DNA of 64,000 nt from Eutreptiella sp. 'Long Island Sound 2002' (taxonomy: Eukaryota > Protista > Euglenida), in assembly GCA_964036045.1 (NCBI GenBank), contig OZ038379.1:17174001-17238000 (forward strand). The letters are read 5' to 3'. The position numbers and the translations under genes were made by a program. Positions 1 through 64,000 of this stretch are shown piece after piece (positions within the stretch are counted from its first letter, which is position 1; every line of letters starts with the position of its first letter). The notes below the pieces were generated by a model. That model saw only the letters and a list, made by a program, of their open reading frames with translations. It ran no database searches and had not been told where the DNA came from.

Positions 1-1688
1 ACCCCATCGATGCACGGAACACCGCCGTCCGCAGCCGTTGCTTGGTCTCGGTGGAGCCTCCGCAGCTGCTGGACGCTGTTCACGCCCCCGTTCAGGGTGA
101 TGCCCAGGTCCGGGAAGTCCGCCGCCAGCCGGTGTACCATTTCGTACCGCAGCACTGGCACCGTGCGGTTCTTCACCGGCGAAAGCCCGGACAACACCGC
201 GGCACGCGCGTGCACGACCACGCCACCGCGGACCGCACCGGACTCGCTAACCGTCCGCACGAACCGCGCGAGCGTGTCGTACTCATCCTCCGGGGCACGG
301 CCATCCGCGGGCATCCGCTCGTGTACGCCGATGCGGCATTTGACAGACACTGGCAGAGCGCCCCCCGCCGCCTCGGCCATCGCCTCCACCATCGCCCGCA
401 CTGCAGGGGGATCACGCATCAGCGCAGCGCCGAAGGTGGCGCCGCCCCCGGACTGGACGCTGGGGCACCCCACGTTGAGATTCACTGCATCGTACGCCCC
501 TGTCTCCACCGCCACCTTCACTGCCTGCGCTAGACGTGCCGGGTCGTTGCCGCCGAGCTGGAGCACAAGGCCCAGCGGCGGTTGAGGGAAGGCACGTGCA
601 GCCACGGTGGCCAAGTCCCCGTCGACGCCCCGGGCCAGGTAGTCCTCGACCTTCTCCATTTCCGTCCAAAGCACCGCTTTTGAGCTGAGCCGGCGGCACA
701 AGAAGTTGAAGTGGGGATTGGTGTAGCACTGCATTGGCGCAACATGGAATACCAGTCCATCCCGTCCCGATCCTGTGCTCCGTCCCAGTTCCGCCTCCGA
801 TCGTGGTCCCGGTCCCGCACCTGGTCCCGGTCCCATCCCCATTTCCAGTCTGGTACCCGGGGTAGGCCCTTCACCTTGTACCGCTCTACCCCCTCTGTCT
901 GACACGCCGCAGCACGCAGTCAGAGCGACTACTGGTCGTCTAACAGTCAGGTGAGCCACATCAGCACTCTGCACGCCATTTCGGCCCCTGCGCCGCCGGA
1001 GGTATGCACAGGTGGCAGCCGCGGCACAGCTGGCGATGATGACCACACATGTGTGGAAGATAAGAGGAACACGAGCCCTGTGCTGAGGGCTGGAGCCTGG
1101 CACGTCCTTCGCCTTCAGGCTGGTGCTGTAGGGGTGCCGCACGTGCTGACCGGTGCCATGTGCATGTTGGACTCCGCTGTTCCACTGCTGTGGGGGGCTC
1201 CAGACCCCTCTTCCCCCAGATCTCACCCCTTGCCCCCGCAGCTTGCGCCCCCCTGCCCAATGGTCCTCACAGATCGAACCGAGGCAGTGTGTCAGTGCAT
1301 TCGCCGGGACGGCACCAATGTGCCTCACAACAGCAGAAGCCGAGGCAGCAACGCGAGCAGGTAAGGGACGGGCTGCGCGCAAGTGAGGGCTCTGCATTGA
1401 AACGTGACTGGACGTAGGGGTGTCAAGGGCCCCGGCAAAACCCATCTGTGCCAAGGCAAACACCAACGCTCCCCATACAACTGCTGCTGCTGCGCGGCAT
1501 TTAAAACCATCGCCATTGTTGTTGGCGGGACTGCAATTCATGACTTGCCTGAATCCAGAAGCATGGATCTTGAAAAGCGATGCACACGCAGAGGTCACGT
1601 TCAGGCCAGGCACAGGGGTTTGAACACACCCCTGTTGCCCGGCAGTACAACGGGCTGAAGGCACAGTGTACAAGTACTGGGCAGCCAT
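1..1688 (-). CDS. dusA: tRNA-dihydrouridine synthase, DusA type, with ~310-aa N-terminal presequence; 3' end lies outside the window
   Basis: Hand translation gives an open frame from ATG 1688 to the window edge (absent from the ORF track because it has no stop). Motifs: VFHVAPMQCYTNPHF, LWTEM, LVLQLGGNDP, VNLNVGCPS, FGAALM, VSVKCRIG, VVVHARAAVLSGLSPVKNRTVPVLRY, ITLNGG. The start codon is less certain than the domain. Confidence 0.92.
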   Translation of the reverse strand, partial: MAAQYLYTVPSARCTAGQQGCVQTPVPGLNVTSACASLFKIHASGFRQVMNCSPANNNGDGFKCRAAAAVVWGALVFALAQMGFAGALDTPTSSHVSMQSPHLRAARPLPARVAASASAVVRHIGAVPANALTHCLGSICEDHWAGGRKLRGQGVRSGGRGVWSPPQQWNSGVQHAHGTGQHVRHPYSTSLKAKDVPGSSPQHRARVPLIFHTCVVIIASCAAAATCAYLRRRRGRNGVQSADVAHLTVRRPVVALTACCGVSDRGGRAVQGEGPTPGTRLEMGMGPGPGAGPGPRSEAELGRSTGSGRDGLVFHVAPMQCYTNPHFNFLCRRLSSKAVLWTEMEKVEDYLARGVDGDLATVAARAFPQPPLGLVLQLGGNDPARLAQAVKVAVETGAYDAVNLNVGCPSVQSGGGATFGAALMRDPPAVRAMVEAMAEAAGGALPVSVKCRIGVHERMPADGRAPEDEYDTLARFVRTVSESGAVRGGVVVHARAAVLSGLSPVKNRTVPVLRYEMVHRLAADFPDLGITLNGGVNSVQQLRRLHRDQATAADGGVPCIDG

Positions 1689-4600
1689 TCGTCAGCAAGT
1701 AACCCCCCTGGGGTGACCAATGGTGGTTCATGCCTAACCAATTGCTGGTGGCGCGTAACCAACGGTGGTCCAATTCAATATCAAGGCAGAGGGTTCAACA
1801 GCAGCACCAGCTTGCTTGGCTTTGCTGCTAATTCTGTTTTCTATTATCACCTCACGCATCCGTGCCCCAAAACCCAAAATCGATAGCGGGTCTTCAAGAT
1901 GGCCAGCCGGCAATGATTTTCAGGTCCCAGTGACCCCCATGTGCGGACAAGGTGGCAGGACCATGAGGGGCCACCCCCAACACACTGCCCGCAGTGCAAC
2001 TATTTGGGCGTCAAGGCTGCCTGAGCACCCATTGTTTGAGTCACTTGTGGGACAAATTCCTGATGTATTTGCCAACTACCACTCAAAGGCTGTTGCCGAA
2101 GATCATTGCAGGGGGGAAGTATGGGTTGGTGTAGGCACCAGTAGATGTTCATTGGAGGGGTGCCTGGGGGCACAGAGGGGCTGTGGGAGGCACCATGGAA
2201 AGAAAGGGGGTTGTGTTGAATCACTGTCAGCATTGTCTGGAATTCTGCGCAGGGCCGCTTTTGGTGGGTCATCGTCACCACCAGACAAGCTGCCAGGGGG
2301 GACAGCGAGGGGACAGCCCATACACCAAGTGGTGGGGTGGGTGCTGAGGAAAGCAGGTCGGGGATATCAAGGGGGGCAAAGGCGGGATCAATGCAACGCT
2401 GGACTTGTTCAGTTGGGGGCTGGGGAGCTCAGAGAGCCGGCGTCTGTCTGCACTGGAAGCCGACTGGTCACTCGTTGGGCCCAGAGGACCAAAAACGGGG
2501 CCAGGGAAGGTGCCACCGTATCCGGCTGAGTTGGCGACCTGCTGGTCATCTCTGCCATGCCACACCGGAGGATTCATGCGTCTGGCGTTGTCCGTTCTGT
2601 GCTGGTTTTTATCCACCATTCCCCCTTGTTTCCGTGCTCAAATCAGCGTCCACCTTTCGGTCTGTGCATTCCCATCAGCTACTCCATTCAGAAGGTGTGT
2701 TGCTGGTGCGCTACTGCCCACATGGGTGGTTTCATAGCCTCGCAGAAAGCCATTGGGGCCCCGTTGGCTCCTTCTAGCCAAAAGCCATTGACTCAATGAA
2801 TGTGGTCCTCGCCACAGAAACCACCCCACCCCTCCTCCCACACAACCTGGCCCACACAACATCGCCCCTTTCACAAGCAAGATTGGCACTGTCCAACGCC
2901 ACTCCACCGGTCATCATACCACCCTCGCCTGCCACCTTTTGCCCACGGGTGGCACCAACTTCTCCTCAAACCAGACTTGGATTGCTGTAAATAGCTCACT
3001 CAGTCCGGCAAGCACTGAAATGTCCCACACCCCTACACTCGCGTTAGTCCTGATGCTATGCATGAGTGCACTCTTTTGAGGCCACCAATTCCAACACACA
3101 TGGCATTTACATTTGCAGGCAACCTGCCCTTCTTGTCCCCTAATTTGAAACTAAATGGAAAGACATTTTCTGGCTTGTCTCACCACATATGGTACTCCAC
3201 CATGCCCGGCTTGCCCCAGGGTGTCACAGAACTGGGCAAGCACCCACATGCAGCCAATGTACCCATTCCTTTGCGTCTGCAGCCCCGCCAAGCAGCTGAC
3301 CCTGCCCTGTAGCCGGATGTGGATGATTCCAATGCTGGGCTGACCCAATAAGTTCAGTGGACAATTGCCTTTGGATTGTTGTCCGCTCATACAAGTGCAT
3401 TCACACGCATGGGACGACACAGAGAGCACCAACAGTTGTCGAAGTGTATCGCCTCGTGTGGCTGCAGGCAGTTAGGCACGCAGTTAGGCACCTTCCTGCA
3501 GAGAGATGTGCGATGACAGTGTGAGCGGCTTTCAGAGGGCGTGGCTGCGGCACCGCGATGGTATCCAGCTGCGTGCACTGTGCTCCTCGTGCCGTGCCTG
3601 TGTTCATACTGGCTGGAGCTGCGTGCAGAGCCACCCCTCCCCCATCCGACACACGGGTACAGAATCGCTAAGCGGCATGTCCCCCCACCAAGTCAGTGCA
3701 GGGTGCTTGCATCTACCATCGTCATAATCACACTGGTCCATCGAATCTGTACAACCCCCAATTTAATGATGCAGCCGAAGACACGTGAGGACGAGTATGC
3801 CCTTCAATGCATCATACCTTGGCCGGGATACGTGACAAATGCTTTGCCTCGTGGTGACGTCTGGTGACAAATGCTTTGACAGCCTTTTCATATCCCGTTG
3901 CTTGCTGTTCAATAAAATGCTACAGGAATAAAAGCCCCGTCACAGTCTTTATTCTTGGGGGGAAATCCCATTATTTTGCTATGACAGTCGGGGCCATGTG
4001 GGCAATTTCACTGTTCCTCACTGTGGGGACCCTGCACCTGCACCTGTAATCATTCACATTTCTCTTGAGTGTGGCCCCGAGACGGCAGGGGTTATGTGGC
4101 TAAGCGAGCTAAGTGCTGCCTTTCTTGGCCACCTGTACGCATGCAGATGAGCCAGTCCATCCAGAGGGGTAAAATGTCCACAATGCCATCTGCCTCACAA
4201 AGCGAGAGAGATAGCACAGTGGAGCAACACGGCCTTAATGCTTCACATTGATCAACCGAAGGACAGACTGGAAAAGACGAGGACCGGACACAGGACCACG
4301 AAATTCGCGGCTCCAACAGCAACGGGATGACTCCTCCCGTGCTCGGACACGGACGTGCCCCAATGGGGAGGGGGGAGCGGTGGAGGGTCGGCTTTGGCTG
4401 TACTGTACTGCACTGTACTGTACTGTTCGGCATGGTTGTAACCCAAACATAGCAACCCGGTCTCCGCTACGAAACGGGGTGCATAGCAGAACCCCGATTC
4501 CGGCGGTGGTTGAACACTTAAGATGGTATGCTTGCACTCTAGAAAAAGACCGTGCCACATGACGATGCTCACGGTTGTTGCTGGAGCACTGTGACGAATT

Positions 4601-5092
4601 CATCCCCTTCCACCACCTGCTGCAGCCCCAGGGTCTGCATGGGTTGGTGCATCCTGTTCCATGACCTGCCGTGAGGTGCCATGTCCTCATGCGTTGGAGG
4701 GGGGGGGGGGGGGGGCAGGACTGCATGACATGGGTAGGCTGAAATGTTGACAAACACTTGTGCTTCCCAGGAAACTGCACTGATTGACCATCCACACTGT
4801 CCTCATTGGTTGAAAAGACACCACCCTTCTACATGTATCACAGGCGTAATGGAAATGGATTCCTGTTGGCGATGTGGGGTCCTATGTATTGGGCGGCCCT
4901 GCAGACTGTGCAGCTGATGAAGAGTCAGGCACCTTTCCCAAGCGCCTTCTTGTACATCACCACTGCTTTGCACACAAGTTTGTATTGAAAAAACTGTTTT
5001 CATTTGTTCCTGATGTTCTGGTGAGGGCACTCCTTATTGTGGCACTGGATGTTGTCAATTCTATCGCATTCATTGAAATGACGGTTGCAATG

Positions 5093-5146
5093 AGGGTTAG
5101 GGCGAGGGTCAGAGTCAGGGTCAGGGTCAGGGTCAAGGCTCAGAGT
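5093..5146 (+). repeat. Degenerate TTAGGG/TCAGGG hexamer run (telomere-like)
   Basis: AGGGTTAGGGCGAGGGTCAGAGTCAGGGTCAGGGTCAGGGTCAAGG. Confidence 0.6.
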
Positions 5147-6254
5147 CCAGGTGACCCAACTGTTGACAGCTGCAAGCTTTATATTCCCTTTTATGGCACA
5201 GAGTGAAGCCGCTACCCGTTTGGGCAGCAAGCAGCAGCAGGCAGCAAGCAGCACATGGAAAATGTAGGGGACAATTACCGTAGCACTCAGCCCTGGACGG
5301 CTTTTTGTCCCAACTTTGGTGGATAGTGCCTGGGCATACCAAATTGAATCCCAATTAGTTTGAACAAGCAACTGGCTGGTCACTGATACCTTGGAGACAG
5401 AAACTGTTCATACAACGAAAAGGAAAATGAATGCATTAATTTGGTCTGGGGCCGGAGGCAAGTTGTGTAATTGCATGTGCTGCGGTGTTGCTTGCCTTGA
5501 CATCACTGCCAAGAGGTTGTTCCGCTCCATGGCCATGGAGTACCACACTGCGGCACAGAGTGTCAAAGATCGTGCCCACAAACACTGTACTGTGTCCACA
5601 TCATGCGCTTTGTCTGGACGTGGGCGTGTTCCAAATCAGAAGGTGTAACAAACCACAAGAAGGAAATGTGGCCTTCTTTGGACTTCGTTTCATCTCCTGC
5701 AATACGAGGCTCTACTGGAACATGTGCACACTGCTTTTCTATTTGACCTGCCCCCGAAAATTTGTGATACGGCACGTCTTTCCACCACGGAATCTCGACA
5801 CACAGGCCTGTGACCTGACAGTGCACCAGGCACAAGCCCTCGACCAGTGCGACGCAGGCCACACACCGCGCATGAGTTCCACCCACTCTCATCCATCGGC
5901 CAGGGAGGCCGGGGGGGAATAAGGCGAAGCATGCGGGTGGGGCGAAAAAGAACGCCATGGGACCCGTAGCCTCGGCTCGTCCCATGACGGCACTCCGCAG
6001 CAACGACATCACTGCGGACGACAGCCGCCCCCCGCCGAAGGCCATTGCCAGTGCCGCCCGCTCAGCAATCGTTCGCAGGAGGTGCACGGGGAAGTCCTGC
6101 GCCCGCCCATGCCGTGTCATTTGGCCTGTGCTGTGGCACACAGGGCGGCATGGGGGCTACCCGCACCTGTGCTCAGGCGCACGGGGCTGCCATGGGGCAG
6201 TACGCCGCCGCGGGGCCGCACGCATCCACAACACCGGTCCCGGTTTGGAATCGC

Positions 6255-6947
6255 TCACGGCGGCATCGACGACGGAACGTCGGCACGAGCGCACGCCGCA
6301 CCGCCGCCGCCGGCGGCAGAGGTATCGGCAGCGGCTGCAGCCGAATCTTCGGCTGCAGCGGCCGCATCTGCGGCCTCCGCGGCATCTGCGGCATCGGACA
6401 GTGTGGTCAGCGGCTGGACGGTTTGCTTGCGTCCGCAGCCGCGGCAGCGGGACACCCACCGAGCGATGGGGCTGGGGCGGTCCCCACTGACATCGGCGCC
6501 CAGCAGAACGCCGACCAGGGCCGTGGCCACGAGGCACACGATGAGCCCCACCCACGCGGGGTACGCGTAGCTCGACAGCAGATACCCGAACACGAGGGCG
6601 ATGCCCCCGACCGTCGCGGCGTAGGGCAGCTGCGTGACCACGTGGCGCTGCACGTCGCAGCGGCAGGCCATCGCAGAGAGGACGGTGGTGTCGGAGATGG
6701 CGGTGGCGTGGTCCCCGAACACTGAACCGGCGAGCACCGCGGACGTCACAAGGAGGAACAGCGCGCGGTCCTGCGCCGCGGCCCACGCCGCCGGCAGCGC
6801 CAGCGGGAACAGCAGCGACATGGTCCCCCAGGACGTGCCGGTGCAGAAGGAGATGGCGGCGGCGAGCGCGAAGGTGAGGACCGGCAGCAGCCGCGGGTCG
6901 ACGCCGGAGCGCACGGCGCTGGCAATGAACTGGCCGCAACCCACGTC
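6255..6947 (-). CDS. nhaC: NhaC-family antiporter, exon 4 (last)
   Basis: Acceptor TGCAG|GAC. Encodes AISFCTGTSWGTMSLLFPL, AGSVFGDHATAISDTTVLSAMACRCDVQRHVVTQLPYA. Exons sum to 941+522+151+693=2307 nt = 768 aa plus stop. Confidence 0.9.
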   Translation of the reverse strand, partial: DVGCGQFIASAVRSGVDPRLLPVLTFALAAAISFCTGTSWGTMSLLFPLALPAAWAAAQDRALFLLVTSAVLAGSVFGDHATAISDTTVLSAMACRCDVQRHVVTQLPYAATVGGIALVFGYLLSSYAYPAWVGLIVCLVATALVGVLLGADVSGDRPSPIARWVSRCRGCGRKQTVQPLTTLSDAADAAEAADAAAAAEDSAAAAADTSAAGGGGAACARADVPSSMPP

Positions 6948-9900
6948 CTGCACGAGGCGGCGCATGGGCCATTGCTTACGGACCTCCGGGGTGGGCAGGC
7001 GGGCGGGGGGGGGGGGGGCGGGGCATTCGGGGCCCTGGTCAGCCACGGCCGACGCCCCCACCGACCCACATCATTCCTTTTCTTGCCCTTCCCTCTAAGG
7101 GGGGGGGGGTGTGGTGGAGCGGCTGTGGCCACTCCGGGTCCGTGCTCGGCAAAAACGGCCCCCGTGAAGCAAGTTGTCTCGGCTTCCACACACACATACC
7201 CTTGCGCACCTATTTGGGGACCCCGAATCGGCAGAAAACTCATGCGAAGAATCAAATTCACGAAAGAGACCTGAACTTGGAGACTGAGTTACGGTACACA
7301 AACTGTTTTTGGCATCTGACCCACAGCCCTCGGGGGGTGCCACTAAGCAATGGCGTGGCGGCGCAGAGCGTGCGAAGGCGAAGCTGTGCACGGCCCCCAA
7401 CACCCCGGATCCCTCGTATCGAAGCCACTGGCCACCGCGTCCCTCGGCCTCTTACCCGGGTGGATTGACGGGCCTCATACAGCGCACGTCCCCAGTGCTC
7501 ACCACCGTGGGTGCACATGCATTGCCCCCGGGTGTGCCGCGTCCATTGCAGAGGCCAATACCGCCTCATCAAATTTTAAACACCGCCGGGTGCCGAGCAG
7601 ACCTGCCACCAGGGGGCCTCCGGAAAAAAAATTCCTGGTACCACCGTGGCATTTTTTTTCGGGGGGTACCCCCGGAGGGGGAGGGGGGTACAGATAAAAA
7701 AATTCGTGCAAAAAATTTTTACGGGCCCCAAAAACTGAAATTTTTTGACTTTTATTGCACTTTTTTGAATGTGGAAGGTGCATAAGAGGATACCTTTCAA
7801 GGCATTCATTCATATTTTAGCCAATATGGGTGGTATTTGTGTTTAAGGGCACGAAGACCCCCGGTCTGTTCCGGCTGCACTGCAGCGCCCCACCGTAGCC
7901 TCTTATCGGCAGGAAAGAGTCCCCAAATGAGCCAATGCAACTCATTTGGGGCGAGAAACTGAACCAACAGCATTGAAGGACAAGGGTGTGTCCACAAAAG
8001 AGGCATGGAGGACATGGCCCCTTCGTGAACGCGGTCTTTGGTCTCCAATTGCTCAGCAAAATAATCAATTTGCGCCTCAGACCAAAGCGGAAAAGGAGCC
8101 TCGCAGCATGTTGTGCAGACACCAGAGGCATTCATATTGCGAGCAACCCCAACCATTGCGTCCAAGAAGATCTCATCGGTCAACATGTCCCACAGCAAGG
8201 GGCGGTCCGTAGAGGGTAGGCGTGACGCAATAAAATCTGGTGTTGGCGGCTGGTTCGGACAGAAAGGTGGATCTAAACGGCACTCGCCTTTAGCCACATT
8301 CTTGCCGGGCAAGTGTCCTGCCCGATTCAGGGCACACAGCCTACCATTGGGGTCCAGAAGGTGAGACGCGACCACAAGGTGCAGGTGGACGAGGCTGGGC
8401 CCTACGGATTTCCGGGTGCGTCTGGTGTAGCGTTTGGTGGAGGTGGGGAGTCCGCACTGCCGCACTCAGCTAACGCACGCACACGAACCGCGAAACAAGA
8501 ACAGAGCAAGGGAGGCGGTTGAAAGAAAACTCATCAGGAACAGCAGAGCTATCCTAGACGTCTTTCAGTTTGTTGGTAGAGAATGGGAAAGTGCAGTCCT
8601 GGACAGTGGGTTCGGTGTGATGCAGATTCATCCCTGCGCCCTCATCTGTGTCACTAAAAAGTTGTGTTCTAATCAAAGCGACACTCCTGCAGCAGACCAA
8701 GAAATCAATCCATGGAGGAGCCCGTGTTCAATACTGTCCAATGCAACCAGTGTTAGGTGCTACGACCTAACCACACACACACACCACACACACACTCCGG
8801 CAGATGTGGCGGGCCGATAGATAGGGTTCTGATCGGCCGCGTACGCGCAGCAGGTGCATATACACGCACCATGCAGGGCAGTACCCTTCGGGCTGAAATT
8901 GGGGTGGGATCACTATGTTAGTGTATTGTGAGCCGTCCCATTTGGCGTTTCGGTTGAGCCAGAGGATTAAGCGAGTGACTGCCTGGTGTTGTTTGCAAGG
9001 CTGGTGGTGGGCTATCGCATAGATTGCGCGCATAGTGTTGTTGGCACACCAGGGTGACACCGAATACACACGGCGCACTGATTTGTGCAGGGCCCTCACA
9101 ACAGCCATCCGTGGGAAGTCGCTGGCCAGTGCCACTTGTGCCCATGCTGGAGCAGATAAGATTTGTGCCGACCAGGTGGTCTGCCAGGGCAGGGCCGCAG
9201 TCAGACCGCTGATGCAAGGGGGGGTACCAACGTGCTGCCCGTTGCCCGCTGCCCGTGCATACGCACATACACACACGGCGTGAGGAGATCAAGCGCACAG
9301 CGAGGGCAAAGCACTGATCGTTGAAACAGCTCGTCAGGCCAACATCAACAGAAAGTCATGTAGGCTAGGCGCCTTTCTGATGGACAGTGATGAGGAATGT
9401 GCATACGAATCAGCTGCATCGGCAGCGTCACTTTGCAGACAATCGCATCATTGACCGGTCGGAGAGTTAAAGCTTGGGCCTACGTCATGCAGCAACACTT
9501 ACATGCCTCTGATCTGTATGTGTACCCGAAATCTGACGCCCTTTGGTTTGCACAACCGCGCGCAAGCGCACAGTCACACACACACATGTCCTGGCTCCAC
9601 AATTTGTGACAGGTATGATTGCAGGGTGTGGTGGTCGGAGGACCAATCGCCTGAGACGCCCTGGATGCACAGGCCTTCCGGGAGGCGCCATGTGGCATAC
9701 CGGTCTCCAGCCCAAAAACAATGGCGACGGATCCACTTCACTGCTCTTGTAATGTGGCAGCACTTAGGCATAGGGATGAGCGGCAGGATGTGGTTGAGAT
9801 ATGCAACGACTTTGGTGGCGTCATGTGCTGAGGTTGCGGTAGATCTGACGATTGCACTAGTCATGGCACGGCGGATGTGGCGGTGTGTGTAGTCGGACAG

Positions 9901-10025
9901 GGAAGCGACCTGGCACCAGGCGGCGACACTGAGCATAATGGATAGGGGGGTAGTGCACCAGACCATGGCATTGGACAGAACCCCTGTGAAAATTCCCGAG
10001 AGATACTTGGGGTAGGCAGATGCAG

Positions 10026-10027
<2 letters not shown>

Positions 10028-10057
<30 letters not shown>

Positions 10058-10093
10058 GCACGCACGCACACACACACACACGCACACACACAC
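10028..10093. repeat. (CA)n-type microsatellite
   Basis: Read directly, with CG interruptions. Confidence 0.9.
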
Positions 10094-10500
10094 CCTCACT
10101 GGCTCACCCACACGTCCCCATGCGTGTGACAGGGGCAGATATTACTGGACGGCACATGGTGCTGGGGTGCTGGGCTGATTCCCGAAGGAACTCACTTCCC
10201 CTGCGCGCAGGCCCTCTTGCCGCTTCCTGAAGGCGCCACTACGCGCCCTCAATGTGTAGCCGGCAAGTCCCGGTTGCCGGACACAACTGGACACAACACA
10301 TCACCGCACACAAAACCCAACACAACTGCACACAACATAAAACGCACTGCAAACTGCGCCAAACACACTGCACAAAGTACACCGCACACAACACAAAGGA
10401 CAGGGTACACAGTACGCCAGACTCTGCGCAAAACACACAACCGCATGTGTCACTGCCACACGCCACACACATCACCACACGGTACCACTGCGCACAACAC

Positions 10501-10651
10501 CTTCAGGGCTTGGCCGACAGCCCAGGCCATGATCAGGATGAGGACGGCCCTTGTGAGCCCCTTGATCCCCTCGATCCACGTGTCCAATGACTCAGCGAAT
10601 GTCAGGATGGGCCTCGGCCCCTCGTCGACCGACGGACCTGACTGTGGGCGC
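10501..10651 (-). CDS. nhaC: NhaC-family antiporter, exon 3
   Basis: Acceptor CTCAG|G, donor GAAG|GTGTTG. Encodes PILTFAESLDTWIEGIKGLTRAVLILIMAWAVGQALK. Confidence 0.85.
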
Positions 10652-12396
10652 CTGAGCAGATACGCACGACGGCAGTCGGCTTTGTGAAAGGAGGGGTGTA
10701 GTGGCCCAGCAGTTGTATGGACCAACCGCACTCGCGCACACGCACGCGCACACGCACATTGGTCTTACCGAAATGGCAGCGGGCGGTTGAGTGACGATGC
10801 TGGAGTCCAGTGATCCAATCCGGTGTGCACGGTCATGTCAGTGTCACGGGGAGCAGTCATGAACGGGGAATCGCTTGAGGGGAAAGGGCAGTCCAGAAAA
10901 GCGTTTACTGCTGAGCACTGAAGCGGTTTTGGCGGCGACAAGGCTGGCAGGGGCGGGTGAGGTAGATGAGCCCACGCAACGTATTCAACACAAATGCCAC
11001 ACAGGGGGGCGGGGGTGCGCTCCGTCTCCCCTCCGCTCAGTCTGCGGGCGCAGAAAAGTCGTTGAGGTAGTACCGGCACCGCGCGCGCACCGCGTGGGTT
11101 GTTGGTACCAACAGTGGGGAAATACTCACTCTTTGGAACTCCTGAGCATGCTGCACCCTGGAGGCTTTTGGGCCGGTTGCTGTTACTTTGTAGAGGTTTG
11201 TGGGTGCTCGCTTGGAGGCTCCTGGATGCTTGCTGTTTGTTCTTGGAAACTTTGTGATGCTTGCTGGTTGGGTGCTGTTGATCATCAGTGGCATCTGGAT
11301 GGTTGCGGCCCCGTGTACTTTGGAGCCACTGAAAGTGGTTTTCTGCCATAGCCCCCAACTGTGGCAGCACTCGGCGCTGGACTTTGGAGTGGCTGATTGA
11401 GGGCCCGGACTCTTGGAACCCTGGCTTCAGACCCCGCCCCATCCTCCCAAAGTTCTGGGGACTCAAAAAGGGACCTTCAGCGACATGCCGTAGGCGTTTG
11501 TCACTGAGACAGACATGCAGAGGGTTTGTGTACCAAAAAAAAAAGCCCCAGAAAGTTTGCTTTCGTTTACAAAAGTTGATTTTCCCCTGAGGAATTGTTT
11601 GTCAGACCAGGGGGGGGCAAAGGAAGCAACAAGCCTCCGCATGTGCTGCCCCCCTCTCATGCATCGCCTCCGGCATCGCATCCAGTATCCCCCTGGGCCG
11701 TGATGACCTGCGTGCAGTTCCCTTCCTTTGTCCCCACTTGCCTTCTGCAGGGGATCCCAAACAGCCAGTGGCGAACCGGCTTTGGGGTCGTCTCGCGAAA
11801 GCGAGCCCTCGGGACGAGGCACGCAAACCGTCACTGAAGTCAAACACGAAAAACGCGCCAATCTCCGGCCAGACCACATCGGAGATTGGATCTCACCCCC
11901 GCCTGCCCCCCCCCCCCTGCCCACAAGCGACGCCGGTGGGCTGAGTGGTAGCGCCAGGCCGATAGGGCCGAGATACCGGGATCGACGCTCTGGCGGGCAC
12001 AACTATTGGCCAGGCGCCCGGAGTACAGCCAAAGGGCCCGACACTGTCCGCAAGCCTCCCAGTCGTGGGCCTGAACAATGGGGTACTCAGGCTCAGACCC
12101 TGACCAAAACACCCCCCCGTAACCTTTTGGACCCTGTTGGGGGGGGCTCTTGGGGGGGACCGGGGGGGCGTCAGGCTGCGGTACCCCAACATACAGACCT
12201 CAAGATGATCCCCTCGTCGCGCTGATCGGTTTGAACACACACATATGTGTGTGGGGGTTTTGAAAAAAAATATACCCCCCGGGGGGTCTGGTCCCAGCAG
12301 CCGGGTTTGGGGGGCTGGAGGGGGGAGGTCAGGGGTCAGAAAAGATTTCATGTCTTGCATACGTATTTGGATTCCCCATGAAATCCTGCGCATTTT

Positions 12397-12650
12397 GGGG
12401 GGCGTTGGCCCGGCGCGCTACTTTTGTTTGAACTGTCCCGACTTTAGCCTTGGATTTACAATCCCCTAGAGGAGCCCCCCAAGTCGACCAAAGTGGACCG
12501 CAAACCTTTCAACATCAATGTGTATTACTCATGTAAACCGGAAAGGGCCAGTCCATATCCCCAACCGGAAAGGGGCCACGCAAAAAAGCGTGGATTAGGG
12601 CTCCGTATCAAAAGTAGCCAAAAGGATGCCCGGCGCGCTGACGCCCCCCC
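12397..12650. mobile_element. MITE family copy 1 (254 bp), in NhaC intron 2
   Basis: Ends GGGGGGCGTT / GACGCCCCCCC, TSD TTT/TTT, inner direct repeat GCCCGGCGCGCT at both ends. Shares internal motifs with the other two copies. Confidence 0.7.
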
Positions 12651-12891
12651 TTTGAGTATACACACAAGGGGTAAAAACAAAATTTCACGCCCCGGCACAT
12701 GCTGAAAAAAGATTTTCCGGCGCCTTTGGCGCCAAGTTGGGGCCAAATGTGGTTCGGACTTCCTCAACACTTGGGACCTCCTGGGGGATGGGGGGGGGGG
12801 GGGCTTGTTGTCAGGTCTGAGTCCAGGCAACGCCCCCAACGGGCCCGAAGCCGAGGTTGGGCACCGAGGGTCTGGAAAGACGGCAGCCCGT

Positions 12892-13052
12892 CTTTCCCTT
12901 TTGACAGCAACAGACTTTCCCTTTTGACAGCAACAGACTTTCCCTTTTGACAGCAACAGACTTTCCCTTTTGACAGCAACAGACTTTCCCTTTTGACAGC
13001 AACAGACTTTCCCTTTTGACAGCAACAGACTTTCCCTTTTGACAGCAACAGA
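12892..13052. repeat. Perfect 23-bp minisatellite x7 (CTTTCCCTTTTGACAGCAACAGA) in NhaC intron 2
   Basis: Units start at 12892, 12915, 12938, 12961, 12984, 13007, 13030; no spacers. Confidence 0.95.
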
Positions 13053-13165
13053 GTGCCAAATGGGGGGGGGGGGGGCTGTGCCGAGCGGCCCCACAGTCCT
13101 GCAGCCGACGATATGGAGCGGGGTCCGGCAGTGGTCTTGGGCCCCCTGTCCCCACAGCCCCACAC

Positions 13166-13687
13166 CTGCAGCCCCGCCACGTTGGCCACTGCAGCGTCGG
13201 GCTGGGGCTGAGGGGGTCGTAGTACTGCAGGCGGCTCATGACCCACGTCGTCGCGCTGCCCGCGAACGACGCCCACATCAGCGCCAGGTACGAGTCGCCG
13301 TTGCCAAAGATGTCGGCGGCGGTCACGGGCCCCCCCGCGTCGACGGTCGCGTGGTACCCCGTCAGCACGAGCCCCAGCAACACGCAGACGACGGTCACGA
13401 GGATGGGCACACAGCCGTTCCACCAGCACAACGGCACCTGCGCCGGGGGCTCCAGGGCCCGGTCGGCGGGGTCGGCCCCCTCAGGCTCGGCGGCGCGGTA
13501 GGCGGCGGCCGGCCCCTTCCCCTGCGCGCGCTGCTCGGCCTCGAGCATGGGCCCGAACTCTTTCTCGAGGAGGAGCATCACGAAGACGAACAGGAGCATC
13601 GCGATCGGGTAGAACCGGCTGGGGATCGTCTGGACGAAGACTGTGAAGCCGCTGCCCAGCCCCGCCGCAGTCAATGACTCGGTGTAC
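13166..13687 (-). CDS. nhaC: NhaC-family antiporter, exon 2
   Basis: Acceptor GACAG|G, donor TGCAG|GTGTGG. Encodes FVQTIPSRFYPIAMLLFV...EFGPMLEAE...DIFGNGDSYLALMWASF, in frame with exons 1 and 3. Confidence 0.88.
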
Positions 13688-15107
13688 CTGTCGGCAGCGG
13701 GACGGGGGCAACCCATGCTCACGTGTACGAAGGGGCTATCGGAGGGGCCGGCCTGTACGCGGGCCTGCACACGCGGTGCAATGTAGAGCCACCAGAACCT
13801 GCCAGTCAACCGCTTTTCCAACCGCCACATTCGCACCAGCTCTTGAAACTCCCCTTCATCCCCCCCCCCTCAGGCAGATCCCTGCTCCGCCCCCGCCCCC
13901 CTGGTTTCCAGGAGCTCCCTGAGCTCGGACAATTCAGCTGCTGCAACTCAAGCAACAGCGGAGGGTGGATGGGAGGGTGGGCTGGAACCGATCATCACCT
14001 CCAGTTCTCCCTTCCAAGCACATCCCTTGGGCCGCAAAAAAGGTCAGGTATGGACCCGCCACTTTGCTCCGGCCGTGCCTGCCTTCACACGGCCTTCCTT
14101 GTCTTCCCAGTTCACAGCGTGTTCGACGCGCCGGTTGTCCACTGGCGCATTGTGCTTCTCCCGACCCTCCCTGACTTGGCAAGAGACAGGGGGCCTTCTG
14201 GTTCACGGCTCTTACGCCGGGTCACGCGTTGGGAATGTTCCGAGCTCGGTCGTGGCGTACATGCGGTGCTCCATGTGCGTTTGCTCTGATCTTGGGGTGT
14301 GTTTGCCTATGCGGGGCTCACTCGGCCAGACACAGGTGAACCATACGTTCAGGCTCACATGGGCATGGGGGACCTGGGGGAAGGATCGGGGGGGCGGGGG
14401 GGGGGAGCGCGGCTTCAAGGCAGAGCACCGCCAGCGGATTTGACGTCACTTGGTCTGCGGACGGCGGTGTTCGTGGAAACACGTGATCCAGATCCAGTGC
14501 GCGCCAAAGTGAAGCCGATTCAACAGAGAGCGACGACATTTGGTTGGGCCCCCCTCTTTGTCTTCAGGGCCTGTGGCACGCTGACTGCGGGACAGCGGCC
14601 CATCGGGAATGGAAAGGGGTGTGGGACTGCCAGTGGCCCGCCATGAAGACCGGCCTTGCGTCTGGGCCCAGGTCACGCTCCAGCTAGCCCCCCCCGAAGG
14701 AACTCTGAGCTATTGCACGTGTGCACAAGAGGCAGTCAGCACAAAGCGCAGAAAGAAATTTGGCTCGTCAGTGGCCTACAAGCCTACAAGCCTACAGCCC
14801 CCCCCCCCCCCCCCCCCAAAAGAAAGTGGCAGACCCGGGTACGCCGGCGAGCCCTCTTACGGGACTTCTCTGAGAAGTATCAGAGCTCTCCAATGTCACA
14901 CTTGTCCCTCGAAGCAACGGGACACCGGACTGACTACGTGGTGACGATGTGCTGCATCTGCCCCGCGTTGGGGGTGTACCACGCACCTCCACCCCTCGTG
15001 CATTGCACTCACTCTGAGGCCCCATGGGGGGGGCACCGTGCACTGCGTGCGTCCTGCGCGCAGCACACCCCATGTCCCCAAGGCCCCCCCGCCGGACCAT
15101 CCCATAC

Positions 15108-16048
15108 CCCATTTCCCGCAACGTCTTCAACTGCTCATCGATCAGCCCCACTTCGAATCCGATCCAGGAGCTGACCGGGACCAGCGACGCGATGGGGGCG
15201 GCCGTGCAGTCCACGAGGAACGCCAGCTTCTCCCGACTGATCAGGAACCCGTCCGCCACGGGCCGCAGCGTGTTCCCCAGCAGCACTGTGTTGGCGTAGT
15301 CGTCGAAGAACACGGCCAGCCCGAGCGCGAAGATCGCGAGCTGCATCCCGCGCCGCGTCGTGACGCACCGCGTGATCGCCCGGGCCATGCCCTGGCCGCC
15401 CCCCGACCGCTGGATCACGGCCACCATCCCCACGAGGCACCACGAGAACGCGATGACCTTCGCGTGGCTCGCGTCGGCCATGGAGGCGATCACGTAGGTG
15501 TCCACGGTGCGCAGGACGGCCACCAAGACGTTGCCCTGGTGGATGATGCTGGCGGCCACGAAGATCCCCACGAATAGTGCCCAGAGCACTTCACGCGTGA
15601 CCACCGCCACGACGACGACGGAAATCGGGGGCAGCAGCGACAGCCATCCGGGGATGCAGTACACGGGGTACTCCGTGACGCTGGCGCCGGACATATCAGC
15701 AACGTAGCTAAGCCTGACCTGCAGAGTAACGGGGCCCGTGTCGTGCAGCTTGACTCCGCTGAGGCTGAGGCTGGTGGTGAGGCCATCCTCAGTGTACACC
15801 GCCGAACTGGAATTGATCAGCCGTTGAGTGCGATTGGTCGCGTCGGTGAGGACCACCTCAGCGTACAGCCGACTGGCGGCCGGCAACGGCGCCGTTGGAT
15901 ACGCCAAAGCCACAGGCACCTCGAAGCCGATGCCCCACAACACCACTCGTGGCTTGGACCCGGTGAACGACGCGGTCGGGGCACTGCCCACTGGTACAGC
16001 CCCAAATAACAGCAGCGACCAGGCGCATACGAAAAGAAGTAGCCTCAT
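15108..16048 (-). CDS. nhaC: NhaC-family Na+/H+ antiporter, exon 1 (signal peptide, soluble domain, first TM helices)
   Basis: MRLLLFVCAWSLLL...FFDDYANTVLLGNTLRPVADGFLISREKLAFLVDCTAAPIASLVPVSSWIGFEVG. Phase-2 donor GG|GTATGG at 15107. Confidence 0.9.
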
Positions 16049-17388
16049 GGGTCATAGGCCCTGACGAGGAGCGGACGTGCAGGACACAGGCTGAGCAGAG
16101 GGACGTCGTAAACCCAACGGGGCGGTGCGGTCAACCCACGCTCCGCAGGGCTCGAACCTGAGAACTGCCTTAGAGGGTGCTGCACTCGCGCCGTGCAGAC
16201 CGTGCACGTCGCGCACATCAGAGGACGTGATGTGTTAGGGTAACAAATGCCACAAATCTCCTCCTACCAAAGGTGGTGGTGCTCACGTTGATGGCCATGG
16301 GCCACGACCATGACTCACAACTCATAATCCAATGCTGTGTGTGTGTGTTTGGGGGGGGGTACAAGTGATTCACCGTCAATGGCGATGGCAGACAATTGAG
16401 GCCTCATGCAGGTCCAAAGTGCTCCACATGCGCACATCCTGGTATGCACATACAGCAATGTTCGGCAGTCCTCTCGGCTGATTCACAGAGCTTGTGTTCC
16501 ACAGGGCACTGGACTTAATGCACAGCTTCTTATGGTGTGGCGTCTACCGGTTGCCTGCTGACCGTGTTTTGTCGGCAACACAGCTGGCCTCCATCCCACC
16601 ACGTGTTGACCTGTGCGGCTGTCCCATGACAGACAACTGGGGAAGGTGTGATCAAAGACTAGCCCATATGGTCCATGGACACATGAGTACAGAGGTAACG
16701 CCGATGAAAAACACTCAACCAATGTACCCCCCCCTTGTCCCCCTCCCCACAGCAACACGTTCCCCCGCCGCCCTTTACCCCCCAGGACAGGACGAACATG
16801 GAGAGCCCAGAGGAAACTGGGCTGGGGAAAGGGAAACACAAGGAGAGGTAACAGGGCAGGGCAGACCGCGCTCGCCGAAAATGGTGCAGAGCGCAGAAGG
16901 AGGCAAAGGAAAAGATAAAGGGGAAAGAATCATTGTGGTTGTTAGAAGCCCCTGTCGAGAAAATTATCCTGCAGATGCACACACCAGCGTGCACAAGTCA
17001 GTGCTGGATTCCGCAAACCCAGACCGGACTCGGAGTGTGCATCTGGATGTACTCGGTCAACGGCACAGGCAACAGCCTGTCTCTGGGACAGCCAACCCCG
17101 GAGTAGTCAAACAGGACAAGTCATCCAGGGGATCCATTGATACAACCAAAACACATTCAGACCCACAGAGGGTCGGAATGTACAGTGGCAAGAGGCCAAT
17201 AGGCGCCGCCAACAAAGGCAAACAGACCAAATCCATGGCCTGATGCCAACCCCCCCCTCCCCTTGTCCGAACACGGGCCAGGTTCAGTAAAAGTGTGGAA
17301 ACATGGGGTCACGGTGTTTGCGCGCAACACATACCACAGAACACACGTTGCAGACATAAGCCAACCCAAACCCTCAAAACACAACAAT

Positions 17389-18087
17389 GGGGGAGTGTTT
17401 GCCCGGCGCGCGCCCGGCACGCTACTTTTCTATTAACTATCCCGACTTTAATTCCAGATTTACCCTCTCATGGATAAGCCCCCCGAGTAGACCACGTTGC
17501 ACTGCACACCTTCCCTACAAAGCACGTTGCATAATAAAGCAGTAGCTGTGAATTTAACCACTCCAACTGTCATTTGTATTGTACTTAACAAACAACATTG
17601 CTCCCACAGCATTCTCCTGCATTCTCGGGGATCCCCAAACAAAGGGGGACAAAATCAGAAGGGCCTACTAAAAGCGTAACGATGATTGTCCCGGTTTCCT
17701 CAATAGCACCGGAAGGTTGGGGCCCAAAAGAGGGCAGAAATGCTGTGTCACCCCTGCATTCTCGGGGATCCCCAAACAAAGGGGGACAAAATCAGAAATG
17801 GCTGCCTCACCCTGCCTTCTCGGGGGCCCAAAAGAGAGCGGAAATGCTATGTCACCCCTGCATTCTCGGGGGTCCCCAACAAAGGGGACAAAATCAGATC
17901 TCAAAACCTACGCTAGGGGTAACAATGATGCCCCTAGTATCTCAAAGTATGGGTCTCTAGTACGGCCAGACACCCAAATAGCTGCATTGCGCTAAGTGCG
18001 CCCCCTTAGTGCACCCCCTAAAAGGTCACAGGTGGGACAGGGGTCAAAAAAGATGCCCGGCGCGCGTCCGGCGCGCTAATGCTCCCC
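17389..18087. mobile_element. MITE family copy 2 (699 bp)
   Basis: Ends GGGGGAGTGTT / AATGCTCCCC, TSD AAT/AAT, 25-bp inner direct repeats (23/25 identical). Long homology to 46116-46938. Confidence 0.8.
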
Positions 18088-18187
18088 AATACAAAGCATT
18101 TGTCCTCATGTGCGCAACTGAGGTACCAATCAGGTGCTTGCATTCTGAATGACAGGCACCCAACAGCGCCCCCCGCCAACATTGCAC

Positions 18188-18380
18188 CTAATCTTGGAGC
18201 TGGACAACTTCATTCCATTCGGGAAAATGGCTTTCACATGAGCGCAATTCATCATCCGTGATGGAAGCCCATGCCTTTTCCATCAATTGCTCAAAATGAG
18301 ACATCTCACGGACAGCATTAGTGTCCTTTAATTTTTCACACCCACACTTTGACACCCAAATTGACCAGTCTTGTAGCTTG
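18188..18380 (-). pseudogene. Possible C-terminal fragment of an IS630/Tc1-type transposase
   Basis: FEQLMEKAWASITDDELRSCESHFPEW resembles the AWxxI C-terminal helix of Tc1/IS630 transposases; no catalytic motifs seen. Confidence 0.3.
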
Positions 18381-18399
18381 CACAAAACCACAAACCACA

Positions 18400-18523
18400 A
18401 TATTAGTATTAGTATTGGAACCACAAAAAGCTTGGTTTCAAAAAAAGCCCCAAAAATGTGGATATTAGTATTAGTATTGGAACCACAAAAAGCTTGGTTT
18501 CAAAAAAAGCCCCAAAAATGTGG
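18400..18523. repeat. Perfect 62-bp tandem duplication
   Basis: ATATTAGTATTAGTATTGGAACCACAAAAAGCTTGG...AAATGTGG at 18400 and 18462. Confidence 0.9.
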
Positions 18524-21500
18524 AAACGTGGGGTCGCCATGTTAGGACAAGCACATGTAAGAAAGAAAGGGGGGGGTGGGATGCCCACCACATATGCTGC
18601 TTCCCCACATTTGGCTGATATAAAGACATGTGTCACTCTGGTTGCTAATGTTGACTCACGGTTCGAGCCAAAGGGATGCAGTCCCCCTGATTTTCAGATC
18701 GGGGGTTTAGAAAAGCATTGAACAGAAGGATTGGAGACCATGGGCGTGTCTACATCGAGGTGTTCAGCCCAGCAGTCGCTGAAGCATTGCACAACATCGA
18801 CAATTCTCGAAGCAGCCGTGGTTATAGGAGTACTCGTCACCCTTTGTCACATCCAACCACCAGAAACGCCATCCAAAACACCGCAAACCGTTTTCATCGT
18901 CAATTCCTCACCGTCGGGAGTACGGTTGTAGCCCCCCTCCTCTGGCACCCCAGCTACTTCCCCTTCAGAGAGCAGAGCCCCAGCACGTCGGCTGTGTTGC
19001 ATCCACATTTCACTGCAGAATTGCTCCGTGGAACACATGATGCACTTGAAACAGGTTTGCACTCAGAGTCACTACCGCAGACCAGGACGGATCCATTGGG
19101 TGACAGGACACAGGGCAGGTGTGGCCCCACCTGCAGTCTGTCCCCACGCAAACGGGCCACCGAAGTGTCATCCTCACACCCCGTACCCCGTCCTCCCCTT
19201 GATTCGCATTAGTATCCAGGACCTTTACAGGCCAGTGCCCTCCTCCCCTTGAATAGCGCCCCACAATGTGTGACGGTGCCCCCCCCCCCCCCCCGCCCGG
19301 GGAGTGGTTGCCATCAAAGGCTAAGTAAGTCTGCCGGTGCCTACTTCAGCTGTACACACTGGTTTGGTTTTGAGAAATCAGTTGTGACACTGATTGTCCC
19401 AAGCCGTTGGAGGAAACGTATTTTTGGCTGGGGAGAGTGGGACAGTTGTCCCTTTGCTCACACGCGCTGCTTCTGCCCCTTGGCGTCCCGGGGCCAGGGA
19501 GGGTATGGAATTCCACAGGGCGCCAACATGAAGCAGAAAAGCCTGTCGCCATAACAACATGGAATGCCCTACTAACGCACCACTCCCCGACAGCACAGTT
19601 CAAGGGGCGCCGTGAATCCTTTTGAAACACCACCAGCATTCTGGTGTCCCTTGCGTTACCACCGATGGCGTCGAGTTCACTGGTCTCCAAGCAGGCTGCA
19701 TCTGCGTTCATCGGCACACAACGTTCGTCCGCCGCATGGACGGCTTCAGGGGGGCCCTTCTGATAGAAGACTATTCAAAGGGTAGTCCGAAATTTTGGCA
19801 GTTCTTTGCTGCACCAGTCCAGCCCCAGCCCTGATCCCGCCCCTTTTAGTCTTTCGTTTACCCTTTTTAGTCTTTCGTGTGATGACAGTACCAGGGCATA
19901 CCTGTAAATGCACCACCGCACGCCACCTCTGTAGAAGCATCAATGTGGACGTTACCAGCACGTGCTTCCGCCTCCTTGCGGTAAATGGCGCTGAACATGC
20001 TCTTGAGTAGACTCATCAGCACTGCTACCAACGTCGGTATCAGATTCAGACGCGCCGGCAGATAAGGAGGGCGTGAGGTGGGAGGTCTATTGAATCAGCG
20101 TGTCGGCGTGCCAAGGGAGCAGAGGGCACAGCATACGGGTCGTCCCAACATTGAACCCTCCGCAAGCTGTAATAGTTTCAGGCAGGCACAGCATGAAGGC
20201 ATGCATAATCTGTCTGTGAGTCGTCAGTGAATCTTCAGTGATTCGTCAGTGTCTTGCACTTGCTGTCTGTCTCTGTCTCTCTTTCTGTCTCTCTCTCTCT
20301 CTCCCTCCCTCTCTCTTTCTGCAAGACGATGTAGCCATGGTGCGTGGGCCGGGGGACGGGGTGCTGGTTCCTGGGGTTGCCAAGAGCCACCAAAATCCAA
20401 GCTGTGAAGGCAACAGGACTTCAACAAGTATTGGCCGGTAAAGACGCTTCAACCGGCGCAGGGCTCAGCCACAGGTCCCAAACACCGCCCGAAAGCCTAC
20501 CCCAAAATTGTGGGTTCTTGGCTGCGTTTTGATGGTTGGAGATCTGCTCAGTCGTGCGCTGGCACATCAGCGAGTGGTCCTCAGGCGCAGGACTCATGCT
20601 CCAAAGTTCACACTGACCCTGGGGACGGTCTCAAATGTCTTGTCACCTGGTGTCAATCGCCCCCCCACAACGTGGACAGTAGATGGACAGTCGACGATGA
20701 AGGCCGTGGGCGTGGGGAGCAGGCACGGTTGGAGTCTAATGAGGACATTGCAACCTGATCAGATCGATGCCCCCAACGCGGAGGCCTATCACCGCCAGGG
20801 GAGTGGACGCCATGGGGGGCATGAGGCTGCATACATGAACGGTGGTACGTCTCTCATCCCCCCCTCCGCCTTTTCCACGCTGGAGGGACTTTACCCTGTG
20901 AAAAGGCATTGTGTTTGACATCGCATGCACTGGCCCGTTGTGTTGTTGCCTGTGTCGCCTCCCGCCACACCGCCGTCCACCGGTGGTCTGTAGTATACAG
21001 CACAGGACGGGGGGGGGGGGGGGGCAGACTGAGTTTGGGCTGATCAGGGGATTTTTGGACAGATTAAGAGGGATGGGGACTGGACAAGCCGGGCTTCTGG
21101 GGAGAACGGGGTCGGGGGTGGGGGGTGAGGCTGCCCTGTTGTCTGTTGTGGTACACACACACATATATATCCAACAGGGCAATTTCAGCCGCGTCCACAT
21201 GTAGTACATGCGGTGGGGTATATACACCCACATCTCGTTCACGAAACGCGGGGGTGCGAACAGTGCCATCATTCAGCACGTGGGCTGGTGGTGGTGAGAG
21301 TTGCAGAAGACCAACGTACAATGATCACAGGCCTCAGAGCTGAGGACATAGCCTCAACAGTGTTTCTCGTTATGGGCAGCCACTGCGCTGTCGACCAAAT
21401 ACCCTCAGGTCGAGGTGGCGAAGGGCCATGTGGTTGGCACGCAGTCTTACGGTTCTGCATGAACGGAGGAAGGACAACCCACCTTCCATGCCACAATGGG

Positions 21501-23624
21501 GCGACCCAGTGCCCCAGCCTAGAGCGCTGCCAATGATTGACCAAGAAACATAGCTCACACTTCGAAGAACAATGCGAGAGTAGGGGTAGACGTGTAGCAC
21601 TCACACAACACCTGCTGTGCACGACGGGACGAAAATGGGCCAATGGCGCCACGGTTTAAGGCATGGTGCTTAAGGGGGTTCTGTCTCCCACGCGCAATGA
21701 AATGGAAATTGAAGGGCATGTTTGACATTTTCGGCGAGATTGACCATCTGATCTGGTGACATTCAATGGCGCCTGCTCAGCATGCAGTGCTCAGAACCAT
21801 TGCAACCGTAGTAGCCACCCCACTTGGGACCCCAGTAGTTGCACCGCAAATCGCACGTACACTACGTCAGGTGCCCCGTGACGTGCGGCCATCACAAGAG
21901 TGCAGACTCAGCAGTGCAGGTCTCCAAGCAACTTTGGTCACAGGTCACAGGCAGGCCACCACGTCTTTGATTCTCAATGACAGCCCGTCAGCACAGACGG
22001 GTGGGTGCACACCCTCCAACCCACACACGCAACGGTTGCGCGTTCACCTGCAGATTGCATAGTCTTATGGCATTCCTCATGGCAACCCTGGCCCCTGCCA
22101 CCGCTGCCACGCACGTCACCACGCACGAGTTCGGCATGTGCCCTGGCAAGTCCCTGTGCTTCCGCAGGGACGGCGCAACAGTGACGCATCCGAGCAGCCA
22201 CAGCCCGTGTGCCATGAGGTACGCCACACCAGAGAATGCGCATGAAGACCGATACTGGGGGTAGGCTGCCGTGCTGTCTGAAGTCAGGCATGGGTGAGAC
22301 GCCATCGGTTGCGGGGGTGCCTGGCAGTGCGCTGTTCACTGATACTCCTAATGAGGCTGGGCAGCTGTTGATGGAGTGTCCAGCTGCCGCGCCAGACTTG
22401 AGTGCCATTGACGTTCCACAGGGCCCCACCAAACGTGAGGATTCCGGCCCCTGAGGCAGATGCTTCTTTACAACAGGATGGCTTGATGTGTCCCTGGCAC
22501 CGTCGCCTCCACGTGGGTGCTTATGAAAGATGTCTGCCCATTCTGGAGGCCCCGGGTCGTCTGGTTCCATGCACGCGCCAAACGCAACACGTGGCTTTGT
22601 TGACCACCACCGAAAAGCCGGACCATCGGGCTCTCGTGTCTTGTGTGATGACCTGCGTTTTCTAACGTGGCATCCTCATAACGGAATCCCGTGGATTCCG
22701 AGCTCATAACAAAGGCTGGACAGGGGTCTTTCCCGAGGGGACACCACAGTCACCAGAGCAACGGGTTGAAGCAGACAGTTTCCGGTACAGAAATTGATAG
22801 ACACCGTACCCCCGGCCGTTCCCCTTGCACAAGCACAGCCGAAGTCAGGGAGAGAAACGGTACGCAGACAGGGGTCCTGTGCTTGGACAACGCCATGCTG
22901 CCGCACCACACAAGCAAGCGGCTCTTGGGGGGCTTGGTCACATGATAGCGGCATTGGCTGAGCATCACGTCACAACAAAATAGATTTGGGTTGCAGACTC
23001 AAGCAGAAAAGAAGTGCTCGGGGCAGACACAACTGTTCACAGGCATGACCCGGCCCCTCTTGCCCACTACAACCGGCTCACAAACATCTCATCTCACGTT
23101 CTTGACCAAAGAACTGGCAGAAAAACAAAAGATTAGGCAGTGTCCCCATGCTTAGACAAGGCCGTGCTGGCGCAACGGGCCGCGTTAGGGGGTCAGAAAA
23201 CGAACTACCTCCAAAGGGATTGGGATCTGAAGTGTCGCTGGATCTGAAGTGGCGTAGTTGACAAAAAAAAAACAACTAAACGAGCGAGACCACATCCGCT
23301 CTGCGATCCAGTCGTCGGACACGTTTATCGACTGCTCCTCTTCCTGCAGTTTTGGTCGGGGGTTGAAGCGCATCGCACATTCCTGTGCAACTGTAGACAG
23401 TGAAATGTGGCGACACATAAAAGTGGAATACTCTGCGTACTGTCGCACCTGTCGAGATCAGCTCGGGGGACCCTGAGAGCCTCTCGCAGCAATTGCCTGA
23501 TCAACGCAGTCGGTATCCACAGGGTCAGTGTGTCTCCAATGGGACCAGGTCAGAGCAGGGGCAGCCGTGCACTGACTTGAGCCTGTGCCTTCAACAGAAA
23601 TCTTCGGGAGGTTGCCGCTGCCTA

Positions 23625-23923
23625 TCACTTAGACTGCGGAGCCTTCAGCCCCGGGGGCTCCAGCCACGTCCCGAAGACCTTGTCCCAGATGACAAAGCAG
23701 TCGGCGTAGTTCCCACTGAAGGCATTGTGGTGGTGGTCGTGCATGGGGGCCCCGCCGTAAAATGGGATCAGGCGCCACACCCACAAATCATACCCTGAAT
23801 GGATCTCGATCGTGTACACGACGCGGAGGAAGGTCCACACGTACGCGGTGAACAGGTGGCACTGCATCAGGTACATGCCGGCGATGAGGGGCGTAACATC
23901 CACAAGAAGCAGCTCTGGTACAC
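23625..23923 (-). CDS. Sterol desaturase-like gene, exon 3 (last)
   Basis: Acceptor ATGCAG|GTGTA. Encodes IEIHSGY, MHDHHHNAFSGNYADCFVIWDKVFGT. Exons sum to 246+262+299=807 nt = 268 aa plus stop. Intron 2 is 14,579 bp. Confidence 0.9.
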
Positions 23924-24059
23924 CTGCATGTGGTGAACAGGCTCGCAGCCGTTCCTACTGCAATTAGCATTGCCATTCTCAGAGTCCTCGTCACGCCTGT
24001 GCTATTCCCTACCTATTCCAGCCCATGCCTACAGCCATCTCCACCAATCCTCAGCCTGA

Positions 24060-24410
24060 GCTGTGTTGTGTTGTGTTGTGTTGTGTTGTGTTGTGTTGTG
24101 TTGTGTTGTGTTGTGTTGTGCTGTGTTTTGTTGTGCTGTGCTGTGCTGTGTTGTGCTGTTCTATTCTGTGCTGTGCTGTGCTGCGGTGTGATGTGATGTG
24201 ATGTGCTGTGCTGTGCTGTGCTGTGCTGTTCTATTCTGTGCTGTGCTGTGCTGTGCTGTGCTGTGCTGTGCTGTGCTGTTCTATTCTGTGCTGTGCTGTG
24301 CTGTGCTGTGCTGTGCTGTGCTGTGCTGTGCTGTGCTGTGCTGTGCTGTGCTGTTCTATTCTGTGCTGTGCTGTGCTGTGATGTGATGTGATGTGATGTG
24401 ATGTGATGTG
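24060..24410. repeat. Compound pentanucleotide microsatellite (TGTGT)n(TGTGC)n(TGTGA)n
   Basis: Read directly; interspersed TCTAT variant. Confidence 0.97.
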
Positions 24411-24710
24411 CCGAAGGCGCTGTTACCGAAAGGCAAAGGCCGGGATGTCTACCCACGGGTACAGGTAAACGGGCTGGGCTGTGTGTGTTGTGTGCGCGCT
24501 GTGTGTAAGTGTGTTGTGGCATAGCCGGACCAGTGCACTCTCGCACTTGGCCGACACTGCCGTGCCGACGCCTGCGCGCAGTCACACAGGGTCTCATTTG
24601 CCCACTGCACCCTGCGTGCCGCGCTGCACCACCAGTGCCTTCTGTGTGGTGCACTCTGCTTGGTGCTCTGCACCACACTGCTCTGTGTGTGCCCTGCTGC
24701 ACTGTTGTCG

Positions 24711-27700
24711 TGGGCAGGGGGCAGTGGGCAGTGAAACTCCTGCAATGCACCGCCCCACTGCCTGGGGGCAGTGGGCAGTGCAACTCCTGCATTACACTGC
24801 CCCACTGCCTTGGGGCAGTGGGCAGTGGACCTCCTTCAATACACCGCCTCACTGCCTGGGGGCAGTGGGCAGTGGACCTCCTGCAATACACTGCCGCACT
24901 GCCTGGGGGCAGTGGGCAGTGGACCTCCTTCAATGCACTGCTCCACTGCCTGGGGGCAGTGGGCAGTGGACCTCCCGCAACACACTGCCTCACTGCCTGG
25001 GGGCAGTGGGCAGTGGACTACCTTCAATGCACTGCCCCACTGCCTGGGGGCAGTGGGCAGTGCAACTCCTGCAATACACGGCCGCATTGCCTGGGGGCAG
25101 TGGGCAGTGCAACTCCTGCAATGCATTGGCTCACTGCCCTCGGGCAGTAGGCAGTGGAACTCCTGCAATGCACTGCCTCACTGCCTGGGGGCAGTGGGTA
25201 GTGCAACTCCTGCAATGCACTACCTCACTGCCCTGGGGCAGCGGGCAGTGGAACTCCTGCAATGCACTGCCTCACTGCCTGGGGGCAGTGGGCAGTGGAC
25301 CTCCTGCAATGCACTGCCTCACTGTCTGGGGCAGTGGGCAGTGGAACTCCTGCAATAACCGGGCGCACCGGCCTGGGGGGGACGGGGAGTCCTGCCCAGG
25401 GGGTGGTCGGAACCTCCTGCAAGGCCCATGGGGAGCCATCATCTTCCAATAACCGGGCGCACCGGCCTGGGGGGGACGGGGAGTCCAGCCCAGGGGGTGT
25501 TCGGAGTCTCCTGCCAGGGCCAATGGGGGGCCATCTTCTGCAGAGAACCGGGCGCACCGGCCCGGGGGGGACGGGGAGTCCTGCCCAGGGGGTGTTCGGA
25601 GTCTCCTGCCAGGCCAATGGGGGGCCATCTTCTGCAGAGAACCGGGCGCACCGGCCCGGGGGGGACGGGGAGTCCTGCCCAGGGGGTGTTCGGAGTCTCC
25701 TGCAAGGCCAGTGGGGGGCCATCTTCTTCAGAGAACCGGGCGCACCGGCCCGGGGGGGACGGGGAGTCCTGCCCAGGGGGTGTTCGGATCCTCCTGCCAG
25801 GGCAATGGGGGGCCATCTTCTTCAGAGAACCGGGCGCACCGGCCTGGGGGGGACGGGGAGTCCTGCTCAGGGGGTGTTCGGAGTCTCCTGCAAGGCCAGT
25901 GGGGGGCCATCTTCTTTAGAGAACCGGGCGCACCGGCCCGGGGGGGACGGGGAGTCCTGCCCAGGGGGTGTTCGGAGTCTCCTGCAAGGGCAATGGGGGG
26001 CCATCTTCTTCAGAGAACCGGGCGCACCGGCCCGGGGGGGACGGGGAGTCCTGCCCAGGGGGTGTTCGGAGTCTCCTGCAAGGCCAGTGGGGGGCCATCT
26101 TCTTCAGTGGGCAGTGGAACTCCTGCAATGCACTGCCCCACTGCTTGGGGGCAGTGGACAGTGCAACTCCTGCAATGCACTGCCTCACTGTCCCAGAGCA
26201 GTGGGCAGTGGAACTCCTGCAATGCACTACCTCACTGCCCTGGGGCAGTGGGCAGTGGAACTCTCTCAATGCACTGCCTCACTGCCTGGGGGCAGCGGAC
26301 AGTGCAACCTCTGCAATGCACTGCCTCACTGCCCTGGGTCAGTGGGCAGTGCAACTCCTGCAATACACTGCCGCACTGCCTGGGGGCAGTGGGCAGTGCA
26401 ACTCCTGCAATGCAATGCCTCACTGCCTGGGGGCAGTGGGCAGTGCAACTCCAAACTCCTGCCACGCACTGCCTCACTGCCTGGGGGCAGTGGGCGGTGC
26501 AACTTCTACAATGCACGGCCTCACTGCCTGGGGGCAGTGGGCAGTGCAACTCTTGCAATGCACTGCCTCAGTGCCCTGGGGGCAGTGGGAAGTGGAAGTC
26601 CTGCAATGCACTGCCTCACTGCCTGGGGGCAGTGGGCAGTGCAACTCCTGCAATGCACTGCCTCACTGCCTGGGGGCAGTGGGCAGCGGAACTCCTGCAA
26701 TGCACCGCCTCAACGCCTGGGGGCAGTGGGCAGTGCAACTCCTGCAATGCACTGCCTCACTGCCCTGGGGGCAGTGGACAGCGGAACTCCTGCAATGCAG
26801 TGCCCCACTGCCTGGGGGCAGTGGGCAGTGCAACCCCTGCAATGCACCGCCTCACTGCCCTGGGGCAGTGGGCAGTGAAACTCCCGCAATGCACTACCTC
26901 ACTGCCTGGGGGCAGCGGGCAGTGGAACTCCTGCAATGCACTGCCCCACTGCCTGGGGGCAGCGGGCAGTGGAACTCCTGCAATGCACCGCCTCACTGCC
27001 TTGGGGGCAGTGGGCAGTGCAACTCCTGCAAAGCACTGCCTCACTGCCTGGGGGCAGTGGGCAGTGCAACTCCTGCAATACACTGCCGCACTGCTTGGGG
27101 GCAGTGGGCAGCGCAACTCCTGCAACGCACTGCCGCACTGGCTTGGGGGCAGTGGGCAGTGGACCTCCGGCAATACACTGCCGCACTGCCTGGGGGCAGT
27201 GAGCAGTGCAGCTCCTGCATTACTCTGCCCCACTGCCTGGGGGCAGTGGACAGTGCAACTCCTGCAACGCACTGCCTCACTGTCTGGGGGCAGTGGGCAG
27301 TGCAACTTCTGCAATACACTGCCGCACTGCCTGGGGGCAGTGGGCAGCGCAACTCCTGCAATGCACTGCCTCACTGCCCCGGGGCAGTGGGCAGCGGAAC
27401 TCCTGCAACGCACTGCCTCACTGCCTGGGAGCAGTGGGCAGTGCAACTCCTGCAATGCACTGCCTCACTGCCTGGGGGCAGTGGGCAGTGCAACTCCTGC
27501 AATGGGTGGTCGGAGTGTAGTGCCGGGCCTGTGGGGATGTACTACTGGGCGCACCGGCCTGGGGGGATGGGGAGTCCAACCCAGGGGGCGGTCGGGGCAT
27601 CCTTCAGGGCCTATGGGGGGCCATCATCTTCCAATACCCGGGCGCACCGGCCTGGGGGGGACGGGGAGTCCAGGCCAGGGGGTGGTCGGAGCCTCCTGCA

Positions 27701-30700
27701 GGGCCCATGGGGAGGCGTCATCTGCTAATAACCGGGCGCACCGGCCTGGGGGGGACGGGGAGCCCAGCCCAGGGGGTGGTCGGAACCTCCTGCAAGGCCC
27801 ATGGGGAGCCATCTTCTTCAGAGAACCGGGCGCACCGGCCTGGGGGGGACGGGGAGTCCTGCCCAGGGGGTGGTCGGAGCCTCCTGCCAGGGCCAATGGG
27901 GGGCCATCTTCTTCAGAGAACCGGGCGCACCGGCCCGGGGGGGACGGGGAGTCCTGCCCAGGGGGTGTTCGGAGTCTCCTGCCAGGCCAATGGGGGGCCA
28001 TCTTCTTCAGAGAACCGGGCGCACCGGCCCGGGGGGGACGGGGAGTCCTGCCCAGGGGGTGTTCGGAGTCTCCTGCCAGGCCAATGGGGGGCCATCTTCT
28101 TCAGAGAACCGGGCGCACCGGCTCGGGGGGGACGGGGAGTCCTGCCCAGGGGGTGTTCGGATCCTCCTGCCAGGGCAATGGGGGGCCATCTTCTTCAGAG
28201 AACCGGGCGCACCGGCCCGGGGGGGACGGGGAGTCCTGCCCAGGGGGTGTTCGGAGTCTCCTGCAAGGCCAATGGGGGGCCATCTTCTTCAGAGAACCGG
28301 GCGCACCGGCCCGGGGGGGACGGGGAGTCCTGCCCAGGGGGTGTTCGGAGTCTCCTGCCAGGCCAATGGGGGGCCATCTTCTTTAGAGAACCGGGCGCAC
28401 CGGCCCGGGGGGGACGGGGAGTCCTGCCCAGGGGGTGTTCGGAGTCTCCTGTAAGGCCAGTGGGGGGCCATCTTCTTCAGTGGGCAGTGGAACTCCTGCA
28501 ATGCACTGCCCCACTGCTTGGGGGCAGTGGACAGTGCAACTCCTGCAATGCGCTGCCCCACTGTCCCAGAGCAGTGGGCAGTGGAACTCCTGCAATGCAC
28601 TACCTCACTGGCCTGGGGCAGTGGGCAGTGCCACTCCTGCAATCCACTGCCTCACTGCCTGGGGGCAGCGGACAGTGCAACCTCCGCAATGCACTGCCTC
28701 ACTGCCTGGGGGCAGTGGGCAGTGCAACTCCTGCAATACACCGCCGCACTGCCTGGGGGCAGTGGGCAGTGCAACTCCTGCAATGCAATGCCTCACTGCC
28801 TGGGGGCAGTGGGCAGTGCAACTCCAAACTCCTGCCACGCACTGCCTCACTGCCTGGGGGCAGCGGGCGGTGCAACTTCTACAATGCACGGCCTCACTGC
28901 CTGGGGGCAGTGGGCAGTGCAACTCCTGCAATGCACTGCCTCAGTGCCCTGGGGGCAGTGGGCAGTGCAACTCCTGCAATGTACTGCCTCACTGCCCTGG
29001 GGGCAGTGGGCAGTGCAACTCCTGCAATGCACTGCCTCACTGCCTGGGGGCAGTGGGCAGTGGAACTCCTGCAATGCACCGCCTCATCGCCTGGGGGCAG
29101 TGGGCAGTGCAACTCCTGCAATGCACTGCCTCACTGCCCTGGGGGCAGTGGACAGCGGAACTCCTGCAATTCACCGCCTCACTGCCCTGGGGCAGTGGAC
29201 AGTGAAACTCCCGCAATGCACTACCTCACTGCCTGGGGGCAGCGGGCAGTGGAACTCCTGCAATGCACTGCCCCACTGCCTGGGGGCAGCGGGCAGCGGA
29301 ACTCCTGCAATGCACCGCCTCACTGCCCTGGGGGCAGTGGGCAGTGCAACTCCTGCAACGCACTGCCTCACTGCCTGGGGGCAGTGGGCAGTGCAACTCC
29401 TGCAATACACTGCCGCACTGCTTGGGGGCAGTGGGCAGCGCAACTCCTGCAACGCACTGCCGCACTGGCTTGGGGGCAGTGGGCAGTGGACCTCCGGCAA
29501 TACACTGCCGCACTGCCTGGGGGCAGTGAGCAGTGCAGCTCCTGCATTACTCTGCCCCACTGCCTGGGGGCAGTGGACAGTGCAACTCCTGCAACGCACT
29601 GCCTCACTGTCTGGGGGCAGTGGGCAGTGGAACTCCTGCAATGCACTGCCTCACTGCCTGGGGGCAGTGGGCAGCGCAACTCCTGCAATGCACTGCCTCA
29701 CTGCCCTGGGGCAGTGGGCAGCGGAACTCCTGCAATACACTGCCGCACTGCCTGGGAGCAGTGGGCAGTGCAACTCCTGCAATGCACTGCCTCACTGCCT
29801 GGGGGCAGTGGGCAGTGCAACTCCTGCAATGAATGGTCGGAGTGTAGTGCCGGGCCTGTGGGGATGTACTACTGGGCGCACCAGCCTGGGGGGATGGGGA
29901 GTCCAACCCAGGGGGCGGTCGGGGCATCCCTCAGGGCCTATGGGGGGCCATCATCTTCGGAGAACCGGCCGCACCTGCCTGGGGGGGACGGGAAGTCCAG
30001 GCCAGGGGGTGGTCGGAGCCTCCTGCAGGGCCCATGGGGAGGCGTCATCTGCTAATAACCGGGCGCACCGGCCTGGAGGGGACGGGGAGCCCAGCCCAGG
30101 GGGTGGTCGGAACCTCCTGCAAGGCCCATGGGGAGCCATCATCTTCCAATAACCGGGCGCACCGGCCTGGGGGGGACGGGGAGTCCAGCCCAGGGGGTGG
30201 TCGGAGCCTCCTCCCAGGCCAATGGGGGGCCATCTTCTTCAGAGAACCGGGCGCACCGGCCTGGGGGGGACGGGGAGTCCTGCCCAGGGGGTGTTCGGAG
30301 TCTCCTGCCAGGCCAATGGGGGGCCATCTTCTGCAGAGAACCGGGCGCACCGGCCCGGGGGGGACGGGGAGTCCTGCCCAGGGGGTGTTCGGATCCTCCT
30401 GCCAGGCCAATGGGGGGCCATCTTCTTCAGAGAACCGGGCGCACCGGCCCGGGGGGGACGGGGAGTCCTGCCCAGGGGGTGTTCGGATCCTCCTGCCAGG
30501 GCAATGGGGGGCCATCTTCTTCAGAGAACCGGGCGCACCGGCCTGGGGGGGACGGGGAGTCCTGCCCAGGGGGTGTTCGGAGTTTCCTGCAAGGCCAGTG
30601 GGGGGCCATCTTCTTCAGAGAACCGGGCGCACCGGCCCGGAGGGGACGGGGAGTCCTGCCCAGGGGGTGTTCGGAGTCTCCTGCCAGGGCCAATGGGGGG

Positions 30701-33700
30701 CCATCTTCTTCAGAGAACCGGGCGCACCGGCCCGGGGGGGACGGGGAGTCCTGCCCAGGGGGTGTTCGGAGTCTCCTGCCAGGCCAATGGGGGGCCATCT
30801 TCTTCAGAGAACCGGGCGCACCGGCCCGGGGGGGACGGGGAGTCCTGCCCAGGGGGTGTTCGGATCCTCCTGCCAGGGCAATGGGGGGCCATCTTCTTCA
30901 GAGAACCGGGCGCACCGGCCTGGGGGGGACGGGGGAGTCCTGCCCAGGGGGTGTTCGGAGTCTCCTGCAAGGCCAGTGGGGGGCCATCTTCTTCAGAGAA
31001 CCGGGCGCACCGGCCCGGGGGGGACGGGGAGTCCTGCCCAGGGGGTGTTCGGAGTCTCCTGCCAGGCCAATGGGGGGCCATCTTCTTTAGAGAACCGGGC
31101 GCACCGGCCCGGGGGGGACGGGGAGTCCTGCCCAGGGGGTGTTCGGAGTCTCCTGTAAGGCCAGTGGGGGGCCATCTTCTTCAGTGGGCAGTGGAACTCC
31201 TGCAATGCACTGCCCCACTGCTTGGGGGCAGTGGACAGTGCAACTCCTGCAATGCGCTGCCCCACTGTCCCAGAGCAGTGGGCAGTGGAACTCCTGCAAT
31301 GCACTACCTCACTGCCCTGGGGCAGTGGGCAGTGCCACTCCTGCAATCCACTGCCTCACTGCCTGGGGGCAGCGGACAGTGCAACCTCCGCAATGCACTG
31401 CCTCACTGCCTGGGGGCAGTGGGCAGTGCAACTCCTGCAATACACCGCCGCACTGCCTGGGGGCAGTGGGCAGTGCAACTCCTGCAATGCAATGCCTCAC
31501 TGCCTGGGGGCAGTGGGCAGTGCAACTCCAAACTCCTGCCACGCACTGCCTCACTGCCTGGGGGCAGCGGGCGGTGCAACTTCTACAATGCACGGCCTCA
31601 CTGCCTGGGGGCAGTGGGCAGTGCAACTCCTGCAATGCACTGCCTCAGTGCCCTGGGGGCAGTGGGCAGTGCAACTCCTGCAATGTACTGCCTCACTGCC
31701 CTGGGGGCAGTGGGCAGTGCAACTCCTGCAATGCACTGCCTCACTGCCTGGGGGCAGTGGGCAGTGGAACTCCTGCAATGCACCGCCTCATCGCCTGGGG
31801 GCAGTGGGCAGTGCAACTCCTGCAATGCACTGCCTCACTGCCCTGGGGGCAGTGGACAGCGGAACTCCTGCAATTCACCGCCTCACTGCCCTGGGGCAGT
31901 GGACAGTGAAACTCCCGCAATGCACTGCCTCACTGCCTGGGGGCAGCGGGCAGTGGAACTCCTGCAATGCACTGCCCCACTGCCTGGGGGCAGCGGGCAG
32001 CGGAACTCCTGCAATGCACCGCCTCATCGCCTGGGGGCAGTGGGCAGTGCAACTCCTGCAATGCACTGCCTCACTGCCCTGGGGGCAGTGGACAGCGGAA
32101 CTCCTGCAATGCACCGCCTCACTGCCCTGGGGCAGTGGGCAGTGCAACTCCTGCAATACACCGCCGCACTGCCTGGGGGCAGTGGGCAGTGCAACTCCTG
32201 CAATGCAATGCCTCACTGCCTGGGGGCAGTGGGCAGTGCAACTCCAAACTCCTGCCACGCACTGCCTCACTGCCTGGGGGCAGCGGGCGGTGCAACTTCT
32301 ACAATGCACGGCCTCACTGCCTGGGGGCAGTGGGCAGTGCAACTCCTGCAATGCACTGCCTCAGTGCCCTGGGGGCAGTGGGCAGTGCAACTCCTGCAAT
32401 GTACTGCCTCACTGCCCTGGGGGCAGTGGGCAGTGCAACTCCTGCAATGCACTGCCTCAGTGCCCTGGGGGCAGTGGGCAGTGCAACTCCTGCAATGTAC
32501 TGCCTCACTGCCCTGGGGGCAGTGGGCAGTGCAACTCCTGCAATGCACTGCCTCACTGCCTGGGGGCAGTGGGCAGTGGAACTCCTGCAATGCACCGCCT
32601 CATCGCCTGGGGGCAGTGGGCAGTGCAACTCCTGCAATGCACTGCCTCACTGCCCTGGGGGCAGTGGACAGCGGAACTCCTGCAATGCACCGCCTCACTG
32701 CCCTGGGGCAGTGGGCAGTGAAACTCCCGCAATGCACTACCTCACTGCCTGGGGGCAGCGGGCAGTGGAACTCCTGCAATGCACTGCCCCACTGCCTGGG
32801 GGCAGCGGGCAGCGGAACTCCTGCAATGCACCGCCTCACTGCCCTGGGGGCAGTGGGCAGTGCAACTCCTGCAACGCACTGCCTCACTGCCTGGGGGCAG
32901 TGGGCAGTGCAACTCCTGCAACACACTGCCGCACTGCTTGGGGGCAGTGGGCAGCGCAACTCCTGCAACGCACTGCCGCACTGGCTTGGGGGCAGTGGGC
33001 AGTGGACCTCCGGCAATACACTGCCGCACTGCCTGGGGGCAGTGAGCAGTGCAGCTCCTGCATTACTCTGCCCCACTGCCTGGGGGCAGTGGACAGTGCA
33101 ACTCCTGCAACGCACTGCCTCACTGTCTGGGGGCAGTGGGCAGTGGAACTCCTGCAATGCACTGCCTCACTGCCTGGGGGCAGTGGGCAGCGCAACTCCT
33201 GCAATGCACTGCCTCACTGCCCTGGGGCAGTGGGCAGCGGAACTCCTGCAACGCACTGCCTCACTGCCTGGGAGCAGTGGGCAGTGCAACTCCTGCAATA
33301 CACTGCCTCACTGCCTGGGGGCAGTGGGCAGTGCAACTCCTGCAATGAATGGTCGGAGTGTAGTGCCGGGCCTGTGGGGATGTACTACTGGGCGCACCAG
33401 CCTGGGGGGATGGGGAGTCCAACCCAGGGGGCGGTCGGGGCATCCCTCAGGGCCTATGGGGGGCCATCATCTTCGGAGAACCGGCCGCACCTGCCTGGGG
33501 GGGACGGGGAGTCCAGGCCAGGGGGTGGTCTGAGCCTCCTGCAGGGCCCATGGGGAGGCGTCATCTGCTAATAACCGGGCGCACCGGCCTGGAGGGGACG
33601 GGGAGCCCAGCCCAGGGGGTGGTCGGAACCTCCTGCAAGGCCCATGGGGAGCCATCATCTTCCAATAACCGGGCGCACCGGCCTGGGGGGGACGGGGAGT

Positions 33701-36318
33701 CCAGCCCAGGGGGTGGTCGGAGCCTCCTCCCAGGCCAATGGGGGGCCATCTTCTTCAGAGAACCGGGCGCACCGGCCTGGGGGGGACGGGGAGTCCTGCC
33801 CAGGGGGTGTTCGGAGTCTCCTGCCAGGCCAATGGGGGGCCATCTTCTGCAGAGAACCGGGCGCACCGGCCCGGGGGGGACGGGGAGTCCTGCCCAGGGG
33901 GTGTTCGGAGTCTCCTGCCAGGCCAAGGGGGGCCATCTTCTTCAGAGAACCGGGCGCACCGGCCCGGGGGGGACGGGGAGTCCTGCCCAGGGGGTGTTCG
34001 GATCCTCCTGCCAGGGCAATGGGGGGCCATCTTCTTCAGAGAACCGGGCGCACCGGCCTGGGGGGGACGGGGAGTCCTGCCCAGGGGGTGTTCGGAGTCT
34101 CCTGCAAGGCCAGTGGGGGGCCATCTTCTTCAGAGAACCGGGCGCACCGGCCTGGGGGGGGACGGGGAGTCCTGCCCAGGGGGTGTTCGGAGTCTCCTGC
34201 CAGGCCAATGGGGGGCCATCTTCTTCAGAGAACCGGGCGCACCGGCCCGGGGGGGACGGGGAGTCCTGCCCAGGGGGTGTTCGGAGTCTCCTGCAAGGCC
34301 AGTGGGGGGCCATCTTCTTCAGTGGGCAGTGGAACTCCTGCAATGCACTGCCCCACTGCTTGGGGGCAGTGGACAGTGCAACTCCTGCAATGCACTGCCT
34401 CACTGTCCCAGAGCAGTGGGCAGTGGAACTCCTGCAATGCACTACCTCACTGCCCTGGGGCAGTGGGCAGTGGAACTCTTGCAATGCACTGCCTCACTGC
34501 CTGGGGGCAGCGGACAGTGCAACCTCTGCAATGCACTGCCTCACTGCCCTGGGTCAGTGGGCAGTGCAACTTCTGCAATGCACCGCCTCACTGCCCTGGG
34601 GGCAGTGGGCAGTGCAACTCCTGCAATGCAATGCCTCACTGCCTGGGGGCAGTGGGCAGTGCAACTCCTGCAATACACTGGCGCACTGCTGGGGGGCAGT
34701 GGGCAGCGCAACTCCTGCAACGCACTGCCGCACTGGCTTGGGGGCAGTGGGCAGTGGACCTCCGGCAATACACTGCCGCACTGCCTGGGGGCAGTGAGCA
34801 GTGCAGCTCCTGCATTACTCTGCCCCACTGCCTGGGGGCAGTGGACAGTGCAACTCCTGCAACGCACTGCCTCACTGTCTGGGGGCAGTGGGCAGCGGAA
34901 CTCCTGCAATGCACTGCCTCACTGCCTGGGGGCAGTGGGCAGTGGAACTCCTGCAATGCATTGCCCCACTGCCCGGGGGTATTGGGCAGTGCAACTTCTG
35001 CAATACACTGCCGCACTGCCTGGGGGCAGTGGGCAGCGCAACTCCTGCAATGCACTGCCTCACTGCCCTGGGGCAGTGGGCAGTGCAACTCCTGCAATGG
35101 GTGGTCGGAGTGTAGTGCCGGGCCTGTGGGGATGTACTACTGGGCGCACCGGCCTGGGGGGATGGGGAGTCCAACCCAGGGGGTGGTCGGGGCATCCTTC
35201 AGGGCCTATGGGGGGCGCACCGGCCTGGGGGGGACGGGGAGTCCAGGCCAGGGGGTGGTCGGAGCCTCCTGCAAGGCCCATGGGGAGCCATCATCTTCCA
35301 ATAACCGGGCGCACCGGCCTGGGGGGGACGGGGAGTCCAGCCCGGGGGGTGGTCGGAGCCTCCTGCCAGGGCCAATGGGGGGCCATCTTCTTCAGAGAAC
35401 CGGGCGCACCGGCCCGGGGGGGGACGGGGAGTCCTGCCCAGGGGGTGTTCGGAGTCTCCTGCCAGGCCAAGGGGGGGCCATCTTCTTCAGAGAACCGGGC
35501 GCACCGGCCCGGGGGGGACGGGGAGTCCTGCCCAGGGGGTGTTCGGAGTCTCCTGCCAGGCCAATGGGGGGCCATCTTCTTCAGAGAACCGGGCGCACCG
35601 GCCCGGGGGGGACGGGGAGTCCTGCCCAGGGGGTGTTCGGAGTCTCCTGCCAGGCCAATGGGGGGCCATCTTCTTCAGAGAACCGGGCGCACCGGCCCGG
35701 GGGGGACGGGGAGTCCTGCCCAGGGGGTGTTCGGAGTCTCCTGCCAGGCCAATGGGGGGCCATCTTCTTCAGAGAACCGGGCGCACCGGCCTGGGGGGGA
35801 CGGGGAGTCCTGCCCAGGGGGTGTTCGGAGTCTCCTGCCAGGCCAATGGGGGGCCATCTTCGTCAGAGAACCGGGCGCACCGGCCCGGGGGGGACGGGGA
35901 GTCCTGCCCAGGGGGTGTTCGGAGTCTCCTGCAAGGCCCATGGGGAGCCATCATCTTCAGAGAACCGGGCGCACCGGCCTGGGGGGGACGGGGAGTCCTG
36001 CCCAGGGGGTGTTCGGAGTCTCCTGCCAGGCCAAAGGGGGGCCATCTTCTTCAGAGAACCGGGCGCACCGGCCTGGGGGGGGACGGGGAGTCCTGCCCAG
36101 GGGGTGTTCGGAGTCTCCTGCCAGGCCAAGGGGGGGCCATCTTCTTCAGAGAACCGGGCGCACCGGCCCGGGGGGGACAGGGAGTCCTGCCCAGGGGGTG
36201 TTCGGAGTCTCGTGCCAGGCCAGTGGGGGGCCATCTTCTTCAGAGAACCGGGCGCACCGGCCTGGGGGGGACGGGGAGCCCAGCCCAGGGGGTGTTCGGA
36301 GTCTCCTGCCAGGCCTGT
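24711..36318. repeat. Composite satellite: five blocks of ~47-bp unit A alternating with five blocks of ~94-bp unit B
   Basis: A = AACTCCTGCAATGCACTGCCTCACTGCCTGGGGGCAGTGGGCAGTGC. B = GAGAACCGGGCGCACCGGCCCGGGGGGGACGGGGAGTCCTGCCCAGGGGGTGTTCGGAGTCTCCTGC...GGGGGGCCATCTTCTTCA. A-to-B switches at 25357, 27504, 29831, 33347, 35099; B-to-A switches at 26108, 28481, 31185, 34323. Confidence 0.97.
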
Positions 36319-36364
36319 GGGTACTCCCTCCTACCTCTTAGCAGCAGCAGGCAAGTAAGCAGGC

Positions 36365-36650
36365 AGTACCGGGGGTCATAACCCCGGGGTAACAGTATCT
36401 GGGACTCAACGTGAGTCCTCTTAACCAGGAACAACCCCAAACACCGCCGGGGCTTAACTCCCGAACGTAACGGTGTTTGGGGCCCCCGTGGGCCTTATGA
36501 GCCCACGGAGTGTACTGAGGCGTGGCTACCAGCTGGACTGTGGCCTGCCATACCCATTTCTGGGCTCGCCTCAGTACGGCCGGCCGAGTCCGGCTCTGGG
36601 GGTTGCACACTAAACTGGCCCCGGGGGGGGGCCATTTACCCTGTTAAGCA
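36365..36650. ncRNA. Putative structured RNA/DNA module (multi-hairpin), identity unknown
   Basis: Perfect stems 36435-46/36471-82 (12 bp), 36486-93/36501-08 (8 bp), 36512-22/36567-77 (11 bp), 36402-08/36412-18 (7 bp), plus nested hairpins. Confidence 0.45.
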
Positions 36651-37525
36651 TTAGTTACGGCAGTAGGCACTATTCATTTCGTTAGGGAATTACTCAGCGC
36701 ATTTGTTTACCCCGCAGACATGCCCCTTCCAGTGGTGCGCTCACCTTTGGGGCTGCCTTTGGGGGATCGGGGGCTGTTACCCCTCCCGGACGCCCTCCCT
36801 GGTGTTGGCGCCGGGGTGGTGGCCGGGGGGCCTTATACCGTACCTAAAGGATGTTGGATACCGATACCGGGGTGTCCAACCGGACGGGGACAGGGACTGC
36901 GTCTCCGGGCACTGCCATCTGGCTTACAATCGACTGACCCATATTCATCGGCTGTTGGTATGGAAGCCTGCTCCACTCCAGTCCTCAACCACTCAGGCCA
37001 CTCCTCATACCCTCGCACATGTTGCAGGGCGGGGGGTCGTTGTTGGGGCCCCCCGCGCATGTCCGCGCCACCGGCCATCCTCTCCTCCCAGGCACCGCGC
37101 CTCTGCTAGGGCGGGGGCCCCTCACATGCACCCTCCAGGGCCCTTTCCACCTGCACACCTGGACGCTTGCCATGAAGACTCCGCATTGGAGCCTCCTCGT
37201 CGGCGCGCCCGGGCCCAGTTGTTCACGCGGCCGGCCGCCGATGCGGGGCCCTGGAGGCGCGCCGCACGGGCGCTGCCAGCCTGTGAGAGGGGCAAGGGCA
37301 GGAGATGGGGGTGGGGGGGGGGGGCAGTGGGCAGGGGAGGCGGCACGGAGTGGCTGCGGGAGGTAGTGCATGGGGGGCACCGAGAGCTGCATGGGGGTGT
37401 GTGGGATGGAGTTGGGGCAGAGGGCCCTGTGGGTGGGGCAAAGGCGCGGGGGGGGCGCATGTCCGGGCTCCTGCGTGGGCTGGTGCGTGGGCGGGCGCGT
37501 AGGGGAAGAGAGGAGGGGGAGGCTT

Positions 37526-37737
37526 GGTCAGCCGTCCTCTACGGAGGGTCGCTGACCGTTCCCAGGGCCAAGGCGGCCGGTACTAGGGGCCGCGGGGTCC
37601 CTGGGGATGGTGCTTGGCACTGGGACGTGCGCGCACCCGACACTGTTAGTACACCGCCCATTGGCAGTGCCCGGGCCCTGTCGTCGGGGGCTTCGCACCC
37701 GGCACCCAGCCCGTGAGTAGAGCTGGGGAGTACTCAG
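37526..37737 (+). ncRNA. Putative structured module with cUACGg hairpin and terminal H-type pseudoknot
   Basis: Hairpin 37526-37557 with two G-U pairs and a UNCG loop; hairpin 37561-37605; crossing stems 37705-10/37722-27 and 37714-19/37731-36. Confidence 0.45.
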
Positions 37738-38039
37738 GTGATGTGATGTGATGTGATGTGATGTGATGTGATGTGATGTGATGTGATGTGATGTGATGTG
37801 ATGTGATGTGATGTGATGTGATGTGATGTGATGTGATGTGATGTGGTGTGATGTGATGTGATGTGGTGTGATGTGATGTGGTGTGATGTGATGTGATGTG
37901 ATGTGATGTGATGTGATGTGATGTGATGTGATGTGATGTGATGTGATGTGATGTGATGTGATGTGATGTGATGTGATGTGATGTGATGTGATGTGATGTG
38001 ATGTGATGTGATGTGATGTGATGTGATGTGCTGTGCTGT
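37738..38039. repeat. (TGTGA)n microsatellite, about 58 units
   Basis: Read directly; a few TGTGG variants; ends in TGTGC units. Confidence 0.97.
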
Positions 38040-38502
38040 ACTCCGTTGTTCAGTGTTGTGTTGTGTTATGTTGTGATGTGGTGTGTTAGGGCAGCCCAGT
38101 GCGGCCTGGCACCGCTGACATCATTTCGCTTGCAAGGGCCATGTTCCCTCGTGGCACAGAACATAACAAAACACCACTTGACACAACACAACACAACACA
38201 ACACAACACAACACAAGGCAGCACAACCACACCACACCATAACTTTATGGCAATGCATCGCATCCCATCGCATGGCACGGATGGTTTATCTACCCCCAGG
38301 GCGGGGGCGAAATGGGGAATCTGGCCAATCCACCAGACCCACCCACCCATCCTCCCACATCAGAAAATGTTCTTCAGGGGATCTACTGACGGGGCTGCAA
38401 ACTTGAGGCGGATTTTAGGCAAACAAACTTTTTGGGGGGGCCTCCAGACTGGGGGGGCGGGGGGCTCACTGAGCAATTTCCTGCGCACAGCACACACCAC
38501 AC

Positions 38503-38764
38503 CTGCAAACTCACTGGCCCAACCAAAGGGGGCCTTGAATTCATGGTGTTGCTTATGGAATCGCCCATACAGTAACGGATGGTGGAAGGCCCGGTGCAGC
38601 CAGTAGAAGAGAAAGTCATTGATCACGGCCATGACGAGCACGTGCAGCGCCACCTCCCTTGCCGAGGGCAGCGTGCGGGAGATGCGACAGCCAACCAACT
38701 GTGCCAGGGGGCCCACGACGAAGAAAAAGTAGGGGATCAGGACAAACAGTTGCGCCAGCACAAC
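38503..38764 (-). CDS. Sterol desaturase-like gene, exon 2
   Basis: His boxes FYWLHRAFHHP and FHKQHHEFKAP. Acceptor CCAG|GTTG, donor GCAG|GTGTGG. Confidence 0.9.
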
Positions 38765-39844
38765 CTGGACAGAGTTTGGGAACATGGCCGCAGGATCACT
38801 TTGCCAGCGCAATCGGTGGCCTGTGAGCCCTGGTGAATAATACCGGCACAAAGTAAGTAAGGCCGTCGTCACCTAGCGGAGCGTGTGTGCGCAAGTGCGC
38901 CCTTTGTCTTGTGCTCGCTGGGCTGCACTTGCGGCGCAGCCCCGGCCCATCCTGAGCCTGCCTCCAGCCCCTGTGCCGCGGGGCAGCAGCCCAGGAGGAA
39001 CCCTTGCACTACGCACGCGACGTTCTGGGTACTGGTACTCTATCCCGATGAAGCCCCCCATTTGGTCCCTTCCATGCGTTCTCGTGCGGAGGTGGTTGGA
39101 CCACGAGTGAATGAAGCTCTCAGTGTTCCCTGTGCGCATGGCGGTGGTCTGCCAACCCCGGTGGCGGCGGGTTCCATGGGGTTACCATGTAGTACGAACG
39201 ACGTCCAGTGCCGTGTATTGATCGAGGTCATTTGTGAAGAGAAGGGGCGGGAAGGGGTGGGGGCCTTAAGAGGTCAGGTGTGGTCCCGCCACTGTGCTCC
39301 AGCTGCGCCTGCCTTCACACAGCCTTCATTGCCAATCAGTTCCAAAGGACAGTGCTCAGAGTTCTCCATCGATGGTGGAAATGCGCACCTCCCTCCTCCT
39401 TGGCTTGGGATAGAGAACTGCCTTGTTGTTTGCTGGAGGTCTCTCCTCTCTGTTTCTCCTCCCTCCTTTGGCGTTGGTTTGGGGGCGTGGCGCATATGCA
39501 TACATGGTGGGGGCGGTGAGGGGGAGGGGGGGGGGCAGAGGCAACGGCAGTTTTGTTGGTGAGAGATTGAATCATTCAATCATTCCCAGACTGTGAAGTT
39601 TGGAAGGCGCTCTCCACCACCGATGATGTGGGAAATGGTAATACAGGGTTAAGGGGTTGCGGATCACCAAGGGTCACTGGTGCCCTGCATTTCCGAGCCT
39701 TCTGCGCCATGGCATCCTGAGTGGGATGTGCTCGCTGTGCTGTGGGCCAGGTATTCCGGTTCTGAGCCCATAGCCCCTTGGGGGGGGGGGGGGGGGGAGG
39801 GATGAGGCTGGCATTGGGGGCTGGGGTTAATCCCTCAGCTCAAC

Positions 39845-40090
39845 CTGCATCAAAACGTTCAGCATGGCTGGGGCAGAACGCGCGGAGGTTGGCTTGGGCT
39901 GCAACCGGCGCTTGTGGAAAAGGGGAATGTCCAGCACGTCCAGCATGAAGCAGAAGCCGCCGAGTCCGAAATAGGCCGGTGTTGAAGCAAATATGATCCC
40001 GATGCCGTACAGCAGAGGGTATGTGAGGTCATAGCCGGCCAAAGTGTGGTCGCTGCCAGCACTGACCAGTTGTGCCCACAATGCATCCAT
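39845..40090 (-). CDS. Sterol desaturase / C-4 methylsterol oxidase-like (fatty acid hydroxylase superfamily), exon 1
   Basis: MDALWAQLV...PAYFGLGGFCFMLDVLDIPLFHKRRLQPK. Donor CAG|GTTGAG at 39844. An upstream in-frame ATG at 40231 is an alternative start. Confidence 0.8.
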
Positions 40091-42787
40091 TGAGCAGAAC
40101 AGAGATCTGTCACATGATGGGGAATGGAGATGTGCTGCCAGACAAAAAAGGAGCAGCACAACCAAAGGAGAGTGAGGCAGCACGTCCAGATTGTTTGCAC
40201 AAAATCCATTGAACCTGCATCCCAATTTCATGGAAATGCTTGTGCGCACCTAATGTTGGGGCGGTGTTTCGCACCGCTTTTTGAGAACCCCATCGAAATT
40301 GCGGAATTCGTGCCATAAACTGGCTTTGTATCGTGTATGTTCTCCCAACTTGTTGCGGTGTGACGATCAAGTCAGATCATGGCTCAGCATGGATCCCCAT
40401 CTGACTGTCGCTTTCCCTGGCTTCGGCTGTGCTTGTGGAGCGGGGGGTGTGGGGTAACTTTGGTGTGTAAGGGGAAATCCTCGCAACACACACAGGGCGA
40501 GCTACTTATGGAACACACTTCTTCAAAGAAGTCTCTATACTCCCGCGCTTCCAAATTCCCTCCCTAAACTAGCCTCCGAACAACCGAGTAGGGCATGGGT
40601 GTCTACATGTGTGAGGGGCGGGGGAAACCCATATTCAGGAGGGCACTGGTCTACTAAGGTCCAGGGCGCTGGTGCACCTGGGGGTAGTTGCAGAGCGAAG
40701 GCAGGGTCTGAACCCCCGCCCCTGCCCTCTCGGCGAGTCCAGAGGGACGTAGGGCACTAATCTATTGGGGTCCAGGACGCTGATGAACCATATGAAGGAG
40801 GGCATTCGCCTTTTGTGCTCAGGGGTAGCGCGGTTGTGCCCTCTTGGTCCTAAGGTCTGTGCCTCTTTGAAGCAAGCTCCTCGGAGTGCTAAGTGTTGGT
40901 GTGAGGTCATGCCAGAGATATGTGTTGAAATATGTGTTCGCAACTGGGTCCTTTGTTCCTACCCACCATTGGAGCTGCCACCGTCACCGCTGCCTGGGCC
41001 CCTTGGATCGCACATGACGAGCGTAGATCGCAGTATTACAATCTGTGAAGATTTTCCATGCCTGCAGGGCTGCATATACGTCTGTGGTGACACTAGTTTG
41101 TCTCAAATTTCGGAGGCTGCGCCATCGCCTGCCATGCACCCCACTCCCAGTCCATCTTCTGATGAGCCATCCATCCAAACCATTACAAATCCTTGCTAAC
41201 TGAAAGCATCCAGTTCGGATTGGAGCCGATACTTGGGTTATCTGAGCTGCATCAGGTTGTAGGGGCAAGGGTTCTGGCACAGGGAAAATAAATAGGTTTC
41301 GGAGATTTTGGCATAAATTTTCTCTGCATGTCCACAACAAGGACAACATTGGCAGAGGACCCAAATGGATATGAGAGGGTAAGGAAATATTCACAACACG
41401 AGTTTGGAGATGTTGGAAGTTTGCAATGAAAAGCACACAGTGGTCAGGCAATAACATTCTGTATTGTGGTTGAATTTTCAATAATTTCTGGTCCGGATGC
41501 ATTGGCTGGGGACACATGGTTTTACATTCTTGTTGTTTCTGTTTCTGCTTGTCCACGTGATGTTATTGCGCAGTTATTGCCTATTTGAATTGTGTTTGGA
41601 CAGATTTTCCTCATGGCGCAGATGTCTTTGAATTAAATGAATTTGTTACGTCTGCATGGAGCTGATGGTGCGTCATATGGGAGTGGTGCCCTTGGCATAG
41701 ATTTGAGTTCGTAGCCTCGGTCCATAAGACGGGCTCGTTTTGGCCACGAATGAGCATGCTAGGCTGTAGCGGCAGCTGATGGGTTGAACTTTGGTATGCA
41801 TGCGGCTGCAGTGCATGTTTCACACTGAGAAACCCACAAAGATATGATCACATAGGTCCAGAGCATCAAACCACTGTCAACAGATTTGTCGGCTTGGTGG
41901 GACTCTGAAGCAATATCATACACATGGCCCTCATGCTTGCCAGTTTTACAGCCGACAATGCCGACCGTCTGACAACCCGGATAAAGGAGGGCACTTGATG
42001 ATCCACGCTTGGTCTGTCACAATTGTTGCTTTGACGCACACATGATGTGTTGGACGGCGCACAATTGGAGCCACAACATACCACCCCATTGCCCGCAGAA
42101 GTGCCTAGTAGAAACCCAAAAGCGGCCGGGTCCTGGGACAAACCCGTCGCTGTGCACCAGGCCAACGTACTGCGACACCCCGCCACCTGAACGGCCTTGT
42201 GCGCATAGCGGACCCAGTGCCCTTACGGGGGGTTGTACGAATAGCACCTCCAGCGGCGTCTCAAGAGAAATGGCGAGAGGGCAGCCCCGGAGTCAACCAC
42301 GGTGCCAAAAATGGCAGTGCAAGTTGCAAAAATCAGCCACCCTGCTTAGCTTTCCGTAAGCTTCTGTTCATGGTCTTGTCAATCGGCTACAGGGTTTCCA
42401 CCAACACTGCTCAGGCGACATTCAGAAACCGGTGAACAGAGCCTCCCCAATTCACAGGCAGGCTGCCACAAGGCTTTGGACACAGCCAAAGCCCTCCCGC
42501 ACCAGTTGTACTGCCGTCTCACAAACACCCTCAGAGTTCCGGGTGCACCTTGGTACGTGCCTCACCTGATTCAGAGCCTCTACGACCGTATGATGGCAGT
42601 CGGTGGTCGCTGTACCTGCAGTCCTCCACCAGCTGCGTTGACTGTGTATCGGACCAAGCGTAAAGCTGCATGGCTGACACCCCGCCATCGCTGAGACCTG
42701 CAGCGCTTCTCAACTGCTGAGGCGACTTGTTTAGAGACCTCTTCCGAGCCCCATCTGACATTCTGAGGGACACCCCATCGTCCTGCC

Positions 42788-43864
42788 TCACGTCCAGCCG
42801 ACGGCCCGCTGCAGCAACCAAACGGCGTGGCCCACAAGCGCCAGAGCAAACCTCCAATGCGAGAACTCGTACGTCTCCAGCGAAAGCCGCCCATTGGCCT
42901 CCAACCGCTCGGCCACCTCCGCAGCGGCCGGGAAGCCCACGGGGTCATACCGGAGGTCGATAAAAAGTCCAAAGTGGTCACTGGGAAAGACCTCTGGGGC
43001 CCCAGGCACAGCCTCTTGAGCCCAGAGCCGACACGGGCTGACCGGGGCGAAGCCGAAGTTCTTGGACACCAGAATCCGGTCAAGCCGCATCCGCCGGGAC
43101 TCCCCCGGAATGTACCGGGGGATCATCGCGTTCTTGGCAGCGTCAAATGTGTAGCCGGGGTCTTGGTCGCCTCCGGACTGGAAATGTGTCTCCGCCCAGC
43201 AGTCCAGCAGGCCGTGATCAGGGACCACGCCGTCCTCGCAGACGTAGTGCAGGTTGAGATCGCCCAGCAGCGCATAGGGCAGCGCGCGTGCGCGCAGGAA
43301 CGCGACTGCCGCCGCAATCTGCGTTTCGCGGATCCGCTTGTGCCGCGGCGTCTGGTACGCTTTGGTGTGCATTGCACACACCATGAAGCGGACCGCGAGG
43401 CTGTCCACCGAGGGCGCAACCTCGAAAGTGGCAACGACAGGACCCAACCGTGAGAAACCTCTACCTAGGTCTAGCACACAGCAGTGCGAGATCGGCAGTT
43501 GGCTGAGGATGACACAGCCATGCGGCTGCGCGCATCCCTCTGGGTTGGGCGGGAGCTCTGTGACGTGATACTTGGCTCGGACGAAGGCCGACTGCATGAG
43601 CAGCCCCAGGCAGTGGGGCGTCACTTCGTTGAGGGCAAGAATGGTGGCATTTAGCGCCTCGATCCTCTGAATCAGGGCCTCTGTGCGCCGCGCGCTCGCT
43701 ATGGCGAGCTCCACTGTCCACGGGAAGCAGTCCGCCAGAATGTTGAACGTCGCAAGGCGGAGGGGGTCAGGGAGCGCGACAGGCGGCGTTGCGGGAGCGG
43801 GGCTTTCGGCCCATTCTGTGCCGTCCCATTGCAGAACGCCATTGGGGCGGCCTTGGGCTGCCAT
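42788..43864 (-). CDS. Endonuclease/exonuclease/phosphatase (EEP) family protein, TDP2-like, intronless
   Basis: Motifs LATFNIL, ALNEVT, MHT, LLGDLN, GYTF, RLDRIL, PSDHFGL. ATG at 43864, 358 aa, hydrophobic C-terminal helix. Confidence 0.88.
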   Translation of the reverse strand: MAAQGRPNGVLQWDGTEWAESPAPATPPVALPDPLRLATFNILADCFPWTVELAIASARRTEALIQRIEALNATILALNEVTPHCLGLLMQSAFVRAKYHVTELPPNPEGCAQPHGCVILSQLPISHCCVLDLGRGFSRLGPVVATFEVAPSVDSLAVRFMVCAMHTKAYQTPRHKRIRETQIAAAVAFLRARALPYALLGDLNLHYVCEDGVVPDHGLLDCWAETHFQSGGDQDPGYTFDAAKNAMIPRYIPGESRRMRLDRILVSKNFGFAPVSPCRLWAQEAVPGAPEVFPSDHFGLFIDLRYDPVGFPAAAEVAERLEANGRLSLETYEFSHWRFALALVGHAVWLLQRAVGWT

Positions 43865-46115
43865 GTCACTGCGGGTGCGTCTGGGAGCACGTATCGATGA
43901 TGGGCCTGATGCCCAACACAACACAGCCTGAAAAAGGGGACAAGGAGAGGAATAGAGGGAGATAATGATGGGAGGGGACGTTGATGGGAGGAAATGCCTC
44001 GCCCTCCATGTTGACGGTTTGGTCCAGCAGTCCGCAATGGGCTGACGCCAAGGCTAGGGGTAGTAGCTCAATGACCAACCACCAAAGCCTACGACTCCCT
44101 TCCTCCCTCTGTCCCTTACGCACACATGTGGAAGCATGGCTCATCTGACCGCCGGATTTTAGACTCTGGTTTTGCAGCTTATCATCCGATCCATGTGTGT
44201 GTCACAAGTGAGCACGGCATTCCTAAGCATGGCACGTGCTTCCCTCAGGATGAGGGAGGATATCAATTGCCTCACTTACCACCCTGTGCAAGTGCTGTAG
44301 CTGCTTGAGAGGTTGACCATTGACCATTGAGCATGGCTGTTTCAGGAAGGGTAGCCCAAAAATGTATTCTCTCAAAAGCATGACCTCCTCATTTTAGTTC
44401 TTAATTCCATTTGTGTCTGTTGCCGCTTTAGCTGATGCATCCACCTTTTAGTTCACAATGCAAGCTTAGATCTGCGATTTTCGCCGCAACACTGAACGCT
44501 GCTGTTGTTACACTATGCACACACAGGCCGACTCTTTCCATGGGGTCAAAGGAACAGAAGCAAATCAAGAGGACAGGATTTCTGACCTTAATGTTGAGGT
44601 GATACTTTGATTGGGACCATCACCTCTAGTGACATTGGATCTACTGGCCCCTGATATGCAACTGGTGGCAGCGACATATGCACCACGGCTGTTGGCCTCA
44701 CCACGGAAAAAAAAACCACAACCTGGAATTTGATGGAACGCCAATTTTTCAGCCTATGAATTGCTGTGTATGCCCAAAGTGCAATCCGACTATCCCCCTT
44801 CATCCACAAAATGATAGGCCGGCAATCATGGTAAAGGCTCCATACCAATCAGAAATGTGATGGAGGAAGGGGGGCACTGTTCACCAGGGGTTTGCCATAA
44901 AGGTTAAAAAAGTAAGCTGATTGGTAGTTCCGGGTGTACAAACATGTTCGCTTTTGAGGAGGGAATTCTCCACTCGTGGATAGGTGGGTTAGTTGCCCAT
45001 CCGTTGGGTTGGGGATAAATACAGCGGGCTCAAAAAGCTGTGAGAGACGGGCAGCCTGCTGGGCTACCTGACATCCATGTAAAAGTCATTTTCACTGCGT
45101 GAGAGTGACAGTCATTGCGCATACAATCTCCCATGTAACCCCCATATAGTCCCCAAATAGTCTCCATGTAATCCTAAATACCCTGTGAGCCCCTCCGGTT
45201 ATACCTGCAGCAAAACAGGGCGGATAACCCGGTGCATCATGTTGGCCAACCCCAAAATAGGAGTGGGACTGTGGTCAAACCGGCCGTTTTGGCCGCCAGC
45301 CAGTCCAGGGTCCCTGAAATCCCGGGGGCTGGGGGAAGTTGAGAATGCCCACTCAACCAGAAACAAGCAGGGCGAGGGGGAGGGGGATTGCTTAGCTCCA
45401 TGGGTAGGTGTCATGATACAGCCCCGCCCACAACTGCGAGCACACCCCAATGTGCTAGGGATATTCCATTGGGACTAGCCCGTGCTTGCACACGGCACAA
45501 GTAGTGTGGTTGTGGACTTAGGGTGAATCCTTGCACTGCGCGCGCACTGCACGCTACTCTTAGACTATGTCCCCCCCGAAGAGCCCCTAGGCACGCCCCT
45601 TGGAGGTGGAGTGTGCTTCGGGAAGAAAAAGAAGCAAAACAAATGTTCGCGGGGAAGTATCTCATTGTGCCCATACTTGAGCCAAAACTCCTCGGCAGAG
45701 TACGCATCAATACCCATACAACTGATTTGTGTCCTTGATGACTAAGATCCGCGACAACGCTCATCCACCATTGAACACCATCTTTTTGGGGGTCAAGAGG
45801 GTGAGCTCCAATGCTTTTCTCATGTATATGGAGCAACATCTCAAGGATCTTGTCTTCCGTTTGTTTGTTCATTTTTGCCACCTCCTCCTCGGTGAATGTT
45901 CGAGGTTCATGCATCAAAACCTACTACCAAACAACAATCATGCCCACATTACCACAAAGTATGGGTTTCTACTTTCTACCTTTCTACTACGGCCAGGCGC
46001 TCAAATAGTTGCACCGCGCGCGCATTGCGCTCAAGGCACCTCCTTAGACCTTAGACTCCCCAAAGGAGCCCAAAGCAGAGTTTGGACTCTTCCAAAATCC
46101 CAGGGAGCAATCTGC

Positions 46116-46938
46116 GGGGGAATGTTTGCCCGGCGCGCGCCCGGCGCGCTACTTTTCTATTAACTATCCCGACTTCAGCCCCAGATTTCCCTCCCATGGA
46201 GAAGCCCCCCAAGTAGACCACATTGCACTGCACACCTTCCCTACAAAGCACGTTGCAAAATAAAGCAGGACCTGTGAATTCAACCACTCCAATTGTCATT
46301 TGTAGTGTACTTAACAAACAACATTGGTCCCACAAGTGTGGGTGTCAATACATTCATTACAATAGTGCTCCTTACACTCATCACAAACTGCGACGGTGGA
46401 GCGCTGTTGGCAACACAACACACACACTTCCGCCTCATCCTCTGCCTCATCTTGCGTGGCGGCCGAGTTGCTTTGGTCAGGCGTGGATTGTGAGTCCCTA
46501 ACCCCAACTTGAGGGGCCACGCAAAAAAGCGTGGATTGTGAGTCCCGAACCCCAACTCGAGGGGCCACGCAACAAAGCGTGGATTGTGAGTCCCTAACCC
46601 CAACTCGAGGGGCCACGCAACAAAGCGTGGATTCAAAGATTGTCCCGGTTTCCTCAATAGCACCGGAAGGTTGGGGCCCAAAAGAGGGCGGAAATGCTAC
46701 GTCACCCCTGCATTCTCGGGGGTCCCCAACAAAGGAGACAAAATCAGAAGTCAAAACCTACGCTAGGGGTCACCATGATGCTCCTAGTATCTCAAAGTAT
46801 GGGTCTCTAGTACAGCCAGGCGCCCAAATAGCTGCACTGCGCTAAGTGCGCCCCCTTAGTGCACCCCCTAAAAGGCCACTAGAGGGGCACGGGTCAACAA
46901 AGATGCCCGGCGCGCGCCCGGCGCGCTAACGTTCCCCC
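46116..46938. mobile_element. MITE family copy 3 (823 bp)
   Basis: TIR GGGGGAATGTT / AACGTTCCCCC (10/11), TSD TGC/TGC, identical 25-bp direct repeat TGCCCGGCGCGCGCCCGGCGCGCTA inside both ends, three 48-bp tandem units at 46481-46633. Confidence 0.82.
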
Positions 46939-47032
46939 TGCAAAGGACACGACAGTATGGCTGTCCACAATACTGATTCATCTCGCAGGCAGTCTGATGA
47001 TTCAAAAATCTGATGCCATCCCCTCGCCAAAT

Positions 47033-47126
47033 GTGTGGGTGTGGGTGTGGGTGTGGGTGTGGGTGTGGGTGTGGGTGTGGGTGTGGGTGTGGGTGTGGGT
47101 GTGGGTGTGGGTGTGGGTGTGGGTGT
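47033..47126. repeat. (GTGGGT)n hexamer microsatellite
   Basis: Read directly, about 15 units. Confidence 0.95.
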
Positions 47127-50100
47127 TGGGGGGGGGGGGGGTTCCGTGACCAACAATGTCGCTATACTATTTCTAGGCAAACTTGGAATTTTACAGGGGA
47201 CTTCCGAGGCATGCCCAATCTCAAGAGGGGCATACGGTGGTGAGGCAAAAACAATGGGCCCATGATTTGCAAAGGTATTTGTCAAGCAAGCAGAGGCATC
47301 TAGCTTGTAGTGGTATGAGACCAAGGGCACTACCTACATCTGTAGTGTGGAAGAGCGTGATGAGCTTTTTTCGCAGGGGGTTTGCACCCAAACTCAAAAA
47401 TTGCCCAAGGGGCCGTGGTGCCCAAAAGGAGGCATAAGCACAATGAGCACTGCCTAGGAACATTTTTAGGAGGGATGCGGTGCAGAGCTTTTGCATATTT
47501 GGAGGAACTAGTGTGTGTTTATATCTAAGTTGAGTTTGACATACCTGAAATCTTGTTTTCTCTTTCCAGCGATGAGCATGGCTTCAGCGCCTACAACTGT
47601 AATATATGCTGTTGTTCCCTCCGACAAGCCATAGAATGGTCTGAGTTGCACGATGCAAACCTGTGCGCTCGTCCTCCATGAAGGGCTCCAACCCAACAAC
47701 ACAAACCCGCCCCCCATTGGATTTGTGTGACACCTGTCGCCTGCAGTGCCACATCTGCAGTCCTTACTGAGACGCTGCTGTACAAATCTTGACACACCCT
47801 CCTTCTGCAGTTGTCCCGACATGCCCAATTCTAGTGGTGCCTTCAGGCCCATGCTATCCTGCCTACCGCCCCCCGCCCTCGTGTAGCTCAGGAAGGATCA
47901 TCATCCCCCCCACAACCCCACCTTATGCCCCTCAGCTTCCGCAAACACGGCCAAAGCCAGGAGAATGCAAGCTGACACAAGGCCATGTGAATGTGCGAGC
48001 CCCGCAACCCCGTTTGAATACAAACACCCAACCATGTAAGAGAACTTTGGGGAGTCCTGAGGGCTTGGGGGAGGGGGGGCTTGGAGGGTGTCCCAGCCTG
48101 GGAGCCGGCCGCGGCAAAAAAATTTTCCAGCATACATACCTCAAAATTATCAGCGCCACGCTTTTACGCATTGCGCTGGTAATTTTGAGGCATGTAGATT
48201 GGGGCAAAAACAAATTCAGGGGAAAAAATTGCCCGTCTGGAGCGGAGCAGCCAAGCAGCCAAAGCAGGTTGGGGTTGGGTGAGGTTGGGGGTTACAAAGT
48301 TTTTTTTTTCATATTTTTCTTGCACATCTAAATTTTCCTACAGTTCTGCATTTTGAGTATCCACACATCAGGTGAAAAAATTTTACCCACTGCCACACAC
48401 CCCCAAACGGGGCCTTCGGTGCCCAGATTCCCAGCCAAAATGTGAAATTGGCGAAAGTCAGGTCAGAGAACTGTGGGGGGTCCAGGAGGGGGGGAGGGGG
48501 GGGCTTGCGGGGTTCTGAGCCATGCCCCCCCCCCCCTTGCTTCGGTGCAACCCACAGGCAAGCGGTTCCACAGAGGCCCCATAGCAGCAACAATCGCTCA
48601 AAATCACATGCAAACAAATGGAAAACAGTTGCAGTCTCAAGCAGAGTGTTGTTGTGAGCATAGCTGACTCTTCACAGGCATGACCCAGCCGCCCCTCCCA
48701 ATACACACTGAACAACAGGGCATTGCACATGTTTGGCCATTGCGGTTAAACGGGAGACCGTCGCACAGGGAAGGCGGCGTGTGTGTGCCATATATTTCAC
48801 CGTGCACCACCTGACGTCTGGGAGTGGCCCCTGCCCACAGGAATGAGACACTGGCGCCTGGGGGGGGGGGGGGTTGTGCACAGCGCACACAGGGCAAAAT
48901 AGAGGGTGCCTCAGCGCACCGCGCACTGAGGTAGCCATGTCACTCCCCAGTGTACTGCACAACCTTTTCAGGCAGGGACACCGTGGCCTAAGTGGTTAGC
49001 ATGCATCAACAGCCCACTGCACTCCAAGGATCTCATCCCTAGAAGTTCGATGGTTGCAGCTGCCCACACCCCCTGGCAGGGAGGCCGTTCTGTGGCCAAG
49101 GGGGGCAGACAGGGGGCGGCAGGAGGTGGGGACGCACAGCGTTCGGAGGCGGGAGACTCCTTGCGGACAATGGGGAAGGCGGGACGCTTCACAGGGCAAT
49201 CATGGTAAAGCTGTGTATGGCCTGAGCGTTCATAGCTGATGGCGACACCCTCTGGGAAGGATGAGAGGCCCACATCAGTGGCAGGCACACGCTAGGGCCT
49301 AGTTGGTACTGCAAGGCTCCCCGTGGCTTTAAACGGACTCCCATTGTCACCAAATGACTAGCCAACAACGGCCCAAGTGTCCCTGAGGACCGTCAAGGGT
49401 CGCCAGAAAGAGTGCATTTTTTCAGCCAACACGTGCAGGCCATTTTTAGTGGAAAGGGTCATTTCACGTCTTTCACACGGCCGAATCAGCTCCTACCTCC
49501 TGGATGCCCTCCTCCTCCGTATTGCTTGACAGGGCCCCATCCCCCTGTACCTGCCTGTGCCAAAACAGCCCAGACTCTCTGAGTGTAGATGTGCCGCACA
49601 AATGCAATCCCTCCAACTTCCGTCGACCGTAACCGTCACGGCAAAAGGGTTAGAGCCATCCTCAACAAAGTCAAAGGATGACCGCGGTGGAGGTTAGGGG
49701 GGGTGATGGCACCAAAAGTGGGTCTGCAAACACGCTGTGGCTGGATACCGTGTGCATTGCCTCGTTCACCTCGTGCATGTGCCCCATATGTAGGAGGTGG
49801 ATAAGCGTCGTCCCGGATTCTCAACACGACGTTTGGTGCCCACGGTGATGCCCCCTGGAACCAGGCTTCCCGCGACACTGGGACACTCCCACAAGCACGA
49901 TCGTCCACCAAACTAACAGGCCACTGGGTCCGCTACAAGTGCTAGAGGGTGTGAGTACAGGATGAGTCCATCTAGCACAAATACAATGGTGCAGCCTCTG
50001 GTCGAATCGACCGAGGGCTCGCGTGACACCCGAATAAGAGGGTTATGCGCATTAATTCGGTGTTTGACTGGACATGTCGGCCACTGGCGGTGCGAAACCT

Positions 50101-51920
50101 TATTGCCCACCAGAGCACAGAGGGGACGTCCGCCACTTCTACATCGGAGGACGAGCCGGCGACGCCGTCTCCCCTTAACTTTTTGTGGCGGGGGGACTGG
50201 TGCCTTTGGGCAGTGATGCATCGGCCTCGGGAGTTCTTCTGCAAACAGGGTTGGTCATTGGCTCAGCAAGTGTGCCGGTGCGTACTTCCAGGCGCCCGCA
50301 AGGTTTTCAGGAGGAATTGGTCCACACAGACGGTGAGGAAACGTAGATGACAGTGGGACAGTTGTCCCGCTACTCACAGGTCCTGCTTCTGCCCCTCGGC
50401 GTCACTCCCACGCCGGTGCCGGCAATGCTTCACACGAAATCTTTCCCAAGGCAGTGAAATTTGGAAGGTACTGACCACAATTGATGATGGAACCGTAACT
50501 CAGGAACACAAAGGGGGTGGGGGGCGTTCGAGCCCACCTATCAACCGCCCTCAAAAAGGGCTCCCGCTGTCGAGGCCATCCCCGCACTCTCCAAGGCCAA
50601 ACGAAACGCAAACCGACCGCAAGAACCATCAGGACTCCACCTGAGTCTGCTTCGGACTCCTCTTTTCACTGCGCAGACGCCGGCTACTGGGGGCTCAATG
50701 GAATGTAGCTTGTGTGCCCTGCGACAGAAAAACTACCATTTTGCGCCATAATGTCTCACTTTGTGGGGCGCCAAGAGGATTAGAAGTAGAAGGGAAGGGT
50801 ATAGAAGGACGAGAGATAGATGAGAGCGTGTGGGTTGCGGCTACGTATCCCCTGTATCCCCTGCCTGGCCACGGACCCAAATTGACACAAGAGCCGCCAC
50901 CTGCCGGTTGCAGTAAAGCACCACTGGAAAATCGGGGTTCTGGGTCAAACATGTCTTCAGTCACGTTTCAATACATCTCCTTAGCCCCATTTATCGGAGC
51001 TCCAACCCCCTGTGTGACATTCCGTCGGGTTGTTGCTCCTTTACGGGGCCCTGGACGGTCACCCGTTCTTCCCTTCATATGTTGCGTCAGGTCGCTGCTT
51101 TCTGTGGGCCGCTGCGGCCGGTGCTCTTGCTGGTGTCGTTTCCGCGTTCGCGGAGCCCAGTAGTTGGTGTGTTGGGGCTGTGCTGAATGTGGCATGGTGT
51201 GCCGTTTGCGTGTCAGCGGCACCCAATAATTGGCGTATTGAGGATGTGCTGGTTGTTGCCGAGGTCATTTGACTGTTTTTGCTGTCCACGCGCCTCTGTC
51301 CACAGGCCGTCCATAGCATAGCCTGCCTCGCTGTGTTTCTGTGCGGCCCAGGTGCCCTGTTCCTCCACGCGCTGTCCCGACCGTCCACCATATGTCCTTT
51401 TCCCCCTCACGGCTGGTCTGCCCCTGATGGGCTCCCGCTCCAACCCCCCCCCCCCTTCGTCCCCTTCGCAAATGTATTTCCACACGCCATGGCGCCTCAC
51501 ACCACTGCACGCACTCCACGGAGTGCTGCGCTCAACAGGCTGTTGGTAACGGTGCGAGTCACCCAAAGATGTGCACTTGGGTGGTCATGGGCACGGCATG
51601 TGCCCTGTTACAAGTCCTGGCACTTGGACCTGCCTCTACTGGCTGCACCTCCCCTCGTGATACGAGCCGGCCCATGCCCCGCAGAAGCCGCTCATGCCGT
51701 CGGCTTCATGCTGTCCCTGTCCCGGACCAGGTGAACAAGAAAAGCACAGCCCCGCCGAGACCCCACGCCTGCTTGTGCACACAAGCGGCCACGAACCATA
51801 CCGAAAGAGCCATAGCATCCCACACTACACCACACCACACCTTTGCAAGGGCTGTGGGTTCACAACTGCGCTTCCATATATAACATGCATCACACAGACA
51901 GACATGTGCGTGCAAATTGC

Positions 51921-51921
<1 letters not shown>

Positions 51922-51972
<51 letters not shown>
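51922..51972. repeat. (GT)n microsatellite
   Basis: Read directly, about 25 units. Confidence 0.95.
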
Positions 51973-51974
<2 letters not shown>

Positions 51975-52015
51975 GGGGGGGAGGGAAGGAGTGACAGGCT
52001 TCTTCGGCTCCGCTG

Positions 52016-52357
52016 TCAGTCATTCTCGGCACCCATGCCTCCCTGGCCCTGGACGTCGGAGACTGCCTCCTGGTGCCACGGTTTCCAACTTTCCGCAAAC
52101 CCCGCAACGGCCATTGCCAGCTCCTCTGCACTGAACGTGGCGGCCATGCCATCCTGCACCACACGTGACGCGAGGGAGTCCATCAGCTGCGGGTACTTGA
52201 TCCCCAGGTTGGCATAGGCCCAAGACGTCATGGCAATGTCCTGCGCCTTCATCGTTGCCAAGAATCCGGGCTGCATCATCCGGTTCGCAATCTGCGACAT
52301 GAGCTCCGGGTTGTTGACGTTGAGAGCCGCAAAGGCCCAGGCCACCAGCGTGATGCC
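52016..52357 (-). CDS. 39-aa helical-repeat protein, exon 3 (apparent last)
   Basis: Acceptor CCGCAG|GGC. Encodes GITLVAWAFAALNVNNPELM, AQDIAMTSWAYANLG. Stop at 52016; joined CDS about 970 aa. Confidence 0.8.
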   Translation of the reverse strand, partial: GITLVAWAFAALNVNNPELMSQIANRMMQPGFLATMKAQDIAMTSWAYANLGIKYPQLMDSLASRVVQDGMAATFSAEELAMAVAGFAESWKPWHQEAVSDVQGQGGMGAEND

Positions 52358-53645
52358 CTGCGGATGCACGCAGCGACGGGGGTGTGGCAGCATCATTGTA
52401 CTGCCGGGTACACCATGCGGGATCAGAATTCCTAAGCCCCTGTTTCATATGGGTGTCACCAAGCCGATTCCACCCAGCACGCCTACATATGCTGCCATGG
52501 GCCCATGGCCTCTGGCTCAAAGCCGCGCCTGCGTGCAATGGCTGCCACAACTACGACGTCTGCAACTCTGGCACTCATTGCACAGACTCATGCACATTGC
52601 CCCCCACACCCTGGCGGATCTGCTTATCGCCCGCGTGCCCGTGTCCAATGGTTGAAGGTATTATGGGCCCGCAAAGAGCTCGGTGGCGACAGGCGCGCGT
52701 ACAGCCTGCAGATGTGTACACGCTGTCCTCCCTGCCGAACGGCATGGCACCGGGATGCAATGCCGCGCCTGCCTGTGAGATAACTCCCAGACTGGCGGGC
52801 TACGCGGGCTGAGCTGTTCTCCAGGAGCCTGGGCCCACGACAAGGAGCAGCTGCAGGTGTATTGTCGCCACCCACGTCATCTTGAAGTACGAGGGCGGAA
52901 CATACGTTGGGCTGCCCACGGCACGTCTCCATCGGTGGCTCATCGAAAGACGGGGCAGGTACAGGCAGGGGCAGGGGCGGGCGCAGAAGTAGATCAGGGA
53001 TGTGCTTGAGGGGGAGGGTGCTCAAGGCGCTTTCAGAGGTGGCTGGCGGTGGGAGACGCGGTTGGTCGCGATTTCCAGCGCGTTCAAACTGGTTGAAGGG
53101 CCGTTGGGGGCGGAGAGAAGCGGTTGACAAGGCTGACTGTCACCCCCTTGGCCTTTCCCTCCATAGGCCGTGGTGTCCATCGGCCTCTCACCACTCCTTT
53201 CCTTTCCTTTCCCTTGGTCAGTTGTGCCAACAGAGCCCCTGGACTTGCCCTGTTTCACTTCTCTGTGTCGAGTCCACACAAAGGAAGGCAACTGCCTTTG
53301 CCGTTGGCCAGGTGCGTCCAAGCGGCCATCCCAAGCCGGCGGTGAGGTACCTCTCGCCAACGGTGGCTGGTGGGCCCTGGGATGGCCACTTGCGGGGTCT
53401 TTTCCCCGACGGGGGCACATAACAACCTCCTGCCTCCAAATTCCCGTGCTCAGTCCTCCCTTTGGCGAGCGCATCATGTCCCCCCTACCCTCTCCTTTAT
53501 GCCCTTGCTGTGCGTGTTGCGTCCCCTTTCCCACACGTGGCGCACACGGGTATGGGTTGTGGGTTGTTGCCAGAGGGGGGGGGGTCCAGGGGGGGGGGGC
53601 ACAGGCAGAGGCACAGGCGGGTCCGGGGAGGGGGGCGGATGACAC

Positions 53646-54194
53646 CTGCGCGTTGAATCCCAGGAGGAAATCCCCGTCCAGCATGCGGTCTGCCGCGGCG
53701 TCCATGAAGCCCGGGCTGTAGAAGTGACACCGCCCCAAGGCCCACACAGTGATCGCCAGCTCCTGCGGCGTGAACCGGTAGAGGAGGTCACCCTGCAGGG
53801 CCCTCTCCACGATGGCCTCCAGGGCCTGGTCGAACCACACCCCCACCTTCGCGAAGGCCCACACGACCATCGCCACGTCCTCCGCCTTCCACGTCGCGAG
53901 GAACTTGGGCCGGAGGGCCTGCTCGGCGATGTACTGCATGAGCGCCTCGTGGCGGATGCCGCTGATCGCGTAGGCCTCGGCCACCAACGCCAGGCCCTGC
54001 GCCGTGAAGGCCTCAGGGGGGCCCTCCTGCAGGATCACGTCTGCGATGGCGTGCATCAGGGGCAGGTCGGCGGGCTCGCGCCGGGCGAAGACCATTGCGG
54101 TGTTGGCGAGGGCCTGGGGGCTGAAGGTACGGAGCAGGCGCTCGTCAGTCTTCAACCGGGCGGCAATTCGCGCCATTAGCTCCGGATTCCCCAC
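53646..54194 (-). CDS. 39-aa helical-repeat protein, exon 2
   Basis: Acceptor CAAAG|GTG, donor GCAG|GTGTCA. Repeats FSPQALANTAMVFA, FTAQGLALVAEAYA, FTPQELAITVWALG. Confidence 0.85.
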
Positions 54195-55949
54195 CTTTGG
54201 ACACGAGGCAGAACAGGACTTGGGGGCGCCAGGGCGGTCTAAAAAAACCCTTCAGCAGACATTACACTGAGCCTGCGGTTATAAAGTAACCGACGGCAGC
54301 TGGAGGATAGCCGACGGCAGTTAGAAGGGCGTAGAGCGGTCTGTAAGGGGGCGCAAAGTACAGAAAAAGGAAGAAAGAAACTGGGTACTTAAAGACCGCC
54401 CTTGGGGCGTGCGTGGAAATACAGTGCAAGAGGGACGGGGTGCCCTGGCGTATGTAAGCTGTCCTGCGGGGTGTAGGGTGTGTGACGTGGGATGTGGGAC
54501 GTGGGGGAGGCAGGCTTCAGAGCCGCACCCAAGGTTGTGGATCATCATTGCCCTCCAACCAGTGTGTCCAGGGGTGCTTTGTGCACCCCCCCTCGGAGAA
54601 CAACCCCCTGGGGCGGTTCAGGCGTTGGTGCCACTGACGAGGGGCAAGCCACCTGACATACGAGCCGTAAGCCCGTATGCATCTCCGCAGGCATTTCGCT
54701 TGAAACGGAGGAGGTGGACCCCCGCCCCCCGCACGACATTGCGTGTCTGCTTCACACTATCACGTCACAGTGCCATACAGCATCCCGTCTGACTAGATGA
54801 GCCGCACGCTACCCCCCCCCCCCTCCCCCTGGGCCTTCCGCCCTGTGCCCCCACATTCTCCCCTTTGTGCAGGGTGGCAGGTGTGTGGGCGAAGGCAAAA
54901 GCGTTCATCCTCCCCAGGGCTTCTCTTTCAGAGCTGGTTTGATCACACTGGCATGACTGACAAGGAGCTTGTACATCAGGCTCTTTAGGTGCTGACCGGA
55001 TTCACGAGCGCACATGTCCGTGTGCCGCTGTGGTATGTGTCAGCTCGTGCGCCCCGGGGCCCGTGGAAAGGGGCTCCGCAGAGGCTATGCAAGCGGTTGC
55101 TGCTCAGCAATGAAGCGGGTGGAGGAGGTTTTGGCGGTATCTCCTCGTGTTTTTTGCTGCATGGCCACTGCGTCGCAACTGTAGTTCTCCTCCTCCAACA
55201 CCAATTCGACTTCGTCTTGCCAACCGTCATGGGCCTTTGGACTTGGCCTTGCTTCGGGCAGTTGCGGACAGGGGATGGCTGTCCTCGTCAGACTCCCTCT
55301 GCGTGCTCGGTCATGAAGATACGCCCCATGCTGTCCCCCTGGCGTTGCCCCTGTGACTGAACAGGAACAGGTGCCGCGCGTGAAGAGGGGAGGCGGCTTA
55401 GATCCAACTAGACCCGACTGCTGGCCCCCCATTACCGTCAGTCTTTGGACCCTGTGGAGGACTGCCGAAGGAAACAAGCGTCTTGAAGCTTTTGAGGGAC
55501 GGGGTTTTTTCACAAAGGGGCAATCCTCCGAAGATTCCGCCCTGTTTGTCCGTCGAATAGAAGTTTCTACCAAACGGTCCCCAATCAGCTTTCATGGGAC
55601 CTCCGCCCCCCTCGCGGCGTGCCTACCGCTTCTTGTTGCAGCTTCGTGTTGCAGCATGTCTGGCCCCCGGCGCCTACTCCCCTGCGGGCGCTTGCAGACC
55701 TCATAGTCATCCCCATCCAGGCCCCCTCCATATCCATAACCATGGCTCTATCCCTGCAACCCTTCCTTGACCTCCTGCATGAATTGCTGAAACGTTCATA
55801 TCCCGTGCCCCGCCTAGCCTGCTTCTGAACACTTGGAAGCCCTTCGCCGCGTGGCACGCCACGCATCGCCACATGTGGGCCCATCACCACAAAGCTCCGA
55901 CAACAACTGCTCCCTTGATTGGGTGCCGTGGCCCTGCATGCAAGAATAC

Positions 55950-57971
55950 CTCAAAATTCGCGAAAGCCCACGCGGTGTTAGAGATGTCCTGAGCGTTAAA
56001 GGTCTCCAAGAATCCGTGTTCTAGGATACGCTTCGCCATGCTGTTGACCACTGCCTCGTCGTGGACCCCCAGATGCGCAAAGGACCACGCCACCATGGCC
56101 ATCTCTTGCGCGTTGAACGCGCCTAGCGCGTCCTTTTGCACGACGCGACCCGCGACGGCCCTCAGCAGCGGCTGATTCGGAATGCCTTGCGTGGCCACCG
56201 CCCACACCACGTTGGCAATGGCTTGCGACGTGGCGGCGTCCAACACCTTAGGCCGCATGAACAGCTCCGCGATGCCCTCCATGAGGGCTCTATTGGGGAC
56301 TTGCAGCTTGGCAAACGCCCACGCGGTCATGCCGAGCTCTTGGGGGCCGAACGTGGAGAGGAAGCCGGGTCGCATGGTCCGATCGGCGATGGCAGCCATG
56401 AGCTGCTCATGGCGCAACCCCAAGGCGGCATAGGCCCACGCGGTCATAGCGATGTCGAGGGCGTTGAACCTTCCTATGAACCTAGGCCGCAGTACCGCGT
56501 CCGCGACGCCGACCATGAGCGTCTGATTGCTAACGCCTAGAGTGGCAAAAGACCACACCGTGATGGCAAGCTCCTTTGGTTTGAACATACGGAGAAACTC
56601 CTCCTCGGAGAGCATGAGCGCCATCTGCTGCATGAGGCGGTCGTGCTTGTAATCCAGAGTGGCGTACGCCCATGCGACGTTGGCAACGGCTTGCGGCGAG
56701 GTCGAATCCAACCAAATCACCAACTCCGCAAGCAATTGCAATAAATCTGTGAAGCGAAGGTCTTGCATGGCAAAGCCCCACACCGTGTTGGCGACGTCTT
56801 GCGCATTGAACGTCGCTACGAGAGTATCCGCGGTGATGATATGCATTCCCAGGACGAAGAATAGATCCTTTGACTCCACACGCAACGTTGCCAGCCCCCA
56901 AACAGCCAACGAAATATCGCAAGCCGTTAGGTTTGCTTGGAGGTCTCGTCTCTTAAGCCGGTTGGCCACGCGAGTGATCGTTTCCTCATGGCGGACCCCC
57001 ATCTTCGCGTAGGCCCAAATCAACTTTGCATGCTGTTGCACGGTCATTGCCAACATGACCTCGGGGTCCAACACGCGTGCGCTGAGGGCACGCATCATGG
57101 TATTGTTGTTTGCGGACACCAACTTCCGGAATACCGCATCTTGCCCGCTCCAGTACGCAAGCGAATTGATGACCGCAATTACTTCCTTGGGTTCGAGATC
57201 CGGCACACACGACTCTATCACTTGGAATAGTTGCCCAACTTGGCGTGTGAGCTGGGGGCTCTCCCGCGGCCTCCGTGACCACATGTCGGCTCCCGAGGCA
57301 ACTCGCAATTGCGTGGCGATAGCTTGCCCGTCCATTATACCTTTGATGGCATTCCAAACCAACCACGATTGCTGCTTATCCATTTCTTGTGGGTTAGTCC
57401 GGGGTCCGTTGCGTTGAGAACGCTGAGTATTGCCTTTATTGCGGCCAACTTTGGCACGGGGCCCAGACCTTCTTGGAAAACCCGATTTCGGAGCCTCGCT
57501 TTCGGGCTCACGGAGGTTGGTTGCTTTACGAACCACTCTACTCCCGCGAAACGTAATCGAAGGGTATGTCGGGTAACCGATTGTCCGCAAATCGCGTGTT
57601 GCGCTTGCGCTCATGAGGTGCGCATTTGCAATGTGGGCGTTCGAAGTGAATGGCGTCACGCTTCTTGAAAAAGTAGGATTTTGGCTCCCTTTGAAGCGCA
57701 AGATATACGTTGGGCTAGGTTTCAACAACATTACGGTCCCGCCACAAATGGCCAACAACACCATACAAAGAAATGGGCGGGACCTCGACCCACTTTGTCG
57801 ACCATGGCATCGCGCATGGGAAACGTGTGGAATGTCCTTGACGGCTGCGGTGCCCCGCGCCATTTTTAGAAAAAAGGCATGTTCCACTGCTAAGATGGGT
57901 GTACAAATGAATGCATGCGAGTCGGTGAACCGAGGGCCACTCGCCAGCCAATGCGGGATCGGGCACGTCAA
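55950..57971 (-). CDS. Helical-repeat (39-aa OPR/FAST-like) putative organellar RNA-binding protein, exon 1
   Basis: Tandem repeats such as FKPKELAITVWSFATLGVSNQTLMVGVADAVLRPRFIGR (39 aa). N-terminal hydrophobic stretch followed by an S/T-rich region. Phase-0 donor GAG|GTATTC. The true start may be a later Met. Confidence 0.85.
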
Positions 57972-59713
57972 ACGCCGTCGACAACCCGCGACTATTAAGA
58001 CGATTTGTGCACGCGTTCTCCAACACTACCACGTCCCAACACGCGCTCCCTCCCTCCTTCCCTACCTTGCAGAAAAAGTGACATGAACGTCGACATTCAT
58101 TCATTTATTGTCTGGCGGCTTAACCCCTGCTTGGAATATGATACCCCAAAGCAATTCAACCAAAACAACGGCAGGAAATCATTTTGCATACGATATTCAT
58201 CATGCGTACACATGGCAAAGCAAAACGAGCAAGAGCCTAGCAATGTCAGTAAAGCATAACTTGAACAACAGTGACAAAGGAAGATGTAAAAAAAGGTTTC
58301 GACATGTCCACCGTGCGCAACCACCCGTCTCACGGCGTCCTCCCATCTCCTCGGTTAAGCTAACCACAACCTCTAGTTGGCGACGCACCGGCGTATCATG
58401 CCGTGATCGTTGCCGCGAAATCCGAGTCCTTAACCACACAAGTGTTCAAATGGTCTGGAGCGCCATTGAGATTAGCCTCGCTCGAGGTGCGCATCGGAGA
58501 TGAATTGTGTGTTACCCAAATTTGAGTTTCTTCTTGCCGAAAGCGAACTAGAAATGGTGCAAATGTTATGGCGCATGAGCAATTCTACTCTTTGAAGCAC
58601 GGCTTGCGGGCCGCTCAAAAGTCGCACTGATAGCCCTAGCACGCAAGAAACTTCTCCGGGGATTGCACAAGGGGTTCCATTCGCCTGGCGTTTGCTTTTC
58701 CGAGGAGTTGGGATGAACCGGAAAAGGTCGTCTTCTCAAAGATTTTTGGAGTAAACGCCCACCTTCAAATGGGAACGCCATGTTGTGTAACCTTGAAAGC
58801 ATCCCACTTCGCACATGCAAGATCTCCGTAATAGCGATACAAGAGAAAGAAGTGGACATGACCCTGTTGGTTGATGGACTCAATGGTGTTGTTTCCACAA
58901 CCGAAGTGGACGAGTGTTTAGGGTCCTGTATCCAAGCGAGGAATGGACCCTGCCGCCCATATACCCATAGGGTTCGGCAAATTGCATCTTTGAATGCACT
59001 TGGACTAGGCAGTAGTCAAGTTACTCGCAAGTTTAGCGGTAGTACACTACAGTACATGCATGGTCTCCTCATCGCCCCATTTGTTTGTGTGCAAGAGGGC
59101 ACATGATTAGGGCCTTTTTTCATAATACCTGTGGGCATCAAAATTCAGTAAAAAAAATTAGTAAGGGTGCCATAGATCTACAGTGGTTATCAGCTTGTCC
59201 AAAGTAGGGGGAGGCAAGGGCTATGCGGCGCCTGGAACTGCGGCTTCGACAGCGCTTGCCGGGCACAGCCCCCCCCCGAGATTCGCGGAAAGCCGAAACT
59301 CTCTGAAAGCAGTGGCCTTTCAGGATCCATAAATGTCGAATTACTGGTTTTAAATGTCGACCTTTCTATCTATCCCATTACTTACCATTGGTTCCCATTG
59401 AATACGTAATTTCGACATTGAAAATGGTACTGTGGTTACAAAGTGATTTACAGTATAATAACGTCAACGAAAAACGAAAATGTAAAATGTAAATGTTAAA
59501 AAAGAATAATGTGGCCAAAAAATGGATAATGTAAAATGTTATTTTTTAATGGACGGGGGTCTCGGATAATGTAATTGAATGTTTTTCTCAATTTTTGCTT
59601 CGGCGCCTTCGGCGCCCCATGTGGACTCCCTCTCACCCTCTGGAAGGCACATAAGACAAGCAGTACACCAAAGCAACACTGATCTGAAGTATGACTAAAG
59701 CATTGTCACCGTG

Positions 59714-60031
59714 CTAGTCCCTCTTGGGTCGCTTGACGCGCCTCCCTGACCGAGTGAAGCACTCGACCAGAGGATCCGGCAAAACAGTGTCCCTTTCATC
59801 ATCCGTTACCTCTACCCCGTCACCCTCCCCATCTCCCATGGTAGCCAAAATGTCTTCCCACTCCGCCTCATCCGCCTCCGTATCTTCGGAGTCGGAGCCC
59901 GAGTCTTCAAACGCACCATGGCGACGGGACCGTTGTCGCGGTGCATTCTCGATAATCTGATTCATGCCGCCGCCTGAAACGGCAAAATCCTTCGACCGAC
60001 CACCAGCCACTCGGAATAGTGTTCCCGCGGC
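59714..60031 (-). CDS. pogo-like transposase, last exon (acidic tail plus basic NLS-like end)
   Basis: Acceptor CTCTTTTAG|GCC, in frame with track ORF 59714..60010, ending RSGRRVKRPKRD*. Total CDS 3+1794+120+318=2235 nt = 744 aa. Confidence 0.75.
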   Translation of the reverse strand, partial: AAGTLFRVAGGRSKDFAVSGGGMNQIIENAPRQRSRRHGAFEDSGSDSEDTEADEAEWEDILATMGDGEGDGVEVTDDERDTVLPDPLVECFTRSGRRVKRPKRD

Positions 60032-60117
60032 CTAAAAGAGCAGTCACACCATCAAAAAATGTTCCACGAAGTGCAACGTAACGTAACGTAAGACCATTGA
60101 TGATGTGGCAACCATAC

Positions 60118-60237
60118 CTCACGGTCTGAAGCTTCATTGAACAGGGTAGGCCGCTGCACAACATCCCAAATGGCCATCAACCCGGCCTTGTCCCATCCGT
60201 CTTTCAGAATCTTCGGTTTGACTTGTTCAATTCTTTT
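60118..60237 (-). CDS. pogo-like transposase, internal exon
   Basis: Acceptor TTTTTGTAG|AAA, donor GAG|GTATGG. 40 codons, KRIEQVKPKILKDGWDKAGL, matching the usual post-catalytic GWxKAGL helix. Confidence 0.8.
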
Positions 60238-60313
60238 CTACAAAAAGTGAGCGTTGAAGTAATGAGTATTTGACATTTCGCTTTTGTGTCTAATAGATGT
60301 GGATGAAACATAC

Positions 60314-62107
60314 CTTTGCACTTACAACCCATGAGATGAACGGCTCACGCAATGTGGTCAACCGCAAATCCATCTTCAACTCGGAGGCGGCTACGCCGTT
60401 GTCAAATTGCTTCTTAGCTTCCAAAGCCAACCAAGCCGCAAAGAACGAAGTTATGAGACGCTTCAAAACACTATTCACCGCCACATCCAAAGGTTGTAGC
60501 ATTGAAGTACAAGAGGCGGGAACATAAAGCAAAATGCAATTGGGGTAGGTGTCTGCCACCCACTCCAAAATAGAATCTAGCCGATGCACATAGTACACGT
60601 CCCACAAGAGGATCCATTTTTGTGTTCGGCGACAACTCAACTGTTCAATTTGGGGCCGAATGTAATCGTCATGCAACTTGGTCACATAGTTCTTAATAGT
60701 ATCCTCTACGGACCAATGAGATTCTGAAACATCATGGAAAACATCCTCTTTGAAAGAGTCCATAACACCTTGCTTTGGAAGAGTGTTCCAAATGAGCTGG
60801 AACCTGCCGGCAAACTTTCCCGAGGCACTTACCCCAAAGAGAAGCGTGAATTGCCTCTTGTCCCCAAAGCCTTGCAATGACACTTGGTCGGAGCCCTTCT
60901 CCCCAAAGGTTTCCTTTGAACATGGTACAAGAAGAACCCCGGTTTCGTCGGCATTCACAACCAACTCCGGTGGAATATGGTGCAAAGCACACACATATAC
61001 CAAGCGCAACAAAAAGGTTCGCTTAATCTCCTCAAAATTATCGGGGAGGGTTCTTTGAGCTTTGCTAACACGGCGCCATGAAAGCCCAATCTTGCGGAAA
61101 AAGAAGTAGTACCATGACTGCTTAGGCCTCCATGTGTTCTCATTCACGGAATCTAAATAAGCCACCACCAATGGCTGAATGATGGCACGTGTCAAGGGGA
61201 GGCCTGCTTGGGAGTGACTCACAACCATTGACGCAATTTGAAGAAGCGTACCGTGCGACACACGGCAATTGGGATGACGGGTGAAGTCTCCGATGGCATG
61301 TGTCCGTTTTGCCCTACCTTTCTTGGGGTTGGGTTTGGCCGCCTCCTCTAACAATTTCTTTTCCTTGGCTGGGATGGTTTTCAACCTCCAAGTTTGCACC
61401 GTTGGATACTTCAAATCATTCCCAAGCGGGCAAAAAAGGGGGCGCAAATGCTTGTTACAATATGCCACACATTCGGATTCCTTCATCTTCATTTCCTTTT
61501 GCAACTGAAAAAAGAGCTTCATCACGGAAAGCGGTTGTTGATACCGCGTTGCCGTTTCGGTCTCACCTGCCGGATCAACCTCGTTGGTAGGCAACGAATT
61601 TGCATTCAAAGAATTTGAAACGGAAGATGAAGATGAAGAAGAGGTGGCCAAATCAATGGTAGACACAATGGGAACAACAACTGTAGGACTTGGGGTTAAA
61701 GAAGGGGCGGACTCCGGCTCCTGAGTCTCACCTAAAGCAATCGCTCGAATAGCTTGATAAAGGTCATCTTCATGTTTCGAAATCAAAGACTTGCGGCCAA
61801 AAGCTCCCTTTCTAATTGGATTAGAAGAAACCTTGTATTCAACATCCTTACCCCATGGCAAACCCCACTTCAAAGCAAGCTCTCCACAACGATTCAAAAA
61901 TTGGGCCTCTCTCTTTTGCCTCTCAACTCTTTCACGGTCATTAGCCTTCTTAATTTCACGAACTTCGCTTGGAGTGGGTGTCCTCGGTTTGGGGAGAGGC
62001 GCAAGGAATGAATGGAGAAGCAATTGCTTGGGCTTCTTTTTTTCTTCTTGTACACCCACATTGAACAATTCCTCATCTTCTTCCGTTGGTTCATTCCTTG
62101 GTTCATC
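60314..62107 (-). CDS. pogo-like transposase, main exon (HTH plus DDE domain)
   Basis: VVNADETG, DKRQFT, LLWDVYYVH, MLQPLDVAV (37 residues between the 2nd and 3rd D). Acceptor CTCTCACAG|GAT joins a start ATG at 62186-62184 across a 76-bp intron. Donor AAG|GTATGT. Confidence 0.9.
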
Positions 62108-62763
62108 CTGTGAGAGAGATTTATTTTCATTATGAACCCAAACTCATCATTGTGAAATTCTTTAAAAACGAAACAAGAAATACCATTCCCAATGTAATAA
62201 TAGTCCAAAACACGAAATTCGCAAATTGAAGTCTGTTGCTGCGCAGAACTGTGCTCTGCGATCGCTCCGATCCCTGCAGGCCGCTGCGCCGATCGCTGCT
62301 GAAAATGGGCGCCAATCGGCGATCGCTGCTGAAAATTTTAAAAAAAAGTGCATAACAGCCCTACTTACCGTGCAAGTACCAGGAATCGAACCAATGTCTG
62401 CCAAGTCGTACCCGAGCGCGCTGACCGCCAGGGTACTCCCTCTCGGAAGAGCGCGCACATCCTCTGTATAATGTAAATGTAAATGTAAAATAAATAATAA
62501 TGCTCAGCACTGCATAATGTAAATGTAAATTTGAAAAATAATAATGCAGCCGGAATCGGGCGCTGTTAATGTAAATCACTTTGTAACCACAGTAGTGCCA
62601 CCTTATGTCCACCCATTTCTTCTGTAGCTGTGCGATGTGTGGCCTTCGGGTAGGCCGTCGATAAGGTCGAGTCGGCCGGACCTACGCCGGCTTCCGCATT
62701 TCTGGGCAGTGCAGCTCTGGTCCTTGTGCATCGTAGAATTCCACGAATCAAGCTGATCTGCGC

Positions 62764-64000
62764 ATGACTCGTGGTACAACATACAAGCGTTTTTGTTCGG
62801 CTTGCGGTGCATGGCCCGTGTGCGACACCTGGACTCGCTGTCCCTCCACTCTGCTTCGCTTTGCACCTCCATCAAAGTGTGGTACAAAAACATGGTGGTG
62901 TAGGCAGGGTGACTGTGGTCTCAATGGTCGCATCCAGATTTCGCAGAATTCGACAACTGTGGGTCGGCGCACACGCTCGAAAGTTCACTGCAAGTTTTGT
63001 CGTCGTACTGTTGAAAAGGCACAGTCATTCGTGCTTGCAATTCAAAGACAGGCCACCCTACAGAAGCAGATTCGCAGTGCTGCCTCCAAAATGAAGGATT
63101 TGCTGAAGGTTCACACACACTATGTTACTCGTGTCAACTCCTTGAGGAAATCCGAAAGGGCTCTTCAGAAGAAACTGAGGGAGGCCCAGACAGAGCTCGC
63201 TAGCAAATGTGCACGCATTGCCCACCTTGTGAAGAGTCGAGCAAGATGGAGGGTCATGGCCAAGGCTGAGGGTAGACAGGTGAAATCACTGAAGAAGAAC
63301 ATCATTCGTATTCAAAACCCTCCTCTCTGGTGCGGTGGCAGGTACAGTGCCTGGGTCCGACAGATGTATTTTGAACTCTACAAGTGTCGCATCTCAGAGG
63401 CTATGGTCAATAGAGTGATAAGAGTCATAGCCACTGCTCTTGGAATTACACTTGGTAAGTTGCCCTCTTCAAGGACTCGAGCACGGCTTAGATTAGAGGG
63501 TGGATGCTGGGCTCAGCTTTGTGCAGCAGCTGCCATGGCTGAAGCCAAGGCACAGGCCCAGGCTGACGGGAGGGTGTTCACCATCTGTGAAGGTAGGGAC
63601 ACAACTACTGCTCGTGGTTGGCACTTCCAGGTCCACTCCTCTCATGTCATCAGTAGATCAGGCCCTGTGCACCTGGTGAATGATGCACCGGTGGTGCACA
63701 ACAAAACAGCAGCCACACAAGCTGAACACACCCGTCAAGTTAGAACTACTGTTGTGAGTTTGTCTCAGGGTCTTGTGCAGCCAGATGCAGAGGTAGACAG
63801 CAAAATCACTGACAGTGCGAATAATGAACTTGCCAGTAACAGGCTTGAAGGAATCCAACTCAGTGTGCCCTGTGTAGGACACTGTGCGCAGAACACAGCA
63901 TACCATGGCTCTACCCCAGATGAGGGCAAGAGGGCATTTGTGAATTGTTGCTCTTGTCAGGAGTGGCCCCCAAGTGGTGGTGCAGAGGGGCCCATACTGT
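62764..64000 (+). CDS. hAT-like DDE transposase-related ORF (Cys-rich N-terminus, coiled coil), 3' end outside window
   Basis: Hand translation: open from ATG 62764 to the edge (about 412 codons). Contains CxxC motifs, a coiled-coil-like region, GRYSAWVRQMYFEL...LPSSRTRARL, then EGRDTTT, KITDSANNE and CVGH, resembling the D, D and CxxH signatures of hAT-type RNase H folds. Confidence 0.6.
   Translation, partial: MTRGTTYKRFCSACGAWPVCDTWTRCPSTLLRFAPPSKCGTKTWWCRQGDCGLNGRIQISQNSTTVGRRTRSKVHCKFCRRTVEKAQSFVLAIQRQATLQKQIRSAASKMKDLLKVHTHYVTRVNSLRKSERALQKKLREAQTELASKCARIAHLVKSRARWRVMAKAEGRQVKSLKKNIIRIQNPPLWCGGRYSAWVRQMYFELYKCRISEAMVNRVIRVIATALGITLGKLPSSRTRARLRLEGGCWAQLCAAAAMAEAKAQAQADGRVFTICEGRDTTTARGWHFQVHSSHVISRSGPVHLVNDAPVVHNKTAATQAEHTRQVRTTVVSLSQGLVQPDAEVDSKITDSANNELASNRLEGIQLSVPCVGHCAQNTAYHGSTPDEGKRAFVNCCSCQEWPPSGGAEGPIL

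Follow-up and report, generated by a model that had tools for sequence, protein, structure and literature searches.

A GC-rich, structured segment in a euglenid intron is very probably the antisense view of the 5′ UTR of a young LINE family that lands in TG/CA-rich microsatellites

What is the GC-rich segment (~64% GC) that occupies positions 36320-37737 of the Eutreptiella DNA analysed here (a stretch of 64,000 nucleotides, hereafter the window), on which strand should it be read, and what do the repeats on its two sides have to do with it? The segment, called B in the following, lies between a 94-bp satellite array, which ends at 36315, and a pentamer array of 60 (GTGAT)n units at 37738-38039, which is the position that a sequence-only reading of the window had given it. 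That reading saw in B a self-standing, non-coding mobile RNA element of the + strand, with a structured 3′ end closed by a pseudoknot and followed by a (TGTGA)n tail. Its remark that B holds no convincing open reading frame agrees with our results, since the longest frame (36703-37716, 337 aa) is open in merely 4 of 30 genomic copies and finds no match in Pfam, and the segment is thus non-coding. On the other side of the satellite, which extends over 24717-36315 (11.6 kb), lies a further module of 305 nt at 24412-24716, called A in the following.

The segment is by no means single-copy. Indeed, when the genome (2.28 Gb) was searched, each of the 40 scored matches spanned all 1418 nt with 96-100% identity, and a 25-mer from the outer end of B was found identical at 593 places. 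The copies are dispersed in hundreds, with exact ends, on all large contigs, and a mean pairwise divergence of 1.85% was obtained among 30 of them, the outermost ~110 nt being the best-conserved stretch of the segment. All 30 loci that were fetched carry the 94-bp satellite on the inner side, and none of the copies sampled stands free outside this element context. On the outer side, nearly all of the 30 junctions are TG-rich (L011 is without such a repeat and L017 adjoins a partial copy), with GGTGT, GCTGT, GTTGT or plain GT as the repeat variant in other copies, which upholds the proposed link between the family and TGTGN repeats. In addition, about 10 of the 30 copies are arranged head to tail in tandem arrays, as would be expected from new insertions into a repeat that already borders an older copy.

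The direction in which the element is read emerged from its coding relatives. At one locus (L031), the opposite strand bears a frame of 844 aa that stops 60 nt before the reverse complement of the first ~107 nt of A, which is directly followed by (ACACC)n. With the 844-aa protein as query, 5613 first-look candidates were obtained, and the 58 scored matches (97-100% identity) have open frames of 786-1797 aa with a common 3′ end, most full copies measuring 1794 aa; these lengths are a 5′-truncation series with a fixed 3′ end. Moreover, an 18-mer of A occurs at 2574 exact places in the genome, ~150 nt past the ends of this frame (ORF2). A full-length copy of ~11.7 kb (C1:190,327,505-190,339,168, comprising L076 and L043) shows on its sense strand, in this order, a 5′ UTR, the 94-bp satellite, a leader, ORF1, ORF2, the 3′ end and (ACACC)n. 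It starts, directly after a CA-rich repeat, with the reverse complement of B, CTGAGTACTCC; this 5′ UTR is followed by ~1 kb of the 94-bp satellite, a leader of ~190 nt, ORF1 of ~1200 aa (stop-free for 1230 aa), ORF2 of 1794 aa and a 3′ UTR of ~170 nt, in which 63 nt precede A 1-106 in reverse complement and which ends in ...CGCCTTCGGC. The arrangement is not confined to this copy: a 25-mer of the leader occurs at 99 places, at least 10 loci have it 2.3-2.9 kb from the outer end of B and in the right orientation, and the B copies linked to a LINE are 94-97% identical to the B of the window over its whole length.

Since ORF1 and ORF2 lie on the opposite strand in the full-length copies, the end that had been flagged as a structured 3′ end is the 5′ end of the element. 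The expectation that 5′-truncated copies would keep the segment fails as well, given 2574 3′ ends against 593 5′ ends. Comparison of copy ends confirms that copies share the same terminal base and that nearly all have a TG-rich flank, whereas the pentamer proves variable and the truncated copies lack the segment. Note that all these copy numbers are counts of short words and are approximate; on this basis, the genome holds approximately 100 full LINEs, several hundred ORF-less derivatives that bear B, and well over a thousand 5′-truncated copies without B.

It should be mentioned that our own first reading had taken the element to lie on the + strand, with A as its 5′ head and a large LINE beside L009 as its partner, and was rejected. 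That LINE had seemed to share A and a 47-bp satellite, but the word supposed to mark its end occurs once in the genome, and the sequence common to its copies (L046, L074 and L075) stops at a (TCC)n end. At L009, L045 and L046, the (TCC)n-ending LINE is nested, with a duplication of CTCAATAC, inside an old relative of the element.

Returning to the window, B does not stand by itself but is one module of a 13.3-kb minus-strand element at 24412-37737, which includes the satellite. All of its parts lie on the minus strand, where the 5′ terminus is at 37737. The first ~240 nt of the element RNA (37500-37737) start with the same CTGAGTACTCC and contain three hairpins, H1 to H3; they belong to the 5′ UTR (36320-37737, that is B in antisense view), which in full-length copies lies 5′ of the 94-bp satellite, ORF1 and ORF2, and whose inner part (36340-36665) is a multi-helix domain with compensated pairs in RNAalifold. 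Then follow the 94-bp satellite proper (35142-36315, delimited with TRF and 91-92% identical to the array in L076) and, in the place of ORF1 and ORF2, blocks of 47-bp and 94-bp satellite that form a VNTR (24717-35141, TRF), the 47-bp unit being missing from the full-length LINE. A unique stretch of 199 nt (24518-24716), of which a 25-mer occurs at 703 places, is specific to the ORF-less derivative and has no counterpart in the full-length LINE. The element closes with the 3′ end common with the LINE (24412-24517), which ends in ...GGTAACAGCGCCTTCGGC and is 94% identical to the last 106 nt of L076, which lie 63 nt past the ORF2 stop. No match to ORF1 or ORF2 was found within the window, so the earlier description of this copy as non-autonomous stands.

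The surroundings of the element are those of a gene. Two minus-strand exons of a fatty-acid hydroxylase flank it, one at 38360-38872 (Pfam PF04116, E 3.8e-13) and the other, which encodes the C-terminal part with the HDHHH box, at 23625-23903, and the insertion is therefore intronic, with the element in sense orientation relative to the gene. The hydroxylase locus is single-copy in the genome, and a search of the assembly with both flanks gave neither an empty site nor a haplotig. Thus, the satellite, the helix-rich module and the segment at 36320-37737 are parts of one 13.3-kb ORF-less LINE derivative in an intron.

The pentamer array, which had been read as a 3′ tail, is the upstream flank of a target microsatellite, and the same variant is found beyond the other end of the element. 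The 5′ flank (37738-38083, minus strand, TRF) consists of (GTGAT)n and then of degenerate TGTGN units, and the 3′ flank (24056-24411, minus strand) of (GATGT)n touching the element, with (GCTGT)n and (GTTGT)n farther out. In 7 of 7 complete elements (that of the window and six on C1), the flanking variant is the same at both ends, namely (GTGAT)n in the window element and in L073/L022, (GT)n in L068/L034, and (GGTGT)n in the four others. Since both flanks carry the same variant, which in one case is plain (GT)n, the repeat is a target and not a templated tail. In addition, the 3′ junction reads ...TGT/GCC on the + strand (junction at the slash) in 20 of 20 sampled ends, irrespective of whether the flank consists of a long array of pentamers, of (GT)n or of a short patch rich in TG. 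Our results therefore demonstrate that the family inserts into TG/CA-rich microsatellites, (CACAN)n or (CA)n, in one orientation. The pentamer arrays on either side of the window element are thus the halves of a split target microsatellite, and reverse transcription may be primed by pairing of the terminal ACA of the RNA with a nick after TGT.

The 3′ end that the LINE and its derivative have in common was also compared with other pairs of this kind, which have a conserved stem-loop beside a templated tail; it is not unusually structured (z of -1.2 on the minus strand and 0.1 on the + strand for 24412-24517 against shuffles). A search of the 3′ module against Rfam gave no match. A self-cleaving ribozyme at the A end, considered as another candidate, was discarded, with no match and no unusual folding. 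Taking anatomy, orientation and flanks together, we hold it very probable that the segment at 36320-37737 represents, in reverse complement, the 5′ UTR of a young and abundant euglenid LINE, that the window copy is an ORF-less one, and that the arrays beside it are its split target.

Is the parent element truly a LINE? Neither ORF1 nor ORF2 has a domain that Pfam recognises, even when E is relaxed to 10, and a search of 5.8 billion proteins returned same-species sequences only. The ESM features of ORF2 residues 540-1010 nevertheless fall in RVT_1 clusters (at 0.95 and 0.94), and an exhaustive HMMER search with ORF2 gave 505 relatives, mostly short fragments, among them P0118, which aligns with ORF2 603-788 at 43% identity (E 1e-31); for P0118 itself, Pfam RVT_1 scores 32.9 bits, above its cutoff of 29.6. 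Inspection of the ORF2 translation by eye suggests RT motifs A, B and C, an RNase-H-like stretch and a CCHC-like knuckle. With one intermediate homologue, language-model features and motifs seen by eye as the basis, ORF2 probably carries an RT domain. As for an endonuclease, Pfam has none in ORF2, a PDB profile search yielded nothing and the model from AF2 has a pLDDT of 43, the APE-like motifs in ORF2 being recognised by eye alone. The two ends of the element are unrelated to each other, and its 3′ end adjoins (ACACC)n or a variant of it. The LINE assignment is taken as sound because the RT evidence, the truncation series and the repeat-abutting 3′ end converge, and on these grounds (truncation series, fixed 3′ end and ORF2 RT homology) the membership in a non-LTR retroelement family suggested by the sequence-only reading was right.

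The same evidence bears on a spread at the DNA level, through segmental duplication, satellite-mediated recombination, or a rolling-circle or DNA transposon. Such processes would find support in the common head-to-tail arrays (about 10 of 30 copies), in at least one pair of segmental duplicates (L039 and L040) and in the large internal satellites of variable length. Tandem arrays are, however, also expected from landing in a repeat beside older copies, and the hundreds of dispersed, exact-ended copies on all large contigs, the graded 5′-truncation series with its fixed 3′ end and the RT homology of ORF2 speak against these processes, as does the fact that neither terminal inverted repeats nor a transposase was seen in the element. 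DNA-level spread is thus very improbable as the explanation of the family, and retrotransposition by a LINE remains our reading.

The structures that had drawn attention to the outer end of B are in part real. The hairpin at 37526-57 (H1) exists and has two helices, of 7 and 5 bp, with a 2x2 internal loop between them and UACG as terminal loop; the second one at 37561-605 (H2) exists too. Folded against shuffles, the 238 nt of the outer end give z of -1.0 on the + strand and -2.6 on the minus strand, and positions 36320-36660 give -3.2 and -5.7, respectively; the outer 238 nt thus fold no better than shuffles on the + strand and somewhat better on the minus strand, and the inner 340 nt have a clear structure on either strand. 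Diverged relatives provide a second view. In other non-autonomous families, the similarity to the main family is limited to the outermost 330-430 nt of the 5′ UTR; in one of them (L035/L042/L044), this part runs into a satellite of 12-bp period, with 77% identity for the module overall and with the outermost ~95 nt identical to the main family. An older relative (L067), in the same satellite context as the main family, shares 73% identity with it over the inner domain and 82% over the outer end. H1, H2 and H3 (37652-69) persist in three lineages (main family, L035/L042 and L067), their stems showing double changes and G-U intermediates and their loops varying freely; the UACG loop of H1 is not conserved among the lineages. 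The covariation test rests on the two diverged lineages, L035/L042 and L067, and its compensations thus stand for few independent events: in 36340-36665, RNAalifold predicts 102 pairs on the + strand, of which 10 are compensated on both sides (1-2 in slid controls, with 0 of 500 shuffles reaching the observed value), and 97 pairs on the minus strand, of which 11 are compensated, at -137.5 versus -131.3 kcal/mol on the + strand.

Compensatory changes thus support several hairpins (36340-36665 and H1 to H3), and the terminal pseudoknot is without such covariation support. Its complementary 6-mers are present, at 37705-10 with 37722-27 and at 37714-19 with 37731-36, and they are nearly invariant across the copies; the number of compensatory changes is zero. 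Among the few differences, an A-to-G change turns a pair into G-U in L017, L028 and L067, and one pair is broken by A-to-T in L009; L007/L008 and L067 have a weakened stem 1. In addition, when a 200-nt GC-rich stretch is shuffled, 4.7% of the shuffles contain an H-type pairing of 6+6 bp. Of the proposed CCCGAC/GTCGGG pairing, 2 of the 6 pairs are lost in the diverged relative L067.

The G-U pairs had been taken as a mark of the + strand; both strands have such pairs, which therefore allow no strand assignment, and a strand call from G-U pairs combined with alignment energies was ambiguous and was dropped. Indeed, as double compensations are strand-symmetric and G-U pairs occur on both strands, structure alone cannot name the folding strand, and it is the orientation of ORF1 and ORF2 that makes the minus strand the sense strand. 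A + strand retroelement or ncRNA without proteins of its own, with a 3′ pseudoknot and a templated (TGTGA)n tail read by an RT in the manner of CR1, L2, RTE or UnaL2, would explain why all copies stop at the same base beside a TGTGN repeat, and the conserved hairpins, together with some G-U pairs that suit the + strand, would fit it. Orientation, flanks and truncation are nevertheless all contrary to recognition of such an end by the RT: the full-length copies have ORF1 and ORF2 on the other strand, the flanking repeat is of the same variant on both sides and may be plain (GT)n, and the truncated copies retain the opposite end. Furthermore, the minus strand folds at least equally well and has G-U pairs of its own. 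The one copy that had looked like a 5′-truncated + strand element (L039) is a segmental duplicate of L040, as the interruptions of its flanking repeat are those of L040, 5 kb away. We thus regard the + strand model as extremely improbable.

The helices could also reflect the function of a structured host ncRNA whose gene was captured by the element. SINE heads often have their origin in host RNAs, and the strong covariation in a multi-helix domain of ~330 nt would be in keeping with such an origin. On the other side, Rfam 15 gave nothing beyond two chance-level matches on 36300-37745 with E up to 10, so that the segment itself matches no known RNA family at that threshold, all sampled copies lie in the same element context with none free-standing, and even L067, the older relative, is embedded in the same satellite surroundings. 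A captured host RNA is for these reasons very improbable, and we keep to the 5′ UTR of a LINE.

As a LINE that lands in microsatellites in one orientation, the family follows a habit known from some other LINEs, such as the microsatellite-specific APE-type elements Waldo, (ACAY)n, Mino, (AC)n, Kibi, (TC)n, Koshi, (TTC)n, and Dong, (TAA)n (PMC3812793). The insertion habit is similar in its fixed orientation inside a simple repeat, with one and the same repeat on either side, the 3′ end adjoining the repeat and copies truncated at the 5′ end. In contrast to that group, which has animal hosts, the present family lives in a euglenid, uses (CACAN)n pentamers as well as (CA)n as target, has a probable RT too diverged for Pfam, and possesses a structured 5′ UTR of 1.4 kb followed by a 94-bp satellite. 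The ORF-less derivative resembles SVA and other composite, VNTR-bearing non-autonomous elements, since it is non-coding, contains a large internal VNTR and exists in hundreds of young copies, and like SVA, which is mobilised by L1, it would rely on the proteins of a LINE. Unlike SVA, it is an internal-deletion derivative of its own LINE that retains the 5′ UTR and 3′ end of the latter; it is no chimaera of unrelated SINE and retroviral pieces and has no poly(A). With UnaL2/UnaSINE1 and the CR1, L2 and RTE pairs, it shares a last stretch of ~106 nt common to LINE and derivative beside a short-period repeat, but this common 3′ end is at 24412-24517, opposite the flagged segment, is without unusual folding, and the adjoining repeat follows the variant of the target. 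Altogether, this is a new LINE family with an ORF-less derivative, whose mechanism is of a known kind, and not a new kind of mobile RNA.

What might the conserved 5′ UTR do? Several LINEs, including human L1 and Drosophila I, jockey and F, have 5′ UTRs with internal promoters. As in these elements, the start base is the same in all full-length copies, and also in the ORF-less ones, the outermost ~110 nt are the most conserved, and non-autonomous derivatives retain the 5′ UTR, in whole even when both ORFs are gone. The common start base, the conserved ~110 nt and the retention of the UTR are consistent with a start-site determinant or internal promoter like those of other LINEs, and the 5′ UTR may be kept for such a determinant within the outermost ~110 nt, a promoter role that here remains putative. 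What the window copy retains of the LINE is only the 5′ UTR, the 94-bp satellite and the last 106 nt; these would be the portions necessary in cis, and the proteins of the LINE would copy it in trans. The folded domains of the 5′ UTR may in turn aid translation, stability or packaging. Here the parallel with L1, I, jockey and F ends, for the helices of the present family are conserved by compensatory changes, and to our knowledge compensated helices are no usual feature of those promoters.

A bolder version is that the helices of the 5′ UTR (36340-36665 and the first ~240 nt) form an RNA device acting in cis, and that the element represents a deeply diverged RT lineage, so far without a name, whose pentamer target is new; we put this forward tentatively and consider it rather unlikely. 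Messenger RNAs of this organism are normally trans-spliced, and such a device might allow translation of ORF1 independently of cap and spliced leader or, as another option, packaging by the ORF1 protein. If true, it would explain why the 5′ UTR has been kept near-unchanged in the ORF-less derivatives.

Our findings define a major repeat family of a 2.3-Gb euglenid genome, which automatic annotation would probably miss since both ORFs are blank in Pfam. In a published 2.37-Gb assembly of E. gracilis, unclassified repeats fill a third of the genome and LINEs are put at 1.5% (PMC11252322). The TGTGN/CA microsatellites of the present genome serve as landing sites rather than as tails. Moreover, the ORF-less derivatives amount to a natural deletion experiment: what they have kept, the 5′ UTR and the terminal 106 nt, is what the element seems to require in cis. 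The covarying helices of the 5′ UTR offer a concrete and testable RNA element.

Beside the 5′ end of the ORF-less LINE derivative studied here, TG-type pentamers (window 38040-38083) and CA-type pentamers (window 38156-38236) can form a long hairpin with each other, and an Rfam search of window 38040-38236 returned miRNA-like matches that were all below threshold. About 75-95 nt of unique sequence separate these opposed pentamers. Next to the hydroxylase exon, approximately 140 nt within window 38290-38460 have dozens of matches in the genome at 70-88% identity and are a short dispersed repeat. Elsewhere in the window, we found a perfect tandem repeat of seven 23-bp units (12892-13052) and a perfect 62-bp duplication (18400-18524).

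Three further open frames, all on the minus strand, were identified in the window. In the first (42788-43924, 378 aa), an Exo_endo_phos domain was recognised (E 6e-15). This frame showed no similarity to the element studied and is probably part of a further, unrelated LINE. The second (55884-57971, 695 aa) gave weak FAST-kinase-like matches, and the third (60290-62068, 592 aa) matched the DDE_1 transposase domain.

Outside the window, a second LINE, young and very abundant, was found at L045:710-3796, at L045:3610 to L046:200, and at loci L074 and L075. Its ORF1 of 1029 aa, for which there were 46,136 first-look candidates, had no match in Pfam; its ORF2 matched RVT_1 and Exo_endo_phos_2 weakly. 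This LINE ends in (TCC)n, and at L074:610-3000 a 14-bp satellite (CCTCAGTTGCACCC-like, >2.4 kb) lies directly past that end. At 9.29 Mb of contig C26, an old element related to the one studied hosts a nested copy of the second LINE, with a CTCAATAC duplication.

The 5′ UTR of the element studied also occurs in other settings. At 145.83 Mb of contig C1 (L039/L040), its outer ~790 nt are found together with the flanking repeat, with a second copy 5 kb away, an arrangement suggestive of segmental duplication and not of insertion; the duplicate adjoins sequence resembling tandem light-harvesting-protein units. In another non-autonomous family, seen at three loci on C1 (28.70, 173.05 and 196.27 Mb), 330-430 nt from the outer end of this 5′ UTR cap a 12-bp-period satellite (GATGGTGTGCTT-like) that runs for more than 1 kb. 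Finally, the 94-bp satellite and 5′ UTR together have an old, diverged relative at C1:45318600-45320660. It shares 73-82% identity with them, differs in its middle part and is of use in covariation tests.
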